Shown here piece by piece: positions 1 through 64,000 of a stretch of DNA of 64,000 bases. The stretch covers positions 69,492 to 133,491 of IMG/VR virus record IMGVR_UViG_3300006139_000004; one strand, 5' to 3'. The number at the start of each line of letters is the position of its first letter. Within the stretch, counting starts at the first letter, position 1. Origin of the DNA: a virus (lineage: Duplodnaviria > Caudoviricetes). The notes below the pieces were generated by a model. The model had not been told where the DNA came from. It ran no database searches and saw only the letters and a list, made by a program, of their open reading frames with translations. A program made the position numbers and the translations under genes.

Positions 1-2
1 GT

Positions 3-944
3 CTTTATAATGCTTACCTCAAAGCCCACTATCCATATGAGTTCTACGAAGTGTTACTTCAAACATATTCAGACAAGGGGAAGAAAGATAAGGTCGCAGA
101 ACTCAAACAAGAAATGAGCAAGGCATTTGGTATTCGTGAGGGTGATTATCGGTTTGGCCTTGATAACAGAAAGTTCGTTGCTGATCCAGATAATCACACA
201 ATCTATCCTTCGCTGTTGTCTATTAAGGGCTTGAGCCAAGGGTGTGCCAATGATCTGTATTCACTTGGCAAAAAGAAGTTTAAGAATTTCTATGAACTCT
301 GGAAGGAACTCAAAAAGAAAAAGAGCCTGAATAGTGCAAAGATTAATACTCTTATCGAGATTGGCTATTTTGATGAGTTTGGTTCGATTGGTAAAATCAA
401 AAGATTTGTCGAAATCCTTGATAAGCTATATGAACGTTCACAATTTAGTAAGTCTGATCCTCCGAAGGAATTTATCTCTTATATCATGAAATATTCTGAG
501 GCCACAGACAAACAGTATCGAAAATTCGATTATGATGCAGCACTCAATGAAATTTGGAATGACTTAGATGATACTGAGATTTCATTTAATGAACGTTTGA
601 AGTATGAACTCAACAACATTGGCTATGTCAAAACCATAATGCCTGATATGTTACCTGATTACGCCTTTGTGCAGGAGTATGAATGTAAATATAAGAATCC
701 TAAACTGACGCTATATCGACTTTGTGATGGTTCTACAGAGGTTGTTAAGGTGCGCCGAAAAAAGTATGATGAAGCACCAATCAATGTTGGGGACATTATC
801 AAAACGCTGGAATGTTCAGATGAAGGCCGTTGGTCTAAGGACGAAAATGGTGACTGGCAGCAGAGCCAGACAGATCATGAATGTATCTTGAAGAAATGGT
901 CTTTCGTTAGGGATAATACTATTGAGGGAGGGGAACCAGCATGA
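3..944 (+). CDS. dnaE: DNA polymerase III alpha subunit, 3' part (5'-truncated by window)
   Basis: Frame is open from base 3: LYNAYLKAHYPYEFY (DnaE AYLKAHYP motif), then an HhH-like LLSIKGL and LIEIGYFDEFG. Confidence 0.85.
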   Translation, partial: LYNAYLKAHYPYEFYEVLLQTYSDKGKKDKVAELKQEMSKAFGIREGDYRFGLDNRKFVADPDNHTIYPSLLSIKGLSQGCANDLYSLGKKKFKNFYELWKELKKKKSLNSAKINTLIEIGYFDEFGSIGKIKRFVEILDKLYERSQFSKSDPPKEFISYIMKYSEATDKQYRKFDYDAALNEIWNDLDDTEISFNERLKYELNNIGYVKTIMPDMLPDYAFVQEYECKYKNPKLTLYRLCDGSTEVVKVRRKKYDEAPINVGDIIKTLECSDEGRWSKDENGDWQQSQTDHECILKKWSFVRDNTIEGGEPA

Positions 945-1117
945 AATGTCCTTACGGAAACGAACGTTGTCTGTGCGCTGATTGCACAGACAACGCAAAG
1001 TACGATGGTTGTGAGAAGGAATATTGTATTCATTGCTATGAGTGCGAAGATGCTCAAAAAGCTATTCATGACGTATACTTTTGTACTGGACATAGGAGGA
1101 TAGAAAGTGAGAACTAA
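941..1117 (+). CDS. Small Cys-rich protein (58 aa), not in ORF track
   Basis: ATGA overlap with the dnaE stop, GGAGG upstream; MKCPYGNERCLCADC...CIHCYEC...FC. Confidence 0.6.
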   Translation: MKCPYGNERCLCADCTDNAKYDGCEKEYCIHCYECEDAQKAIHDVYFCTGHRRIESEN

Positions 1118-1439
1118 AGACGAACTGTTCATGCTTGGGGAAGTTTCCACTTTACTTCAATATCTTTTTATGAGCGAAAAGCATACTATAATATTTAATA
1201 ATGGGCTTACTGATTTACAAATCAGAATGGATGAAAATTTCAATATTTGGTGTAGGAATTTGCAATTTCCTGATATTCCTGAATCTGATTTTTCTAAGCA
1301 GATGACAACATTATATATGCTTGGTGTCATTCAAATTCTTCAAAATACACCTCCAGTTGAATTTAAAAATGCGTTTGCAAATCGTTGGGAGAAAATCAAA
1401 CAAATCACCTTGGCTAATCTTGCTTTAAATAGAAAGTAG
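1107..1439 (+). CDS. Hypothetical protein
   Basis: AGGAGG before GTG; packed in operon. Confidence 0.6.
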   Translation: MRTKDELFMLGEVSTLLQYLFMSEKHTIIFNNGLTDLQIRMDENFNIWCRNLQFPDIPESDFSKQMTTLYMLGVIQILQNTPPVEFKNAFANRWEKIKQITLANLALNRK

Positions 1440-1450
1440 GTTAAAATGCA

Positions 1451-1714
1451 ATGGTGAGATTTAAAACGAAAGAGATTGATAGTTATTATGCTGCCAATTC
1501 AATTTTGAATTTCATTGATTATGCCGAATCTAATTTGCATAACATTGGCAGATATAATGGCTCATTATCATTATACCGCAAATGTTTGTATATTAGACGG
1601 GAAGATTCACTGTTTTATAAGTATGGAGAAGATAATACTGGCGATATTCAAAAATTAAAACAATTCATGCGTAGATGTTACCGTGAAATTAATCTGTGGA
1701 AGAAGGTATTTTGA
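1451..1714 (+). CDS. Hypothetical protein
   Basis: ORF in co-oriented gene run. Confidence 0.5.
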   Translation: MVRFKTKEIDSYYAANSILNFIDYAESNLHNIGRYNGSLSLYRKCLYIRREDSLFYKYGEDNTGDIQKLKQFMRRCYREINLWKKVF

Positions 1715-1715
1715 A

Positions 1716-2078
1716 ATGATTTATACCACATATTTTGCAAAACTGAAATCGTTACCTAAAGATATTGTGCCAATTAGCATTTGTGGCAAGGCTCCGAATA
1801 ACTACAATGGCCTCCAGTATAAAAAACTTGCACCAAAATATGATTTCTTTATGAAATGGAAAGAGAATCATGATAACGACTATTATATCTGTTGTTTTGA
1901 TAATCAAGTTCTTTCTGTGCTTAATCCTACACAGGTAGTTGCTGATTTAACTGCAATGGCAGCAGGACGTGATGTTGCTTTAGTATGCTATGAAAGGCCC
2001 AGAGATTTTTGCCATAGACATTTGGTAGCAGAATGGTTGCAAAAGAATGGCTATAATGTCCAAGAATGGAGTGCCTAA
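1716..2078 (+). CDS. DUF488-family protein
   Basis: MIYTTYFA start, YKKLAP, LVCYERPRDFCHRHLVAEWL (CYE...CHR motif). Confidence 0.7.
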   Translation: MIYTTYFAKLKSLPKDIVPISICGKAPNNYNGLQYKKLAPKYDFFMKWKENHDNDYYICCFDNQVLSVLNPTQVVADLTAMAAGRDVALVCYERPRDFCHRHLVAEWLQKNGYNVQEWSA

Positions 2079-2390
2079 ATGGGAGAAAATAAAAGTAGTG
2101 TTTTATACTATAATGGTAGGCCACTTAATATAAGTGAAATGCCTCCCATAACGTTTGATTCATGTGTAGATGGTGGTGATATAATCGGCACTTTTCCACA
2201 AAATAGAAATTGTTCATTTACAGCAACATTCAAACATTTAAAAATGAGCCGCAAGAAATTTGTTCATAATCTAATAAAACAAGGTTATTCTAAAAAAGTG
2301 GCTAAACAGTTGGCGTGGTATTGTAATGGAAAAGGGATTCCTTATGGTGCTGCTAACAATTTAATAGCTTTGGGTTTATCTGTGAGGTGA
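2079..2390 (+). CDS. Hypothetical protein
   Basis: Abuts both neighbours; GGAG upstream. Confidence 0.55.
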   Translation: MGENKSSVLYYNGRPLNISEMPPITFDSCVDGGDIIGTFPQNRNCSFTATFKHLKMSRKKFVHNLIKQGYSKKVAKQLAWYCNGKGIPYGAANNLIALGLSVR

Positions 2391-2926
2391 TTGGAATTTT
2401 AGAACTATACAAATATACTGATAAAGAAATTGACCAGCTTGTTAGGTCTATTGTAATTCTTACTGATACCAGAGAACAGAAGAACCAACATATTCTTGAT
2501 TGGTTTGATAAAAAGAAAATTCCCCATAAGACAAAAGCATTGTCAAATGGAGATTATAGTTTTTATGTTCCTGCTAATCCTGATCTGAATATTGATAGAG
2601 ATTTGTTCTTTGATAAAGAAATTATGGTAGAACGTAAAGGATCACTGGAGGAACTAAGCGGCAATCTTTCACAGCAGCGGGCAAGGTTTGAGGAAGAGAT
2701 GGCTACATATCCGGGCAAGAAGTATTTGTTAGTTGAGAACGCAAATTATCAAGATATTATCACGGGGAACTATGATACAAAGTTTTCAGCAAAAGCATAT
2801 CTTGCAAGCCTTCATACATTTAACCATCGTTATGATCTTCAGATGATGTTCATGCCTGATCCACAGTATTCAGGATACTTTCTGTACGGAGTGTTCACAT
2901 ATTTTCTCAGAAAAATTTTGCGGTAA
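2387..2926 (+). CDS. ERCC4/XPF-domain nuclease
   Basis: DTREQ, GDYS, VERKGSLEEL motifs. Confidence 0.85.
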   Translation: MIGILELYKYTDKEIDQLVRSIVILTDTREQKNQHILDWFDKKKIPHKTKALSNGDYSFYVPANPDLNIDRDLFFDKEIMVERKGSLEELSGNLSQQRARFEEEMATYPGKKYLLVENANYQDIITGNYDTKFSAKAYLASLHTFNHRYDLQMMFMPDPQYSGYFLYGVFTYFLRKILR

Positions 2927-5226
<2,300 letters not shown>

Positions 5227-5231
5227 AAGGC

Positions 5232-5259
5232 GAGGACGTGCGCTAAAACACACGTCCTC
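5232..5259. terminator. Hairpin terminator between convergent genes
   Basis: GAGGACGTG / CACGTCCTC stem; T-tract on - strand. Confidence 0.65.
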
Positions 5260-5269
5260 ATCAAGTAAA

Positions 5270-5563
5270 TTATTTCTTTTTCTCCGTATCAGCAACGGGT
5301 GTTGATTCAGGCTCGTCAAGGGAAATCCCTAATTTCTGAGCAATTTCCTCATTGCTCATTCCAGCCTCTTTTGCTTTTGAAATAAGGGCTTTCAGGCCAG
5401 CAGCTTTTGATGCACGTGGCTTTGGATTGAGAATGGTATTTTTCTTTGCCTCTAATTTTTGAATAGCGTCCTTATGTCCAGCAATCTTTTTGTCAATCTC
5501 GGCAATACGTTCTTCTGCTGGGCGGCGAACTAACTTGCGCTGTTTGTTTTCGGCTTCTGCCAT
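5270..5563 (-). CDS. Counter-oriented small basic coiled-coil protein (moron-like)
   Basis: AAGGAG RBS; own promoter and terminator; coiled coil then EEIAQKLG. Confidence 0.75.
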   Translation of the reverse strand: MAEAENKQRKLVRRPAEERIAEIDKKIAGHKDAIQKLEAKKNTILNPKPRASKAAGLKALISKAKEAGMSNEEIAQKLGISLDEPESTPVADTEKKK

Positions 5564-5599
5564 TATAGATCACTCCTTATCTCAAAATATGGCATTTGA

Positions 5600-5628
5600 A
5601 TTATAACACACTTCTTTTAATTTGTAAA
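5600..5628 (-). promoter_or_regulatory. Sigma-A promoter for 5270-5563
   Basis: - strand TTTACA-17 nt-TATAAT with extended TG. Confidence 0.7.
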
Positions 5629-5648
5629 TATGAAAGGTGAAAAATTTA

Positions 5649-6766
5649 ATGGGAGAATACACTTATACCAATGAGGACTTGATTAAAATGCAATCACGTC
5701 CTTTTAATACAAAGCTGCAAGTAACAACTGCAAAGTTCCTTGAGTTTTGTCAAAAGACTGAATATAATGTTTCCCTCTCATTTTCGGGGGGGCAGATAGT
5801 TCAGTTTTGTTAGATATGTTTGCAAAGTTTTGGTCATTGCATCGTGAACAGCATGGTAATAAACCCTTGCTTGTTATTTATGCAAATACAAGCAACGAAT
5901 TTGCGTCTATGCCAAAACACGTTAAATTCTTTTGCGAATATATTGAAAACAAATATGATATAAAAATTGATTTGCACATTGTACGAAGCAAGATTACTTT
6001 CTTTGATGTTGTAAAAACTGAAGGGTATCCAGTGGCAAGCAAGAAAGTTGCTCGAATGATCCGTGACGTAAAGGAATTTCTTGATGAAAGAGGTTTGAAA
6101 TATGAGGACGATATTGAACCGTATCTTGATCAGGGAATTGAAACAGCAAACTATTTGCGCTCTATTAACTGTCCTGCGACTATCGTATTAAGACTTTCTG
6201 GATACACCAGAGATAACAACATCTCAAAAACATGGTCAATTCCAAAGAAATGGAGATTTTTAATCAATGCGCCATTTCCAATTAGTGAACATTGTTGTGA
6301 TATTCTTAAAAAGCAGCCGATTAAACTTGTTCAAAAGGAAGTAAAAGCTAATCCTATTTATGGGACTTTAGCCGAAGATAGTCAAATGCGGCGAAATGCT
6401 TACTTAAAAACAGGCTGCAATGCTTTTAAAGATGGTCATGGTAAGTCAACTCCTATGGGATTTTGGACTCGACAGGATATATTAAGATACCTACATGATT
6501 TTAATATTCCCATTGCACCTCCATATGGCGAGATAGTTCAACTTGAAAATGGTAAATTTGAGTTTACCAAAGAACATAATACAGGATGTAAATTATGCTT
6601 GTTTGGTTGTCATTTAGAGAAAGAGCCAAATCGTATTCAGCGTTTAGCTGATATTGAGCCAAACACTTATAAGTTCGTGATGAAAAGTCGTGAGGAAGGT
6701 GGTCTTGGTTATCGTGAAGTAATGGATTATTTAGGAATACCTTATGAAAACAAAGGAGATACATGA
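5649..6766 (+). pseudogene. PAPS-reductase-family (PP-loop, Fe-S) protein, frameshifted at G7 tract 5786-5792
   Basis: ATG 5649 frame reads ...SLSFSGG; one more G gives SFSGGADSSVLLD joined to ORF 5807-6766 with CC and GCKLC motifs. Confidence 0.8.
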
Positions 6767-7325
6767 AAAGAGTTTTAACAGTTACAATCGCTTTTTAGCT
6801 TTAATATTTGGCATTGTGGTGGGTCTGATAACGACTCAAGAAAACAAGGTCGAAGAAGTGCAACCGATTCAATCAAGTGAGAAATGTCAATTAGTTCATA
6901 TTGATTCAACTATTCCTGTAATAGAACCTTTCTATACCACAATAGCAAATCATATTACAGAGAACGAACGTGAAACGCTTGCACGACTTGTATATCTGGA
7001 GGCCAGAGGACAATCTTATCTTGGTCAAAAGGCGGTTGTAGAAGTTGTATTGAATAGAGTATTGAGTGATGAATTCCCTAACACGATTGACGATGTAATA
7101 TATCAAAAGAATCAGTTTTCTCCTGCAAAATACATTGAAACAACTACTCCAACTCAAATTCAATATGACGTAGTTGATGAAGTTTTATCTGAGATTTATC
7201 CAGTTTTGAATACAAATGTGCTGTTCTTTTCAACGAAACAATATAATGATTTGCTCTATAAAAAGATTGGTGATCATTATTTTTGTTATTCTACAAAATC
7301 TTATGAAAAACAGAAAGGAAACTAA
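6763..7325 (+). CDS. SleB/CwlJ-like cell wall hydrolase (Hydrolase_2), apparent frameshift at T5 6792-6796
   Basis: LARLVYLEARG, VVLNRV, FPNTI, YQKNQFSP, IGDHYF; ATG 6763 has GGAG and an ATGA overlap. Confidence 0.8.
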
Positions 7326-7330
7326 CAACA

Positions 7331-7519
7331 ATGAAGCGCAATAATTATCCCAAGCGTAAAAACTCCGAGCAGATGGATGAGCCAAAGAAAGTCGTTAAGA
7401 TCAGTTGCATGGAGTGCGGGAGTTCTCATGGAACTATGCGAAAGATTAACGATCATGGCAAGAGAGGGTATCTTTGTGAGTATTGTTTTGCCGACTATCA
7501 GGCTGACAATGAATCCTAA
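7331..7519 (+). CDS. Small Zn-ribbon protein
   Basis: CMEC...CEYC; AAGGA RBS. Confidence 0.55.
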   Translation: MKRNNYPKRKNSEQMDEPKKVVKISCMECGSSHGTMRKINDHGKRGYLCEYCFADYQADNES

Positions 7520-7535
7520 TAACAATAAATACAAC
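7519..7535 (+). repeat. Leader motif copy 2 (before thyX RBS)
   Basis: ATAACAATAAATACAAC. Confidence 0.7.
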
Positions 7536-7553
7536 AATATAGGAGGCTGATTT

Positions 7554-8240
7554 ATGAAAGTTGTTTCCCCGGCATTTGATATTCTTACACCTATTGATGG
7601 TATTGAAATTTTGAAAACCATTGAGACAGTAGGCCGCACTTGCTATAAGAGTGAAGATAAAATCACTGATGATTCTTGTGTTAATTTTGTACAGGGCATT
7701 ATCAATCGTGGACATGAGGCTGTAATTGAACACTACAACATTACTGTTCGGCTGACAAATGATCGAGGCGTTTCCCATGAGGAAGTACGTCACCGTATTG
7801 CCAGTTATGCTCAAGAGTCTACACGGTATTGTAATTATGCCAAGGATAAATTCGGTAATGAGATTACATATATCGACATTCGGGGCGGCATGGAACTCGA
7901 TCCAAAGGTTAGCAAGTTGGATGTTGTCATTCAGTCTCAAATCTATGATGAGTGGGTAGAGGCTTGTTTAGATGCAGAGAAGCATTACAACAAAATGATT
8001 TCGCTTGGTGCTACACCTCAGATTGCTCGAAGCGTTCTCAACAACTCTACCAAGACCGAAATTTGCATCACTATGAATATCAGGGAGTGGAGGCATTTCT
8101 TTGACTTACGTTGTTCTCCCGCAGCACATCCGCAGATGAGAGAGATTGCCATTATGCTCCTGAAGGCGTTTAAGACGATGATTCCTGTTGTCTTTGATGA
8201 TCTGTACAAAAAGTATGTGACAGATGCCAAGACGGAGTAA
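7554..8240 (+). CDS. thyX: Flavin-dependent thymidylate synthase
   Basis: GHEAVIEH, RHRIASYAQESTRY, AHPQMRE. Confidence 0.95.
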   Translation: MKVVSPAFDILTPIDGIEILKTIETVGRTCYKSEDKITDDSCVNFVQGIINRGHEAVIEHYNITVRLTNDRGVSHEEVRHRIASYAQESTRYCNYAKDKFGNEITYIDIRGGMELDPKVSKLDVVIQSQIYDEWVEACLDAEKHYNKMISLGATPQIARSVLNNSTKTEICITMNIREWRHFFDLRCSPAAHPQMREIAIMLLKAFKTMIPVVFDDLYKKYVTDAKTE

Positions 8241-8745
8241 CAGATATATTGAGTGTGGGGATTACTACAAAATTGAATTGTATTATCCCCGCACCAATAG
8301 GGTATGTGATTACGCTCTTATTTCCAAAAGTGATAAAGAGATAGCAGAAAAAATTTTTTGGAGAAAGACAGAATATGGCTATGCCAGAGGCAAAAATCCA
8401 TCAACAGGCAAAGATGTTTTATTACATAAACACATTACTCAAACAACAAAAGAAACAGTAATTGATCACATCAATAGAAACAAACTTGATTGTCGCCGTT
8501 CAAACATGAGGATTGCTGATAGTCAAATCAATTCTTTGAACAGAAATCCTCCAAGAAACTCTTTGACTGGATATAAAGGTGTTTCGTTTGATGTGAGAAG
8601 TGGTAAATACAAGGCGTACATTAAAATTGATAGAAAGCAATTTAATCTTGGACTATTTGACACTCCAGAAAGAGCATATCAAGAACGAATGGATTTTGAA
8701 AGCAAATTAATGTATTGCCTAAGTAAAAATTGTAAGGGGGCATGA
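8224..8745 (+). mobile_element. Free-standing HNH-AP2 homing endonuclease
   Basis: DHINRNKLDCRRSNMR (HNH) plus TGYKGVSF...YKAYI...NLGLFDTPERA (AP2). Confidence 0.85.
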
Positions 8746-8746
8746 A

Positions 8747-9286
8747 ATGAAAGTAATTTTGATTTCCGGGAAGGCTCGACATGGCAAGGATACTCTTGCA
8801 GGAATGTTTAAAGATTATCTTGAAGATGAGGGTTATCGTGTGCTGATTGCACATTATGGCGATTTGGTTAAGTACGTCTGTGAGAAATTCTTTGATTGGG
8901 ATGGCAATAAAGACGAGGCTGGCAGAACTCTTTTACAGTATGTAGGTACAGATATTGTTCGTAAACAGAATGAAGATTTTTGGGCGAACTTTATCAAAGA
9001 CATTCTGACGATGTTTAGCCATGAATGGGACTATGTTCTTATTCCTGATACAAGGTTTGTTAATGAGGTAGAGTGTTTCAATGGGGACTTTGATTCAAGT
9101 CTTGTACGTATCTACCGTCCAAACTACGACTCTGGCCTGACACCGCAGCAGTTATCACATCCTTCCGAAACTGCTCTTGATGATTATAAGTATGATTGTT
9201 ACGTAGTTAATGATGGCGGTCTGCAAGACCTAAGAAATAAAGTCCCGGAAATTTTAAAGACTATCGGAGGTCTAAATGCGGGATAA
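8747..9286 (+). CDS. Deoxynucleoside-monophosphate kinase-like P-loop protein
   Basis: SGKARHGKDT, RTLLQYVGTD, DTRFVNE, HPSET. Confidence 0.75.
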   Translation: MKVILISGKARHGKDTLAGMFKDYLEDEGYRVLIAHYGDLVKYVCEKFFDWDGNKDEAGRTLLQYVGTDIVRKQNEDFWANFIKDILTMFSHEWDYVLIPDTRFVNEVECFNGDFDSSLVRIYRPNYDSGLTPQQLSHPSETALDDYKYDCYVVNDGGLQDLRNKVPEILKTIGGLNAG

Positions 9287-9815
9287 GAGAATCATTCTGT
9301 GTGATGCAGATGATACTATTGAGAATCTGTGTCAGATATGGGTAACATATCTCAATAGAATGTATGGAACGACTGTACATAGTAGTGAGATTGTTGATTG
9401 GAATGTAAGTCTATTTTTTCCATCACTGACAAAAGAACAGGTTTATGATCCGATTTTCAATAAGAATTTTTGGAAAGAAATCAATCCTATTGATGGCTGT
9501 TATAAGGTTCTTGAAGAAATTAACAAGCGAGATGAATTGTATATCATCACAGCAACCAACTATCAAACTTGTGATACAAAGATTGAAAGAATACTTGAAA
9601 TGTATCCGTTTCTCAAATGGTCGCAATTCATTATTACAGAAAGAAAGCAATTAGTGTATGGTGACTGGTTGATTGATGATGGGGTACACAACTTTGATGG
9701 CGGTGTTTATAAAGGAATTTTAATGAGTCAACCTCATAACAAAAACTTTAATGCTGAAGAAAATGGTCTTATTCGAGTTCATGGATGGGATGAAATCAGC
9801 AAAATTCTACTTTAA
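9276..9815 (+). CDS. 5'(3')-deoxyribonucleotidase (NT5C, HAD)
   Basis: DADDT, YIITA, LIDDG, QPHN. Confidence 0.8.
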   Translation: MRDKRIILCDADDTIENLCQIWVTYLNRMYGTTVHSSEIVDWNVSLFFPSLTKEQVYDPIFNKNFWKEINPIDGCYKVLEEINKRDELYIITATNYQTCDTKIERILEMYPFLKWSQFIITERKQLVYGDWLIDDGVHNFDGGVYKGILMSQPHNKNFNAEENGLIRVHGWDEISKILL

Positions 9816-9833
9816 CAAATTGGGAGGAACATT

Positions 9834-10271
9834 ATGAATTATATGGAAATGACAGGAGATTTGTTTGCTGTCCCACAGGGTTATTACCTTGCTCATTGTA
9901 TCTCTGGTGACTTCTCTCTTGGTGCCGGAATTGCAAAACAGTTCGATGAAGTTTATAATATGCGCTTTAAGTTGTTTAGGGACTATCCTTTTGAAGCAAA
10001 TGAAAAGTATGGATATGTAGGCAAGGCTCTCTTAGTGGACAATGTATTTAATCTTGTTACTAAGCCAAGACATTATCATCGTCCTGATTATGATACATTG
10101 CTTGATACCATCATTGATATGAGGGATCAATGTGAAAATCTAAATATTACTAAGTTGGCAATGCCTAAGATCGGTTCTGGCCTTGACAGGCTGGATTGGG
10201 AGAAAGTCAAAGAAATCATTCAGGATGTGTTTGATGACTCTGATATTGAAATCTTGATTTGTAGTCTGTAA
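9834..10271 (+). CDS. TARG1/OARD1-like macrodomain ADP-ribosylhydrolase
   Basis: GDLF, LAHCISGD, GAGIA, NLVTK, AMPKIGSGLDRLDW; TARG1 catalytic Lys and Asp positions present. Confidence 0.9.
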   Translation: MNYMEMTGDLFAVPQGYYLAHCISGDFSLGAGIAKQFDEVYNMRFKLFRDYPFEANEKYGYVGKALLVDNVFNLVTKPRHYHRPDYDTLLDTIIDMRDQCENLNITKLAMPKIGSGLDRLDWEKVKEIIQDVFDDSDIEILICSL

Positions 10272-10283
10272 AGAGGAATTGCC

Positions 10284-11501
10284 ATGACAGAGTATAAACC
10301 CCGATATTTAGTCATGGTTACTGCGTCTGCAAACAATAATAAGTATTATCGTCAAATTCCTAATGGTGATACATGGATTGCTGAATACGGTAGAGTAGGC
10401 AGCAATCCGCAGCGCAGAACTTATCCTATGAGTCAATGGGAGTCAAAGTACAAAGAGAAAATTAAAAAAGGATACGTTGATCAGACCGATTTAGCAGAAG
10501 ATTTAATGCAAGTAGAAAAGTCAAAGCAAAATAACAAGTATAAGGAAATTGAGAATAGGTCTATTGCTGAGATTGTAGAACGTCTACAAAACATGGCACG
10601 AAAAGCCATTAGTGATAACTATACTATCTCATCGAATAAAGTTACACAAGCAATGGTCGATGAAGCACAAAACATTCTAACAAGTTTGCTTGATGTGAAA
10701 GATGTTAGTAAGTTTAACGATATTCTATTAAAGTTGTTTACCACAATTCCACGTAAAATGAGTAATGTAAAATCGTTTCTCGCAATATCTGAAAATGATT
10801 TTGCAAGTATCATTGATAAAGAACAGAACTTGCTTGATGTTATGAGTGGTCAGGTTGTTCAACATCAAGTTATTGATGAAACTCCTGAAGAAGTCAAAAA
10901 GCAAGATTGTACCATTCTTGAACAACTTGGTCTTGAATTTGATGAATGTGACAACAAGGATATTGCAATTATTAAAACTGCTTTAGGTTCTTGTTCTGAT
11001 AAATTTTATCGTGCATGGAAAGTCAAAAATCTTAGAACACAGAAACGATATGATCAGTTCATTAAAGACAACAATATCAAGAATACTAAATTACTCTTTC
11101 ATGGGAGTCGCAATGAGAATTGGTGGTCAATTATTAATAGCGGCTTAGTCTTAAAACCTACCAATGCTGTTATTACTGGCAAGATGTTTGGCTATGGAAT
11201 TTACTACGCTCCTAAAGCAAGAAAGTCTTTAGGTTATACGAGCCTTTCAGGTAGCTATTGGGCGAAAGGAAATTCCAATTCAGGCTTTATGGCTCTTATG
11301 GATGTAGCATATGGCAAGCCTTATGATGTACATTCATTTGATAGTAAATATTATAATTTCAATTACGATGAACTGCAACGTGTTTGTAAAGGAGCAAATT
11401 GTTTACACGCACACGAAGGAAGTATGCTTCGTAACGATGAAATTATAGTATATAAAGAAGATCAGTGTACTATTCGGTATCTGATTGAACTGAAAAATTA
11501 G
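10284..11501 (+). CDS. PARP-like ADP-ribosyltransferase (WGR + helical + catalytic)
   Basis: NNNKYY..YGRVG..KKGY (WGR); LFTTIP helical domain; LLFHGS, GKMFGYGIYYA..KSLGY, NDEIIVY. Confidence 0.92.
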   Translation: MTEYKPRYLVMVTASANNNKYYRQIPNGDTWIAEYGRVGSNPQRRTYPMSQWESKYKEKIKKGYVDQTDLAEDLMQVEKSKQNNKYKEIENRSIAEIVERLQNMARKAISDNYTISSNKVTQAMVDEAQNILTSLLDVKDVSKFNDILLKLFTTIPRKMSNVKSFLAISENDFASIIDKEQNLLDVMSGQVVQHQVIDETPEEVKKQDCTILEQLGLEFDECDNKDIAIIKTALGSCSDKFYRAWKVKNLRTQKRYDQFIKDNNIKNTKLLFHGSRNENWWSIINSGLVLKPTNAVITGKMFGYGIYYAPKARKSLGYTSLSGSYWAKGNSNSGFMALMDVAYGKPYDVHSFDSKYYNFNYDELQRVCKGANCLHAHEGSMLRNDEIIVYKEDQCTIRYLIELKN

Positions 11502-11518
11502 AATGAAGAGGTGGTTCA

Positions 11519-13783
11519 ATGACTGTAATAAAGCGTGATGGCAGAGAAGTTGAGTTTGACAAAACAAAAATTAGTGATGCAATTTGCAAAGCGATTGTAG
11601 AGGTTGATGGCTCTTTGGCAGATGATACAAAGCAACTTGCATATGATATTGCTGATCGTATTGAGTCAAAAAATAAAGGTATTAATTTGACAGTTGAGCA
11701 GATTCAAGATATGGTTGAAATTCAACTTATGCTTAGTTATCGCAAAGACATTGCAAAGGCATATATCTTGTATCGAAATGAAAGAACTAAAATCCGTGAT
11801 AGGAATAGCAATCTTGTCAAGAAAATCATGGTACGTGCTGATTCCAAAGTCAATTTTCACTCAAATGCGAATGTCGATGAATCCTCATTCTCTGGACGTG
11901 AAAAAGAGGCTTCAGCCGATATTGGCAAAATGATCGCACTGGACTTTGATGGCCTGTCTCAAGATGTTGCCAATGCTCATAAGGAGATGTTGGTATATCA
12001 GCACGATCTTGAAAAGGCAATCTATGGTATTCATAACTGTCTTAATCTGAACTTCCAAGAGATTTTTACCTATGGTTTTAGGACACGCAATGGCGATGTA
12101 AGACCGCCTTCCTCTTTTAGCACAGCTTGTCAGTTGTATGCTGTAGCGTTCCAGTGTCAAAGTCAAGTACAGTTTGGCGGTGTTGGTAGTATTCATACCG
12201 ACCTTGATCTTGCACCATTCGTAAAACTTAGTTTTTATAAACATTTTGCAGATGGCATTGTGTACTTGGATCATTATAGTAGAGAAGATGCAGACTGGAT
12301 TTTAGATCAGTGGAAGAACAGTAAGCGGTCTATTGATGATCCGTATTTTAAGAAGTCGTTTAATGAGACTGTTTATCAGTATGCTATAGATATGTTGGAG
12401 CGTGAGGGTAAACAGGCCGCACAGGGGCTTTACCACAATCTGAATACACTTGAATCCAGACAGGGTTCACAGGTTCCCTTTACAAGTATCAATCTTGGAC
12501 GTGATACCAGTTTTGAGGGACGGTTGGTAACTAAGTGGATCATGGAGGCCAGCATTGACGGCATTGGACAGCATCACCTTACAAGTATCTTCCCCATTAG
12601 CATTTTCCAGTATAAGCAAGGCACTAATGCTAATGTTGGTGATCCAAACTATGATCTCAAGCAGCTTGCTCTTAAATCTATGAGTAAGCGTATTTATCCT
12701 AACTGGTGTAACTGCGACTGGTCACAGGCTCATGAGGATGAGAATAATCCTGATACATACTTTGCTACGATGGGTTGTCGCACATTGATTGGGTATGATC
12801 GGCATGGTCTTGGTTATATTCGTCAAGGACGTGGTAATAACGTTCCTAACACAATTATTCTTCCTAAGTTGGGTATTGAGTTTGGTATTTGTCTTGGCAA
12901 GCGTGATAAGCCTGATTTGGATGGGTTCTGGAAGGCTTTTGAGGAAACCTTAAAGCTGACAGAACGTGGGCTTTTGGAGCGTTTTGAAATCATGATACGG
13001 CAATCTCCTAAGTCTGCGCCATTTATGTATCAGAACAATACAATTCAGGATGCAAGGAATTGTGAAAAGGACGTGTTTAATGCGCTGAAACACAATACAC
13101 TGGCGATTGGATATATTGGTATTGCTGAAATGTGTCAAGCACTTTTTGGTAAGAATCATGTTCATGATGCAGACGTTCATGCTTTTGCCCTGTCTGTTGT
13201 TAAGCGTATTAATGAGTATGCTGCTGAAGCATCAGAGCGCAATAATCTAAACTTCTCTTGCTATGCTACTCCTGCCGAGGGTCTTTGCCGCACAGCATTG
13301 ATGGGACTCCGTGATCAGTATGGCATTATTGAAAATGTCACATCACATGAATACCTGACAAATTCTCATCATGTTCCTGTTTGGGAAAAGGTGTCTATCC
13401 AGCAGAAGTTGGAGTGTGAGGCTCCGTTCTGTAAGTATCCTACTGGCGGCTGTATTACTTATGTTGAATTGGATAGTACATTTGTAAAGAATACAAAAGC
13501 TGTTGAGGATATTATTGATTATGCGTTTAAGGTTCTTGATATTCCGTATCTGGCCTTTAACTTTCCTATTGATAGTTGTTTGAATTGTGGCTATCAGGGC
13601 GAGTTCAATGATAGGTGTCCTCAGTGTGGCAGCGAAAACATTCAGCAGCTTCGCCGTGTGACAGGGTATCTTACGACAGACTATCGTAATTTCAATGATG
13701 GCAAACAACGTGAAGTGCTTGAACGTGAGCAGCACAGCAAATATACTCCACAAATTAATCATGACGGATCAGATGAATCTTAA
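11519..13783 (+). CDS. nrdD: Anaerobic ribonucleoside-triphosphate reductase
   Basis: ATP cone (VIKRDG), MGCR, TPAEGL, CxxC..CPxC, RRVTGYL glycyl radical. Confidence 0.97.
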   Translation: MTVIKRDGREVEFDKTKISDAICKAIVEVDGSLADDTKQLAYDIADRIESKNKGINLTVEQIQDMVEIQLMLSYRKDIAKAYILYRNERTKIRDRNSNLVKKIMVRADSKVNFHSNANVDESSFSGREKEASADIGKMIALDFDGLSQDVANAHKEMLVYQHDLEKAIYGIHNCLNLNFQEIFTYGFRTRNGDVRPPSSFSTACQLYAVAFQCQSQVQFGGVGSIHTDLDLAPFVKLSFYKHFADGIVYLDHYSREDADWILDQWKNSKRSIDDPYFKKSFNETVYQYAIDMLEREGKQAAQGLYHNLNTLESRQGSQVPFTSINLGRDTSFEGRLVTKWIMEASIDGIGQHHLTSIFPISIFQYKQGTNANVGDPNYDLKQLALKSMSKRIYPNWCNCDWSQAHEDENNPDTYFATMGCRTLIGYDRHGLGYIRQGRGNNVPNTIILPKLGIEFGICLGKRDKPDLDGFWKAFEETLKLTERGLLERFEIMIRQSPKSAPFMYQNNTIQDARNCEKDVFNALKHNTLAIGYIGIAEMCQALFGKNHVHDADVHAFALSVVKRINEYAAEASERNNLNFSCYATPAEGLCRTALMGLRDQYGIIENVTSHEYLTNSHHVPVWEKVSIQQKLECEAPFCKYPTGGCITYVELDSTFVKNTKAVEDIIDYAFKVLDIPYLAFNFPIDSCLNCGYQGEFNDRCPQCGSENIQQLRRVTGYLTTDYRNFNDGKQREVLEREQHSKYTPQINHDGSDES

Positions 13784-14324
13784 TTTAAGATACGCTGGTA
13801 TTGAATATGACGATGTAGCAAATGGTATTGGCTTGGGGGCAGTATTTTTTACTCAAGGCTGTCCCCACCAATGTCCAGAGTGCCAAAATCCCCAAACGTG
13901 GAGTAAGGATGGTGGCATGAAATTCACTGATTCAGTATTAGATCAACTAATTCAATACTACTATGATGTTCCATATGCCAGCAGATTAACACTTTCAGGT
14001 GGTGATCCATTAGCAAATCCTGAATTAACTTTTAATGTAATTCTCAAATTCAAATCTGTTTTTCCATATAAAAAGATTTGGTTATATACGGGTTACAATT
14101 TTGAAGATTTTGCTTTTAATGTTCCTACAACGGACAACGAACGTTTAATTCAAAAAATTGTTCGGCTATGCAATGTAATTGTCGATGGCGAATTTAAAAT
14201 TGACAAAAGAGATATTACATTGCAATTTATAGGTTCAAGCAATCAAAGAATTATTGATGTGCAAAAATCTTTAAAAGCCAATCAAACAGTTTTATGGAAT
14301 GACATGAATGGAGGCAATACTTGA
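13773..14324 (+). CDS. nrdG: NrdD activating radical-SAM enzyme
   Basis: GCPHQCPECQN, LSGGDP, GSSNQR. Confidence 0.93.
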   Translation: MNLNLRYAGIEYDDVANGIGLGAVFFTQGCPHQCPECQNPQTWSKDGGMKFTDSVLDQLIQYYYDVPYASRLTLSGGDPLANPELTFNVILKFKSVFPYKKIWLYTGYNFEDFAFNVPTTDNERLIQKIVRLCNVIVDGEFKIDKRDITLQFIGSSNQRIIDVQKSLKANQTVLWNDMNGGNT

Positions 14325-14473
14325 AATATATTCTTGAAGTCCAATTTGAAACAGATGACCTTGATCCAGAAGAAAGTGAACTGGTTGAGGATATTCGTCA
14401 TGATGTAGAAGATGTAATTGCAAATTATTCTATAACAGACAATCCAAAAGTAAAAATTAGGGAGGGTAACTAA
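14321..14473 (+). CDS. Small acidic protein (50 aa), not in ORF track
   Basis: GGAGG + TTG; overlaps both neighbours. Confidence 0.55.
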   Translation: MKYILEVQFETDDLDPEESELVEDIRHDVEDVIANYSITDNPKVKIREGN

Positions 14474-15018
14474 TGCTTGTTGTAAATCTTTTTGGTGCGC
14501 CCGGAGCAGGAAAGTCTACTGGTGCAGCGTATATCTTCTCGCAACTCAAGATGGCTGGTATTAATGCAGAACTGGTTACGGAATTTGCCAAGGATAAAGT
14601 TTGGGAAGAGAGCAAGGCCGTGTTCCAGAATCAAGCCTATATCTTTGGTAAACAGTATTTCCGTATCAGTCGCCTTCAGGATAAGGTTGATGTTGTAGTG
14701 ACTGACTCCCCCATCATTCTGTCACCTTTCTATGCTAACGATCCTGTGCTTGGTGATGAGTTTGATACCCTTTGTACTAAGGTGTTTAACTCTTATGACT
14801 CAATGAATGTGTTTGTCAACCGTGTTAAACCTTACAATCCCGTTGGACGCTTCCAGACAGAAAGCGAGAGCGACCAGTTGGCGGCTGATCTGTTTGCGTT
14901 CCTGAATAAGCATGGTATCGTTTGCCGTCACTATGATGGTAGTCTTGATGGGTATAAAGTTCTCATTGCAGATATTATGGAGAGGCTTAAATGTCCCGGT
15001 AGAAGCTATGGCATATAA
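14473..15018 (+). CDS. NadR/AAA_28-like P-loop kinase
   Basis: GAPGAGKST, EFAKD, VVTDSP, GRFQ. Confidence 0.7.
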   Translation: MLVVNLFGAPGAGKSTGAAYIFSQLKMAGINAELVTEFAKDKVWEESKAVFQNQAYIFGKQYFRISRLQDKVDVVVTDSPIILSPFYANDPVLGDEFDTLCTKVFNSYDSMNVFVNRVKPYNPVGRFQTESESDQLAADLFAFLNKHGIVCRHYDGSLDGYKVLIADIMERLKCPGRSYGI

Positions 15019-15031
15019 CAATAAATACAAC
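15015..15031 (+). repeat. Leader motif copy 3 (before folD RBS)
   Basis: ATAACAATAAATACAAC. Confidence 0.7.
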
Positions 15032-15044
15032 TGCGGAGGATTGA

Positions 15045-15763
15045 ATGGAGTATATTGATTGCAAGTCTATTGCTCAGAAATGGAAAGATGAAATTAAAGC
15101 ACATGGTATAAAAGCTAAATTTTATGTACTTCAAGTTGGTGATAATCCTGCATCAACCGCCTATATAAAAGGCAAGATTAAGGATGCTCAAGAGGTTGGG
15201 TTTGAATGTGTACATGTTCATATTCCAGCTACAACACGTGAACAGGTCTATCATGAAGTCAGTATGAAACTTGAAGAACTGAAATACAGCATGGAAGCAG
15301 ACGGTGTTATTCTCCAGTTGCCTTTACCCTTTAGCCTGACGATGGATGATTTTAAAGATCATATGAATCCTGATAAAGATGTAGACGGGTTCTTAACTGA
15401 TTCTCCTTTCGCCCCTTGTACACCTGACGGTATCATGCAAATGCTACAGTATGTTTATGCCACTCCTTTACGGATCGCAAGCAACTTGAGGAACTTGCTA
15501 AGAAAGCAGACATTTTTGTAAGCGCAGTTGGTAAACCAGATTTTATAAGCAGCAGTCTTTTCAAAGAAGGAGCAGTAGTTATTGATGTAGGCATTAACCG
15601 TACTGAAGATAAATTGTGCGGAGATATATCTATTGACAAAACCAACACAAAAAATATCTTGATAACTCCTGTTCCGGGCGGTGTTGGCCTTTTAACAAGA
15701 GCAATGCTCATGCAGCACATTCTTAGAGCATATGAAAAATATCACATTTGGAGGGCTATATGA
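15045..15763 (+). pseudogene. folD: Methylene-THF dehydrogenase/cyclohydrolase with internal deletion and frameshift
   Basis: First frame: QLPLP, KDVDG, PCTP. Second frame from ~15437: ANATVCLCHS, SAVGKP, IDVGINR, TPVPGGVG, stop 15763. GRS segment absent. Confidence 0.88.
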
Positions 15764-16266
15764 ATAAGTTTGAACGTGTATCTGAAACAGAATATAACAA
15801 GGTATTAACAAGTGATTGTACTGCCAAAAACGGTGTAATTTGTGTTGCACCTTATGAGAATATTAAACTTCCACATAGAGCCACAGTGCGGAGTGCTGGG
15901 TATGATTTCTTTTCTCCTATCTCTTTTAAATTAAAGCCGGGACAGACTATTAAGGTTCCTACATTTGTCAAGGCTCAATTAAGCCACGGCAGAGTTCTCA
16001 TGCTTTATCCCCGTAGCAGCTATGGGTTTAAATATCGGATGCAACTTGACAATACTGTTGGTGTCGTTGACGGTGACTATTATAACAATGAAAGTAATGA
16101 GGGGCATATTTTCATTAAGATCACAAATGATAGCAAGACAGGCAAGACACTTGAGGTTAATGTTGGAGATGCTTTTGCACAAGGCATTATCATGGGATAT
16201 GATGTTACAGACAACGATGACGCTACCGCTATCCGAACTGGTGGAATAGGTTCAACATCGGTATGA
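15760..16266 (+). CDS. dut: Trimeric dUTPase
   Basis: SAGYD, PRSS, GVVDGDYY, AQG, RTGGIGST. Confidence 0.93.
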   Translation: MNKFERVSETEYNKVLTSDCTAKNGVICVAPYENIKLPHRATVRSAGYDFFSPISFKLKPGQTIKVPTFVKAQLSHGRVLMLYPRSSYGFKYRMQLDNTVGVVDGDYYNNESNEGHIFIKITNDSKTGKTLEVNVGDAFAQGIIMGYDVTDNDDATAIRTGGIGSTSV

Positions 16267-16577
16267 ATAATTTTCAATACATAACAGAAACCTATAAATC
16301 AAACTGTTTCATTGAGGCCGCTAAAGCAAAACTCTTTGGCGGCTCCAATGTAAAAATATATTTCTGCAAGCCAAGATTTCATAATGGCAAATTTCAAATG
16401 TGTCATTTTATGTGGACTGATGGAGTGCATGATTATGATTTTTCGGATCACGAAGAAGATGAATTGCCGTGGTATAGGTGTTTTCTATTCGATGGTCAGA
16501 TTAGACAGTTTGAGAAAGGTTTTGCTGAACGATATACAAAATATAGGAACAGAAAGAAGGTAAGACATGACGCTTGA
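16263..16577 (+). CDS. Hypothetical protein
   Basis: Overlapping operon ORF. Confidence 0.55.
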   Translation: MNNFQYITETYKSNCFIEAAKAKLFGGSNVKIYFCKPRFHNGKFQMCHFMWTDGVHDYDFSDHEEDELPWYRCFLFDGQIRQFEKGFAERYTKYRNRKKVRHDA

Positions 16578-16986
16578 AGATGCAATCCAGCATTGCTATG
16601 AATCCATTGATCGCATGAAAGGTGATGGAACTTGCTTAGAGTGTATTGCTGAACATGAACAACTTGTTAAATGGCTCGAAGAATTAAATGAGCATCATAT
16701 GATTCAAGTTGGCAAAGAAATATGTTGTCTGAGAAAGACCAACGATAGCTTTGAATTAGTGACAGCAGCCATTACCTCTGTACGTATTGGAAAGAATGGT
16801 ATAACGGCGACTACAAATAAGTTTAAAGGTACACTGGACGTAAATGAAATTATTTCAAATACAAAAATCTTATATAAAACTCCACGTATGATCCTTGTTC
16901 AAGAATTTTTCTTTGATGCTTATGGTCTGAAGGAAAAAGCACAGAGATGGATTGAAAATCGTGGTTGGGAATATCAGGAGGCATAA
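16567..16986 (+). CDS. Hypothetical protein
   Basis: MTLEDAIQHC...EHEQLVKWLEEL, an N-terminus I recognise from phage proteins. Confidence 0.6.
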   Translation: MTLEDAIQHCYESIDRMKGDGTCLECIAEHEQLVKWLEELNEHHMIQVGKEICCLRKTNDSFELVTAAITSVRIGKNGITATTNKFKGTLDVNEIISNTKILYKTPRMILVQEFFFDAYGLKEKAQRWIENRGWEYQEA

Positions 16987-17330
16987 TGAAAACAAATCAT
17001 AAATTTTGTATATGGCTCATTAGTATTGTCGTTGCTATAAGCATTTGCTGGCAATTACTTGAAGTGTTAATTTATGGTGAAATTCAACCAAGAATTGTTG
17101 ATGATATTATTGGCTTACTTTGGATTGGTGCAATATGTTTTGCTTATAAATTCAAAGAAATTGAATTGAAACGAATGTGGAAGAAATGTAAAGAAGTCCA
17201 TATAAATAATCCTTGGTGGTTAAGAAAACCTGTTCCTCCTGAAACTTATACTGAAGGATATATAAGTGATCGTATTTGGTTGCAATCTGAACGTGAACTT
17301 GGGAATAAAGGTGGATTTACCAAAACGTGA
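16986..17330 (+). CDS. Small two-TM membrane protein
   Basis: Two hydrophobic segments; GGAGG RBS. Confidence 0.55.
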   Translation: MKTNHKFCIWLISIVVAISICWQLLEVLIYGEIQPRIVDDIIGLLWIGAICFAYKFKEIELKRMWKKCKEVHINNPWWLRKPVPPETYTEGYISDRIWLQSERELGNKGGFTKT

Positions 17331-17368
17331 TTGATGATAGGAATAAATTGTAAAGAGGTGATTGATTT

Positions 17369-17587
17369 ATAGATGAAGCAGTAGCATTATCACGTCAAAT
17401 CCCATTTTGGGAGAAATACACTTTGTCGATTGATGAAGCAGCAGCTTATTTCAGAATTGGCAGAGACAAATTATACAAAATCGTTTCTGAAAATAAAGAC
17501 GCAGATTTCATTTTGTGGAATGGAACGAGAGCGCAAATTAAACGTAAGAAATTTGAAAACTACATTGATAAGTTAAATATCTTGTAA
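17369..17587 (+). CDS. xis: Tn916-type excisionase, no ATG/GTG/TTG at the expected start; not in ORF track
   Basis: IPFWEKYTLSIDEAAAYFRIGRDKL...WNGTRAQIKRKKFE; GAGGTG 8 nt before ATA. Confidence 0.85.
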   Translation: MDEAVALSRQIPFWEKYTLSIDEAAAYFRIGRDKLYKIVSENKDADFILWNGTRAQIKRKKFENYIDKLNIL

Positions 17588-17593
17588 TTTGCC

Positions 17594-17622
17594 TTGAATC
17601 AAGACTCTCGATGTGGTATAAT
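17594..17622 (+). promoter_or_regulatory. Integrase promoter overlapped by an inverted repeat (17601-17645)
   Basis: TTGAAT-17 nt-TATAAT with TG; AAGAC..GATGTGGT / ACCACATC..GTCTT. Confidence 0.7.
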
Positions 17623-17670
17623 TGAAGTAACCACATCAGGGTCTTTTTTCGGATAAGAAAGGAGTGTACA

Positions 17671-18957
17671 ATGTCCGAAAAAAGAACTGAAACAAAACGG
17701 CGTGATTCAAAAGGCAGAGTTTTAAGGAACGGTGAAACTCAACGATCTGATGGAATGTATATGTATCGCTTTAACGATGCAGGAGGTGTTAGACGTACAA
17801 TTTATAGTTGGCGGCTTGTAGAAACTGATAAATTACCGCCACACAAACGGGCTTGTGAACCCTTGCGAGAGATTGAAAAACAACTTACACGTGATACGGA
17901 TGATGGGATTCAAAGTTTTGTAGCAAACAAGAAAACGCTTAATGACTTCTATGAAAAGTACATGAGCATGAAGAAAGAATTGAAACCCTCTACACGATTT
18001 ACCTATGCAAACACTTATGACAACTGGATCAGAGATGAACTTGGTTTTCGTCCAATCGGTTCAATCAAGTACAGTGATATTAAGCAATTCTATCTTTCTT
18101 TGTATTTTGATAAGGAAATGAAACCTAACACGATCCATGCTGTCAATACCATTTTACACCCTATTTTTACTCTGGCAGTACGTGATGGGTATATCAGGTC
18201 TAATCCAGCTTATCAAGTTTATGCGGAACTCAAAAAGCAGAATGGATGGGGACAGGATAAACGCCACGCATTGACAGAACAGCAGCAAGAAGTATTTGTC
18301 GATTTCCTTCGTAATTCATCCGTGTATCACAAATGGCTTGGGCTGATCACATTTTTACTTGGAACTGGTTGTCGTATAGGTGAGGCTATTGGCTTACGGT
18401 GGGAGGACTGTGACTTTCAAGAGAACATCATTTCTATTAATCACAGTGTTTCTTATACTGAAGTCGAAAAAGGTAAAGGACGCAGGTTCTATATATCTAC
18501 TCCAAAAACCGATGCTGGCACAAGAGACATTCCTATGTTCAAGGAAGTGAAACGTGCCTTGCTGAATGAACGTCTTAGACAAATGCAGACAGGATTCAGT
18601 CAGCAGGAAATTGACGGTTACTCTGGCTTTGTTTTTGTCGGCAACAGGGGAACTATCCATCATCCTACCAGTATCAATCAAACTCTCAAGCGGATTATCA
18701 ATGCCTATAACACTATGGAAGTTGACCGGGCGAAAAAAGAAAGGCGAGAGCCTATTTTGCTCCCGCACTTTTCAGTCCACAATTTACGTCATACATTCTG
18801 CACACGCATTTGCGAAAACGAAACTAACCTGAAGATCATTCAAGAAATCATGGGTCATGCCAATATTTCTACTACGATGGATGTATACAACGAAGCCACT
18901 ATGGAGCAGAAGAAAAAGTGTTTTGCCAACCTTGAAGGCAAGATTAAGATTGGTTGA
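17671..18957 (+). CDS. int: Tyrosine integrase, Tn916-Int-like
   Basis: RRDSKGRVL arm-binding domain, TGCRIGE, TPKT, HNLRHTF, MGH, TMDVY. Confidence 0.95.
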   Translation: MSEKRTETKRRDSKGRVLRNGETQRSDGMYMYRFNDAGGVRRTIYSWRLVETDKLPPHKRACEPLREIEKQLTRDTDDGIQSFVANKKTLNDFYEKYMSMKKELKPSTRFTYANTYDNWIRDELGFRPIGSIKYSDIKQFYLSLYFDKEMKPNTIHAVNTILHPIFTLAVRDGYIRSNPAYQVYAELKKQNGWGQDKRHALTEQQQEVFVDFLRNSSVYHKWLGLITFLLGTGCRIGEAIGLRWEDCDFQENIISINHSVSYTEVEKGKGRRFYISTPKTDAGTRDIPMFKEVKRALLNERLRQMQTGFSQQEIDGYSGFVFVGNRGTIHHPTSINQTLKRIINAYNTMEVDRAKKERREPILLPHFSVHNLRHTFCTRICENETNLKIIQEIMGHANISTTMDVYNEATMEQKKKCFANLEGKIKIG

Positions 18958-19290
18958 ATTTACACCAAAACCTACACCATTTCAACCTAATTTCTCAGGA
19001 CGATGTAGGACATGGTAGGAGAATAAAATGTTTCTTCAACCAAAATCACAAAAATGCCTACAAAATAGGGCTGTTTAGAAACTTATCGGCAGTTATAGAA
19101 CGGCAAAGAATATCTTCTTAAATCTGGAAGATATGCAAACGATTTTCCAAAACGGGCTTGAAGTATTACAATAATCGTAGAAAACAGCACAAAACAAGGC
19201 AATTTAGGACAATGACAGTTCAAATGCCAGATATGACATTTTGAATCTTACACCAGTTTTACACCAAATGAAAAAAGACTCGATGTGGTT
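18954..19290. other. Predicted attP: paired TACACCA arm-type repeats flanking a palindromic core 19110-19134
   Basis: TACACCA at 18961, 18973, 19249, 19260; ATATCTTC-9 nt-GAAGATAT in the middle; phage genes on both sides. Confidence 0.65.
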
Positions 19291-19318
19291 TTCAAATTTC
19301 TTACTATCCGTAAAAAAA

Positions 19319-19349
19319 TAGGGGTACAGGCTATAAACCTGTACCCCTA
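19319..19349. terminator. Terminator ending the late operon (possibly bidirectional)
   Basis: TAGGGGTACAGG / CCTGTACCCCTA stem with A/T-rich flanks. Confidence 0.85.
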
Positions 19350-19356
19350 AATTTAT

Positions 19357-19836
19357 TTAAATCAAGAAATCTTCGTCTTTTTCATGTTGCTCATAAACAC
19401 GCTTAATATTTGCGATTGCCATTACTGCCCGGTTATTTTTATAACCCGGATGACTTTCACAAAAATCTTCATATTCATCAATATCATGTAACACATCTAC
19501 AAAATATTCATGTGTATAACAATCGTCACCTTTCATAAGATCAGCATTAAAACGCAAAATACGCTGCCTATGTAAATTTGCATCACGCTCATCGTCTACA
19601 CGGATATGCTCATCCAACCGTTTACGTGTCTCATGTTGCCCTTTTTCTAAAGTATCCAACTTCTTTAAAACATCCCCATTAAAGATACGTCCGATCCAAC
19701 GACCAAAAGCAGACCACGGATTTACCTTAATTGGTGTTACCTCAATCAACGTCATAGCAATAGCCACAATAGCAAGAAGTGTGCCAGTATTTTCAGACAA
19801 CAACTCCTTGATTTCCATAAGGCTCATTCTACACAC
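19357..19836 (-). CDS. Lysis-region membrane-anchored protein
   Basis: N-terminal TM, IKVNPWS, coiled coil. Confidence 0.65.
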   Translation of the reverse strand: MCRMSLMEIKELLSENTGTLLAIVAIAMTLIEVTPIKVNPWSAFGRWIGRIFNGDVLKKLDTLEKGQHETRKRLDEHIRVDDERDANLHRQRILRFNADLMKGDDCYTHEYFVDVLHDIDEYEDFCESHPGYKNNRAVMAIANIKRVYEQHEKDEDFLI

Positions 19837-19863
19837 CTCCTGTCATTATGTTTGTATCCATTG

Positions 19864-20196
19864 TTATTTCACTTTAGTTTCAGAAACTTTTGGAGTATTA
19901 ATTACCTTGCTCATATCGCAAAGACTATCAATCAAGGCTCCAACTTCATCCATGTTTACATCATAATTGATTGTATCAGCAGAAGATTTGACCATTGCCA
20001 AAACCCATTCCTTTTTGTCTGCACCTTTTTCAAGTTTGGATTCTGCCGTCTGCATCAAGTCAATTACCATAGCCACTAACTTATTCCAATTCTTTTCCTT
20101 TGTGGCCTTTTGAACATATTCAATCAACTTAATAACCAGAGGAATGACCGCTGCAAGACCAGCCAAAATCGAAACAATGTATTGCATATATTCCAT
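19864..20196 (-). CDS. Putative holin
   Basis: N-terminal TM, AES..GADKKEWV; lysis context. Confidence 0.6.
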   Translation of the reverse strand: MEYMQYIVSILAGLAAVIPLVIKLIEYVQKATKEKNWNKLVAMVIDLMQTAESKLEKGADKKEWVLAMVKSSADTINYDVNMDEVGALIDSLCDMSKVINTPKVSETKVK

Positions 20197-20207
20197 ACGT
20201 TACCTCC

Positions 20208-20552
20208 TTAAATTCCCGGACTATCATCCGATCCAGTTTGAATAAATCCATTCGCTTTTGCTGCGGCATATTTAATTCCTTCACCATCTGCGCTTGAATT
20301 TTCAATCGTACTTTTCCGTACAATTTGACTCAATACAATACTGGCGGCTGTGCCAATAGGAGTAAATACAATAGTCCAACAAGCCAGTGCGCCAGCATAA
20401 TTATATTGAATACTTTTTAAAGCAAGATAAAAGCCGCCAGCCAAGCCAGCAGCAAGAAAAATCATAATGTAAAGAGCAAGACGATTAGTAAACCCAAGAT
20501 GTATGAGATGGTAAAAAAGACCTTTTCGCCTTTTCAAATGCTTTCCACCCAT
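20208..20552 (-). CDS. Two-TM membrane protein, holin-like
   Basis: Two hydrophobic helices next to the endolysin. Confidence 0.55.
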   Translation of the reverse strand: MGGKHLKRRKGLFYHLIHLGFTNRLALYIMIFLAAGLAGGFYLALKSIQYNYAGALACWTIVFTPIGTAASIVLSQIVRKSTIENSSADGEGIKYAAAKANGFIQTGSDDSPGI

Positions 20553-20567
20553 ACAATCACCTCATTT

Positions 20568-21641
20568 TTATGCCTTACCCATCATCTGAGCAAACCGATA
20601 AAGAACAGTAACAAACTGTTCACGTGTCAAAATATCAGCCCACATATAATTAGGTTCACCATTAATCTGTGTACCATTACCAGCAATCAAGCCAGTGCTT
20701 GTCGCCCATTCACGTGCAGCTTTGCTATATGCGCTACTGTCATTATCCTGAAGTTCTTTTCGCATCTGATTCCAAAACTCTTTAAACTTTGCCAAATCCA
20801 TATCATCATCCTCCTGCATAATATTATCAGAAATTTTTTCTACCCATTGAAGCGAAACCCAGCCAGCACCAGTAAAACCCCAACCATTCTTTTCTTGAGT
20901 AATAGTCAAAATTGCTCCATTGGGATATGCCATCAAAATTGTTCCATTAGGTTCATCACGGCAATTTAGTCCATCATCTGCAATCACTTTAGATTGATAA
21001 TTAACCGTTTTACCCTGATCTAAAATTGCACTACCACCACCATTAAGAATTGTTTGAACTTCTTTACGTAAAGCGTCCATACTCTTTCCATGTTTAGGCC
21101 ACCATTGACCAACATCACTATGGTTAGAGCCATATCCGGCTTTATAAGACTCGGCATGGTCGCTAATACCAGAAACAGGATAGCCAAATTTCTTTACCAT
21201 ATAAACATTCCAAGCAACAACCATTTTCCACATACGATCAAAAAACTGCTGGTTTTTTGCAACATCATAACCAATCATCGTACCACCAGCATATGTATGA
21301 CCCGCTGGTTCACAAATTTCCCATTGGACTTTTGAATTATTCCAAGAACCTTTACTTCCAGCACCACAGCCCCAAGGACGGCTATTATATTTTAGGGTCA
21401 AAAGAATTCGTCCCTCTCCTTTATGAAAATCTCCTAAAATAGCATTTACACCCCAACCACAAGATTCTTTATTCATTAACTTATAGAACACATCTACATT
21501 TGGTTGAGCGCAACCAACAGAATGATTAACAGAACCCTTTGGGTTAATTGTACGACCACAAGTATAAGCACCATTTTCTGTTGCATATCGTACTTCTAAG
21601 TGACTTTCTACATAATTAATACATTCTTGTACTGTCATCAT
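20568..21641 (-). CDS. Endolysin: amidase_2-like + SH3b + SLH-like C-terminus
   Basis: NHSVGC, WEICEP, DHAE..HSD; LNCRDEP...GWVS; TREQF. Confidence 0.85.
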   Translation of the reverse strand: MMTVQECINYVESHLEVRYATENGAYTCGRTINPKGSVNHSVGCAQPNVDVFYKLMNKESCGWGVNAILGDFHKGEGRILLTLKYNSRPWGCGAGSKGSWNNSKVQWEICEPAGHTYAGGTMIGYDVAKNQQFFDRMWKMVVAWNVYMVKKFGYPVSGISDHAESYKAGYGSNHSDVGQWWPKHGKSMDALRKEVQTILNGGGSAILDQGKTVNYQSKVIADDGLNCRDEPNGTILMAYPNGAILTITQEKNGWGFTGAGWVSLQWVEKISDNIMQEDDDMDLAKFKEFWNQMRKELQDNDSSAYSKAAREWATSTGLIAGNGTQINGEPNYMWADILTREQFVTVLYRFAQMMGKA

Positions 21642-21643
21642 AA

Positions 21644-21925
21644 TTAGTTCACCTCAATATACTCTCTGCCCCAATAAGGCTCACCTTCATCCGGCGTTTT
21701 CAATACAGCATACCAAGCCTTTCCACCGTCTTTACGAAAACGTGGATCAACAGTTTTTGCACAAAAACCAAACCCGCTTTCATCTTCTTGAGCATCTACA
21801 CGGCACAATGCTTTATTGCACTCATAATTTTTCGCAGGATCACATTCATAGAATACAACCTTCTCACCAGTCGCACTATCAACAAGATAATTTCCATTTG
21901 ACACAATATTGTTTAAATTAATCAT
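21644..21925 (-). CDS. Hypothetical Cys-containing protein
   Basis: Between the two lysins; GGAG RBS. Confidence 0.6.
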   Translation of the reverse strand: MINLNNIVSNGNYLVDSATGEKVVFYECDPAKNYECNKALCRVDAQEDESGFGFCAKTVDPRFRKDGGKAWYAVLKTPDEGEPYWGREYIEVN

Positions 21926-21937
21926 AATTTCACTCCT

Positions 21938-22696
21938 TTAAAGCATCTGTGCAAAACGATACATTACAGTGACAAACTGTTCTCTTGTAAGAATATCGCC
22001 CCACATATAGTTAGGTTCACCATTAACAATGGTTCCATTACCAGCAATAAGACCTTTCTCAACGGCCCATTTTCTTGCTTCTAAACTATAATCATTACTA
22101 TCATTATCTTGAAGTTCTTTTCGCATCTCATAAAAAAGAGCAGTAAAATCAGCTAATGTAAATTCTTCTTTTTCTTTTTGAGATTTTGCAAATTTGTCAT
22201 AATAACCCTGTCCGTAATTGGCACGTTTATTCTGAGTTGCTTTTTCATTCATGCTTGCTGGTTTTTCAAATTGCAACAAGATTAAATTACTTGCTTCAAC
22301 TACAGATTCACAATTTTTCAAAATATTTAATAAGCCATATTGTTTTAATTCGATCATCAAATATTCAAGTTGAGTTTCCAGATCACCAATAGACTTATGC
22401 TTAGATTTTGTATACTTTAAAAAGCCCTCCTTACGTGACCAATAAGTAAGTTGCCATAAGCCATATCCAGCCGAATCATGAACAAAATTTGTATAAGAAC
22501 CATTGTCAACAGCAGCCGTATATTCTAAATCCGTCATATGCAATGTTTTTTCATAAGAGTTTTGTAAATTTGTAGGAATTAACCCACTCTCTGCATATAA
22601 ATTACCCATCAGACCAGCAGCACCAGCATCGGTAAATCCCGCAGCTTTCAAGAAGTTATAAATTTTTTCCTCTACCGTTTTACCAACTAACGCCAT
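21938..22696 (-). CDS. Phage tail-lysozyme-family muramidase + SLH-like C-terminus
   Basis: AAGLMGNLYAESG, GYGLWQLT, FEKPA; C-terminus shared with the amidase. Confidence 0.85.
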   Translation of the reverse strand: MALVGKTVEEKIYNFLKAAGFTDAGAAGLMGNLYAESGLIPTNLQNSYEKTLHMTDLEYTAAVDNGSYTNFVHDSAGYGLWQLTYWSRKEGFLKYTKSKHKSIGDLETQLEYLMIELKQYGLLNILKNCESVVEASNLILLQFEKPASMNEKATQNKRANYGQGYYDKFAKSQKEKEEFTLADFTALFYEMRKELQDNDSNDYSLEARKWAVEKGLIAGNGTIVNGEPNYMWGDILTREQFVTVMYRFAQML

Positions 22697-22707
22697 AGTC
22701 CACCTCC

Positions 22708-23730
22708 TTACAGATCAGACAAACTACTTTGTTTCTGTCCAATAACCTCACCATCTTTAAAATACTTTCCAAATTCCTCATCTGCATCAATATCTTTATA
22801 AACATTGACCATATCCGCAGAATCCCAACCAATAAGAGATTGAATAACAGAATCAGGAATATTGGCTCTTGCTAATTCTGAAGTCATAAAATGCCGTAGA
22901 GAATGAAGATACACGTCTGTACCCATAATCTTGGAATAAGTTCTGGCGAAACTATTCATGCGAGAAATAGTAATCGGCTGTGTCCTATCATGAACATCAG
23001 TAAAAAGCCATTCGCTTTCAATCCCACGTTTTTGACGATCAGCAAGCCAGAGATCAAGATATGGCTTAAATGGTTTATACAACACGTAGCAAATCAACTG
23101 TTTGCCATTTCGCCCACGCCCTTTTGTCTTAATCTTCTCTGGAGTTTTGTATAAAGAGCCATAGATAATATTCTCGTCATCAAAGTAAAACACTTTAAAA
23201 CGTGCAAGTTCAGCCTTACGCCGACCAGAATATGCCGCCAACGCAAGAAAACAAGCCTGTTCATATTTCTTGTGTTCAACAAGATAATCAAGGCATGATT
23301 GCACTTGCTCTTTTGTTAGAATAGTCTTTTCCCGAACAGGTTCATTAACTGGATTTTCAATTTTACGAACAACAGAACGGAAATTCGGATATTCGTCATC
23401 CAGAATATTTTCGATAAAATTAGAAATTGAAGATAATGCAGCTTTCAAATGTCGTACTCTGCTTGCCGAACATCCTTGCTGTAAGGCATAATTTTGAAAC
23501 ATCATAATGTCTCTCTTATTAACCTCAGTAAAAAATTTATTCTTTGCATTATCAACAACCCAACAGAAGAAGATGAGCAAATCATTCTCATATACATTAA
23601 TTGTTAATTCTGACCTATCTACTGAACGAAGATATGTCATAAAATCATTTAACAACTGAATGTTTTCAGGGTTAATCTGCTCAATCTTTTCAGGTGTTGT
23701 TTCAAGACATTGATTAGTTTTCCTCCCCAT
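22708..23730 (-). CDS. Second tyrosine recombinase (XerC/D-like)
   Basis: SGRRKAE, KTKGRG, HSLRH, IGW, MVNVY. Confidence 0.88.
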   Translation of the reverse strand: MGRKTNQCLETTPEKIEQINPENIQLLNDFMTYLRSVDRSELTINVYENDLLIFFCWVVDNAKNKFFTEVNKRDIMMFQNYALQQGCSASRVRHLKAALSSISNFIENILDDEYPNFRSVVRKIENPVNEPVREKTILTKEQVQSCLDYLVEHKKYEQACFLALAAYSGRRKAELARFKVFYFDDENIIYGSLYKTPEKIKTKGRGRNGKQLICYVLYKPFKPYLDLWLADRQKRGIESEWLFTDVHDRTQPITISRMNSFARTYSKIMGTDVYLHSLRHFMTSELARANIPDSVIQSLIGWDSADMVNVYKDIDADEEFGKYFKDGEVIGQKQSSLSDL

Positions 23731-23760
23731 TGAAATGTCTCCCTTCTGTTCTTATAAGCA

Positions 23761-23789
23761 AAGGGCTGTGCCAATTCAGCACAACCCTT
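23761..23789 (-). terminator. Hairpin terminator
   Basis: AAGGGTTGTGC / GCACAGCCCTT stem. Confidence 0.55.
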
Positions 23790-24212
23790 TCAAATCAACT
23801 GGTAATGAGGTTTCTCTTCATTAAATAACCAATAGCGCAAGTAATCATCAATTACAATAGCTATTACAGATAACGCCACCCATGCAAAAAAGAATGGAAG
23901 GCATATTTGTCCCCATAAATTAAGCGGCATATTTGAATAATCCCAAATGCCAAGTTTAAGCCAGACATTCAAAATCAGGCCAGCAATCAGTTCAACACAC
24001 GTAACAATGCTTGCTCCAGTAAACGCCTGTTGAACCATACCAAGTTCCCACGGTAAGTATTCATTGATTGCGCCAATTAAAACAAAGCAAATACCTCCTA
24101 CAAGAGCCATCGTCCAATGACTATGACCACGCCATAGCATCTCAATACCAAAATAGGTAGTGCCACCAATTAACAGTAACACTACCATTTTAATAACATT
24201 TTTGATTTTCAT
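23790..24212 (-). CDS. Four-TM membrane protein (CmpB/putative ABC type IV permease-like)
   Basis: WRGHSHWTM, ELIAG, WDYS.MPLN..GQICL. Confidence 0.7.
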   Translation of the reverse strand: MKIKNVIKMVVLLLIGGTTYFGIEMLWRGHSHWTMALVGGICFVLIGAINEYLPWELGMVQQAFTGASIVTCVELIAGLILNVWLKLGIWDYSNMPLNLWGQICLPFFFAWVALSVIAIVIDDYLRYWLFNEEKPHYQLI

Positions 24213-24619
24213 TTCACACCAACCAGCTTTGCAATATACTGGAGATCGAGTAAAGGCGCATTATAAAAATCGTAATTCCAAAGCCAATGATCTGCAAAAT
24301 CAGGACGCTTATATTTTTGGCACACAGGATCGTTCCAAACTTTATCCCATCTATCTTGATATGTAGGATCATATTCTTTTCGATCCAAACGCTTTATAAT
24401 AGCTTGTGTCAAACGACCTCTTTCAAGACCATTACCATCATCGTTTTGCGAAAAATAATCAAAAGCATCTTGGCTTGTAACATAGCAAATAGTTCCCTTA
24501 TCACAAGTAATGTGTCTATCTACAACTGAACATTCAGTTCCATAAGGAAGATTCACATTACCACATTGAGCCAATTTCTTATATCGCATTGTTACAACGT
24601 ATTTGTTATAAATCTGCAT
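24209..24619 (-). CDS. Hypothetical protein downstream of DGR
   Basis: AAGGAG RBS; Trp/Cys-rich. Confidence 0.65.
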   Translation of the reverse strand: MQIYNKYVVTMRYKKLAQCGNVNLPYGTECSVVDRHITCDKGTICYVTSQDAFDYFSQNDDGNGLERGRLTQAIIKRLDRKEYDPTYQDRWDKVWNDPVCQKYKRPDFADHWLWNYDFYNAPLLDLQYIAKLVGVK

Positions 24620-24641
24620 TTAAACAATCTCCTTTTTATTT

Positions 24642-25265
24642 TTAATCAAGCACTTCTACGGAACCGCCAGAAAGAGTAGTAAGAATCTTTTGAATCTGTG
24701 CTTGTGCAGCAGCAATATTGCTTTGCATCAAAGCATTCAAATCTTCAGGCAATTCCATACCATAAACAATACCAGCCAAATCATTAATATCGGTTGTCCG
24801 ATTTACCAAAACACGAAGCATATTGTTATATGTAGTGTGATAGGTAATCATAGACTGAGCAGCAACATAAATTGCCACAATATCAGACTTGCTATATGTG
24901 GTACATTCTTTGCCATCGGCATGATACGGATATTCCTCCACACCAGCCATCACAGAATAAAACATATTGGTAATGTTATTCTGATCGTAGCTATCCAAAG
25001 AGAAATGTTCGGTAGTATTGCCGCTGTTAGATGTGGTTACATCAACGCCAGCTTCGATTGCGCCATTGCAATAATTACGCATTTCATTCAACTTAGCTGT
25101 CCGCAGCAAATTCATCATCTCATCTGTTGCAGGATTATTTTCGTCAACAGGAAAGACGGTCAGATAATCAGCAACAGTAATCTTGCAATTTGTCAGTAAT
25201 TCATCCACTTGTTCTTTGCACCACAAAGCAGGATAGTATTTCTGAACCATTTCTAAAGCTGTCAT
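24642..25265 (-). CDS. XkdX-like N-terminus fused to DUF4376-like domain (tail fibre assembly?)
   Basis: KYYPALWCKEQV..KIT..DY; HFSLDSYDQNN, YHADG. Confidence 0.55.
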   Translation of the reverse strand: MTALEMVQKYYPALWCKEQVDELLTNCKITVADYLTVFPVDENNPATDEMMNLLRTAKLNEMRNYCNGAIEAGVDVTTSNSGNTTEHFSLDSYDQNNITNMFYSVMAGVEEYPYHADGKECTTYSKSDIVAIYVAAQSMITYHTTYNNMLRVLVNRTTDINDLAGIVYGMELPEDLNALMQSNIAAAQAQIQKILTTLSGGSVEVLD

Positions 25266-25277
25266 ATTCCATCCTCC

Positions 25278-25538
25278 TTAAACCAAATTTGCCATAACTC
25301 TCATATAGTCAAGTTCAGCAGTACGCTCTACTTCACTATCTAATTCAAAAACGGCGACTTGCTCACAATCTGCATAAGCCTCCGAATTAGAAATAGAATA
25401 AACAACGCCACCAGCTACAATGGCCTCTGCCTCGCTTTTGGGGCATTCAATATTGGTATTAGTTTCTGTCACTTTGCGTACAAAAACTACTTTCTGGAAT
25501 ACACCAATTAATTTATCGCCAGACATTAACTTATACAT
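25278..25538 (-). CDS. Small hypothetical protein overlapping RT end
   Basis: GGAGG RBS inside RT 3' end; ends AELDYMRVM. Confidence 0.6.
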   Translation of the reverse strand: MYKLMSGDKLIGVFQKVVFVRKVTETNTNIECPKSEAEAIVAGGVVYSISNSEAYADCEQVAVFELDSEVERTAELDYMRVMANLV

Positions 25539-26947
25539 TCGTCACCCTCCTTATCATAAAAATTTTCACGAATTTCTCTTAACAAAGAAAATGTTTCGGA
25601 ATTTTTACTTCTATTTTTCATACGATAGTCCCAACGGTTAATTAACGGTACAAAACCATCCATATACCGTTGATAACGTGTACGATCCAGTTCATCCATT
25701 TTAGCTTCCCATTCTTTTGGAGAAGTATAATAGAACCATCCAATCTCATAATTCCATCTTGCTTCTAATGTGCATTTGAACTTTTTATCCCATTCAGCAA
25801 GTTCTTTTTCAAATAGGCCAACAAAATGTATGTCCATTGCATGAACAGTCTTAAAACTATCGCATCTGGCAGCGTGTGATCTCCACGATTGATATGAAAT
25901 AAACACATCCTCTGGATTCATTTTACCTATATCAACCCATTCACGAAAGATTTTAAGTTTGCGCCGAATCGCCTTAATACTATTGCGGCTTAATTTCATA
26001 ACCACTTTTCCAGTTGGTTCAAGGCGAACACGCATTTTCAAGAACTTAAAACTATGATTTTTGAATGGAGTAATAACGCATTTCTTTTCATTCATCTCAA
26101 TTCCCAATTCTTCTGACAATTCAAATAAAGAATCACGTAATTCAGTTAAGAACTCAAGAGAATTACTTATTACATATCCATCATCCATGTATCTTGCATA
26201 TCCACGAACACCAAGTTTGTCTTTCACATAATGATCAATCGGACTTGCAAAATCTAAAGCGATATTTTGAGATACTTGGCTTCCTAAACCTAATCCACGT
26301 GGATCGTCTGGATTATGTTCAACTCCGCCCATAGTTAAGAAATCGTCTATAAGCTGACAACCGATTTCCTGCAACTTTGGATCATGAATATGTTTTCGCA
26401 AACGCTCTTTGGCTTTGTCATGAGGAATAGAAGCAAAATAACCATGAAAATCAAATTGAAATATACCACCTTCCAAACCATATTTACGATAATGTTCCCG
26501 CAAGAATTGTTTCAGCCTTTCAAGAGTCATATCCATTCCCTTTGCTGGCAAACTTGCACTATTATCATAAATAAACGTTCTGGAATAGGCTTCGGTCATC
26601 AACTCATCACAATAACATTTCTGAACACTTCTATCTTGAATAACAAGAGAATTAATATCTCTCATCTTTCCATGTTCTACTGTCTTGAAATGTTTGAAAC
26701 CGCCAAATTCATATTTATCATTGAGAACTCGTTCTTGCAAAGAATCGGTCTGCGTTAAGAGCATTGATTCAAAGTTTATAGTAGAGGTTTTCCAACGAAC
26801 ACCCGAACAGCAATTCTCGCCAGCTTCCCACATACTATCAAAAGTAAACACATCCTCAAATGCCTTATCGCAGACCGCCCTTGCTTTTTCTTCTCGTTCT
26901 CTTTTGCGTCTTTCGTATCTTTTTTGTTTTCTCTCAGCACTTGTCAT
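25526..26947 (-). CDS. DGR reverse transcriptase (ORF could start at 27001)
   Basis: GKMRDI, QDRSVQ, KGMD, FDFHGYFASI, GLGLGSQVSQ, RYMDD, FKFL; next to TR and avd. Confidence 0.95.
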   Translation of the reverse strand: MTSAERKQKRYERRKREREEKARAVCDKAFEDVFTFDSMWEAGENCCSGVRWKTSTINFESMLLTQTDSLQERVLNDKYEFGGFKHFKTVEHGKMRDINSLVIQDRSVQKCYCDELMTEAYSRTFIYDNSASLPAKGMDMTLERLKQFLREHYRKYGLEGGIFQFDFHGYFASIPHDKAKERLRKHIHDPKLQEIGCQLIDDFLTMGGVEHNPDDPRGLGLGSQVSQNIALDFASPIDHYVKDKLGVRGYARYMDDGYVISNSLEFLTELRDSLFELSEELGIEMNEKKCVITPFKNHSFKFLKMRVRLEPTGKVVMKLSRNSIKAIRRKLKIFREWVDIGKMNPEDVFISYQSWRSHAARCDSFKTVHAMDIHFVGLFEKELAEWDKKFKCTLEARWNYEIGWFYYTSPKEWEAKMDELDRTRYQRYMDGFVPLINRWDYRMKNRSKNSETFSLLREIRENFYDKEGDECIS

Positions 26948-26999
26948 ATCATAAACCTGTGGAGCAAAAGCCCCTCCTTTCTGTATAGCCTTATCATTC

Positions 27000-27280
27000 A
27001 CTGGCGAATACGTCTACGCATCAAATCCGTATTCGGTGACAGCTTCCGATACTGGTTTACTAAGCTACTTAACTATGCACCTATGAAATTTGACGGAGCA
27101 ACATACTTTAGTCAGGTGTTTAAATTGCTACTAAAATATATCGCACAAACCAGTAAAGTACGTCAAACCATGCAAGAAGCGTCCAGATGCAAGTATCAGA
27201 AAAGTATTTTTGGATGCCATCAGGCAGAGCCACGGCATACATCCTCCTTCTGAAATAACGGATATTGTGTTCGCCAGTCA
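27000..27280 (-). ncRNA. Structured DGR spacer RNA between TR and RT
   Basis: No credible ORF; ACTGGCGAATAC (27000) is complementary at 11 of 12 nt to GTGTTCGCCAGT (27269-27280); inner ATCCGT / ACGGAT. Confidence 0.55.
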
Positions 27281-27352
27281 TAAAGAAAGGTTACTAAGAC
27301 TAATCCAAGTTTGCAAACTATAACAATTTTGATGCTACTGCAAACAGTTTCA

Positions 27353-27475
27353 AGAATCCGGGAGCGACCCCATTGGAATTGCCGGAGTTGTTGTTGTTCG
27401 GAGAGCCGTCAGTGTTGACATTGCAGAAGTTGTTCGTGTTGCCAGCATTAACGGAACGCAGCCACCAATTCGCTG
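27353..27475 (-). repeat. DGR template repeat (TR)
   Basis: 123-nt ungapped match to VR; 13 AAY codons in the VR frame. Confidence 0.97.
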
Positions 27476-27508
27476 GGTCTTTTAGCAGGATGTAACCGAA
27501 ATAACCGC

Positions 27509-28054
27509 TTATTCAGCGGTATCTTCTATGTTGAATGTTTCCTCTGGAAGAATTACCTCGCTTTCTTTATCTTGATCTGCATGATTGTTGACCTTTGAAT
27601 TTGTAGACTTTTGCTGATTACGTTTATAACGTTTTTTATCAGATTCAATAATCCCTTTAATCAAAGCAGCCTCAAAATTTAATAGTCTCGCCCATTCCTT
27701 GAACATAGTTGACGTTTTCTTCTTATCTCCAAGAAAATTATTTCCTTTTAAAACAAATGAAAATACGATAGTCAGCAAACTACTCATATGAAAAATCTCT
27801 GCTCTTGCTTTACTTAGAAGCCGTTCTCTTTCAATAAAGTCCACTTCGAGCATATTTTTATGAATGTAATATGAGTTGGCCTTTGTGACATATTCGTGAA
27901 TATCAAGTGCAGCATTTAGAATACGTTCCACAATGTCACGTTTCCATGCTTTTGGAAATTTTTTAACTTGTTCAAGCGTGTAGGTTGCCAGTTCTTGCGC
28001 TACACGTATAAATTCAGCTTTTGATTCACTTCGTTGTGAAGCGTATACGGACAT
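27509..28054 (-). CDS. avd: DGR accessory variability determinant (Avd-like)
   Basis: Helical basic protein with FPKAWK..IVERI, between target and TR; GGAGG before ATG 28054. Confidence 0.85.
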   Translation of the reverse strand: MSVYASQRSESKAEFIRVAQELATYTLEQVKKFPKAWKRDIVERILNAALDIHEYVTKANSYYIHKNMLEVDFIERERLLSKARAEIFHMSSLLTIVFSFVLKGNNFLGDKKKTSTMFKEWARLLNFEAALIKGIIESDKKRYKRNQQKSTNSKVNNHADQDKESEVILPEETFNIEDTAE

Positions 28055-28131
28055 AGTAATCCTCCCATTCAATTATTAGATTATTGTCCCTATCTATATT
28101 ACGCTATTAGATAACTTTCTCGTTCCGCATT

Positions 28132-28160
28132 ATGGTAGCAGAAAATAATCGTTTTGTCAA
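28132..28160 (-). promoter_or_regulatory. Promoter for avd-TR-RT
   Basis: - strand TTGACA-17 nt-TACCAT with extended TG. Confidence 0.65.
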
Positions 28161-28208
28161 GTACATATTGAGAAAATTTTCTAATCAATTTTTGATAGGG
28201 GGTACACC

Positions 28209-28265
28209 GTTCATCATCCATTATCTGTCCCGGCTTGCGCCTTAGACGAGATAATGGAGATGAAC
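28209..28265. repeat. Inverted repeat just downstream of the target stop (DGR hairpin/cruciform)
   Basis: GTTCATCATCCATTATCTGTC ... GACGAGATAATGGAGATGAAC, two bulges. Confidence 0.8.
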
Positions 28266-28273
28266 TGATTAGC

Positions 28274-30295
28274 TTAAACGCAGAAGCCGGGAGCGACCCC
28301 ACGGGAATAGCCGGAGCTGCTGGTGCCCGGAGAGCCGTCAGTGTAGACACTGCAGAAGCCGTACGTGTCGCCAGCATAAACGGAACGCAGCCACCAATAC
28401 GCTGTTGTTGTATTTGCATTATGTTTATTAAACACTTTGCTGTTACCATTCTTATAATAATCATACTGCATCTGAGAATTTTGCTCATACTGGCTGGCAT
28501 ATGTCCTTGCACCTTGAACTTCAAATTCAGACAATAAGAATAAGTAATCTGTTGTTGCAGTTATTGCACCTGCTGCGTTGGAACTTCCTCCTGTATTATC
28601 ACTATATTTTGTAACCGACTTCATGACAGCACGAAGGTCACTTGGCAATGCAGCCATAAAACTATTTGCCGCAGGACTTGTTGGGTTCTGATTAAGAACT
28701 GTAGTCCGCATAGTACAACCATTCCAACCACCAGCATTTGTACTGTTACCAGAAGTTGAACCATTCATGGTAAATGTGCCATTCCAGTTACCATACTGTG
28801 CATCAACAAAACAAATCTGATTACCAGTCTTGCTAACTTTACCAATCTGGAAGTGAATGCGATTAGCACCTTCTTTTGCGCTATTGTGATTAAAGCCCAA
28901 AATGAAAGCCCACACATCCATATTGATAGCAGTAGACTTAACAGTACCATTCACTTTAATTTGCTTTGCATCACCAACATTCCAATAAGTTGAAGCCACA
29001 CCAGCATCAGACACTTGCTTAATTTGCGCCCAAGTATACTCATTAAGAGCCTTGCCAGAAGCAGGAATAAACTCTGCATTCACAGTAAATGTTTGATTTG
29101 CTGGAGCATTATGGTTAGTTCCTGCCGCTACAGAAACAGTTACAGTCGCTGTACCAGATTTCTTATTGACATGATTGACAGTAATCACATTACCATTAAT
29201 AGAAACTGTAGCAACACTGGTATCACTGGATGTAGCAGAAATTGCACCATCACCAGCACGTGTCACAGTCACAGTATCAGACAATTTACTGGTATTAAGC
29301 GTCACTGAACTCTTATTCAGACTTAAACTACCAGCCGCCTTTTTAATTGTCCAAGATACTTCCTTTGCACCTGTGCTACCATCACTCCAACAATAATCAG
29401 GCTTTGGTGTAAATGTTGCCTTATATGTACCAGCATTTGTAGCCTTAGTAACACCACCAATAGTCAACTGAGCAGTATTGTAATTGCTAAATGTCGGTGT
29501 GAGTTCAGCCCCCGTATAAGTTAAAGTGCCGCTTTGAGCAGGAACAGCAGTCAGTTTAGTTTTATTAGGGATTGCTGTAATTCTACCCGTTGTACTTTTA
29601 TTAACTGCACCTTCAGTAGAAATTGGGAACAAAGCAAAGTAATAAGTAGTTCCATTTGTAAGGCCAGTTACCTCTAATGGATTGCTTGTATGTGCATTTC
29701 GAGTTGTGCTATTCAAAGCAAGCGTACCATCTTCGGGAGAAGTAGGATAACCACCAGTCTTATAAACCACCTTCGTACTTGCCCATGTTGAAAGCGTTAC
29801 GCCATCCTGAACTTTAGTTGCGGCAGGATCAGTCCATTTAAGCTGAACACGCCCATTCAACTGTGCGGCAACCGCCAAACCAGAAATATCACCAGTAGGA
29901 ACAGGATTAGGTGTAACTGTTACCTCGTTCGCAGGATCATCAGCATAAGTGTTTGTAGTGGAATATGGGAAGAACTTATAGTAATAAGTCACACCATCAC
30001 TCAAACCACTATCACAAAAATACTGCGTCTTATATGCGTTACGGGTTTTATTGTCAATAACGACTGTACCATCACGGCGATTTGTTGGCATAGAACCCGC
30101 CTTACGAACCAGCAATGTACCAGCCCACGCAGCAAGGGTAGCATCACCAACAACCGTATCAACAGGATCAGTCCATTTCAGATATGCTTTACCCGAAGCA
30201 GCCAATGTAGCAAGGTCAGTCACAGGAGCCAGAGGAATACCACCGCCCCCACCAGAGCCACCGCTACCAGTTGGGAAAATAGAAACAATAGGCAT
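28274..30295 (-). CDS. DGR target: 2x FN3-like + Ig-like + C-terminal CLec-type (DUF6273-like) adhesin/receptor-binding protein
   Basis: Two LKWTDP..TYY repeats, SSDTSVATV, LFLLSEFE, WWLRS..GVAPGFCV. Confidence 0.9.
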   Translation of the reverse strand: MPIVSIFPTGSGGSGGGGGIPLAPVTDLATLAASGKAYLKWTDPVDTVVGDATLAAWAGTLLVRKAGSMPTNRRDGTVVIDNKTRNAYKTQYFCDSGLSDGVTYYYKFFPYSTTNTYADDPANEVTVTPNPVPTGDISGLAVAAQLNGRVQLKWTDPAATKVQDGVTLSTWASTKVVYKTGGYPTSPEDGTLALNSTTRNAHTSNPLEVTGLTNGTTYYFALFPISTEGAVNKSTTGRITAIPNKTKLTAVPAQSGTLTYTGAELTPTFSNYNTAQLTIGGVTKATNAGTYKATFTPKPDYCWSDGSTGAKEVSWTIKKAAGSLSLNKSSVTLNTSKLSDTVTVTRAGDGAISATSSDTSVATVSINGNVITVNHVNKKSGTATVTVSVAAGTNHNAPANQTFTVNAEFIPASGKALNEYTWAQIKQVSDAGVASTYWNVGDAKQIKVNGTVKSTAINMDVWAFILGFNHNSAKEGANRIHFQIGKVSKTGNQICFVDAQYGNWNGTFTMNGSTSGNSTNAGGWNGCTMRTTVLNQNPTSPAANSFMAALPSDLRAVMKSVTKYSDNTGGSSNAAGAITATTDYLFLLSEFEVQGARTYASQYEQNSQMQYDYYKNGNSKVFNKHNANTTTAYWWLRSVYAGDTYGFCSVYTDGSPGTSSSGYSRGVAPGFCV
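28282..28404 (-). repeat. DGR variable repeat (VR)
   Basis: 17 mismatches to TR, all at TR adenines on the coding strand. Confidence 0.97.
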
Positions 30296-30307
30296 ATATA
30301 ACCTCCT

Positions 30308-30709
30308 TTAACCAAGAAGAATAATTGTCACAGGAATATCACGTGTAGGCTTATCGCCATATGCTGTAACGGTCAAAGAACCATCTGCTTGACTACTGAT
30401 ACGCATATCAGCGTCTACAACATCTTCAATCTGTTCAGTTGTGATATTTTGTCCGATAGTAATAATGCCGTTCTGTTCTTCAGTAAGCCCATCAACAGAA
30501 ATTGTTTGGGAATACGGAGCGTTTTCGCTCCATTCAGACATAGATAAAACGGCACTAATTGCTACACTAAGATTGGCTTTCTCACCAAGGGCGGTATCAA
30601 TTTTCTCCATATTTGAATTTGAATTACCATTGATGCTTTCACGCCATTCTTTAAATTTTGTCTGGTCATCATCTGTAAGTATCAGATTATAATTTGCTGT
30701 TGTACTCAA
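30308..30709 (-). CDS. Tail fibre-associated protein
   Basis: TTANYNL..NMEKID; C-terminus paralogous to 30734-31186. Confidence 0.6.
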   Translation of the reverse strand: MSTTANYNLILTDDDQTKFKEWRESINGNSNSNMEKIDTALGEKANLSVAISAVLSMSEWSENAPYSQTISVDGLTEEQNGIITIGQNITTEQIEDVVDADMRISSQADGSLTVTAYGDKPTRDIPVTIILLG

Positions 30710-30733
30710 AATAAAACACCACCCTTCTTTGAA

Positions 30734-31186
30734 TTAACCAAGCAGAGTGATGAGAATAGGAATATCAATTTGTGGTGTATCTCCACGACAGGAGATTGTA
30801 ATTGAACCATTTGCTTGAGCAGTTACAAACATTTCAGCGGCAACCACAGCTTCATACTGTGCATCACTAAACGCTTGTGGCAAAGTAACATAACCATTCT
30901 GATCAGCCATAATAGCAGACACAGATACGGTCTGTTGCCCATTCACCCAAGCACTTGCCAACAAAGTTGTATTTACTGTTTCACTTGGTTCGCAACTTTC
31001 AGCACCATCAAAAGGCAACTCTTTATATCGCTTACCACCATATCCTGTTTTATGGCGTGTACTACCATCCTCAAAAACTACTGTAATTTGTTCGCCATCC
31101 AGCAAGATAGGATTTTTAGTTGTCCAATTTGCAACAGTATCACGCCGTTGCTGAATTGCAGATACTTTTACGACTTTTTCAGCCAT
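30734..31186 (-). CDS. Mtd_N-like domain tail protein
   Basis: IQQRRDTVANWTTKNPILLDGE..KTGYG..YKELPF. Confidence 0.7.
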   Translation of the reverse strand: MAEKVVKVSAIQQRRDTVANWTTKNPILLDGEQITVVFEDGSTRHKTGYGGKRYKELPFDGAESCEPSETVNTTLLASAWVNGQQTVSVSAIMADQNGYVTLPQAFSDAQYEAVVAAEMFVTAQANGSITISCRGDTPQIDIPILITLLG

Positions 31187-31252
31187 CCACTTCACCTCCG
31201 CTTTTAGAATAAGAAAGAGAAGGCTTTCGCCCTCCCTTAATCATTTTTTTAA

Positions 31253-32389
31253 TTACGCATTACCACCATCAAGAATGATAGTGTCGGTATCATGTACCAC
31301 AGTATCAGGCAGAGTATAAACAGTAGTTTCAGTGCCGCCAATCTTCACATTACCGTTTGTAGTAGAAGCCTCAACCTTAGTTGCGCCCTCTGCAACGCCA
31401 TCCAACTTAGTCTTGTCAGTGGCAGACATAGCACCAGCAGCAGTAGTAGTGGCCTCATCCAACTCCAGACCAGCCGCACCAACCTTCAGGCCGTTGGTGT
31501 TTGTACCCAGCTTAATGGCAATAACATTAGTTGCAGAAATCTCAATGCCATCACCAGCGGTATACTCGTCAACCAAGTCCTGAACAGACAGATAAATGTG
31601 ACTCTCGTTGCCATCACCGCCAACAGTATTCACAACAAAGTCAATGTACTTGTCGCCAATAGCAGCACCAGTATAGGGATCGTCAGCGGCAGCAACCACC
31701 TTAATATCAGCGGACTTCACCAGATAATCCTTCGGAATGTTAATATCAGCACCAACCACAGTGCCATCCACCGTCACCTGATAAGAGGCAATATAACCAG
31801 CATTGGCAGTAGCCTTCTTCACCACATCAACAGTGTGATCCTTAACATACAGGCCATCAGCCTTCTTCTGCAAGCCGTTATCAGCATCGGCAGACACGTT
31901 CACACCGATTGTCTTGCCAGTCGCATCAACGGTCACAGCACCATCGGCAGCAGTATAAGTAGTATCGGCAGTAGTAATCCGCACAACCTCAGTGTAAGCG
32001 GCATCAGCCAAACCCTTTGCGGACAGAATCAGAATATGAGGATCAGTAGCATCCTGCTCCAACTTGTACTGAGTATCGGTATCCTGCACCTTACCAGAAA
32101 TGTAAGTATCCAGATTCTTAATCTCGTTGGCAGCGTACTCAGGCTTAGTAACAGCCTTCGCCCAATCAGGCACGTCACCAGCCAAAGCAGTAATATAAGG
32201 CAGATCGTTAAAAGCAGTAGTACCATCACCCAGCTTCAGCAAAGTAGCAGCCTTAGTACCAGCATCAGTATCAGCAGGAACCAGCACAACGATAGGCTCA
32301 TTCACACCATAAACCTTATTAGCAGCCTGAAGATTAGCCAGAGTGTCACCACGAAGTTTGTACTGCACATTAATAGTCTTGTTAGCCAT
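31253..32389 (-). CDS. Mtd_N-like domain tail fibre protein
   Basis: LRGDTLAN..KLGDGTTAFNDLPY; AGAMSATDKTKLDG. Confidence 0.7.
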   Translation of the reverse strand: MANKTINVQYKLRGDTLANLQAANKVYGVNEPIVVLVPADTDAGTKAATLLKLGDGTTAFNDLPYITALAGDVPDWAKAVTKPEYAANEIKNLDTYISGKVQDTDTQYKLEQDATDPHILILSAKGLADAAYTEVVRITTADTTYTAADGAVTVDATGKTIGVNVSADADNGLQKKADGLYVKDHTVDVVKKATANAGYIASYQVTVDGTVVGADINIPKDYLVKSADIKVVAAADDPYTGAAIGDKYIDFVVNTVGGDGNESHIYLSVQDLVDEYTAGDGIEISATNVIAIKLGTNTNGLKVGAAGLELDEATTTAAGAMSATDKTKLDGVAEGATKVEASTTNGNVKIGGTETTVYTLPDTVVHDTDTIILDGGNA

Positions 32390-32411
32390 AATCAATTACC
32401 TCCTAATATTT

Positions 32412-32729
32412 TTAAATTTCACCGTCAAGAATGATGTAATCGCCATCATCTTGCTCTAATTTGTTTACATTCAGTGAATTGACTTCCATTGTGCCATCTT
32501 CACCGATAGTAACCTTGTTTTCGGAATTGCTGGATTTAACTGCGCCAGCCGTAGTTTCATCACCAATAGGAACGTCAACGGCGACACCCTCTTTGATTGA
32601 CTTATCTACCTCCGCAAATTTATCCTGAACTTTCTTAAAGTTGTCATTAATTTTTCGAGCAACTTCCGCACCAGAGTCCGAATTAGCCTGTGTAGTGCCA
32701 GCCCTCAACAACTCATAAACAAAATTCAT
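32412..32729 (-). CDS. Tail-associated hypothetical protein
   Basis: KINDNF, AGAVK, ends IILDG like the next gene. Confidence 0.55.
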   Translation of the reverse strand: MNFVYELLRAGTTQANSDSGAEVARKINDNFKKVQDKFAEVDKSIKEGVAVDVPIGDETTAGAVKSSNSENKVTIGEDGTMEVNSLNVNKLEQDDGDYIILDGEI

Positions 32730-32751
32730 TCAATCAGTCACCGCCTCCCTT

Positions 32752-32937
32752 TTAAGCATACAGAATATAATCTGAACGTAATTCAGCGGTATTAAAAAGA
32801 AAGCCTTTATAGTCCTCTGGCTGTCCTACTGGAGCAAAACAACTACCAATATTGGTAGGATCGTCACCACCCGGATCATACGGAGGACTATGGACAGGAT
32901 AGAATACACCCCAATAAAATCCATAAGCCATAGACAT
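32752..32937 (-). CDS. Small hypothetical protein
   Basis: Fills operon gap. Confidence 0.45.
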   Translation of the reverse strand: MSMAYGFYWGVFYPVHSPPYDPGGDDPTNIGSCFAPVGQPEDYKGFLFNTAELRSDYILYA

Positions 32938-32951
32938 ATTGCATCACCGCC

Positions 32952-33248
32952 TTAATAGATAAAACAAATAATACAATCGTTTACTGACGTTTTGAATTTT
33001 ACTTCTCGGATTTCAGCAGTATTTGTGCCGCCAAGTGCAATGCTTGAGAAATTGCCTAATCCGTCAGTTGTAAATTCAAATCCATCCATAAGAAATTCTG
33101 TATAAGCCGCTGTTTTAATGGTGATGTGATATAACTTGTCTGCAAGTGAACTCGGCTCAACCTTTTTAACTTCTGCCAAACAACGTTCAACGACATTTTC
33201 ATTTGCAGCAAAGTTGGCGTGTAATAATCCACCTTGTTTTCTTACCAT
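32952..33248 (-). CDS. Hypothetical protein
   Basis: Operon ORF with RBS. Confidence 0.55.
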   Translation of the reverse strand: MVRKQGGLLHANFAANENVVERCLAEVKKVEPSSLADKLYHITIKTAAYTEFLMDGFEFTTDGLGNFSSIALGGTNTAEIREVKFKTSVNDCIICFIY

Positions 33249-33283
33249 TATTTCACCACCTTTTATAAATAGAGTTCTTTATG

Positions 33284-34225
33284 TTATTCTACAATTATCA
33301 CATAATCGACCTCTTCCAAAGTCATATTGTCAAAATCACTCAGAGTTAAATCGTCCATTTCATATAACAACCGATACCTCTTTAATCCTGCGCTTGCCTC
33401 ACAATCTAAATACATATCGGCAGTTATAGGTTGAATAAATTGAATTATAGTTTCTACAATATTAGCAAAGACATTAAGCACATCTTCCATTCCAGTAAAC
33501 TTCTTCAGCCAAAAATCTTGTTCCGTATCAATATCAAGCCATGTTTCAAACTCAGGATCATGTAAAACATTTTTCAGCACAAGATCATCAACCATATCTG
33601 CATACAAATATGTCATTGCTTCACCACTGATATGGAACAAATAGAAAATGTCAGTTGGTGCAACATCCAAGAACATTGCAATTTCATCTACATCAATCAT
33701 TTTCTTGCTTGCCATTTCAGCATCGGCAGATATATATAATTCATTTTCAAACTTATCAATGCTATATTTCAATGTATCTAATTCTTCTGCAAACATCGTC
33801 ATGTCGAACTTTGCATTGCCGAGTGAAAGTGCGACATAATAATCAAGTGGAGAAGCATAAATCTCCAGAGCAGAATCACCACTAATGAAACTTTTTTCAA
33901 GAATGTCCATTTCATCAGCAGACAAAACTATTTCTGATTCACCACTTGCCATAGTCTGTTTTAACAAATCAACATCTGTATCTAAATACATTTCACTTAC
34001 AATTTGCTCATGAACAATTTTAAGAATATCGTGCATGGAAACATCAATAAACATTTCTGATTCAATCTTTAACGCTTTTCTAATCTCAATATCATCCATA
34101 GTAGCAAATATATTAAGCCAATCGTACATCGAAAACGCATCTCTTTGAACCAACTGCGTGATAATAACATCAATTTCGGTGAGCCGCTGTTTCAAATAAA
34201 CGTCATACAGTTCCAATTCTCTCAC
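33284..34225 (-). CDS. Highly acidic tail-region protein
   Basis: D/E/M-rich 313-aa ORF. Confidence 0.65.
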   Translation of the reverse strand: MRELELYDVYLKQRLTEIDVIITQLVQRDAFSMYDWLNIFATMDDIEIRKALKIESEMFIDVSMHDILKIVHEQIVSEMYLDTDVDLLKQTMASGESEIVLSADEMDILEKSFISGDSALEIYASPLDYYVALSLGNAKFDMTMFAEELDTLKYSIDKFENELYISADAEMASKKMIDVDEIAMFLDVAPTDIFYLFHISGEAMTYLYADMVDDLVLKNVLHDPEFETWLDIDTEQDFWLKKFTGMEDVLNVFANIVETIIQFIQPITADMYLDCEASAGLKRYRLLYEMDDLTLSDFDNMTLEEVDYVIIVE

Positions 34226-34243
34226 CTACTTTCTTCATGTTAT

Positions 34244-34654
34244 TTAAGGAGAAACCGTTGGATTAGCCAGTGTCAGTTTTAAACTCCCTGTCTTAACCAT
34301 AACAATAGTTGCAGTTTCGACGCTACGAGATTGAGATAATTGATTGAACATAAGCAAGTTGCCATCAGTGGGACTATCAAACAAAACAAAGTGTGTAATA
34401 GTTCCCCAACTCGCAGAACTCTCATCAAATTGAATTTCGCCGTCATTTGAAACGACACCATTCACAGGTTCGCCCAAATTTGTCAACTCGACACGCTGAT
34501 AACCAGCAGATGCAAGCGGTTCACTAACACCAGTGCCATCAACTTGCGGCGCAGTAGAACTCAAGCCAAGATACACCTTCTTAGGCAATGTAGGACTTAA
34601 CTTAGTCATAAACACATTACCCATAATACAGTTCAGAAAATATGTAGAAGTCAT
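34244..34654 (-). CDS. Tail/baseplate structural protein
   Basis: YLGLS..GYQRV..WGTITHF.LFD..TDGNLL. Confidence 0.65.
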   Translation of the reverse strand: MTSTYFLNCIMGNVFMTKLSPTLPKKVYLGLSSTAPQVDGTGVSEPLASAGYQRVELTNLGEPVNGVVSNDGEIQFDESSASWGTITHFVLFDSPTDGNLLMFNQLSQSRSVETATIVMVKTGSLKLTLANPTVSP

Positions 34655-34689
34655 ATACTGTTCACCCTCACTTTCCTAAAAGATAAATT

Positions 34690-35064
34690 TTATCTCAAAA
34701 AACTCTCATTGATATTGCGAGAAATTAAAAGAATCCCATGATTAGGGATTTCAGCTTCGCCATCTATATCTTTGATAGTAATTTGATAAATGTACTTTCC
34801 CTCCAGCCCTAATGTATCAGATGGAAGTAGATCAACAGAAGCAATATTCTTTGCGCCTGTCTCATCATCACCGATGCTGAACTTTAGAGGTTTATTTATT
34901 AATGGATCGCCAGTCTTATCAGAATAGTCCACAACAGAAAAGTCACCTATACAACCATCTGCATTGAAAGGAACATTCTTTATTGTCCAAAGCCTCCAGC
35001 GGAGGGTTTGTGACTGGCCTGACACAAACACTACCTCTGGTAATGTGTAAATATCATGTCTCAT
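34690..35064 (-). CDS. BppU-like baseplate protein
   Basis: L..SDT..L.GKYIYQITI motif. Confidence 0.5.
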   Translation of the reverse strand: MRHDIYTLPEVVFVSGQSQTLRWRLWTIKNVPFNADGCIGDFSVVDYSDKTGDPLINKPLKFSIGDDETGAKNIASVDLLPSDTLGLEGKYIYQITIKDIDGEAEIPNHGILLISRNINESFLR

Positions 35065-35067
35065 ATA

Positions 35068-35880
35068 TCACCCTCCATAATTCACAGGAAATTCACAAAC
35101 AAAATCTAAAATGCAATTTCCCTTTACCTGTAATTTGTTCATCCCTTTTTTCAATGGCAACCAGTTAAAGTTGAAATACTTATACAAATTTGAATAGCTA
35201 CTATCTGAAGATTTGATTTTTCCAAGAGCATTATCAATAGAAATTTTCAAAAAATAACTTTGTGGCAAATTTGTAAATTTCATTTCAATATCATCACACG
35301 ACTTATTGATAATTGAAATTGTATTGCTGCCATTTAGCTGAATTTCCAACTTTGGATAATACAGTTGATTAATTGTGGAGCGACTAATTAAATTGATATT
35401 TGTCGTTCCATTACAAGGATAATGAAATTTTCGTGGGAACATATATGCGTATGGAGAATCACAAGTAACCTTTGCCGTAAACGCCCAAGGAAGCCAAGAG
35501 AGTTGTATCGGCTCAAGTTCACTAAACACACAATGATACCTAACAATTTCCAAATCGGGTTGTTCTATTTCAAGCCATTTATACTGTGTCGGCCCCGTTA
35601 GCCAGTTAGCTATTGCATCCATCTCATACCGATCAAGGTGTTCATCCATTTTCAACATGAGCGGATCAAGGCCAAACACAAGCCTAAATTCAAGAGGTTC
35701 TTCGTAAGTCCGACCATATAAAAAATTCCGTCCCACGGACGGAATTACATCGGTCTGTATTTCTCCTGCGCTGGCAAAGGGAGTAGCCTCATTGTCATTG
35801 CCATCAATATCATAAATCCGAAGTCCATATTCCTCACAAGGAACACGATTGTAAGAAAACTTCTTTGCAATAAAACCCAT
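35068..35880 (-). CDS. Distal tail protein (Dit-like)
   Basis: FSYNR..EYGL, WLTG, CDSPYAY, LKKGMNKL. Confidence 0.7.
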   Translation of the reverse strand: MGFIAKKFSYNRVPCEEYGLRIYDIDGNDNEATPFASAGEIQTDVIPSVGRNFLYGRTYEEPLEFRLVFGLDPLMLKMDEHLDRYEMDAIANWLTGPTQYKWLEIEQPDLEIVRYHCVFSELEPIQLSWLPWAFTAKVTCDSPYAYMFPRKFHYPCNGTTNINLISRSTINQLYYPKLEIQLNGSNTISIINKSCDDIEMKFTNLPQSYFLKISIDNALGKIKSSDSSYSNLYKYFNFNWLPLKKGMNKLQVKGNCILDFVCEFPVNYGG

Positions 35881-35904
35881 CTACTCACCTCGCAATCTAA
35901 AATT

Positions 35905-36111
35905 TTATTTTTCCGAATCTGGAACTTCTGGTTTCTTCGCTGGTTCAATATTACATTCTGCCAAATAATTCAACACCTCTTGCAGAATCATAAAGCTACC
36001 TGAAAGATTTCCTGCGTTCTGAACTCCAGTTACAGTAATACCAGTATCTAATGTTCGCATAACAGCAGCAATAGCCTGACATACATCATCTTTATTTGTA
36101 ATTTCCTTCAT
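35905..36111 (-). CDS. Small hypothetical protein
   Basis: AAGGAG RBS. Confidence 0.55.
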   Translation of the reverse strand: MKEITNKDDVCQAIAAVMRTLDTGITVTGVQNAGNLSGSFMILQEVLNYLAECNIEPAKKPEVPDSEK

Positions 36112-36123
36112 ACAAACACTCCT

Positions 36124-39100
36124 TTATTTATTAATAGCGTCATTAATACAAACCCAACTGCCATTGACTTTAATATGAACACGTGCAGTAATCCAAAGTC
36201 CACCACCAGCATCAATTCCTAAACCTTCACTTGCAGAAATTCTCATTCCTCTATATGAGTTAATCATAACAAGATCAGTTATGTTTACACCATCACTACC
36301 ATATCCATCATACATAGAGCCATAAGAACCAAACAATATGTTTGCACCATTAACCGTACCGCCCTGAATGTATGCGCCATATATACGTGGTGAAGCAATA
36401 AGGTCTTGTGTAATTTGTGTACTTGCAATATTCTTAATTTCCTGTTGTGTCCACATATTTTGACTGAGCCAGTTAATGTCTTGGTCAACACCATCCAAAC
36501 GTTGATTAAAATTATATAGACGTTGATCAATATTCCAACTCATATTTGTTATATCATTATCCAATTCAGTAAATTTACTTTGTACACCACTATTCAAATT
36601 GTTCCAGGTGATTACACCATTTGCTAAAGTAAGATTTCCTTGCATCCACACGTTACCATTTGGATCAACATAGAAATTGTAACCCTTTGTTGCATACGAA
36701 TTTCTACCTACTCTAATACCAACACCTTCAAGCCACGCCTGACTATCGCCAGCAGCAGTTGAAGCAGAAAGTGTTCCCGACAAAGATGGAGACACTAATT
36801 TGCCACCAATAGTAGCATTATTGGCTCTCATATCACCATTCTTTTTAACCCAAAATGGAGCATTAGCAGGATTTTCAGCACCAGCCCAAAATGCGTATGC
36901 TGAATAATAACTTGTACCACCATTAATAGCAACACGTGTGCTACCGTTGCCAGAATACAAATAACTGGACGCAATAGTAAATCCACCGATCTCGCCTGAT
37001 GTAGCAATTAACTTACCCTTTAAATAAGCATTACCGTCCATATCAAGCCAGAAATTTGCATTAGGAGAATCACCAGATGAAATGTCGGTTACTTTCTTAA
37101 TGTTCCTATTGTTCACTGTACGAACACCTGAAGGCTGTCCTTTACTATCATAATAAAACAATGTATCTTTGTTCGCTCCACCTACAATGCCATAAATAGC
37201 CCCAAGGTCAATACGACCTCCAGTGCTGCCATAAAGATTAAAAGAAGCATTGTGTAATGATGCACCTTCAGCATCAACTTTAAATACAGCTACACCACCA
37301 TCTTGCTTCTCACTTTCGATCACCAAAGACGTACCAGCAAGAATAGTGCCTACAATAGCAGGAGCAACGATACCAAATATACTGCCAAGATTTTTGTCAA
37401 CAAACTCACCAATACCGATTGTTGCAGAGTTCCAGTTGTCATTAGTAAACATTATGGCATTATGAGCAAGCCATAACTGTTTCGGGCTATAGTCACCGCT
37501 GGCCTGAATGTATTTCCTACATCTCAATCCTGTCTGATCAATCGTCAACTCGTTATTTGTGCCAGACATAATCATATTTTTCATAGTGTCAATCGCAGAA
37601 GTCATAAAGTCCTTGACTTGAGTTTTTGCACCACTGGTAACAAAGTTGCTGTAGTTGTATTTATTAAAATCAAGCGAACTTGCGGATGAGATACTTTGAT
37701 CCAACAAATCCTCAAACTTGAATGAAGCGTCATTCAATTTATAAGCATTTCCAAAATCAATCGTAAAATCTGTTAAATCATCAAAATCAACTTCAATACT
37801 TGTTACAATAGGTGTAACAACTCCTTTTTCCATTTGAAGATATACTCTTTCGCCCAATGACAACTCTTTAGCAAAATCAATGTAATCTTCTAATGCAAGG
37901 AAATTGACAACAGATGTAGAGAAAAAATAATCAGGAGATGATAACTTTTCCAAAGTCTCAAATCCATATTCAAACAACTCCCATTCAATAGACATTTTCT
38001 GATACTCTGTAACATCTTGTGTCAAATATAAAGTCGCAGATGAAGTCTTAAATTGCAAAGAAGATGCAGAACTTGAAACACTTGTACTTAATGTACCTGT
38101 CATAGCAAGGCTACCACTTGGGAACTCTGCTCCATTAAACGTCCCTTTATTCAAATACAATGAGAACACAAATGATCTGTCAGAATTAACTTGTAATGTT
38201 CCATTAACAATCTGTGCGTTTAATACTGCATTTGATGTACTTGCGCCAATCGACCCACCACGAATAATATAAAATGTCATATCATTGCCATATGGTGCTT
38301 GTGTCATAGAAGTAAGGTTTGTCAAATTGAATATAGCAGATATTCCGCTAATAGTCTTAGTATCAACGGCATATGCGTCTGTCGAAGTTGCAACAAAAGT
38401 GCTATCAGTTAATGAACCACATCTGAAATACCTATCTAAAATTTTCAATTCATCAGATGTAAAAAATGAATCAAACGCAGTTCTCTTATTAATGCTTTTC
38501 AGTTGTGATGTATAACTATCAATCTGTGACTGGATGTTTTTAAGCAAATTCTCTTGCGCTGCAATCTGAGTTTTCTTTGAAGATATTTGACTATTTATCG
38601 AATTAAGTTCTGATTGCAATGCCTGATCTACCGCTATTGCTTGATGAATAGTGGATTGCTTCGTTTCTAAAGCCAACAATTCCCCATTCATTTCTGCTAA
38701 AACGCTTTCTTCTGTTGTATATCTGCTTATTTGCATATTCTGAGCAATTATCAACTGATAATAAGGCTGCTGATAACTCTCAAATGTACTCTTCCATCGA
38801 CTCCACTTTTCAATTATTTCATCAGAAAAGTATTTATTATTCATATAAGCATCAAGATTAAAAATGCGATTTAACCCCATCGGATTAACACTACGAATTG
38901 TAACACCATCCGCACCATAAACATCAAGTGCAGTTACAAGTTCATCTGTATTTTCCTCTATCTCAATCTCTTTAATAAGATTTTTTGTAGATAGATATAC
39001 AGGCTTTGTATTAACAATTTCGTTAATACTACGCACATTTATCTTTCGATTATATGTATCAAAATCAAAAATACATCCATATGCTTCTTGCAAATCAGAT

Positions 39101-39609
39101 TTAATCCAATCGTAAATATTCTTTGTACTTACGCTGAATGTACGGTATTTGCCAATCAAATCATCAGATACCGTCCCAATAGTCCATGACGGAACTTCTG
39201 ACATAATAATGCCAAGTATTGAACTTTCAACTGCAAATGGGTTCCAAAAGCAATATGTTCCTTCCTCCAACGTAATATTCTTATTAGTCAGTTCATGTTC
39301 AAGAGAATATGCTTTACATGATTTTATCTTAACAACTCCATTATCTGTTTCTTCTGGATTTCTAAGAATAAACTGACCATAGCCCTGAACGTCAATTACT
39401 CTCATTCCTGTCAAGAGGTCATATTCGTCCAATTTTTCGCCGTTAATCTGTGATGGATATTCAAAAGAAATCTCTGAAATTTCATTGTAACAGAATGTTC
39501 CTTTTGGATTTAGAACATTGCTTAAATAGCCTATCGCAGAATCATCCAAATTCCTCAAGATAAACTTAGGACGTTTTGTGAAATCAATTTTTGAAAAATC
39601 AATAACCAA
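36124..39609 (-). CDS. Baseplate hub/tail spike (Tal-like)
   Basis: SLEHEL, FDFDTYNR, VTALDVYG, coiled coil, GEIGGFTI, beta-rich C-terminus. Confidence 0.75.
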   Translation of the reverse strand: MVIDFSKIDFTKRPKFILRNLDDSAIGYLSNVLNPKGTFCYNEISEISFEYPSQINGEKLDEYDLLTGMRVIDVQGYGQFILRNPEETDNGVVKIKSCKAYSLEHELTNKNITLEEGTYCFWNPFAVESSILGIIMSEVPSWTIGTVSDDLIGKYRTFSVSTKNIYDWIKSDLQEAYGCIFDFDTYNRKINVRSINEIVNTKPVYLSTKNLIKEIEIEENTDELVTALDVYGADGVTIRSVNPMGLNRIFNLDAYMNNKYFSDEIIEKWSRWKSTFESYQQPYYQLIIAQNMQISRYTTEESVLAEMNGELLALETKQSTIHQAIAVDQALQSELNSINSQISSKKTQIAAQENLLKNIQSQIDSYTSQLKSINKRTAFDSFFTSDELKILDRYFRCGSLTDSTFVATSTDAYAVDTKTISGISAIFNLTNLTSMTQAPYGNDMTFYIIRGGSIGASTSNAVLNAQIVNGTLQVNSDRSFVFSLYLNKGTFNGAEFPSGSLAMTGTLSTSVSSSASSLQFKTSSATLYLTQDVTEYQKMSIEWELFEYGFETLEKLSSPDYFFSTSVVNFLALEDYIDFAKELSLGERVYLQMEKGVVTPIVTSIEVDFDDLTDFTIDFGNAYKLNDASFKFEDLLDQSISSASSLDFNKYNYSNFVTSGAKTQVKDFMTSAIDTMKNMIMSGTNNELTIDQTGLRCRKYIQASGDYSPKQLWLAHNAIMFTNDNWNSATIGIGEFVDKNLGSIFGIVAPAIVGTILAGTSLVIESEKQDGGVAVFKVDAEGASLHNASFNLYGSTGGRIDLGAIYGIVGGANKDTLFYYDSKGQPSGVRTVNNRNIKKVTDISSGDSPNANFWLDMDGNAYLKGKLIATSGEIGGFTIASSYLYSGNGSTRVAINGGTSYYSAYAFWAGAENPANAPFWVKKNGDMRANNATIGGKLVSPSLSGTLSASTAAGDSQAWLEGVGIRVGRNSYATKGYNFYVDPNGNVWMQGNLTLANGVITWNNLNSGVQSKFTELDNDITNMSWNIDQRLYNFNQRLDGVDQDINWLSQNMWTQQEIKNIASTQITQDLIASPRIYGAYIQGGTVNGANILFGSYGSMYDGYGSDGVNITDLVMINSYRGMRISASEGLGIDAGGGLWITARVHIKVNGSWVCINDAINK

Positions 39610-39661
39610 ATGTCAGACCTCCTTTCATGATATATGAAAGGGAGGCATTGAGCCTCCCCCT

Positions 39662-42600
39662 TTATGGTTTCAGCGGATTACTGGTTCTTGTCTTGCCACG
39701 TTTAATAAAAGAGTCATTTAATGCAGTAATCGTATGTTGAGAAATATCCCTTGTCAGTTGACGAATTTCAGCCTCATCAAGTTTCTGAACAGTATACACC
39801 TGAATTGGAGCGGTCACTTCAATAGTATCACCGCCAGTTTGAATGATGTTCTGAGCCTGTTGACTATCATGCTTGATTTGTTCTTGCATCCGTGGAGTCA
39901 TAAGGTCTGTTTCTCCTAATGCAACAAGCAATTTGCCAAACTTAGATAGCATTGTATCGTCACGGTTCAAGACCTGATACAGTCGATTTGTGTTATCTTC
40001 TGTTAAGATCGTTTCACCCTTCTCCAACTTAGCAATGACTTCATTACCTTTTAAAGTTGGATCGTCACCCACAACACCACCTTTATGATACACGGCATAT
40101 TTAGACTTATATAATTCTTCGCCATTGATATACCATGTGCCATTCGGCTTACGCTCAATCTTCATACCGGGAAGTGCTTGACGTAACTGCTGTGCCAAGT
40201 TCTGCTGGTCACGCTCAAGAGCATCTAACCCAGCTTGATCATTAGCGGCTTTAAGCCCATGCCACTTAGACGAGTTTTCCTTCATTCGACTGATAATTGT
40301 ACCGGGATTGTACTTGCCGCCAGAGGTATCATACTCTCCACTACCACCAACAATATAATTTGCACCACCATTAGAAGATGAACCCATACTGGCTTCATAG
40401 GCCGCAATCTGCTTTTGTATCTCAAGTATGGCATTAAGGTAACTGCCATATTGATTTACTGCTGCACTTGCGCCCTCCCACGCTTTGGTAATCTCATCAT
40501 TTGTAACTGAGCCATATTCATAGTTCCAGTTAATCAAATCCTGATAAAGCGTGTCCCAATGATTGTTAATGCGGTCAATAGCAAGACGATATACTTTTTC
40601 CTCAGAAGAAATGCTATTTTCAAGAATGTCAATTTCTTTTTGCTTTTCCTTTTCATAAGCATCAGCCATATCATCAAGCATATCGCTGGCGGCATCATAA
40701 GCATGATCACTTTGATAATCAGCAAGGTCATTAATCTTATCAGACAATTCCTCCTGCAACTTGGCTTTCTTAGCTGCTGCCTCACGACTATCATCCAAAT
40801 CCAAAGCGGCAATTTGCTTACGTAAATCGGCAATAGCCTCTTCCTTATCAGTAACCGCCTTAGTATACCCATCTTTTTCTTTCTCCAAATCAAGCGACTT
40901 TTTCTGCAACGAAACAATTTCTTTCATTGCGTCAACTTGATCCTCTAATGCTTTTACTTGATTTTTAACCTCCTGCTTAATCATTTCCTCGACATATTTA
41001 AGCAAGTCATTCAGTGCATCTTCTTGATTCTCAAGTGTTTTCTTTGCAGCTTCATTGGCCTCTTTAATTGCACCACTCACTTGACCAATTCCAGATTTTG
41101 CACTATCAGCCAATGCCCTCATGCGATTAATATTCTCAATGTAAGCATTAGCCTGTGCCGCAGAGATTTGTCCAGCCATTTGCATGGCATGAATCTGAGC
41201 ATACACCAAATCCCACGTAGCACCAGTAACGGTTTCAGTAGCAAAAGCAAGGTTATTCAAAGACTCAATATTTCCGGCCTCTGCCGCAGTACGAATTTGA
41301 GCGACATAAGCAAGTGCTTGTTCAATCGCCATTTGCTCTGTACGGGCAGCAATAACTTTTCGTATACTTTCTTCATTGATAACAAGCATACCATTTTCAT
41401 CTTTGAGATATTGGAGATACTGTACACCCCAAGAAAGGATTTCCTGTAAGGTATCAATAGTAATGAATCCGCTTTCAGCAAACTCATCAGCCGCAGCATG
41501 GAGCGTGTCATACAGCCCTGTAATCTGATCAACTGCTTCGTTTGCATTATCTACGACCTGTTGCCAAGCATTTGCAGAAGTTTCCTTAATCTTTTCAGCA
41601 TAGTCCCACCATAAATCACTGAGTTTACTCACCTCATCAGAGGCATCAGAATATCCCTTTGAACGATAGAACTCTGCTTGTTCATGAATGGCATCCTGCA
41701 TACGCCGATAATATTCAACTGTATCTTGAGTATACTGTACAATGCCCCTGTAATCATGGGTATCAATAGCATTACTCAGCCAGTTACCGGTTAAGGTTAC
41801 AGCGTTCTCAAGTTCGCCAACAATAGTGTCATAGGCATTAACAACAGCATCGGTAATACTATCACTATACTCCCACCATTTCTGCTGCAATTCAATGATT
41901 TCAGACGATGTATCATCAAGCCCTAACTTACGATATTCTTCGGCCTGATTATGGACAGTTTCTTGCATTTGCTTATAAATAGCAACTACTTGACTTGCAT
42001 AATCCATCTGTTGCTTTGAATAAGCATCAAAATCCATAATTTTGTTTATGCCAGTATTGAAGTTTTTATCGTCTAATTCAGGGACAACACGGACAACAAT
42101 CTTATTTTTCTTTTCCATCAAGAACATTTCATGATTGAAATAGTTCAAGACACCATCCATTGTCTTTTTTAATTCGTCAAGAGTATCTTTAAGTTGTTCT
42201 TCTAAATTTTCAGCGGCTTTTGTAGCATCCTTAACTTGACTTGTTGTTGTCTTTGTAGTTTTGCCAGTGTCTATCACAGGCTTATATGTTTTGTTTGGAT
42301 TTACTCTACCATATGCACCGCCATTATAGCCACCAGAGTATGCGGGGATAAGGCCAGTGATAAGTCCACCGCCACGCTTAATCTTTTTGGTTTCTTCAGC
42401 CGTATAAACTGTGTCACCCTTATTTAAATGAGCAATTTCAGGGCCATTTGTACCAACCAAATAAGCACGATCACCAGACTTAACAAGTTCCTCGCCTTCC
42501 TCGCCAACCAAAGCATCTCCATCTGGAGCGTTCTTTGTACCTTTGGCAAAACCAAGCCAACTTAAAATTCCACTTTTACGCTTTACATCTACATTAACTG

Positions 42601-45600
42601 TCACTGTTTTACCAGTTAAATTATTAATTGATGTTTGCAGACTTGAAACTTTTCCCTTTGCTGTATCAGCCGATGTTCCAAGAGCATCTAATGATGCTTG
42701 AGCATTATCCGTTCCTGTACCATCAACTTCCTCAATTCCAGTTTTTAAATCATCAAGTCCTGCCGAAGCTGGGGCGAAATCAAGCGTATCAAGGAAATCT
42801 AATGCTTCATCCAGAGATTGTGCTTGACCTTGTGCATTGACTAATGTAATACTGTCTACTTCACCAAGTTTTCCAATAAGAGTTTCTGCATCATCTTTTG
42901 TAAAGCCTAATTGCTCCATGAGAACAGATAGACTTTCCGTATTAACTTTTACCTCAAGCCCATCACCTGAAGCAAGACCCAAATTCTTTAAGCTATTTGT
43001 CAATGTATCAACATCAGCAGACGCACTCAAGAATGAAATGCCCTCAACACTCTGTAAAGTTGTAAGCAAATCATGAATCTCTTTATCCGTATAACCCAAA
43101 GAAATAAGCTGATCAGTCAACGCAGAAATATTTATCGCAGTTCCTTCAAGTGAATCAGAGGATAACCCAATTTGGTCGATTGCGTCCAACACTTCATCAA
43201 CATTATAAAAGTCAACTTCTCCCCACATAGACAGTGCTTTCAGACAGGCCAAAGCAGCATCTTCAGATATGCCTAACTTTTCAGCAAGAATATCAACAGA
43301 CGTAGAGTCAATATTGAATTCATAAGAACCATCGGCAAACTTTTCAATTTCAGCAATAATATTGCCGTCATCATCAAGCACTTGCCCGTTCTCTGCAATC
43401 TCATTCAGTCTTTCTAAGAACCCAGCACCAGCAGAATCAGCATCTTCAAATATATCAACATTCTTTTGCATGGCTTGATAAATTTCATCAAGGCCATCAC
43501 TCCAACCCCATTCATTCAACTGATCAGAGCCAAACAAGAACTCAGCCGCAGCCCAAAATGTGTTACTGTTGACAGTTCCAGCCTCAAACTGCTCATTCAA
43601 AGCCTTAAATGCTTCTGCATAAGATTTAAAATCCTCATCCTTTTCAGGAACCGACATTGCAGCGTCATAACGAGATTTTGCCTCAGTAACCTTATCAAAA
43701 CTACGTTCCATTCCTTCAAGAGCCTGATTGAGCAACAAAGCATTGTCTGTAATAAGTGCAAATCCGTCTTTGCCTTCTGCTACATTTTGCAGAATATTTG
43801 CAAGGAATTTTGCACTCATACCATCCTGATCAAGAATAGTTTTCAAGCCAGCACTCTCTTGTGCCAATTCCTCAACGTTGTCCGCTGTGATACCATCAAC
43901 TGCTTTTGACATTTCAATGATAGACTTTCTGGTATCAGCAAAATCTTCTGCAACAAACAAATCTGACAACGCAGTACGAATATCATTAGCCTTAGTGGTA
44001 AAACGTTGTGCATCAAGATATGTAAGTAATGCTTCAACCGAAACTCCGTACTTTTCCGCAGCGGCTTCAAGTTCGGCATACATATCAGAAATAGCACCAG
44101 TATCACCAGTAAAGTGCATGGCCTCAGAAGTCCAAATTGCAGTTTCACCAATATCTGCAAGCAACCCTTTAATGTGTTGACCATCAACGTCAAGCCCTTC
44201 AGTATCAAGCCTAAACAAATCTTCATTTGTCCAGCCCTCTCCTGCTTTGTCGATCAATCCATTGATATAATCATATACAGTATCTCGACTTAATAATACA
44301 GCACCATCATCTGTTTGCAGAATAGGACTGAACGCAATCTCAACACCATCAAATTCTTCTGCGCCTCCAAATACTGTCGAGAATGATCCTCGTAACTCGT
44401 CTACTGTAGACCCCCAAGATTCAATAGCATCTTTATATGTTGCAAGATTTTCGTCTGTCCACTCTAATACTTGTCTGTTGTTTGTGTTAATGTTTCCAAA
44501 TATCGTTTGAGACAAATCAACTCCAAGAAGTTTTGATTCATTTACAATCTTATTATATTGATTATAAATTTCTTCGTATTCTTTTAGTTTGTCACCTAAA
44601 AGTTTCTTCTCTAAGTCAGCAGCATCGACTGCATTTTTAATCTCACTTAATGAATCGACATTTGCATTAACAACTAAATCATAAACAAGTTCGATTTTTT
44701 CATCTGACAATCCATCAACATATTCCGCAAAATCTTTTAATTTTTGCTCGGCTAAAATCCAATCTGTATTTTGTACAGCATCAGAATTAAAAAATGCTTT
44801 TTTTATTTCGTCCCGTTTCGTTTTAACTTGAAGTGCTACCTGTTCTTGCTTTTGCATAGCATCAAGATATTTTGCATACTGTTCATTTTCCCTCAAAACA
44901 GCATCAACATATTCTTCAGCAGAACCAATGCTATCGTCAAAACGTGAATCGCCTTCAAGATTTGAAATAATATTTTTTCTGAATTTTTCAAACCCATCTT
45001 GCGTAGTTGGATCATTTGAAATTCTTTCAGCCAACATTAACTGAGAAGCAATGTTCTTGTTTGCTGTTTCAATCTGTTCAATAGCACCACTTAACTCATC
45101 GGAATATTCACTATACAAATTAGCAAGTTCTTCCGCAACAGGATTATCGGCACCAAATTCTTCAATAACATCGTTCATTGCACTTTCGATGAACTTATAA
45201 TCAGCCATTAAGTCATCAAAAGTAGCTTTTGCCGTATCTCCACCAGTTAATTCAACACTTGGCAGGAATATTGTACCTCCACCTTTAGAGCCTGTATTAT
45301 CTATACCTTCATATCCAAGTTCTTTAAGGTAGTCCATAGCTTTACCAGCTTCTTCGCCAATAGCACTAAAGAATTTACTATTCCCACCAAAATAACCAGT
45401 TTTTAAATCCTCAACAACCTGATCTTTAGCAGCGTTCGCACCAGCAACAGAAGCGTTTGTTTCAGTACGTAATGCCTCCATAGTTGCTTCAAGTATGGCG
45501 GTTTTGTAATCTCCATATTTTGCAATCAAACTATCAAGTTTACTTTCTTCCATACCAAGAGCATTTACAAGGGCATCTCTTGCGGCAGAGGCATCTTCAA

Positions 45601-48600
45601 CGGATGCAGTTCCAGCATCTACGGCCTCGCATAAATCTAAATAAGCATTTGCAAGTTCTGCAATATTAGTTGCCTTTTCAGACGCAGCATTACCAGCATC
45701 AATAACTGCTTTTCGTGCTTCCTCCTGTGCTTGTTTCCAGTTCTTGTATGCCACAACTGCAATAGCAATAACAGCCACAACAGCCATAATTGCAGCGGTA
45801 GCGACTGTAGCAGCAGAACCAGTAGCAGTAAGTGCGCTGGTTGCACCCTTTAATGTGGTAATAAAACCACCGCCAGATTCTTTTCCTAAATCCCAAGCTG
45901 CCTTCAAATTGCCGAACATAGATGTAATCTTAGGAATAATACCAAACCCTGTTTGCAAACTATTCCAAATGCTTTGTACCAATCCAACCGTTTTATTGAA
46001 ATTGAATAAAGCAATAACGTCAAGCAAAATTAACAGGGAATTACCCATTCCACCAAGAGAATTGATAACATTGTCAATAGTATGAACAAATGTAGTTCCA
46101 AAATCAATAATTGCGCCAACCAAATCATCACTAATAATCGTGCTTGACAATGACTCAAAAGATGCTTTAAATTGATTAATCTTAGCTTCCAAACTACCAA
46201 GCCATATTTCTTGTTCCTTCATGGCAGAACCAGCAGAATTTTCAGAAGCCTCAAGTGCTGCTTTTAAATCTTCCAAATTAGTTAATGTAGCAGCAAGAGC
46301 ATTGCCCTGTCTTTTACCAGCGACCAACTCAAGCAATGCGGCCTGATCAATGTCGGACATTTTCTCCCAAACTTCACCAATTCCAAGGATAATATCATAT
46401 GTACTCTTGAACGTCTTTTCATCTTTCATAATGTCAAAGCCGCCAAGCCCATCAACATTTGTCAGTCCCTTAATAGCATCACGTAAAGATGCTGTGCTTT
46501 CAGCCATATATTCAGTTTCAAGCCCAGCTTCCTCAAGTTCGGTCTTTGCACCACGAATACGCATGGTAACTGTTTTCCACATTGTACCAACCGTATCAGG
46601 GTCTTGGATAACATTATTAGCGGCAACTACCAGAGCGATTGATTCATCAATAGTATTGTTAGCAGCAGCAAAAGAAGCAGCCGAACGCTGGAGTGCATCA
46701 CCTATGCCACCTGATGAAATAGCAAATTTATTACCAACTTCATTAAACTTATCAACAATATTAATAGCATCTCCAGCCTCAAGTCCAAAACCTTTCATTG
46801 TAGAAATCAGGCTTGTAGTTGCTTGATCAATATTATCAATGTCATCACCAACATTAGCATAAATTGTAGCCACTCGCCCAAGTTCTTCCGATTCATCTAA
46901 AGAATACCCAAGACGTGAAAATGCTGATGTTGCATTTACTAAATCTGTAACCGTACTTCCCAATTCAACAGCATTACTTTTAGCATTTTTGAGAAAAGTA
47001 TTAAATTGGTTTTCTGTTCCATCAGTAACTTTTCTCAATTCAACCATTGCTGTATTAAGAGCAATTACATTAGTTACCATCTGCTTGATAGAATCAATAA
47101 CTTGATAAATTACACGGCTTGCACTAAAAAATGCAGAAAAATTCTGAAATGCTTGCTTAATCTGATCTCCAAACGATTTGCAATGAACTCCCGCTTGAAC
47201 AACTTTTGAATTAAATGTATCAAATTCAGAATTGAATTTCTTTAATTCAACAGGAGTAGAAATATTTGCAGCGGCAGCTTGTAATTGTTCTAATTCACGT
47301 ACAAGGTCTGGTCTTGATTTAATTGCGCTATATGTAGCGGCATAATCGGAAACTTTTGACCGAGCCTTTTCAATATCGCCAGTAAACTTTTGAATTGACG
47401 CTGTATCCTTAAATACATTAGAACTTTTTGACAAGTTATTGAATTCATCTTGCAATTTTCTAACTTCTTGTGTAAGCCTTTGAACATCTTCACCGTTAGA
47501 AGGATCGAGGTCTTGCAATTCAGATTTAAGTTGTTTTGCTCTGCTGCTTAATTCATCAAACATCTTTGAAAGTTCAGTAATTCCAGAACCAGCAATACCA
47601 GAAGTATCAATGTTCAATTTCATGGTTCCTGCTTTTTCTGAAATCGAATCAAGAATATCAACTTTTTTGCTAATCACGGACTGTTCTGCCCGATATTCAG
47701 AAACCGCACGTTTTGCGGCATTAACTTTTTCTGTAACTGCTTCCCATTCAGTAGCTAACTTACCACCAACAGCATTGCGATCTACATTTTGTAAAACAGT
47801 ATCAAGTTCCTGAATGGCTTTTTTTAATTTCTCAGCACCAGCACTATCGCCAATCGTAGAATACGTAGCTTTGAGATTTTTCACATACGTATCCATATCT
47901 TGCATTTGCTTTTTAATTCCAGAATCTATAGCTAATGCACTTTCAGACTGTTTTAATGCTTGATATTCAACCTCTAATTGTCCAACAACTCTCTTGAGTT
48001 CATTATAATACTGCAATTTTTGTGGATTACTCGTTGCATTATTGAAATTCTCCTGAGACTGTTCTAATTGCTTAAAAAGTGTTTTTACAGAATCAGTTTG
48101 ATTTTTTAACACATTAAACTTGCTCTGGATATTTTGAATATCAAAATCAAGTTTTGTGTCTTCATTCATCTTCTTAATTGCGGTATTATATTCGTCAATC
48201 TCCTTTTTGACAGAACGCAAACTTTCTTTCGCAGCCTTAAAATCATTTGCATCAATAGCAGACTTAAAAGAATTTTGTGTTGCACCTTTTAAAGTAAGTC
48301 CAACATCAGAAGCCGCTTGCTTATACTTCTCCATCTGTTGAACAAGTTCTTTTTGCATAGAGGCCATTTTCTGCTGTTGAGTAATTACTTTAGAAACGCT
48401 TTTAGGATCAACTTCAATTCCGATTTTTGCCGTTTCCTGATTAATTTCCTTAACAAGAGATGCAACGCCTTTTTCAACCTGAGACTTTTCTATTGCGGCT
48501 TTCAGAATAAGTTGTTTTGTCCCAAAACCATTCAAAATTGTACTTAAATCAGCACTAATTTGTGATGTAGTCTCTGATATATTTAGACCAAGTACAATCT

Positions 48601-48616
48601 GACCATCAGCAGCCAT
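39662..48616 (-). CDS. Tape measure protein (~2984 aa)
   Basis: Very long helical ORF; ELRKVT, DKFNEVGN, AGKRQ core; hydrophobic mid segment. Confidence 0.92.
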   Translation of the reverse strand: MAADGQIVLGLNISETTSQISADLSTILNGFGTKQLILKAAIEKSQVEKGVASLVKEINQETAKIGIEVDPKSVSKVITQQQKMASMQKELVQQMEKYKQAASDVGLTLKGATQNSFKSAIDANDFKAAKESLRSVKKEIDEYNTAIKKMNEDTKLDFDIQNIQSKFNVLKNQTDSVKTLFKQLEQSQENFNNATSNPQKLQYYNELKRVVGQLEVEYQALKQSESALAIDSGIKKQMQDMDTYVKNLKATYSTIGDSAGAEKLKKAIQELDTVLQNVDRNAVGGKLATEWEAVTEKVNAAKRAVSEYRAEQSVISKKVDILDSISEKAGTMKLNIDTSGIAGSGITELSKMFDELSSRAKQLKSELQDLDPSNGEDVQRLTQEVRKLQDEFNNLSKSSNVFKDTASIQKFTGDIEKARSKVSDYAATYSAIKSRPDLVRELEQLQAAAANISTPVELKKFNSEFDTFNSKVVQAGVHCKSFGDQIKQAFQNFSAFFSASRVIYQVIDSIKQMVTNVIALNTAMVELRKVTDGTENQFNTFLKNAKSNAVELGSTVTDLVNATSAFSRLGYSLDESEELGRVATIYANVGDDIDNIDQATTSLISTMKGFGLEAGDAINIVDKFNEVGNKFAISSGGIGDALQRSAASFAAANNTIDESIALVVAANNVIQDPDTVGTMWKTVTMRIRGAKTELEEAGLETEYMAESTASLRDAIKGLTNVDGLGGFDIMKDEKTFKSTYDIILGIGEVWEKMSDIDQAALLELVAGKRQGNALAATLTNLEDLKAALEASENSAGSAMKEQEIWLGSLEAKINQFKASFESLSSTIISDDLVGAIIDFGTTFVHTIDNVINSLGGMGNSLLILLDVIALFNFNKTVGLVQSIWNSLQTGFGIIPKITSMFGNLKAAWDLGKESGGGFITTLKGATSALTATGSAATVATAAIMAVVAVIAIAVVAYKNWKQAQEEARKAVIDAGNAASEKATNIAELANAYLDLCEAVDAGTASVEDASAARDALVNALGMEESKLDSLIAKYGDYKTAILEATMEALRTETNASVAGANAAKDQVVEDLKTGYFGGNSKFFSAIGEEAGKAMDYLKELGYEGIDNTGSKGGGTIFLPSVELTGGDTAKATFDDLMADYKFIESAMNDVIEEFGADNPVAEELANLYSEYSDELSGAIEQIETANKNIASQLMLAERISNDPTTQDGFEKFRKNIISNLEGDSRFDDSIGSAEEYVDAVLRENEQYAKYLDAMQKQEQVALQVKTKRDEIKKAFFNSDAVQNTDWILAEQKLKDFAEYVDGLSDEKIELVYDLVVNANVDSLSEIKNAVDAADLEKKLLGDKLKEYEEIYNQYNKIVNESKLLGVDLSQTIFGNINTNNRQVLEWTDENLATYKDAIESWGSTVDELRGSFSTVFGGAEEFDGVEIAFSPILQTDDGAVLLSRDTVYDYINGLIDKAGEGWTNEDLFRLDTEGLDVDGQHIKGLLADIGETAIWTSEAMHFTGDTGAISDMYAELEAAAEKYGVSVEALLTYLDAQRFTTKANDIRTALSDLFVAEDFADTRKSIIEMSKAVDGITADNVEELAQESAGLKTILDQDGMSAKFLANILQNVAEGKDGFALITDNALLLNQALEGMERSFDKVTEAKSRYDAAMSVPEKDEDFKSYAEAFKALNEQFEAGTVNSNTFWAAAEFLFGSDQLNEWGWSDGLDEIYQAMQKNVDIFEDADSAGAGFLERLNEIAENGQVLDDDGNIIAEIEKFADGSYEFNIDSTSVDILAEKLGISEDAALACLKALSMWGEVDFYNVDEVLDAIDQIGLSSDSLEGTAINISALTDQLISLGYTDKEIHDLLTTLQSVEGISFLSASADVDTLTNSLKNLGLASGDGLEVKVNTESLSVLMEQLGFTKDDAETLIGKLGEVDSITLVNAQGQAQSLDEALDFLDTLDFAPASAGLDDLKTGIEEVDGTGTDNAQASLDALGTSADTAKGKVSSLQTSINNLTGKTVTVNVDVKRKSGILSWLGFAKGTKNAPDGDALVGEEGEELVKSGDRAYLVGTNGPEIAHLNKGDTVYTAEETKKIKRGGGLITGLIPAYSGGYNGGAYGRVNPNKTYKPVIDTGKTTKTTTSQVKDATKAAENLEEQLKDTLDELKKTMDGVLNYFNHEMFLMEKKNKIVVRVVPELDDKNFNTGINKIMDFDAYSKQQMDYASQVVAIYKQMQETVHNQAEEYRKLGLDDTSSEIIELQQKWWEYSDSITDAVVNAYDTIVGELENAVTLTGNWLSNAIDTHDYRGIVQYTQDTVEYYRRMQDAIHEQAEFYRSKGYSDASDEVSKLSDLWWDYAEKIKETSANAWQQVVDNANEAVDQITGLYDTLHAAADEFAESGFITIDTLQEILSWGVQYLQYLKDENGMLVINEESIRKVIAARTEQMAIEQALAYVAQIRTAAEAGNIESLNNLAFATETVTGATWDLVYAQIHAMQMAGQISAAQANAYIENINRMRALADSAKSGIGQVSGAIKEANEAAKKTLENQEDALNDLLKYVEEMIKQEVKNQVKALEDQVDAMKEIVSLQKKSLDLEKEKDGYTKAVTDKEEAIADLRKQIAALDLDDSREAAAKKAKLQEELSDKINDLADYQSDHAYDAASDMLDDMADAYEKEKQKEIDILENSISSEEKVYRLAIDRINNHWDTLYQDLINWNYEYGSVTNDEITKAWEGASAAVNQYGSYLNAILEIQKQIAAYEASMGSSSNGGANYIVGGSGEYDTSGGKYNPGTIISRMKENSSKWHGLKAANDQAGLDALERDQQNLAQQLRQALPGMKIERKPNGTWYINGEELYKSKYAVYHKGGVVGDDPTLKGNEVIAKLEKGETILTEDNTNRLYQVLNRDDTMLSKFGKLLVALGETDLMTPRMQEQIKHDSQQAQNIIQTGGDTIEVTAPIQVYTVQKLDEAEIRQLTRDISQHTITALNDSFIKRGKTRTSNPLKP

Positions 48617-48690
48617 ATATTTCACCTCCATACCATATAAATAAGCCCTCGCCATTTCTGACGAGGGCTGTTAATTGCTATTGTTTTATC

Positions 48691-49155
48691 TTATCCATAA
48701 TACATAAGCGGACGAATAACCGCTATTTCAATCCCAAGATCATTTTTTGAGTTGAACTCTTGTATTCCTTCTTCTACAAATCTCTCTGCTACACGATAGC
48801 CAAAATTCGGTATATTCTTGAACCAAACTGGCTTTTTTACTGTATAACCATCATTCAACAGCCAAAAAACATTTGCATTTGACTGGTTCCATTTATTAAA
48901 AATAGATGGGCGAATTGCATTTTGAACTTTTAATGTGCAAGATAATCTCATACCATCAACTTTAATATCAGCAATATCAGCAGTTGATAAACAACTACCC
49001 ATACTACCACGATTTATTCTTGACTGGATACAATCTCGCAATAGGTTTGCAGCCCGAACAAGTTCTTGTGCATATGTTAGTCCCGAAGGTGCTTTAATCT
49101 TTGTGAGATCGAGGCCAGCAACTATCTTATCTAAAGACATAGAACACCTCCACAT
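48691..49155 (-). CDS. Hypothetical tail-region protein
   Basis: Operon ORF; true start probably at MSLDK. Confidence 0.55.
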   Translation of the reverse strand: MWRCSMSLDKIVAGLDLTKIKAPSGLTYAQELVRAANLLRDCIQSRINRGSMGSCLSTADIADIKVDGMRLSCTLKVQNAIRPSIFNKWNQSNANVFWLLNDGYTVKKPVWFKNIPNFGYRVAERFVEEGIQEFNSKNDLGIEIAVIRPLMYYG

Positions 49156-49197
49156 AAGAAAAGAGCAACCGCCAAAGACGATTGCTCTTAATAAAAT

Positions 49198-49605
49198 TTA
49201 TTTTTTTGTCAATGTCACAATTAATCCAGTTGTTACCTCAAAAAATATTTTTCCGTTATTATATTCTACAAGTTCAAAATTTATCGAATTATCTGGATCA
49301 ACAACTTCAACATAGCCATCTTGTACTGTATAAGAGCAACTTGTTTCAATCGTTCCTCCCTGAAAATCTGGCTTAATTATTTTTAGATTTCCAGATTTAG
49401 TGAATATCAAAGAATATTTGTTAAACTCATAGGTTGTTTCCCCGTATATATCACCAATCTCATCCGTACTTATAATATTTTCTCCATCACTATACTCCGA
49501 AACTACCCATGTGCCAACAATGTTATCTTCATCATTTCCACTACAACCAGCAAACGAGAAACATACAAAAACCACAAATATCGCAGATAAAATTCTTTTG
49601 AACAT
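49198..49605 (-). CDS. Lipoprotein moron
   Basis: MFKR + hydrophobic stretch + FAGC lipobox; AT-rich; own promoter; hairpin at 49161-49189. Confidence 0.8.
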   Translation of the reverse strand: MFKRILSAIFVVFVCFSFAGCSGNDEDNIVGTWVVSEYSDGENIISTDEIGDIYGETTYEFNKYSLIFTKSGNLKIIKPDFQGGTIETSCSYTVQDGYVEVVDPDNSINFELVEYNNGKIFFEVTTGLIVTLTKK

Positions 49606-49626
49606 AATAAGCACCTCCATGATGCT

Positions 49627-49655
49627 ATTATATCATCAAAAACAAACGAAGTCAA
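49627..49655 (-). promoter_or_regulatory. Sigma-A promoter of the lipoprotein moron
   Basis: - strand TTGACT-17 nt-TATAAT with TG. Confidence 0.75.
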
Positions 49656-49674
49656 TATATGATTGTATTTTTTG

Positions 49675-50319
49675 TTATGTTGAACTCAACACAGTAGACA
49701 CCAACTCAGAATAGTTCATATTCTTCAGTGCCTCAGTCATATCCGCAGCCGTTCCAACATGAGAAATTGTTTCCATAAGTTGCTGACCAGTAGCAACAAA
49801 CATGGCAACGCCGTTTTCAATTTCCTCTCTGGCCTTAGTCAAAATCTGCCGCTCTTGACTAAACTGCATCTGCTTCCGATATTCCAACTTATCACATACC
49901 ATCTGACGAAGCCCCTGAATCAACTGCTGATACGAATTATCCTTGACATTGGCAACAAGATTGATTGCCTTACAAAGTTCATACGTCTTATCAATATCCA
50001 GAACATCTTCGGTGCTACCATCATCAAGAGTAAGAGACTTTTCAAATACGGGTACATTCGTAGTCATCTGGAGTAAAGTGATCATAAACACAGCATCCAA
50101 AATTTGAGGAATAAAATCGCCATTTGAATCAAAACAAGCATTTACGACACGATCAACAAAAGCACCTTGCTCATCTACACTCATTTCATTTTTAATGAGA
50201 ATTTCCATCAAAACAGCATCTCCGTTATCAGGATCAGTAAGGGTGAGTACAACATTAGTCTTATGATTCTTATAAACGTCCATCAGCGCATTAACAGACT
50301 TCTTTGTAATTTTACTCAT
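49675..50319 (-). CDS. Hypothetical protein (possible tail chaperone)
   Basis: Between tail tube and TMP. Confidence 0.55.
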   Translation of the reverse strand: MSKITKKSVNALMDVYKNHKTNVVLTLTDPDNGDAVLMEILIKNEMSVDEQGAFVDRVVNACFDSNGDFIPQILDAVFMITLLQMTTNVPVFEKSLTLDDGSTEDVLDIDKTYELCKAINLVANVKDNSYQQLIQGLRQMVCDKLEYRKQMQFSQERQILTKAREEIENGVAMFVATGQQLMETISHVGTAADMTEALKNMNYSELVSTVLSST

Positions 50320-50320
50320 A

Positions 50321-50779
50321 TCAATTCTCCTTTAAAAAAATATTTGTAATTTCAATTTCTGTACGTGGATTATCTTTATCCACATAACATTCCAGAGTCA
50401 ATGAAGTTAGATGAGTGCTATCATCATCAACTAAAAACCCGCTCTCTGTAAATCCATCTAAAATGAATTTAGGAGAAGCGGAATCAACATCATGCCTACG
50501 ATTTGTTTTATAATATGTAATAAATTTCATTTCACATTTTTCAATGTGTAGGTTAGTATAACCTTGTTCTTTTACGAACCAAACTATGAAATCTTTCCAT
50601 CTTTGTTTAAGTGCGTTCATCATAGGTCTTTTCATAATCATCCATTGATTCATAAGAGGATGATACGGATTATCTATTGGCTTTTTTGATGCTTTAGGAT
50701 GTAATTTGAAATATAGCCGTTCATAATTAGCTAATGTTTCATTGTCGATTATAAGTTTCAAATCATTATACATATTCAA
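50321..50779 (-). CDS. RusA-like Holliday junction resolvase
   Basis: RRHDVDS..PKFILDG...LVDDD, NPRTEI. Confidence 0.75.
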   Translation of the reverse strand: MNMYNDLKLIIDNETLANYERLYFKLHPKASKKPIDNPYHPLMNQWMIMKRPMMNALKQRWKDFIVWFVKEQGYTNLHIEKCEMKFITYYKTNRRHDVDSASPKFILDGFTESGFLVDDDSTHLTSLTLECYVDKDNPRTEIEITNIFLKEN

Positions 50780-50840
50780 TCGTCATTTAATTCCTCCATA
50801 ATAATAAGTGGGAGGGTAATCAAAGCACCCTCCCAACCTT

Positions 50841-51149
50841 TTATTCTTCAGTTTCGTCCATTGCATCTTCGATTGCAACGACTTCACGCCGCTTACCACG
50901 TGTGCGCTTTGGTGTCTCTTTCACAGTCTCGTCCTCTGCCTTTGATTCATCCGTAGACACTGTTGCGTCCGGGGTTTTCTCAACAGTGAACTCCTGCCTT
51001 GCGGCCTGAACACGGCGCAAGTATTCTGCGCCGCACTCAGGACTACACGCAAGACTATGATAATTAAAAGCACTAATCACAGCACTTGGTTTATTACAAG
51101 GGACGAACATTTTGCCACATACCCTACATGGAATAGCACGTGCCGCCAT
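50841..51149 (-). CDS. Zn-finger protein with charged tail
   Basis: CRVCGK..C...CSPEC. Confidence 0.6.
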   Translation of the reverse strand: MAARAIPCRVCGKMFVPCNKPSAVISAFNYHSLACSPECGAEYLRRVQAARQEFTVEKTPDATVSTDESKAEDETVKETPKRTRGKRREVVAIEDAMDETEE

Positions 51150-51172
51150 GTCAAATCACCTCACAAATCAAA

Positions 51173-51976
51173 TTACGCAGTGTCCTCCTGCTCACCGAAC
51201 ACAGTCATATCCCAGAACTTAGTGCCACCATTAGTACAAGCGGAAGCCAAACTGGTAGCCTCGAAACCGTGAGTAGTCTGACTATCGCCCATAGCAAGAT
51301 CGAAAGAGCCAGTAAAGTCAGCATAAGGAATGTAGAACTGAACATGATAAATATTGTGACACTTATCTTCAGCCAGAGCATCTACATACATCTCAACAGT
51401 CTCGGAATAATTATCAGAGATGTTGGAAACAACATCACCCTCGACATTGCGAGTATAGTACACAACAATAGACGTACCATCGGCAATCTCACCATCAGCA
51501 AAAGTCAGTTCCTTAGTAGCAGGATCGTAAGCAAACTTACCAGTAGCAGCAGTAGCATCCTGAGTCAGACGCTTATTGATAGTGCTATCAGCGTTCTTAA
51601 CAATGACTTCCTGAATCTCATTGCCAGCAGTACCCACGGCCTTAAAATTAGTAGTAGCCTTGTTGCTATTCACAGTAAGATAATCAGGAATCTTGACAGG
51701 AGTGGCGGTCTTGTGTTCGCCAGCAGAACCAACCTCAACCTCAACCAGACCCATAGACACCATACCATTTGTGCCAGACACAGTAACAGACTTATTACGC
51801 TTCAACTGACCAATGGTGCGACCACCCTTACCAGTCAGAGCGGTGTTGTCCTGACTATTGGCAATAGTAGCGTTCTGCAATTCATCCAGAGTAAACCGAT
51901 GAGTACCACCGTTGATACCGAAAGCCATAATAGTCTCAAGACTTGTAATAGACAGGTCATTCACATTAACAGACAT
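51173..51976 (-). CDS. Major tail (tube) protein
   Basis: Position, size, strong codon bias, beta-rich. Confidence 0.7.
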   Translation of the reverse strand: MSVNVNDLSITSLETIMAFGINGGTHRFTLDELQNATIANSQDNTALTGKGGRTIGQLKRNKSVTVSGTNGMVSMGLVEVEVGSAGEHKTATPVKIPDYLTVNSNKATTNFKAVGTAGNEIQEVIVKNADSTINKRLTQDATAATGKFAYDPATKELTFADGEIADGTSIVVYYTRNVEGDVVSNISDNYSETVEMYVDALAEDKCHNIYHVQFYIPYADFTGSFDLAMGDSQTTHGFEATSLASACTNGGTKFWDMTVFGEQEDTA

Positions 51977-52019
51977 ATTATCGTCCTCCTTTATTTTTGT
52001 AATAAAAAAGCACCAGACA

Positions 52020-52748
52020 TTAATCTGGTGACAGCCAACTTAATTTTTCGAGATCAATTTTGTTCAAATCTACCGTACCAAAATAAGCACCGTTCATTGT
52101 TTGTTCCCAATGCTTTTTCTTCTGAATTTGTCGCCAACTCGCATTTAGTTTGTATATACTCAAATCCATCACAGTATCATAGTTATACTTAAATTCCTCA
52201 GTATTCACCAAAGAAATAATGATACCCTCCAGAAAAGATTTATATGGTTTCTTTGCAAGTCGTTGTTTTTTTAGTCGTTTGCGTTCAATCAGATACCTTT
52301 TCGCCTCATTATTACCAGCCTGTCCAAGAGGTGCTTCCCAAAAATGTATTTTGCGAATTGCATTACATATCTCCAGCGCAATCATTTGGTCAATCACAAT
52401 ATCATTCGTAGGATCATAAAATACACGTTCGCCATTTTTTGTGTTTTTGGCAGCTTTGAAATTTTTCAAATCCAAATTGCCAAATAGGATTTCTGTATTT
52501 TCCTCATTTGCCGCAATAGACTCCATCATCAAAAGAAATAACTGATAATTAGTAATTGATTCATAATCAATCCCTATATCATCTAACTCCACCATTAAAT
52601 CAAATGGCGTAGCTATCAATGTTTGCACAATGCTATAATACTTCTGATCTCCAAAGTCAAAAATCTCATTCACGGTTGGTACATGAACTGCGATTTTATC
52701 ATTTATCTCATAATCGCTGATACGAAGTAAATTAGGTTTCTGTACCAT
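52020..52748 (-). CDS. Tail-region protein (chaperone-like)
   Basis: Operon position. Confidence 0.55.
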   Translation of the reverse strand: MVQKPNLLRISDYEINDKIAVHVPTVNEIFDFGDQKYYSIVQTLIATPFDLMVELDDIGIDYESITNYQLFLLMMESIAANEENTEILFGNLDLKNFKAAKNTKNGERVFYDPTNDIVIDQMIALEICNAIRKIHFWEAPLGQAGNNEAKRYLIERKRLKKQRLAKKPYKSFLEGIIISLVNTEEFKYNYDTVMDLSIYKLNASWRQIQKKKHWEQTMNGAYFGTVDLNKIDLEKLSWLSPD

Positions 52749-53239
52749 TACTTAGCACCAGACCTCAGATCACCATTGATTGTCGGACGATTAAACTCCG
52801 ACACCGTATATTCCAGAGCAATACCATGAAAAGTTGAAGCAGGACTAATATCATCCATTCCATACAACTTCATTCGACCAACTCCCAAATCCATCGAACC
52901 ATTAAACAATGTCTCTAATCTTTCTCCAATTAAATCAGGCCGCAGCCCATTACTGGTGCGGATATTATCTTGATGACAAAAAATATAGAAAACAATATTT
53001 ACAGTTTTAAATGTCTTGTTTTGCACTTCTGGAATATAAATCCTAAAACAAATGTAGTTATTTGTATCTTTCGTTACATCAGGAGTATAAGCATATGGAA
53101 AAATATTTTTGTACATCAAAGACCGATCTGGAATTGCAGAATTAGGCGTATCAGTTATCAGGTCTACAATTTCCTGATCGCTGCAAAGCAATTTCATAAT
53201 CTTGCTTCTGTACTCGGTCAATTCTTTGCATAAAGCCAT
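52748..53239 (-). CDS. Putative tail completion protein
   Basis: Position; KNIFPY, RPDLI. Confidence 0.55.
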   Translation of the reverse strand: MALCKELTEYRSKIMKLLCSDQEIVDLITDTPNSAIPDRSLMYKNIFPYAYTPDVTKDTNNYICFRIYIPEVQNKTFKTVNIVFYIFCHQDNIRTSNGLRPDLIGERLETLFNGSMDLGVGRMKLYGMDDISPASTFHGIALEYTVSEFNRPTINGDLRSGAK

Positions 53240-53250
53240 ATCATTTCACC

Positions 53251-54024
53251 TCAAATCCACATATCGGTCTTTGTCTCTAACTCTGCGCCTGTTCCAACAG
53301 GATCAGGAACATAATCTGCAATCATCAATTCTTTGTTGTCAACCTTCGGATTAAACTGATCTTCATACAAAGTGAACGCAATAAATCCATGCTCGTTAGC
53401 ATCTGAATATGATACAGTGTCAGCCTGTTTGACAACGTATGCTGTAGGATTGACTTGATTACGGTCAACCAAAAACCTAACACCATTATCAATCAAAATA
53501 GTATGCTTATCATATGTAATGTACATAAGCATCTGCGTTGTACCAACCGTCATTTTCAATTCATCATCATAACGCTCAGTTTCGCCGCTGCCATACTGTG
53601 TAGAGTTCAAGATGCTTACAGGGTATTCAACAATCTCATGATTCAGCGGAGAGTAGAATTTTATATAGTGATTGCAGAATCGTAAAGTCCCCTCAAACTG
53701 AATACCATGTAAATTGTTAGCCTCAAGGCACATCCAATAACCATGTTCAGGCCAAGGAATTACATCACCCTTATAAATAGGCTCATGTATCATCGTTTGA
53801 ATTTGTGCCTGTTCAGGAGAAGTTGAACGATATGTTTCCTGATAAATCCTTGGATGCAAAATTCGTTCACTATTCCAGACTTGTACCCCATCTGGAATAT
53901 AAGAAGGATCGTCTGCGAAAGTATGTCGTACCAAGTGCAACGAGTTTTCAATTTGCTCATTTCGCATAGTATTACCACCAGCGTTCATTCTACGAAGAAA
54001 ATTCTGATAACCTCCCACAGACAA
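53251..54024 (-). CDS. Putative head closure/neck protein
   Basis: Position after connector. Confidence 0.5.
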   Translation of the reverse strand: MSVGGYQNFLRRMNAGGNTMRNEQIENSLHLVRHTFADDPSYIPDGVQVWNSERILHPRIYQETYRSTSPEQAQIQTMIHEPIYKGDVIPWPEHGYWMCLEANNLHGIQFEGTLRFCNHYIKFYSPLNHEIVEYPVSILNSTQYGSGETERYDDELKMTVGTTQMLMYITYDKHTILIDNGVRFLVDRNQVNPTAYVVKQADTVSYSDANEHGFIAFTLYEDQFNPKVDNKELMIADYVPDPVGTGAELETKTDMWI

Positions 54025-54032
54025 TCACCTCC

Positions 54033-54449
54033 TTACATATCTTGTTTAATCCAACGATAACGAGACAATAAGGTTTCGTTATCTTTTCGATACATTTCAC
54101 GCATAGCAACCATTTTTTCTAATTGGTTTGCTGGCGAAAAAGCATTGAAGTCCTTACTTGAAAGTGTCTGTTTAAGTGCAAGAGGAACACGAATATAGTT
54201 ACTGTCAAGATAAGCAATTACCATGTAATTAGCCAATATTTCAATTTCAGTATCCGTCAACGTGACTTCAAACTTCCTTTTGTTCCTTTTACTCAAATCT
54301 TGTTTGCATCCCCTAAAAGATGCAATCGCTGGACGCAAATAATCTGAAAGAACCTCATAAATATCGGTTTCTTCCAGATTCAAGAAGTCATAGTCTTTAA
54401 TTTTTGATAGAACACTTTCGTAAAGAACTGTAAAAGGTGTACCTTTCAT
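54033..54449 (-). CDS. Putative head-tail adaptor
   Basis: TPF..Y..LSKIKDY, EIEILA, KDF.FSPAN. Confidence 0.6.
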   Translation of the reverse strand: MKGTPFTVLYESVLSKIKDYDFLNLEETDIYEVLSDYLRPAIASFRGCKQDLSKRNKRKFEVTLTDTEIEILANYMVIAYLDSNYIRVPLALKQTLSSKDFNAFSPANQLEKMVAMREMYRKDNETLLSRYRWIKQDM

Positions 54450-54462
54450 GGCTCACCTCCCA

Positions 54463-55002
54463 TTACACATACTGCATTAACTCAACACCTAAATGCTTTT
54501 CAAGGCAACGAATGATTTTTACGTTCTCAATTTTACCATTCTTAACAGCATCCTCAACCTTATGAGTCAATCCAGTCTTAGCATCATTGCTCAACCCGGA
54601 AAGCAGTTCCTCGACCTCTTTCACATCAGACCCATACAGTTTCCGCATATCCCCACGATTCATGTTGTTTGCATAAACCTTATCAAGACCTAATTTCTTA
54701 ACAACATTTTTATCAATGGGCAGCAACCACTTATCATTAAAATACCTTGGATGCTTAGTTTTCATCATCCTAAGTTGCTTGTAAGTCATCTCCTGAATAT
54801 CACCGACTTCCACCCAAGCAAAACTCTCAAAAGTCGTTGTACAAGTGTAGTATACCGCAGGAACAAGCGACTTGACAGAAACCTTTGTATCATCATTCAA
54901 AGTGGTAGAAGTGGCAGGAGCAACTTTCTTTGAAGCTGCCCCATCAGGAATTTCGGTTTTCACCTTATTCTCAATATCCTGTGCCATTAAAACGCCTCCC
55001 AA
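54463..55002 (-). CDS. Hypothetical protein following capsid
   Basis: Operon ORF. Confidence 0.6.
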   Translation of the reverse strand: MGGVLMAQDIENKVKTEIPDGAASKKVAPATSTTLNDDTKVSVKSLVPAVYYTCTTTFESFAWVEVGDIQEMTYKQLRMMKTKHPRYFNDKWLLPIDKNVVKKLGLDKVYANNMNRGDMRKLYGSDVKEVEELLSGLSNDAKTGLTHKVEDAVKNGKIENVKIIRCLEKHLGVELMQYV

Positions 55003-55020
55003 ATTTTATTTATTATTAGA

Positions 55021-56100
55021 TTAAGCCAACTCCCAATCACCAACAATCCCGCCATAGATAACAGCCAGACCAGCCTTAACCTGAATCTGACCCTCAAGAG
55101 TCATATCCATGTTTTCACGACTATCGGTAATTTCCTTCAGGCGGGAATCGCCCTCAAACACAAACTTGATGGGCTTTGCATTATTTGCCAGCAAAATCAA
55201 GCGAGTGCTGGACAGAGCAAAGTCAAACGTACCCTGTTTAAATACCTGCGGAATAGGCATCAGATCGTAACCTTCCCAACTGGAAATAACGCCATTACGA
55301 TTACGCTGCTCCTTGGCAGACTCAGGAATCCAATTCTCATCAATATTCTTCTGCAACTTACGCAAAGCCGCACCAGTACCAACAATAATAGGCTTCACAC
55401 CATTATTGGCAGCAGACACCTTATCCAGCAATGTCAGAAGCTCATCACGCTCAGTATCGGTGGACAACGCACCACGACCAGTAAAACCATCAGGCACAAG
55501 ATCGCTCATATTGGTAAATGCCACATACGCTGCACTCTGGAACGCTTGCAAGAAGGACTTACGAGCCTTATCCAGCAACTTAGCCCAAGAGTCAATGTTC
55601 TTCATGAACCGCTCAAACTCATTGTAAAAATGCACGTCCCACCAAGTAGTCTCAACACTAAACTCAGCCCCTAAATCCATGCGCTCACGGTTGGTATCCC
55701 AATGATTACCGCTAAACTTAGATACCACAAAGTAACCATTGTCCTCGGCGTAGAACTCATTCTTATCACCTAAGTCAACACGAATAGTCTCAACAAAACG
55801 ATCAAAGAATTCATTCTCTTTCCAGCCCTCCGGCAAAGTCTGATCAAGAGTGGTTTCAAGAATTTCATAAATATCGTTCTTATACTTACGATAAGTACGA
55901 TAATTGTACTTCTCACCATGCAGAATTTCTTTCTCAAAACGGTCACGGATTTCATCATCCATGCTCCGATTACTGGTATCCACATTCCCAGCAACATAAT
56001 TACCAAGATCACCAGTATAATGATCAACACCAAGGGCGATCAACTGCTGCTTCTCAGTAGAGAAATTAGCCAGCTTACTCATATCACAAGCCATATTCAC
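55021..56100 (-). CDS. Major capsid protein
   Basis: 359 aa, position in head operon, strong codon bias. Confidence 0.8.
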   Translation of the reverse strand: MNMACDMSKLANFSTEKQQLIALGVDHYTGDLGNYVAGNVDTSNRSMDDEIRDRFEKEILHGEKYNYRTYRKYKNDIYEILETTLDQTLPEGWKENEFFDRFVETIRVDLGDKNEFYAEDNGYFVVSKFSGNHWDTNRERMDLGAEFSVETTWWDVHFYNEFERFMKNIDSWAKLLDKARKSFLQAFQSAAYVAFTNMSDLVPDGFTGRGALSTDTERDELLTLLDKVSAANNGVKPIIVGTGAALRKLQKNIDENWIPESAKEQRNRNGVISSWEGYDLMPIPQVFKQGTFDFALSSTRLILLANNAKPIKFVFEGDSRLKEITDSRENMDMTLEGQIQVKAGLAVIYGGIVGDWELA

Positions 56101-56129
56101 ATACCTCGCTTTCTAAATTAAACATTCAA

Positions 56130-56714
56130 TTAAACAATATCGTTGCGAATGACACGCAGCAAATACATATTATATGAACGACCATAAGTAGTGCCATTCT
56201 TAGTAGTAAAACCAAAACCACGCTGAAGTTTTACGCCTGTAATCTGAGCGTAGAAACCCTGATCAGCAATACCAGACTCATCGACAACCTTCAACGTATC
56301 CTTTCCATGCTGTGCAATAACATATTTACCAACAGCAATTTCAGACTCATCAGCAACGTCAAAAGCACCCACAGAAACAGAATACTGATCCTCAGCAAAT
56401 AAGTCATAAGCCCTAAAAGGACGCCCAGCCTCATTAATATAATTAGAAAGAGCCTGATTGCTCTTGCGACTCTCATCATAATCCCACTCAGGATTTGCAA
56501 CCAGAACAACTTTGCGCTTATTAATCAAAGCAGTAGTAGGAGCCTCATATTCATGAGTTTCTACACCATCAATATCAGTAGCCAAATCGCCCACATAACA
56601 AATGTGACCATTCTCCACATCCACATCGGCAATCAGACTGTGCAAATGACCGCCACCACGAACAGCAGCAATCTTGGAAGTTTCCACAACAGTATAATTC
56701 TTATCCATAGTCAT
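56130..56714 (-). CDS. Putative capsid decoration protein
   Basis: Between protease/scaffold and capsid; VENG motif. Confidence 0.55.
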   Translation of the reverse strand: MTMDKNYTVVETSKIAAVRGGGHLHSLIADVDVENGHICYVGDLATDIDGVETHEYEAPTTALINKRKVVLVANPEWDYDESRKSNQALSNYINEAGRPFRAYDLFAEDQYSVSVGAFDVADESEIAVGKYVIAQHGKDTLKVVDESGIADQGFYAQITGVKLQRGFGFTTKNGTTYGRSYNMYLLRVIRNDIV

Positions 56715-56730
56715 ATTACCTCACTTTCAA

Positions 56731-58191
56731 TTATTGTTTCTTTGTAGGCAGCACACCATAGCGAGAACTAACTTCTGCCTTAGGGGTCTGCTCAAATACA
56801 TCCGCTACCATAGGAGCGGCCTCTTTAGTCTTACGACTGAAATTAGCGTTCAAGTTCTTCTTTGTAAACATCACGGCACACTGAGCCTGAATTTCCTCCA
56901 AAGAATACTCATCCCGCTTTTCTTTGAGTGTGGTGTATTCAGCAACATCACTTAAATGCTGATCAAACTGCTTAAACTCTGCATCCTTTGCGGCATCCAC
57001 AGCAGCCTTCTCACGCTCGGCCTCTGCCTTAACATAAGCATCATACTTAGGTTTCATCTCATCATAGTCATTCTTAACCTGACTATAATTAGCCTCGGCA
57101 GTATCTTTACTTTCATTTGCAGCATCAATCTGTGCAGACATATATGTAGCAAAATCGGACATTGCTTTTTCAAACACAAACTGCTCCGCATCTTCTGCGC
57201 CTTCCTCGAAATCAGAATAAGTAGTCTTTTTACGACAAGCAGACGCAAAATCAATAGTAATCTTGTCGCCATCCATAGTGTACTTCATACCATACAATCT
57301 ATAATGGTCAGCACGATCCATCACAATAATCTCATCACTCTGAACATCAACAAAGCAATATTGAGAACATTCATAACCCCAACTGTCACGATATTTCTTC
57401 TCGCCCAGCACAGCATAAATCTCATCAATCTGCTCCATTAAATTCAAAGTGAAATTTGTATCAGGAATTTTAGGCATTTCTCCAGCCTCCTTTTCACTAT
57501 TTTCATTTAACTTTTCAACAGTCATGCTATACTCAGTCAGCTTATCCTTAATCTCTTGTGCGATAGTATGCGCTGTAAATTCCTTTGGAACAGCCTTGCT
57601 ATCAATCATTGCTGGCTGAATACGATCATCTGTTGAAGATAACAGGCAACATCCATCAAACTTAAAGCCAGTGAATGTAAATGTCCCATCATCGTTTTCC
57701 TCGCCAGTGATTGAAGAAAGTTCAAGTTCCATACTCTGAGGCTTACCGCCATCACGATTAAAAATTGTAATTGCATCATCAAATTTAGTCCACAATAGGG
57801 CATCAACTTGAAAGAACTCACGGCAAATTCCATCGGAACAAACTTTTTCAATCCAACGATAGTTACATGACTCTGGAATTACACCATAGGCAGAACCAGC
57901 ATATACATAATCTGTACCATCATTACTCTTAACGGCTTTATACTCATGACCCTGAAAGTCTAACTCTCCGTCTGGATTCAGAGCGATATACCCCAACACT
58001 GGAGTATTCATGATGCTATCGGCATTTGCATCAACCACTTCTTTGTCAAAAATACTGCCATTAAAATTCAATCCTGTGTGTAATACATCAATCGTTATGG
58101 CAAGAAAACGAGAATCTTCAGTATCCACACAGCTATTGATCGTAAACGACACTGGCAACCTATTTCGTTCATGACCCACTTTCCCCATCAC
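56731..58191 (-). CDS. Prohead protease-scaffold protein
   Basis: H.G.N.NGS, QSMEL, CLL..PAM, then acidic coiled coil. Confidence 0.7.
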   Translation of the reverse strand: MMGKVGHERNRLPVSFTINSCVDTEDSRFLAITIDVLHTGLNFNGSIFDKEVVDANADSIMNTPVLGYIALNPDGELDFQGHEYKAVKSNDGTDYVYAGSAYGVIPESCNYRWIEKVCSDGICREFFQVDALLWTKFDDAITIFNRDGGKPQSMELELSSITGEENDDGTFTFTGFKFDGCCLLSSTDDRIQPAMIDSKAVPKEFTAHTIAQEIKDKLTEYSMTVEKLNENSEKEAGEMPKIPDTNFTLNLMEQIDEIYAVLGEKKYRDSWGYECSQYCFVDVQSDEIIVMDRADHYRLYGMKYTMDGDKITIDFASACRKKTTYSDFEEGAEDAEQFVFEKAMSDFATYMSAQIDAANESKDTAEANYSQVKNDYDEMKPKYDAYVKAEAEREKAAVDAAKDAEFKQFDQHLSDVAEYTTLKEKRDEYSLEEIQAQCAVMFTKKNLNANFSRKTKEAAPMVADVFEQTPKAEVSSRYGVLPTKKQ

Positions 58192-58230
58192 CGCCTTTCT
58201 TTATATTTTAATAACGCCCAATGGACGGTA

Positions 58231-59766
58231 TTAACGATTAAGATTTGTCTCATTATCTCTTGTAATTTCACCACTCTCATCAATATCCTGCCCCTTACTC
58301 TCATTTGTAGGGCGACCTGTAATTTCATCTCCAGTAGCAGTATAAGAAGTTTGCAATGGTACAAATTTCTCATGCAACTTGAGTACAGTATTTTCTAATA
58401 AGAGTGAACCAATAATTCTACTCGGACTTTTACCAAGAGCAACACCATAATCAATCTTAAACGGCTCTCCATTTTGAGCCGCTTTCAGCATAGCATCAGC
58501 CACATCATTTCGATTAAAAACAGTAGAATCTTGTATTCTCAATGCAAATTTAAATTGTGGCTTATTGAACTTACGCAGTTTAATGAACCGTGTAAATACA
58601 CGTTCTACTTGCCGATAAAAGCCATAAATAAAAGCGGCATCATTCTCAATCGACATTTTCATTGCCGTCGCAGATGATCCGCTATTGAACAACTCTTTTG
58701 TGACACCAGCATTATCATATAAATTAGTAATAGCATCACTCAGATTATTCGCAGTATTCGCATTGTCCTTAAAGCTAACTGCTGTGGCCTTTCCGGGAGC
58801 ATGAATCAATCCAACATCTTCTGGCATATTTGCTTTGTTCATTTCTGCAAATACAGCCAAAGTTTCATCTGTAAGCAACGGTTTGTCTACAGCATCCTCA
58901 TCAATAGGGATTTCAATAACAATAGCCTTATAATTATCAACCCTTGCTTTCTGCAATTTCAATTTCTTGTATGTATCTAAGTCCAAAATATCCTTAATAA
59001 GTCCAAGCAAAAATGGCATCGGAGTAATAGAGTTTTCATTAAACTTAAAACACATCTGCTTATCTGCTGGTGGGACAAACCATCCATCAAAATAAGAATT
59101 TCCATTTCGGTAATCTAAATATGCCTGTTTGACATAATCAGGATATGAACCAATATGCAACGGGTTAATTCCGCTTAATTGTATCTTGAAATTAAACACG
59201 CCATCTTGTACCTGACAAATCTTGCAAATAGACGGATTGATTGACAAAACAAAAAAGTCTGAACTATCTTCAAAAATCAATCCATAAAATACATCCTGCA
59301 TGGGTAGAACACTCATGATTTTTAACATTTCATGTTTGAAACCCATCTTTTCAAATTCAGAACACACATTTGCATATGCGTCCCTCAATTTCATTTGCTT
59401 TTCTTCACTATCCAATTCGCTCTCTTTAACGTCATACACATCAATATTGTAATTAAACAGTCCCATTTTCCCAAAATAGTTATTCAAACGCATATAGAAT
59501 TGTGAAGTATACATGAGATAATGGCTTATCTCAATTAACATCATAGGATTGCTTGTTGGATTTTCAAGCGCATCAGCAATTCGTTCTAAAGAATAGCCTT
59601 TAATTTTATGAGACTTCAGAACATCAGTATTTGTACACAAATCATGAATCATCAATCGTTTGAATCCCGCTAAGTCAAGACGGCTTTTGCCATTTTCGGT
59701 TTCCTCAAAACGTTTTACATCTTTGTCATAATCCAAACTTGAGTAAATTACTTTTGTTACTGGCAT
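58231..59766 (-). CDS. Portal protein
   Basis: 511 aa after TerL; C-terminal GRP. Confidence 0.75.
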   Translation of the reverse strand: MPVTKVIYSSLDYDKDVKRFEETENGKSRLDLAGFKRLMIHDLCTNTDVLKSHKIKGYSLERIADALENPTSNPMMLIEISHYLMYTSQFYMRLNNYFGKMGLFNYNIDVYDVKESELDSEEKQMKLRDAYANVCSEFEKMGFKHEMLKIMSVLPMQDVFYGLIFEDSSDFFVLSINPSICKICQVQDGVFNFKIQLSGINPLHIGSYPDYVKQAYLDYRNGNSYFDGWFVPPADKQMCFKFNENSITPMPFLLGLIKDILDLDTYKKLKLQKARVDNYKAIVIEIPIDEDAVDKPLLTDETLAVFAEMNKANMPEDVGLIHAPGKATAVSFKDNANTANNLSDAITNLYDNAGVTKELFNSGSSATAMKMSIENDAAFIYGFYRQVERVFTRFIKLRKFNKPQFKFALRIQDSTVFNRNDVADAMLKAAQNGEPFKIDYGVALGKSPSRIIGSLLLENTVLKLHEKFVPLQTSYTATGDEITGRPTNESKGQDIDESGEITRDNETNLNR

Positions 59767-59783
59767 TATATCACCGTCCTTTC

Positions 59784-61424
59784 TTAATACATTCTTGGCC
59801 TACGATTCAACGCTTTTAACCGTTCGGCAAATGATTTAATGTCAACATTTGATTTACTTCCACTATCATCTACTTTTACAATATAGTAAAGCAAATAAGC
59901 AACCGCAGAGAAACGGTCTTTATCAAACTTACTTACAACTTTCTCAACGGACAGATTCTTACCACTCTGAAGAAGTTTTAAATTACCAACCTCTTGGAAG
60001 AACAATTCCTCCTGTACAAAAGGCATAACTTTTGAATTTAAATCATCATTATCCTTAATAGCATAGTCGCCGCCATTTTTACTCTCTAAAAATCTCAATA
60101 TGCCAGAATCAATCATATCAATGAAATTTGTCAAAATCATTGTTTGGCAAGACTGAGCCTTGAGATCATAAAGGCATTTATCGGCTTTCTTTGCATCAGG
60201 AACAGCATCAGTATTGATCGTGTCCCAAGCTGGATATGTTTCTCCAGTTAAAGGATCGTATGTTTCTTCCATCAGTTTATCAATCAATCCAGTTCCCAAG
60301 CCATTGCCATCGACAACAGCAATCTTGGCGTTATATCTCTTTCGGACACGCTTGACAATACAAGCCTGAGTTCCAAAGTTCAGCATATTTGAAACATGAA
60401 TGATATTTGCTAACTGAATCTCCGTAATTTTACCATCAGAGTTTCTTATAACCTTACCAACTGCAATAGATGACTGGTTATTATTCTTGTTCTGAGAACG
60501 TGCAACGTCCATTGCCAAATAGAACTCATCGTCATCACTTGTGCTGCTTAATATTGGCTCTGTAAGAGTCCGACAATTCATAAAACGGTTGATATTTACC
60601 AACGCACCTGTTGAACTACCTACCCAATTCCCACCGTAGTTCATATCAAAAGCAATAGAGGACATATTTTTCTTTTTCTCTAAAATAGTTCTTTTACTTG
60701 AACCACGACCATACCAACAACCAAGCATCCAGTTTGAACCTAATACAATTTTACCCTTTATATCCCGCATATCGTGGAACATTGCAAGGTTTCGGTTAAA
60801 TTCATCTGAACCCCTAAATCCGGGAGTAGTATAAAAATTAATCTGCTGATTCATTTCCTCTGGATTGACGATTGCTAATTTACCGCAAGTAGTACGACCA
60901 ACTTCAACAACAGGTTCAAGAGCATCTTCAAAAATAACATTATCCATCAAGTTAGATTCTTCGATGCTAATACGCTTTCTACGCTGGCCTTTGCTGGTTT
61001 GTGCGTTAGCTAAAGCATCAATTCTTGCACCGTTCTTAAAAACGATCAGAGCGTCACCTTTAATAAAGCTGGACTTCTTTATTTCATTTTCCAGCATTGG
61101 GTAATAACGAATTAACTCCGTATACTTATCTTTCAACAATGCGGCAGCGTTCTCTTTTGTTTGTGCTGTTAAAGACAGTTCAATATTAGGATAACGAATT
61201 GCAACTACGACCATCGTTGCAAATTCTAAAAACGTCTTTCCATAGCCTCGATTAAAACAACCATGTTCACTAAAAAATCGTGCGCCAGCCCTCATAAAAA
61301 CTCGCTGATCTAAATGTAATTTAATACTTCCCTCTGCGGGAGCCATCAAATCTAATGCCAAGTCCGGATACCACATCCACCAACTTGCAAAATCATCACA
61401 TTTTTTAATTTCTTCTAATGTCAT
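59784..61424 (-). CDS. terL: Terminase large subunit
   Basis: RGYGKT Walker A, GQRR, DVAR, VDGNGLG, KDRFSA. Confidence 0.9.
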   Translation of the reverse strand: MTLEEIKKCDDFASWWMWYPDLALDLMAPAEGSIKLHLDQRVFMRAGARFFSEHGCFNRGYGKTFLEFATMVVVAIRYPNIELSLTAQTKENAAALLKDKYTELIRYYPMLENEIKKSSFIKGDALIVFKNGARIDALANAQTSKGQRRKRISIEESNLMDNVIFEDALEPVVEVGRTTCGKLAIVNPEEMNQQINFYTTPGFRGSDEFNRNLAMFHDMRDIKGKIVLGSNWMLGCWYGRGSSKRTILEKKKNMSSIAFDMNYGGNWVGSSTGALVNINRFMNCRTLTEPILSSTSDDDEFYLAMDVARSQNKNNNQSSIAVGKVIRNSDGKITEIQLANIIHVSNMLNFGTQACIVKRVRKRYNAKIAVVDGNGLGTGLIDKLMEETYDPLTGETYPAWDTINTDAVPDAKKADKCLYDLKAQSCQTMILTNFIDMIDSGILRFLESKNGGDYAIKDNDDLNSKVMPFVQEELFFQEVGNLKLLQSGKNLSVEKVVSKFDKDRFSAVAYLLYYIVKVDDSGSKSNVDIKSFAERLKALNRRPRMY

Positions 61425-62476
61425 AATTCGATTTGATCATCATTGTCGCTATAATAATCTGGCGGCAACTCAATAAACTCCTTAATTTTTTCACGATTAG
61501 TTAGTGTTGGATCATCAGTAAAAATATGGTTCGGATCACCATATTGCTTAACATACTCGGCTACCTTTTCATCATAGAATTTGTAAACATCCTCATATGG
61601 GACTTCTGGTTTTCCCTCCAACCTACGACAATAGTTTATATAGCACCAAATAATAAAATCTGGCGCATCACTTGGTCGATATTTAAACTGTGGCAAAATC
61701 CTTGTTACGTCTTTTACACGTTCAAATTTTTGAAAGAACTCAGAAAAACACGTCACACCACCTTGTACATCAATGGAATTTAATTGCTTGAGTGCTTCGG
61801 TAGTCAGTTTAGACCATTTCTCAGCATCAGCAATAATGCCGGAATTTGTTGCGATTTCTTCCTTTGCAGCGAAACGAACATAACGTAAAAGTAAGTTTTT
61901 CTGATTGCTTGAAATATTCGGATAATCTTGCTTAGTATCATCATAAATTCGTTGCATTGTTTGATACTCTTTTGAGGTATATCCTTCTCCAAACAACCTA
62001 ATCATTTCCTCGCTTACTTCAAATTCCTCATCGTTCAAATAATATACTTTTTCGTTTTGATTTGTTTTACGCCAAGAACTTCCAACAGCATTATCGCTTT
62101 GAGCCGCTTGACTATATTTCTCACCTTGTTCAAAATCTAACATTTTAAATTGGGGTAACGAATTAATCTTTGTAAGATATTTTCCAACGATTAAACTTGC
62201 AGACGAATCAATACCGTATTGACTAACAGTTTGATCCCATTCCTTTTTTATAAAAGGCTTATCTAATTGACGCATAATGAGATAAACTTTTTCATCATTT
62301 GCAGTTCCATCTTCATTAGCACACGCTTTAATCACACATTCCTTACACATAGGTATATACCCATCTTTATGTAATGGATTGTAGCTTCGATAAAACCCTC
62401 GTTTTAAAGTTTTTTCTTCTCCACAAGTAGAACATATTTTTTTGGCAGTAGTTAAACTGCCTGATCTGTTTGCCAT
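61421..62476 (-). CDS. Putative terminase small subunit/Zn-finger protein
   Basis: CSTC..CKEC, LDKPF; overlaps terL start. Confidence 0.55.
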   Translation of the reverse strand: MANRSGSLTTAKKICSTCGEEKTLKRGFYRSYNPLHKDGYIPMCKECVIKACANEDGTANDEKVYLIMRQLDKPFIKKEWDQTVSQYGIDSSASLIVGKYLTKINSLPQFKMLDFEQGEKYSQAAQSDNAVGSSWRKTNQNEKVYYLNDEEFEVSEEMIRLFGEGYTSKEYQTMQRIYDDTKQDYPNISSNQKNLLLRYVRFAAKEEIATNSGIIADAEKWSKLTTEALKQLNSIDVQGGVTCFSEFFQKFERVKDVTRILPQFKYRPSDAPDFIIWCYINYCRRLEGKPEVPYEDVYKFYDEKVAEYVKQYGDPNHIFTDDPTLTNREKIKEFIELPPDYYSDNDDQIEL

Positions 62477-62496
62477 ACTGCCACCTCACTTGAAAT

Positions 62497-62919
62497 TTAT
62501 ATTTTTAGAACATTTTCAATCAAAAAGTCAGATTCATAATTAACTCTACTTTTCATCCCACTTTTTGTATCCTCAAATCGAATAGTAATTGCTGACATAG
62601 GATTATCTGGAACCTTCATTAAATATATTTTGTCTCTATCAAGACTATATAAAGCAAAATAGTCAATCTCGGAATTTAAATACTTCCTTCTTTCACCATT
62701 TGTTCTATGCGCCGTTGATGATGTTAAATCAAAAATTGAACATCCATTTTTTGATTTAATGGATGTTTTCACCTGAATCTTGTTTAATTTTCCATCAAAC
62801 TCAGCAATCAGATCAGCTTTCTCATCATCACCAAACGGAATATAAATAGGGATACCCATTTCAACAAATTTAGCGAGAACTTTTGCTTCTCCGATATTTC
62901 CAATTCGTTTACTATTCAT
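62497..62919 (-). mobile_element. PD-(D/E)XK homing-type endonuclease
   Basis: GNIGE, PFGD..ADL, IQVKT, EIDYF. Confidence 0.75.
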
Positions 62920-62991
62920 CTTTCATCCCCTTATAAATAAAGATACCAACGCTCTTACCATATCTTTCGATCAGTAAAAACGTTGGCATTT

Positions 62992-63066
62992 TGGTAGAAG
63001 GTGTCGGACTCGAACCGCTACTCTTGCTCCCAAGGCAAGCGTGTTAGCCATTACACTACACCCTCT
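62992..63066 (-). tRNA. tRNA-Pro(TGG), atypical
   Basis: CTTGC-CTTGGGA-GCAAG anticodon arm, GGTTCGAGTCC, CCA; T-stem mismatched. Confidence 0.6.
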
Positions 63067-63164
63067 ATATAAAGCCGCACTTACACGGCAGTAGTGGTCT
63101 ATTCCCACCGTCAGCACCCGAAAAGCAAAGAAAGGAGATTTGTTTGCCGCTTACCCAAGGCGGC

Positions 63165-63249
63165 TGGTACTGCTGACGGGGATCGAACCCGTATGCCTAA
63201 TGGCGAGGGATTTTAAGTCCCTTGTGTCTGCCAATTCCACCACAGCAGC
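63165..63249 (-). tRNA. tRNA-Leu(TAA)
   Basis: Cloverleaf, AGGGA-CTTAAAA-TCCCT, long variable arm, CCA. Confidence 0.92.
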
Positions 63250-63258
63250 ATATTTACT

Positions 63259-63489
63259 TTATTTCTCCCAAGGAACAAGGTCGTATAAATCAACTGGCGA
63301 ATTTGCAGTTTTAATCTTTATAAACCCCTTATTAACCACTTGCCATAATGTAAACTTCTTTCTTTCTACATTCTGACTAATTTGATATTTCTGACCAGAA
63401 TTTGTTACACATAATACACCAGCACCATTATCAGATGCAGGAATACTTTTCACAATCTTTTCAGTCGTTTCTTCTATTTTCTTTCTCAT
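63259..63489 (-). CDS. Hypothetical protein within tRNA cluster
   Basis: GAGGT RBS, 76 aa. Confidence 0.6.
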   Translation of the reverse strand: MRKKIEETTEKIVKSIPASDNGAGVLCVTNSGQKYQISQNVERKKFTLWQVVNKGFIKIKTANSPVDLYDLVPWEK

Positions 63490-63510
63490 AACTCAACCAC
63501 CTCAAAATTA

Positions 63511-63584
63511 TGGCAGGGGTAGTAGGAATCGAACCTACGCTCAAGGAGTCAAAGTCCCCAGCCTTACCGCTTGGCTATACCCCT
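63511..63584 (-). tRNA. tRNA-Gln(TTG)
   Basis: GGGGA-CTTTGAC-TCCTT, GTTCGATTC, CCA. Confidence 0.9.
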
Positions 63585-63657
63585 ATATAAATCCCGCTGC
63601 GTTGCAAGCCGCCCTCGCTAAAAGTGAGATGAACCAAGACCATTGTTATACGGGATA

Positions 63658-63733
63658 TGGAGACATTGGTGGGATTTGAACCCACGATCATAGTTTTGCA
63701 GACTACTGCCTTACCAATCTTGGCTACAATGTC
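63658..63733 (-). tRNA. tRNA-Cys(GCA)
   Basis: GTAGT-CTGCAAA-ACTAT, U73, CCA. Confidence 0.92.
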
Positions 63734-63911
63734 ATGTCCTGATTTTTCAGGACTATTAATTACTTGAGATTACGCATTGTCGATTGAAGCCGCTTTCCCT
63801 TGGCTTCTTCACCTCCCGGCATTTGTAGTCCAAAGTATTTCTCCGCTACTCCCACAACTGCGCCCTTCGTTCAACCCGGCGCACTCTGCTGACCACAGAG
63901 TTTTCTTTATC

Positions 63912-63998
63912 TGGTGCTGGTAGTGGGACTTGAACCCACACGGTATTGCTACCAACAGATTTTGAGTCTGCCACGTCTGCCAATTCCATCATACCAGC
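63912..63998 (-). tRNA. tRNA-Leu(CAA)
   Basis: GCAGA-CTCAAAA-TCTGT, long variable arm, CCA. Confidence 0.92.
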
Positions 63999-64000
63999 AT

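Follow-up and report, generated by a model that had tools for sequence, protein, structure and literature searches.

Why would a gut phage carry, side by side, a gene for a PARP of the kind that responds to DNA breaks and a gene for a macrodomain of the kind that takes ADP-ribose off again? Assays of prokaryotic PARPs are limited to two enzymes studied in vitro, neither with a known role in physiology (PMC8120803, PMC5966428). The literature already contains phage PARPs and viral TARG1-like macrodomains (PMC4245714, PMC7824862, PMC9503650), while we found no published description of the coupled pair. Here, we analyse such a pair in the complete, 133-kb genome of a gut phage. The window referred to below is the whole stretch of 64,000 nucleotides in which it lies. 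A preliminary description, made from the sequence alone, had interpreted the locus as a reversible ADP-ribosylation system, and this interpretation is partly supported by the evidence that follows.

The two genes and their products

The macrodomain gene (9834..10271, + strand, 145 aa) is followed by the PARP gene (10284..11501, + strand, a whole gene of 405 aa) after a spacer of 12 nt. This agrees with the positions, strand and distance given in the preliminary description, and all motifs quoted there are present. Each gene has its own Shine-Dalgarno site, both read from the sequence: GGAGG (9823..9827, + strand) lies 6 nt 5' of the macrodomain ATG and 8 nt past the stop codon of the upstream NT5C gene, and AGAGG (10272..10276, + strand) lies inside the 12-nt spacer. 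A consensus scan found no terminator-like sites on the + strand within or between the two genes, and promoter-like matches, some of them intragenic, occurred no more often than in shuffled sequence. Opposite the pair, on the other strand, there are no credible ORFs (all <=65 aa), and Rfam gave no match in positions 1-20000 of the window. Fortuitous adjacency and gene decay were rejected as explanations, since neither reading frame is interrupted, the catalytic residues have been kept and the coupling is two-way (see below).

The PARP is a predicted DNA-break-activated ADP-ribosyltransferase, or writer, in which a WGR, a helical and a catalytic (ART) domain follow each other. The WGR domain (residues ~1-70; 10284..10493, + strand) is matched by Pfam WGR at residues 7-68 (E 4e-5, 24.1 bits against a cut-off of 22). 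It contains the motifs NNNKYY and Y-G-R-V-G, the latter with Tyr for Trp, which is the common bacterial state at the first WGR position (PMC5966428), and residues N17, N19, K20, Y22, G36, R37 and G39 are invariant among 68 close relatives. In the AlphaFold model the WGR fold, a beta-sheet and a helix, occupies residues 7-62, and comparison of the model with PDB chains aligns it to the PARP1 WGR domain from residue 549. The model used comes from a run with 91 sequences; a model from 16 close relatives was poor (pLDDT 64) and was dropped in its favour. The ART domain (residues ~216-405; 10929..11498, + strand) is matched by Pfam PARP at residues 240-404 (E 3e-24), and phmmer against the PDB aligns the protein to PARP2 and PARP1 chains with E ~1e-12. 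The motifs FHGS, GIYY and NDEIIVY are all found, and their residues H273, Y307 and E386 align to the PARP2 segments HGS, GIYFA and NEYIVY. This H-Y-E triad is invariant in the 68 close relatives as well as in 91 representatives at 37-56% identity. The triad is necessary, but not sufficient, for poly(ADP-ribose) synthesis, as PARP3 and PARP4, which are mono-transferases, share it. Acidic residues are not enriched in the flexible loops of the phage protein, so that no automodification site stands out.

Between WGR and ART lies a helical (HD / PARP_reg-like) subdomain (residues ~86-215; 10539..10928, + strand) with a predicted autoinhibitory role. It was delimited with the structure model and PDB alignments: the model has helices at 92-214, alignments with PARP1/2/3 chains that comprise only the catalytic fragment (HD+ART) start at model residue 85-90, and phmmer alignments to PARP1 CAT begin at query residues 120-142. 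A search of the protein with Pfam PARP_reg gave no match, as is the case for the Clostridiales PARPs of clade 1.2, which nevertheless model with a helical domain (PMC5966428).

The macrodomain is a predicted ADP-ribosyl hydrolase, or eraser. In a phmmer search against the PDB it matched human TARG1/OARD1 (4j5r) with E 3e-24 over 139 of its 145 residues (query 6-144, chain 11-145), and it spans about the whole length of TARG1, N- and C-terminal extensions being absent. LAHCIS is found at residues 19-24, LVTK at 74-77 and MPKIGSGLD at 110-118; K77 and D118 in the last two match the ITK and GLD of 4j5r and are, after a chain offset of +6, equivalent to TARG1 K84 and D125, the catalytic dyad of that enzyme (PMC8120803). 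The macrodomain also matches PHROG 335 (6e-25) and the macro region of DarG (PADLOC, 1e-13). The generic Pfam Macro model scored 21.3 bits, just below the cut-off of 22, and the assignment to TARG1 therefore rests on the PDB match. The family assignments, to PARP1-3 and TARG1 types, far exceed what chance would give, and with intact catalytic residues they support the reading as a writer/eraser pair. The dyad is not equally stable among macrodomain relatives: the Lys is retained in 57/59 and the Asp only in 32/59. In type B, a sister clade with ~40% of the relatives, Asn or Gly replaces the TARG1 Asp, so that the TARG1 mechanism may not apply to the whole clade of phage macrodomains.

Other enzymes of ADP-ribose metabolism were also sought. 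The complete genome has no PARG (PF10021 / DUF2263) in a search that detected the D. radiodurans positive control, and no NUDIX protein was found in the phage. A 13-bit ADP-ribosylglycohydrolase match inside the 2997-aa tape-measure protein was not reproduced by Pfam and was taken as chance. The NAD manipulation proposed earlier as one purpose of the pair gains no support: NUDIX and PARG are lacking, and the ligase partner may be ATP-dependent.

Co-inheritance and gene neighbourhood

Macrodomain and PARP are found together in ~150 related phage contigs and in some Clostridia chromosomes. Conservation of their adjacency among relatives had been set beforehand as a test that could refute the interpretation, and the adjacency is kept in both directions: a macrodomain lies just upstream in 75/80 IMG/VR loci seeded with PARP, and a PARP lies downstream in 80/80 loci seeded with the macrodomain, for which a type-A-only alignment was used. 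These counts cover a sampled part of 3193 PARP clusters, and the PARP clade comprises 687 clusters (50% identity, E <= 1e-30). A single macrodomain sequence used as seed in IMG/VR recovered the same species only, a profile-seeded PARP scan recovered mostly the same 80 loci, and PARP representatives at 40% identity recovered 2 and 0 loci. A LigA-seeded search for sister phages without the pair returned the same species and one distant ligase locus without it, and megablast of the region against GenBank phages gave no match and no close sequenced relative there.

The strict co-inheritance extends to the divergence of the two proteins. Macrodomain and PARP identities correlate (0.82), and eraser type tracks the PARP tree, with 5 changes as against 26 with shuffled labels. 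In one lineage a MacroD-like macrodomain replaces the TARG1-like one in the same slot, which suggests that the requirement is for an eraser and not for a particular type. Where the spacer contains inserts, each one submitted to a Pfam scan was identified as a GIY-YIG homing endonuclease, with the exception of a 265-aa ORF at locus L077 without a match. The pair also turns up in phage settings of unrelated kinds (L009-L014, L076). Phage PARPs at greater distance (Cellulophaga, LR756500, L187, L188, L190) lack a neighbouring macrodomain, and none is annotated near the PARP of Xanthomonas XacN1. The neighbours of such PARPs in Cellulophaga (154 aa), at L069 (185 aa) and in Klebsiella (145 aa) gave no match to the macrodomain profile. 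In GenBank, 28 phage records match the TARG1-like macrodomain and are without any PARP; none of the 16 PARP phage records is among them.

The pair usually lies among genes of DNA replication and nick sealing. The window opens within a gene for a DnaE-type DNA polymerase III alpha, which tblastn of the DnaE proteins of relatives places at genome positions 67148-70351; its C-terminal part (3..944, + strand) matches Pfam HHH_6, and the full protein of a relative matches DNA_pol3_alpha (9e-48). It is followed by an ERCC4-family nuclease (2387..2926, + strand; Pfam ERCC4 2e-10) and an NAD-dependent DNA ligase with a C-terminal BRCT domain (2981..5023, + strand; Pfam DNA_ligase_aden 1e-48, OB 2e-26, BRCT 1e-14). 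On the other side, 17 nt downstream of the PARP stop, begins the anaerobic ribonucleotide reductase NrdD (11519-13783), with its activase NrdG (13695-14324; both 11519..14324, + strand; Pfam NRDD 3e-140, Fer4_12 2e-36). DnaE-ERCC4-ligase-macro-PARP is a recurrent string, present in this phage with nucleotide-metabolism genes inserted. Among 61 dereplicated loci, a ligase is the first gene upstream of the pair in 24 (the NAD-dependent ligase of cluster c4 in 20), DnaE lies at most three genes from the pair in 38, and the ERCC4 nuclease at most three genes upstream in 29. The upstream ligases come from two families, one NAD-dependent with BRCT and one ATP-dependent, and the phi4:1 phage of Cellulophaga has an ATP-dependent ligase two genes past its PARP. 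The earlier proposal of a DNA-break-triggered system for repair gains contextual support from this position in a replication module, with ligase in 24/61 and DnaE in 38/61 loci, although a gene neighbourhood suggests a process rather than a mechanism.

In Clostridia chromosomes the pair is a two-gene cassette. Among cultivable bacteria, Ruminococcus sp. YE282 and Lacrimispora amygdalina have the pair, while Clostridium tagluense and a Paenibacillaceae strain have PARP relatives with no adjacent macrodomain. The chromosomal cassettes have housekeeping genes as neighbours (GluRS, RibD, V-ATPase) and not defence islands, and one of them also has an ADP-ribosylglycohydrolase. Autonomous chromosomal cassettes and varied phage contexts are also typical of toxin-antitoxin and defence cassettes.

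Relation to known ADP-ribosylation systems

The phage PARP shares ~20-24% identity with human PARP2/PARP3 and with the WGR-HD-ART core of PARP1 (PDB 6x0l, 7aeo, 4dqy). It differs from these in having only 405 aa, with zinc fingers, BRCT and N-terminal tail absent, in the Tyr of its WGR motif, in a helical domain too diverged for Pfam PARP_reg, and in being phage-encoded, with no HPF1-like partner known. The compact WGR-helical-catalytic arrangement is shared with two bacterial PARPs that have been assayed, from Herpetosiphon aurantiacus and from Clostridioides difficile CD160 (PMC5966428, and Slade et al. 2011 cited therein). Both fall into different clades (2.2 and 2.3), while the phage protein resembles clade 1.2 of the Clostridiales by shared features, not by placement in a tree (PMC5966428). 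Furthermore, their genomes pair them with a PARG and not with a TARG1-like macrodomain, whereas the phage has no PARG. Earlier-known phage PARPs, those of Cellulophaga phi4:1, Aeromonas Aeh1, Xanthomonas XacN1 and Klebsiella FBKp34, have the WGR-PARP architecture at a full-length identity of 25-31% (PMC4245714, PMC7824862), and some of them are also near a ligase or NrdD gene. In Klebsiella FBKp34 a macrodomain of another kind lies 2.4 kb upstream of the PARP, and in Cellulophaga the gene beside the PARP encodes no macrodomain.

The eraser is a minimal macrodomain of ~150 aa, as are human TARG1/OARD1 (4j5r, 2l8r) and the TARG1 of Fusobacterium mortiferum. Unlike these, it is operon-coupled to a PARP; FmTARG1 belongs to a polymorphic-toxin-like operon, and its genome has no PARP (PMC6397177). 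The pair resembles DarTG in joining an ADP-ribosyltransferase gene to a gene for a TARG1-like macrodomain that matches DarG profiles. It differs in that the writer is a WGR-HD PARP with no PADLOC match, including DarT (DUF4433), and in that the eraser gene comes first. The likeness of the 145-aa macrodomain to DarG is confined to positions 27-142 of the 329-position PADLOC DarG profile, and its 40.4 bits are far from the NCBIfam equivalog cut-off of 250.

Possible roles of the pair

We put the probability at roughly 55% that the pair is an ADP-ribosylation module which DNA breaks switch on and which resets itself, as part of the replication/nick-sealing apparatus of the phage. The two genes would be a co-transcribed writer/eraser pair within that apparatus, for which we infer DNA-dependent activation, the substrates, the poly or mono nature of the product and reversal by the macrodomain. 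The helical domain would keep the PARP inactive until the WGR domain binds a nick, gap or end, its target being breaks in replicating or recombining phage DNA. Once activated, the PARP would use NAD+ to ADP-ribosylate itself and nearby proteins. With an HPF1-like cofactor absent, the targets would be Asp and Glu, and the enzyme may build chains and may also modify DNA termini. The macrodomain, made from the same transcript, would cleave the ester bond at the protein-proximal ribose and so take off single ADP-riboses or entire chains at once, and this removal would reset the sensor and limit the loss of NAD+. There is precedent for parts of this cycle, as a bacterial TARG1 takes off both MAR and PAR (PMC6397177) and, in human cells, PARP1 is reported to write, and TARG1 to erase, DNA ADP-ribosylation at replicating telomeres (PMC11102865).

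More tentatively, the ligase, eraser, WGR-PARP, DnaE and ERCC4 nuclease might together form a minimal prokaryotic-viral counterpart of the surveillance of single-strand breaks and Okazaki nicks that eukaryotes carry out with PARP1/2, XRCC1-LIG3 and TARG1. The PARP would mark unsealed nicks or flaps at the fork, the mark would recruit or license the ligase, for example via the BRCT of the NAD-dependent enzyme, and the eraser would reset the site. We regard this extension as possible, with the balance of probability against it.

A different view of the same cassette is that it serves conflict: the PARP would be a toxin-like effector, and the macrodomain would provide immunity or act as the antitoxin, like DarG towards DarT. 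Variants are ADP-ribosylation of host proteins for takeover, and abortive infection or superinfection exclusion by burning of NAD+ on foreign DNA ends. An eraser-first two-gene cassette that is strictly co-inherited in many unrelated settings, including bacterial chromosomes, fits this view, as does the match of the macrodomain to the DarG macro region (PADLOC 1e-13), and phage toxin-antitoxin pairs of an ART with an eraser have been described (ART-ARG, sirtuin-Macro; PMC9503650). However, the macrodomain is without the C-terminal, toxin-binding half of DarG, the PARP matches no PADLOC defence model, and its conserved WGR-HD apparatus argues for a gated sensor and not a constitutive toxin. The pair also lies inside long co-oriented replication operons, with a synteny that is stable over 56 to 100% PARP identity. 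Cassettes of the defence and moron kinds tend to be exchanged more quickly and to occupy other places. The bacterial copies, too, are placed beside GluRS, RibD and V-ATPase and not in defence islands. We consider a conflict role unlikely.

The substrate could also be nucleic acid. The PARP would then cap terminal phosphates, either at nicks or where the linear, terminally redundant phage genome ends, the cap shielding the ends from host exonucleases or marking them for processing, and the TARG1-like enzyme would uncap them before ligation or packaging. The genome indeed has direct terminal repeats, so that the virion DNA is linear, and the ligase adjoins the eraser in 24/61 loci. Three reports describe modification of DNA ends by PARP1-3 and reversal of DNA-linked ADP-ribose by TARG1 (PMC8053099, PMC8501950, PMC11102865). 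Against this, an enzyme first made after infection could not protect the ends that enter the cell, the copies in bacterial chromosomes are not part of a linear genome that could be capped, and the sequence gives nothing that separates DNA from protein targets. We rate nucleic acid as a distinctly improbable main substrate.

It is very improbable that the macrodomain is an independent counter-defence against DarT-type or other host ADP-ribosyltransferases beside which the PARP lies incidentally, as the idea of an anti-DarTG factor in the preliminary description had it: TARG1 strips off DarT-type thymidine ADP-ribose (PMC8501950), the macrodomain resembles that of DarG and related macrodomains occur in phages without PARP, but within this clade the PARP is present downstream in 80/80 IMG/VR loci, which disfavours a purely anti-DarTG role, the two proteins co-diverge and a replacement eraser occupies the same slot.

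In the sampled clade the PARP nearly always comes with a dedicated eraser and usually lies among replication and nick-sealing genes, which turns the function of a phage PARP into a concrete hypothesis, and Ruminococcus sp. YE282 and Lacrimispora amygdalina offer cultivable entry points to it. On the predicted function, phage macrodomains would not all be aimed at soluble ADP-ribose signals or host defence, the default of a 2022 survey (PMC9503650). The link to the ligase, if true, would bear on where the PARP-dependent break repair of eukaryotes came from, and if the surveillance pathway exists as outlined, the DNA-damage PARP system of eukaryotes would have a functioning prokaryotic counterpart, and a candidate evolutionary source, in large Firmicutes phages.

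The gene string and its predicted writer and eraser

The IMG/VR record (133,491 bp) is complete with direct terminal repeats, and its right half (69492-133491), the window, carries closely spaced + strand genes in a string that runs from the end of a DnaE-type polymerase gene (3-944) through NrdD/NrdG. Between these lie, in order and on the same strand, genes for a 131-aa DUF488 protein ('active N3a subclade', 1e-15; 1683-2078), an ERCC4 nuclease (2387-2926), an NAD-dependent DNA ligase with BRCT (LigA; 2981-5023), a PAPS-reductase-like protein, a cell-wall hydrolase-like protein with a SleB/Hydrolase_2-type domain and a hydrophobic N-terminal segment (6744-7325), ThyX, an HNH/AP2 (HNH_3 + AP2) homing endonuclease-like protein (8224-8745), a dNMP kinase, an NT5C nucleotidase, the macrodomain (9834-10271) and the PARP (10284-11501), which directly precedes NrdD and then NrdG. 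The DnaE-ERCC4-LigA string is situated about 5 kb upstream of the macrodomain-PARP pair, with nucleotide-metabolism genes in between. The hydrolase-like gene sits amid these genes, remote from any visible lysis cassette. The HNH_3 + AP2 gene overlaps the thyX stop by 17 nt, and members of its family are also found directly 3' of PARP in several relatives (L036, L060, L073, L080-L082). The two genes of the pair are 12 nt apart and each has its own Shine-Dalgarno site. In consensus scans no terminator-like sites are found on the + strand within or between them, and promoter-like matches, some of them intragenic, do not exceed their frequency in shuffled sequence; the opposite strand of the pair holds short ORFs only, and an Rfam scan of window positions 1-20000 gives no match.

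The 405-aa putative writer matches the Pfam models for the PARP catalytic domain (3e-24) and WGR (4e-5), PHROG 23333 (2e-58) and, among solved structures, PARP2 and PARP1 chains (about 1e-12). Representatives were drawn from a library of 1.84 billion proteins (3193 clusters at E <= 1e-3, 687 at E <= 1e-30), and the structure predicted from an alignment of 91 of them is confident (pLDDT 93.6, pTM 0.90); it supersedes a model of poor quality built on 16 close relatives. In 68 close relatives, as in the 91 distant ones, residues H273, Y307 and E386 never vary. The WGR motif reads Y-G-R, which one survey reports to be its usual state in bacteria; this survey also describes a clade of Clostridiales in which modelling alone reveals the helical domain (PMC5966428). 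The phage enzyme shares both traits, a likeness in features only.

The 145-aa macrodomain falls just below the cut-off of the general Pfam Macro model (21.3 vs. 22 bits), and its best match among solved structures is human TARG1/OARD1 (3e-24, 139 of 145 residues). K77 and D118 align to the Lys in ITK and the Asp in GLD of the TARG1 chain and, with an offset of +6, correspond to K84 and D125, the catalytic pair of TARG1 (PMC8120803). The macro half of DarG profiles is matched as well, as expected from a TARG1-like fold; unlike DarG, however, the phage protein is devoid of the C-terminal half and scores far under the equivalog cut-off. A second macrodomain of this phage, MacroD-like (Pfam Macro 9e-10), is encoded outside the window (whole record G000:C1, 9870-10307, - strand; locus L110) and is 48% identical to the PARP-adjacent macrodomain of two relatives (L054 and L055). 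The phage genome contains no PARG, no NUDIX and no credible ADP-ribosylglycohydrolase; a 13-bit match to the latter in the 2997-aa tape-measure protein (39662-48655, - strand; PhageMin_Tail 5e-20) did not recur with Pfam and appears to be fortuitous.

Coupling of the two genes and exchange of the eraser

The preliminary description regarded the pair as a candidate ADP-ribosylation writer/eraser system, and adjacency of the genes, whose absence among relatives it named as one possible refutation, is conserved in both directions. A PARP-seeded search of IMG/VR yields 80 loci (56-100% identity), 75 of which have the macrodomain upstream of PARP, mostly at 0-13 nt. The reciprocal search, seeded with an alignment of window-type macrodomains, also yields 80 loci (54-100% identity), many of them on contigs beyond those of the first search, and PARP lies downstream in every one (64 adjacent, 16 beyond an insert of 750-900 nt). 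Writer and eraser co-diverge (r = 0.82), the eraser being the faster (mean identity 55% vs. 70%). Seven PARP-seeded loci (L029, L031, L036, L066, L072, L077, L078) have an extra 0.8-0.9 kb between the genes; five of the six such inserts scanned with Pfam each encode a free-standing GIY-YIG (NUMOD) homing endonuclease, hence count as selfish insertions, and Pfam recognises nothing in the sixth, a 265-aa ORF (L077). The spacer is a recurrent insertion site, including in 16 of the 80 loci L192-L271. Among the five PARP-seeded loci without an upstream macrodomain, two have a flank too short to judge (L074, L082), one has the end of an NAD-dependent ligase gene directly upstream of PARP (L079), and one has the macrodomain two genes downstream (L067). 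In the fifth, two diverged WGR-PARP paralogues flank a 185-aa protein with no match in Pfam or to the macrodomain profile (L069, 4077-7215), and no macrodomain is found within 6 kb.

On a PARP tree, made as a quick version and not by careful search, eraser type is strongly clustered (5 changes vs. 26 with shuffled labels). Type A, to which the window macrodomain belongs, has the Lys/Asp dyad of TARG1. Type B macrodomains form one clade (L038, L048, L051, L053, L060, L076 and about 25 more) that keeps the Lys and has Asn or Gly in place of the Asp (TARG1 Asp125), within the motif CCGKNG or CCGRGG; judged from these residues, they would either use a different mechanism or be binders rather than hydrolases. 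In type C, a small nested clade, a MacroD-like macrodomain (Pfam Macro 3e-9) fills the same slot, which suggests that the PARP needs an adjacent eraser of whatever kind.

Neighbouring genes in phages and bacteria

Beyond the pair the flanks vary, yet a pattern recurs among 61 dereplicated loci: DnaE lies within three genes upstream in 38 and the ERCC4 nuclease in 29, while in 24 the first upstream gene is a DNA ligase (20 NAD-dependent with BRCT, 4 ATP-dependent). On an Aminipila MAG contig, too, the pair comes after an ATP-dependent ligase, and Cellulophaga phage phi4:1 has one two genes beyond PARP. The involvement of two ligase families argues that the link, as read from gene order, would be one of nick sealing and not of shared NAD+ use.

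More distant phage PARPs have no adjacent macrodomain, and the XacN1 record annotates none nearby. In Klebsiella phage vB_KpM_FBKp34 a 'putative phosphatase' (L108:1052-1567) is a macrodomain (hhalign probability 95.7%) situated 2.4 kb upstream of PARP, which is followed by NrdD as in the present phage; a looser linkage of the two may exist in distant Gram-negative phages. A search of species-representative bacterial genomes recovers the PARP in Clostridia (Ruminococcus, Lacrimispora, Oscillospiraceae, and others), with a macrodomain next to it in 13 of 24 loci. These macrodomains keep a Lys/Asp or Lys/Glu dyad, and several pairs are chromosomal cassettes beside housekeeping genes (GluRS, RibD, V-ATPase subunit, TspO). 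The chromosome of a Lacrimispora amygdalina isolate (L091:5546-8580) encodes, in this order, a TARG1-like macrodomain, PARP and a 423-aa ADP-ribosylglycohydrolase (PF03747, 1.5e-35), so that one writer is accompanied by two kinds of eraser in an organism that can be cultivated; the set adjoins a gene for a 1789-aa SpaA-repeat surface protein.

A possible role in replication and nick sealing

DNA breaks unfold the helical domain of WGR-containing PARPs and thereby switch them on. Activated DNA elicits PAR automodification in two bacterial PARPs (PMC5966428). Mono- and poly-ADP-ribose linked to Asp/Glu is taken off by TARG1-type enzymes, one of them bacterial (PMC6397177), and at the replicating telomeres of human cells PARP1 writes and TARG1 erases ADP-ribosylation of DNA (PMC11102865). 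Taken together with the anatomy of the proteins and their context, this published work makes it most likely, with a probability of roughly 55%, that the phage makes a break-gated ADP-ribosyltransferase and its resetting enzyme as part of its replication and nick-sealing apparatus, in which the two would be produced together. Activation by DNA, the target (the enzyme itself, other proteins or DNA ends), the chain length and the reversal are steps that we infer. A toxin/immunity or takeover module is an unlikely alternative, and capping of DNA ends as the true chemistry is somewhat less probable still. That the macrodomain acts independently against DarTG, as had also been proposed, is very improbable given its coupling to PARP in 80/80 loci.

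The enzymes themselves are familiar. Phage PARPs were listed in 2014 for Aeromonas Aeh1 and Cellulophaga phi4:1 in a paper that also mentions viral TARG1-like macrodomains (PMC4245714), and were listed once more among jumbo phages (PMC7824862). A systematic 2022 survey of viral NAD+ and ADP-ribose systems describes phage ART-ARG, ART-Dmd and sirtuin-Macro pairs and no PARP-macrodomain pair (PMC9503650), perhaps because this TARG1-like macrodomain has no match in any of the 16 GenBank phage records with PARP. Searches of a full-text library, whose partial coverage keeps an absence from being proof of novelty, gave no account of the coupled pair. What is new is the conserved operon, the swapping of erasers and the ligase/polymerase context, to which the present analysis contributes the two-way coupling count, three eraser types on the PARP tree, two ligase families and chromosomal cassettes.
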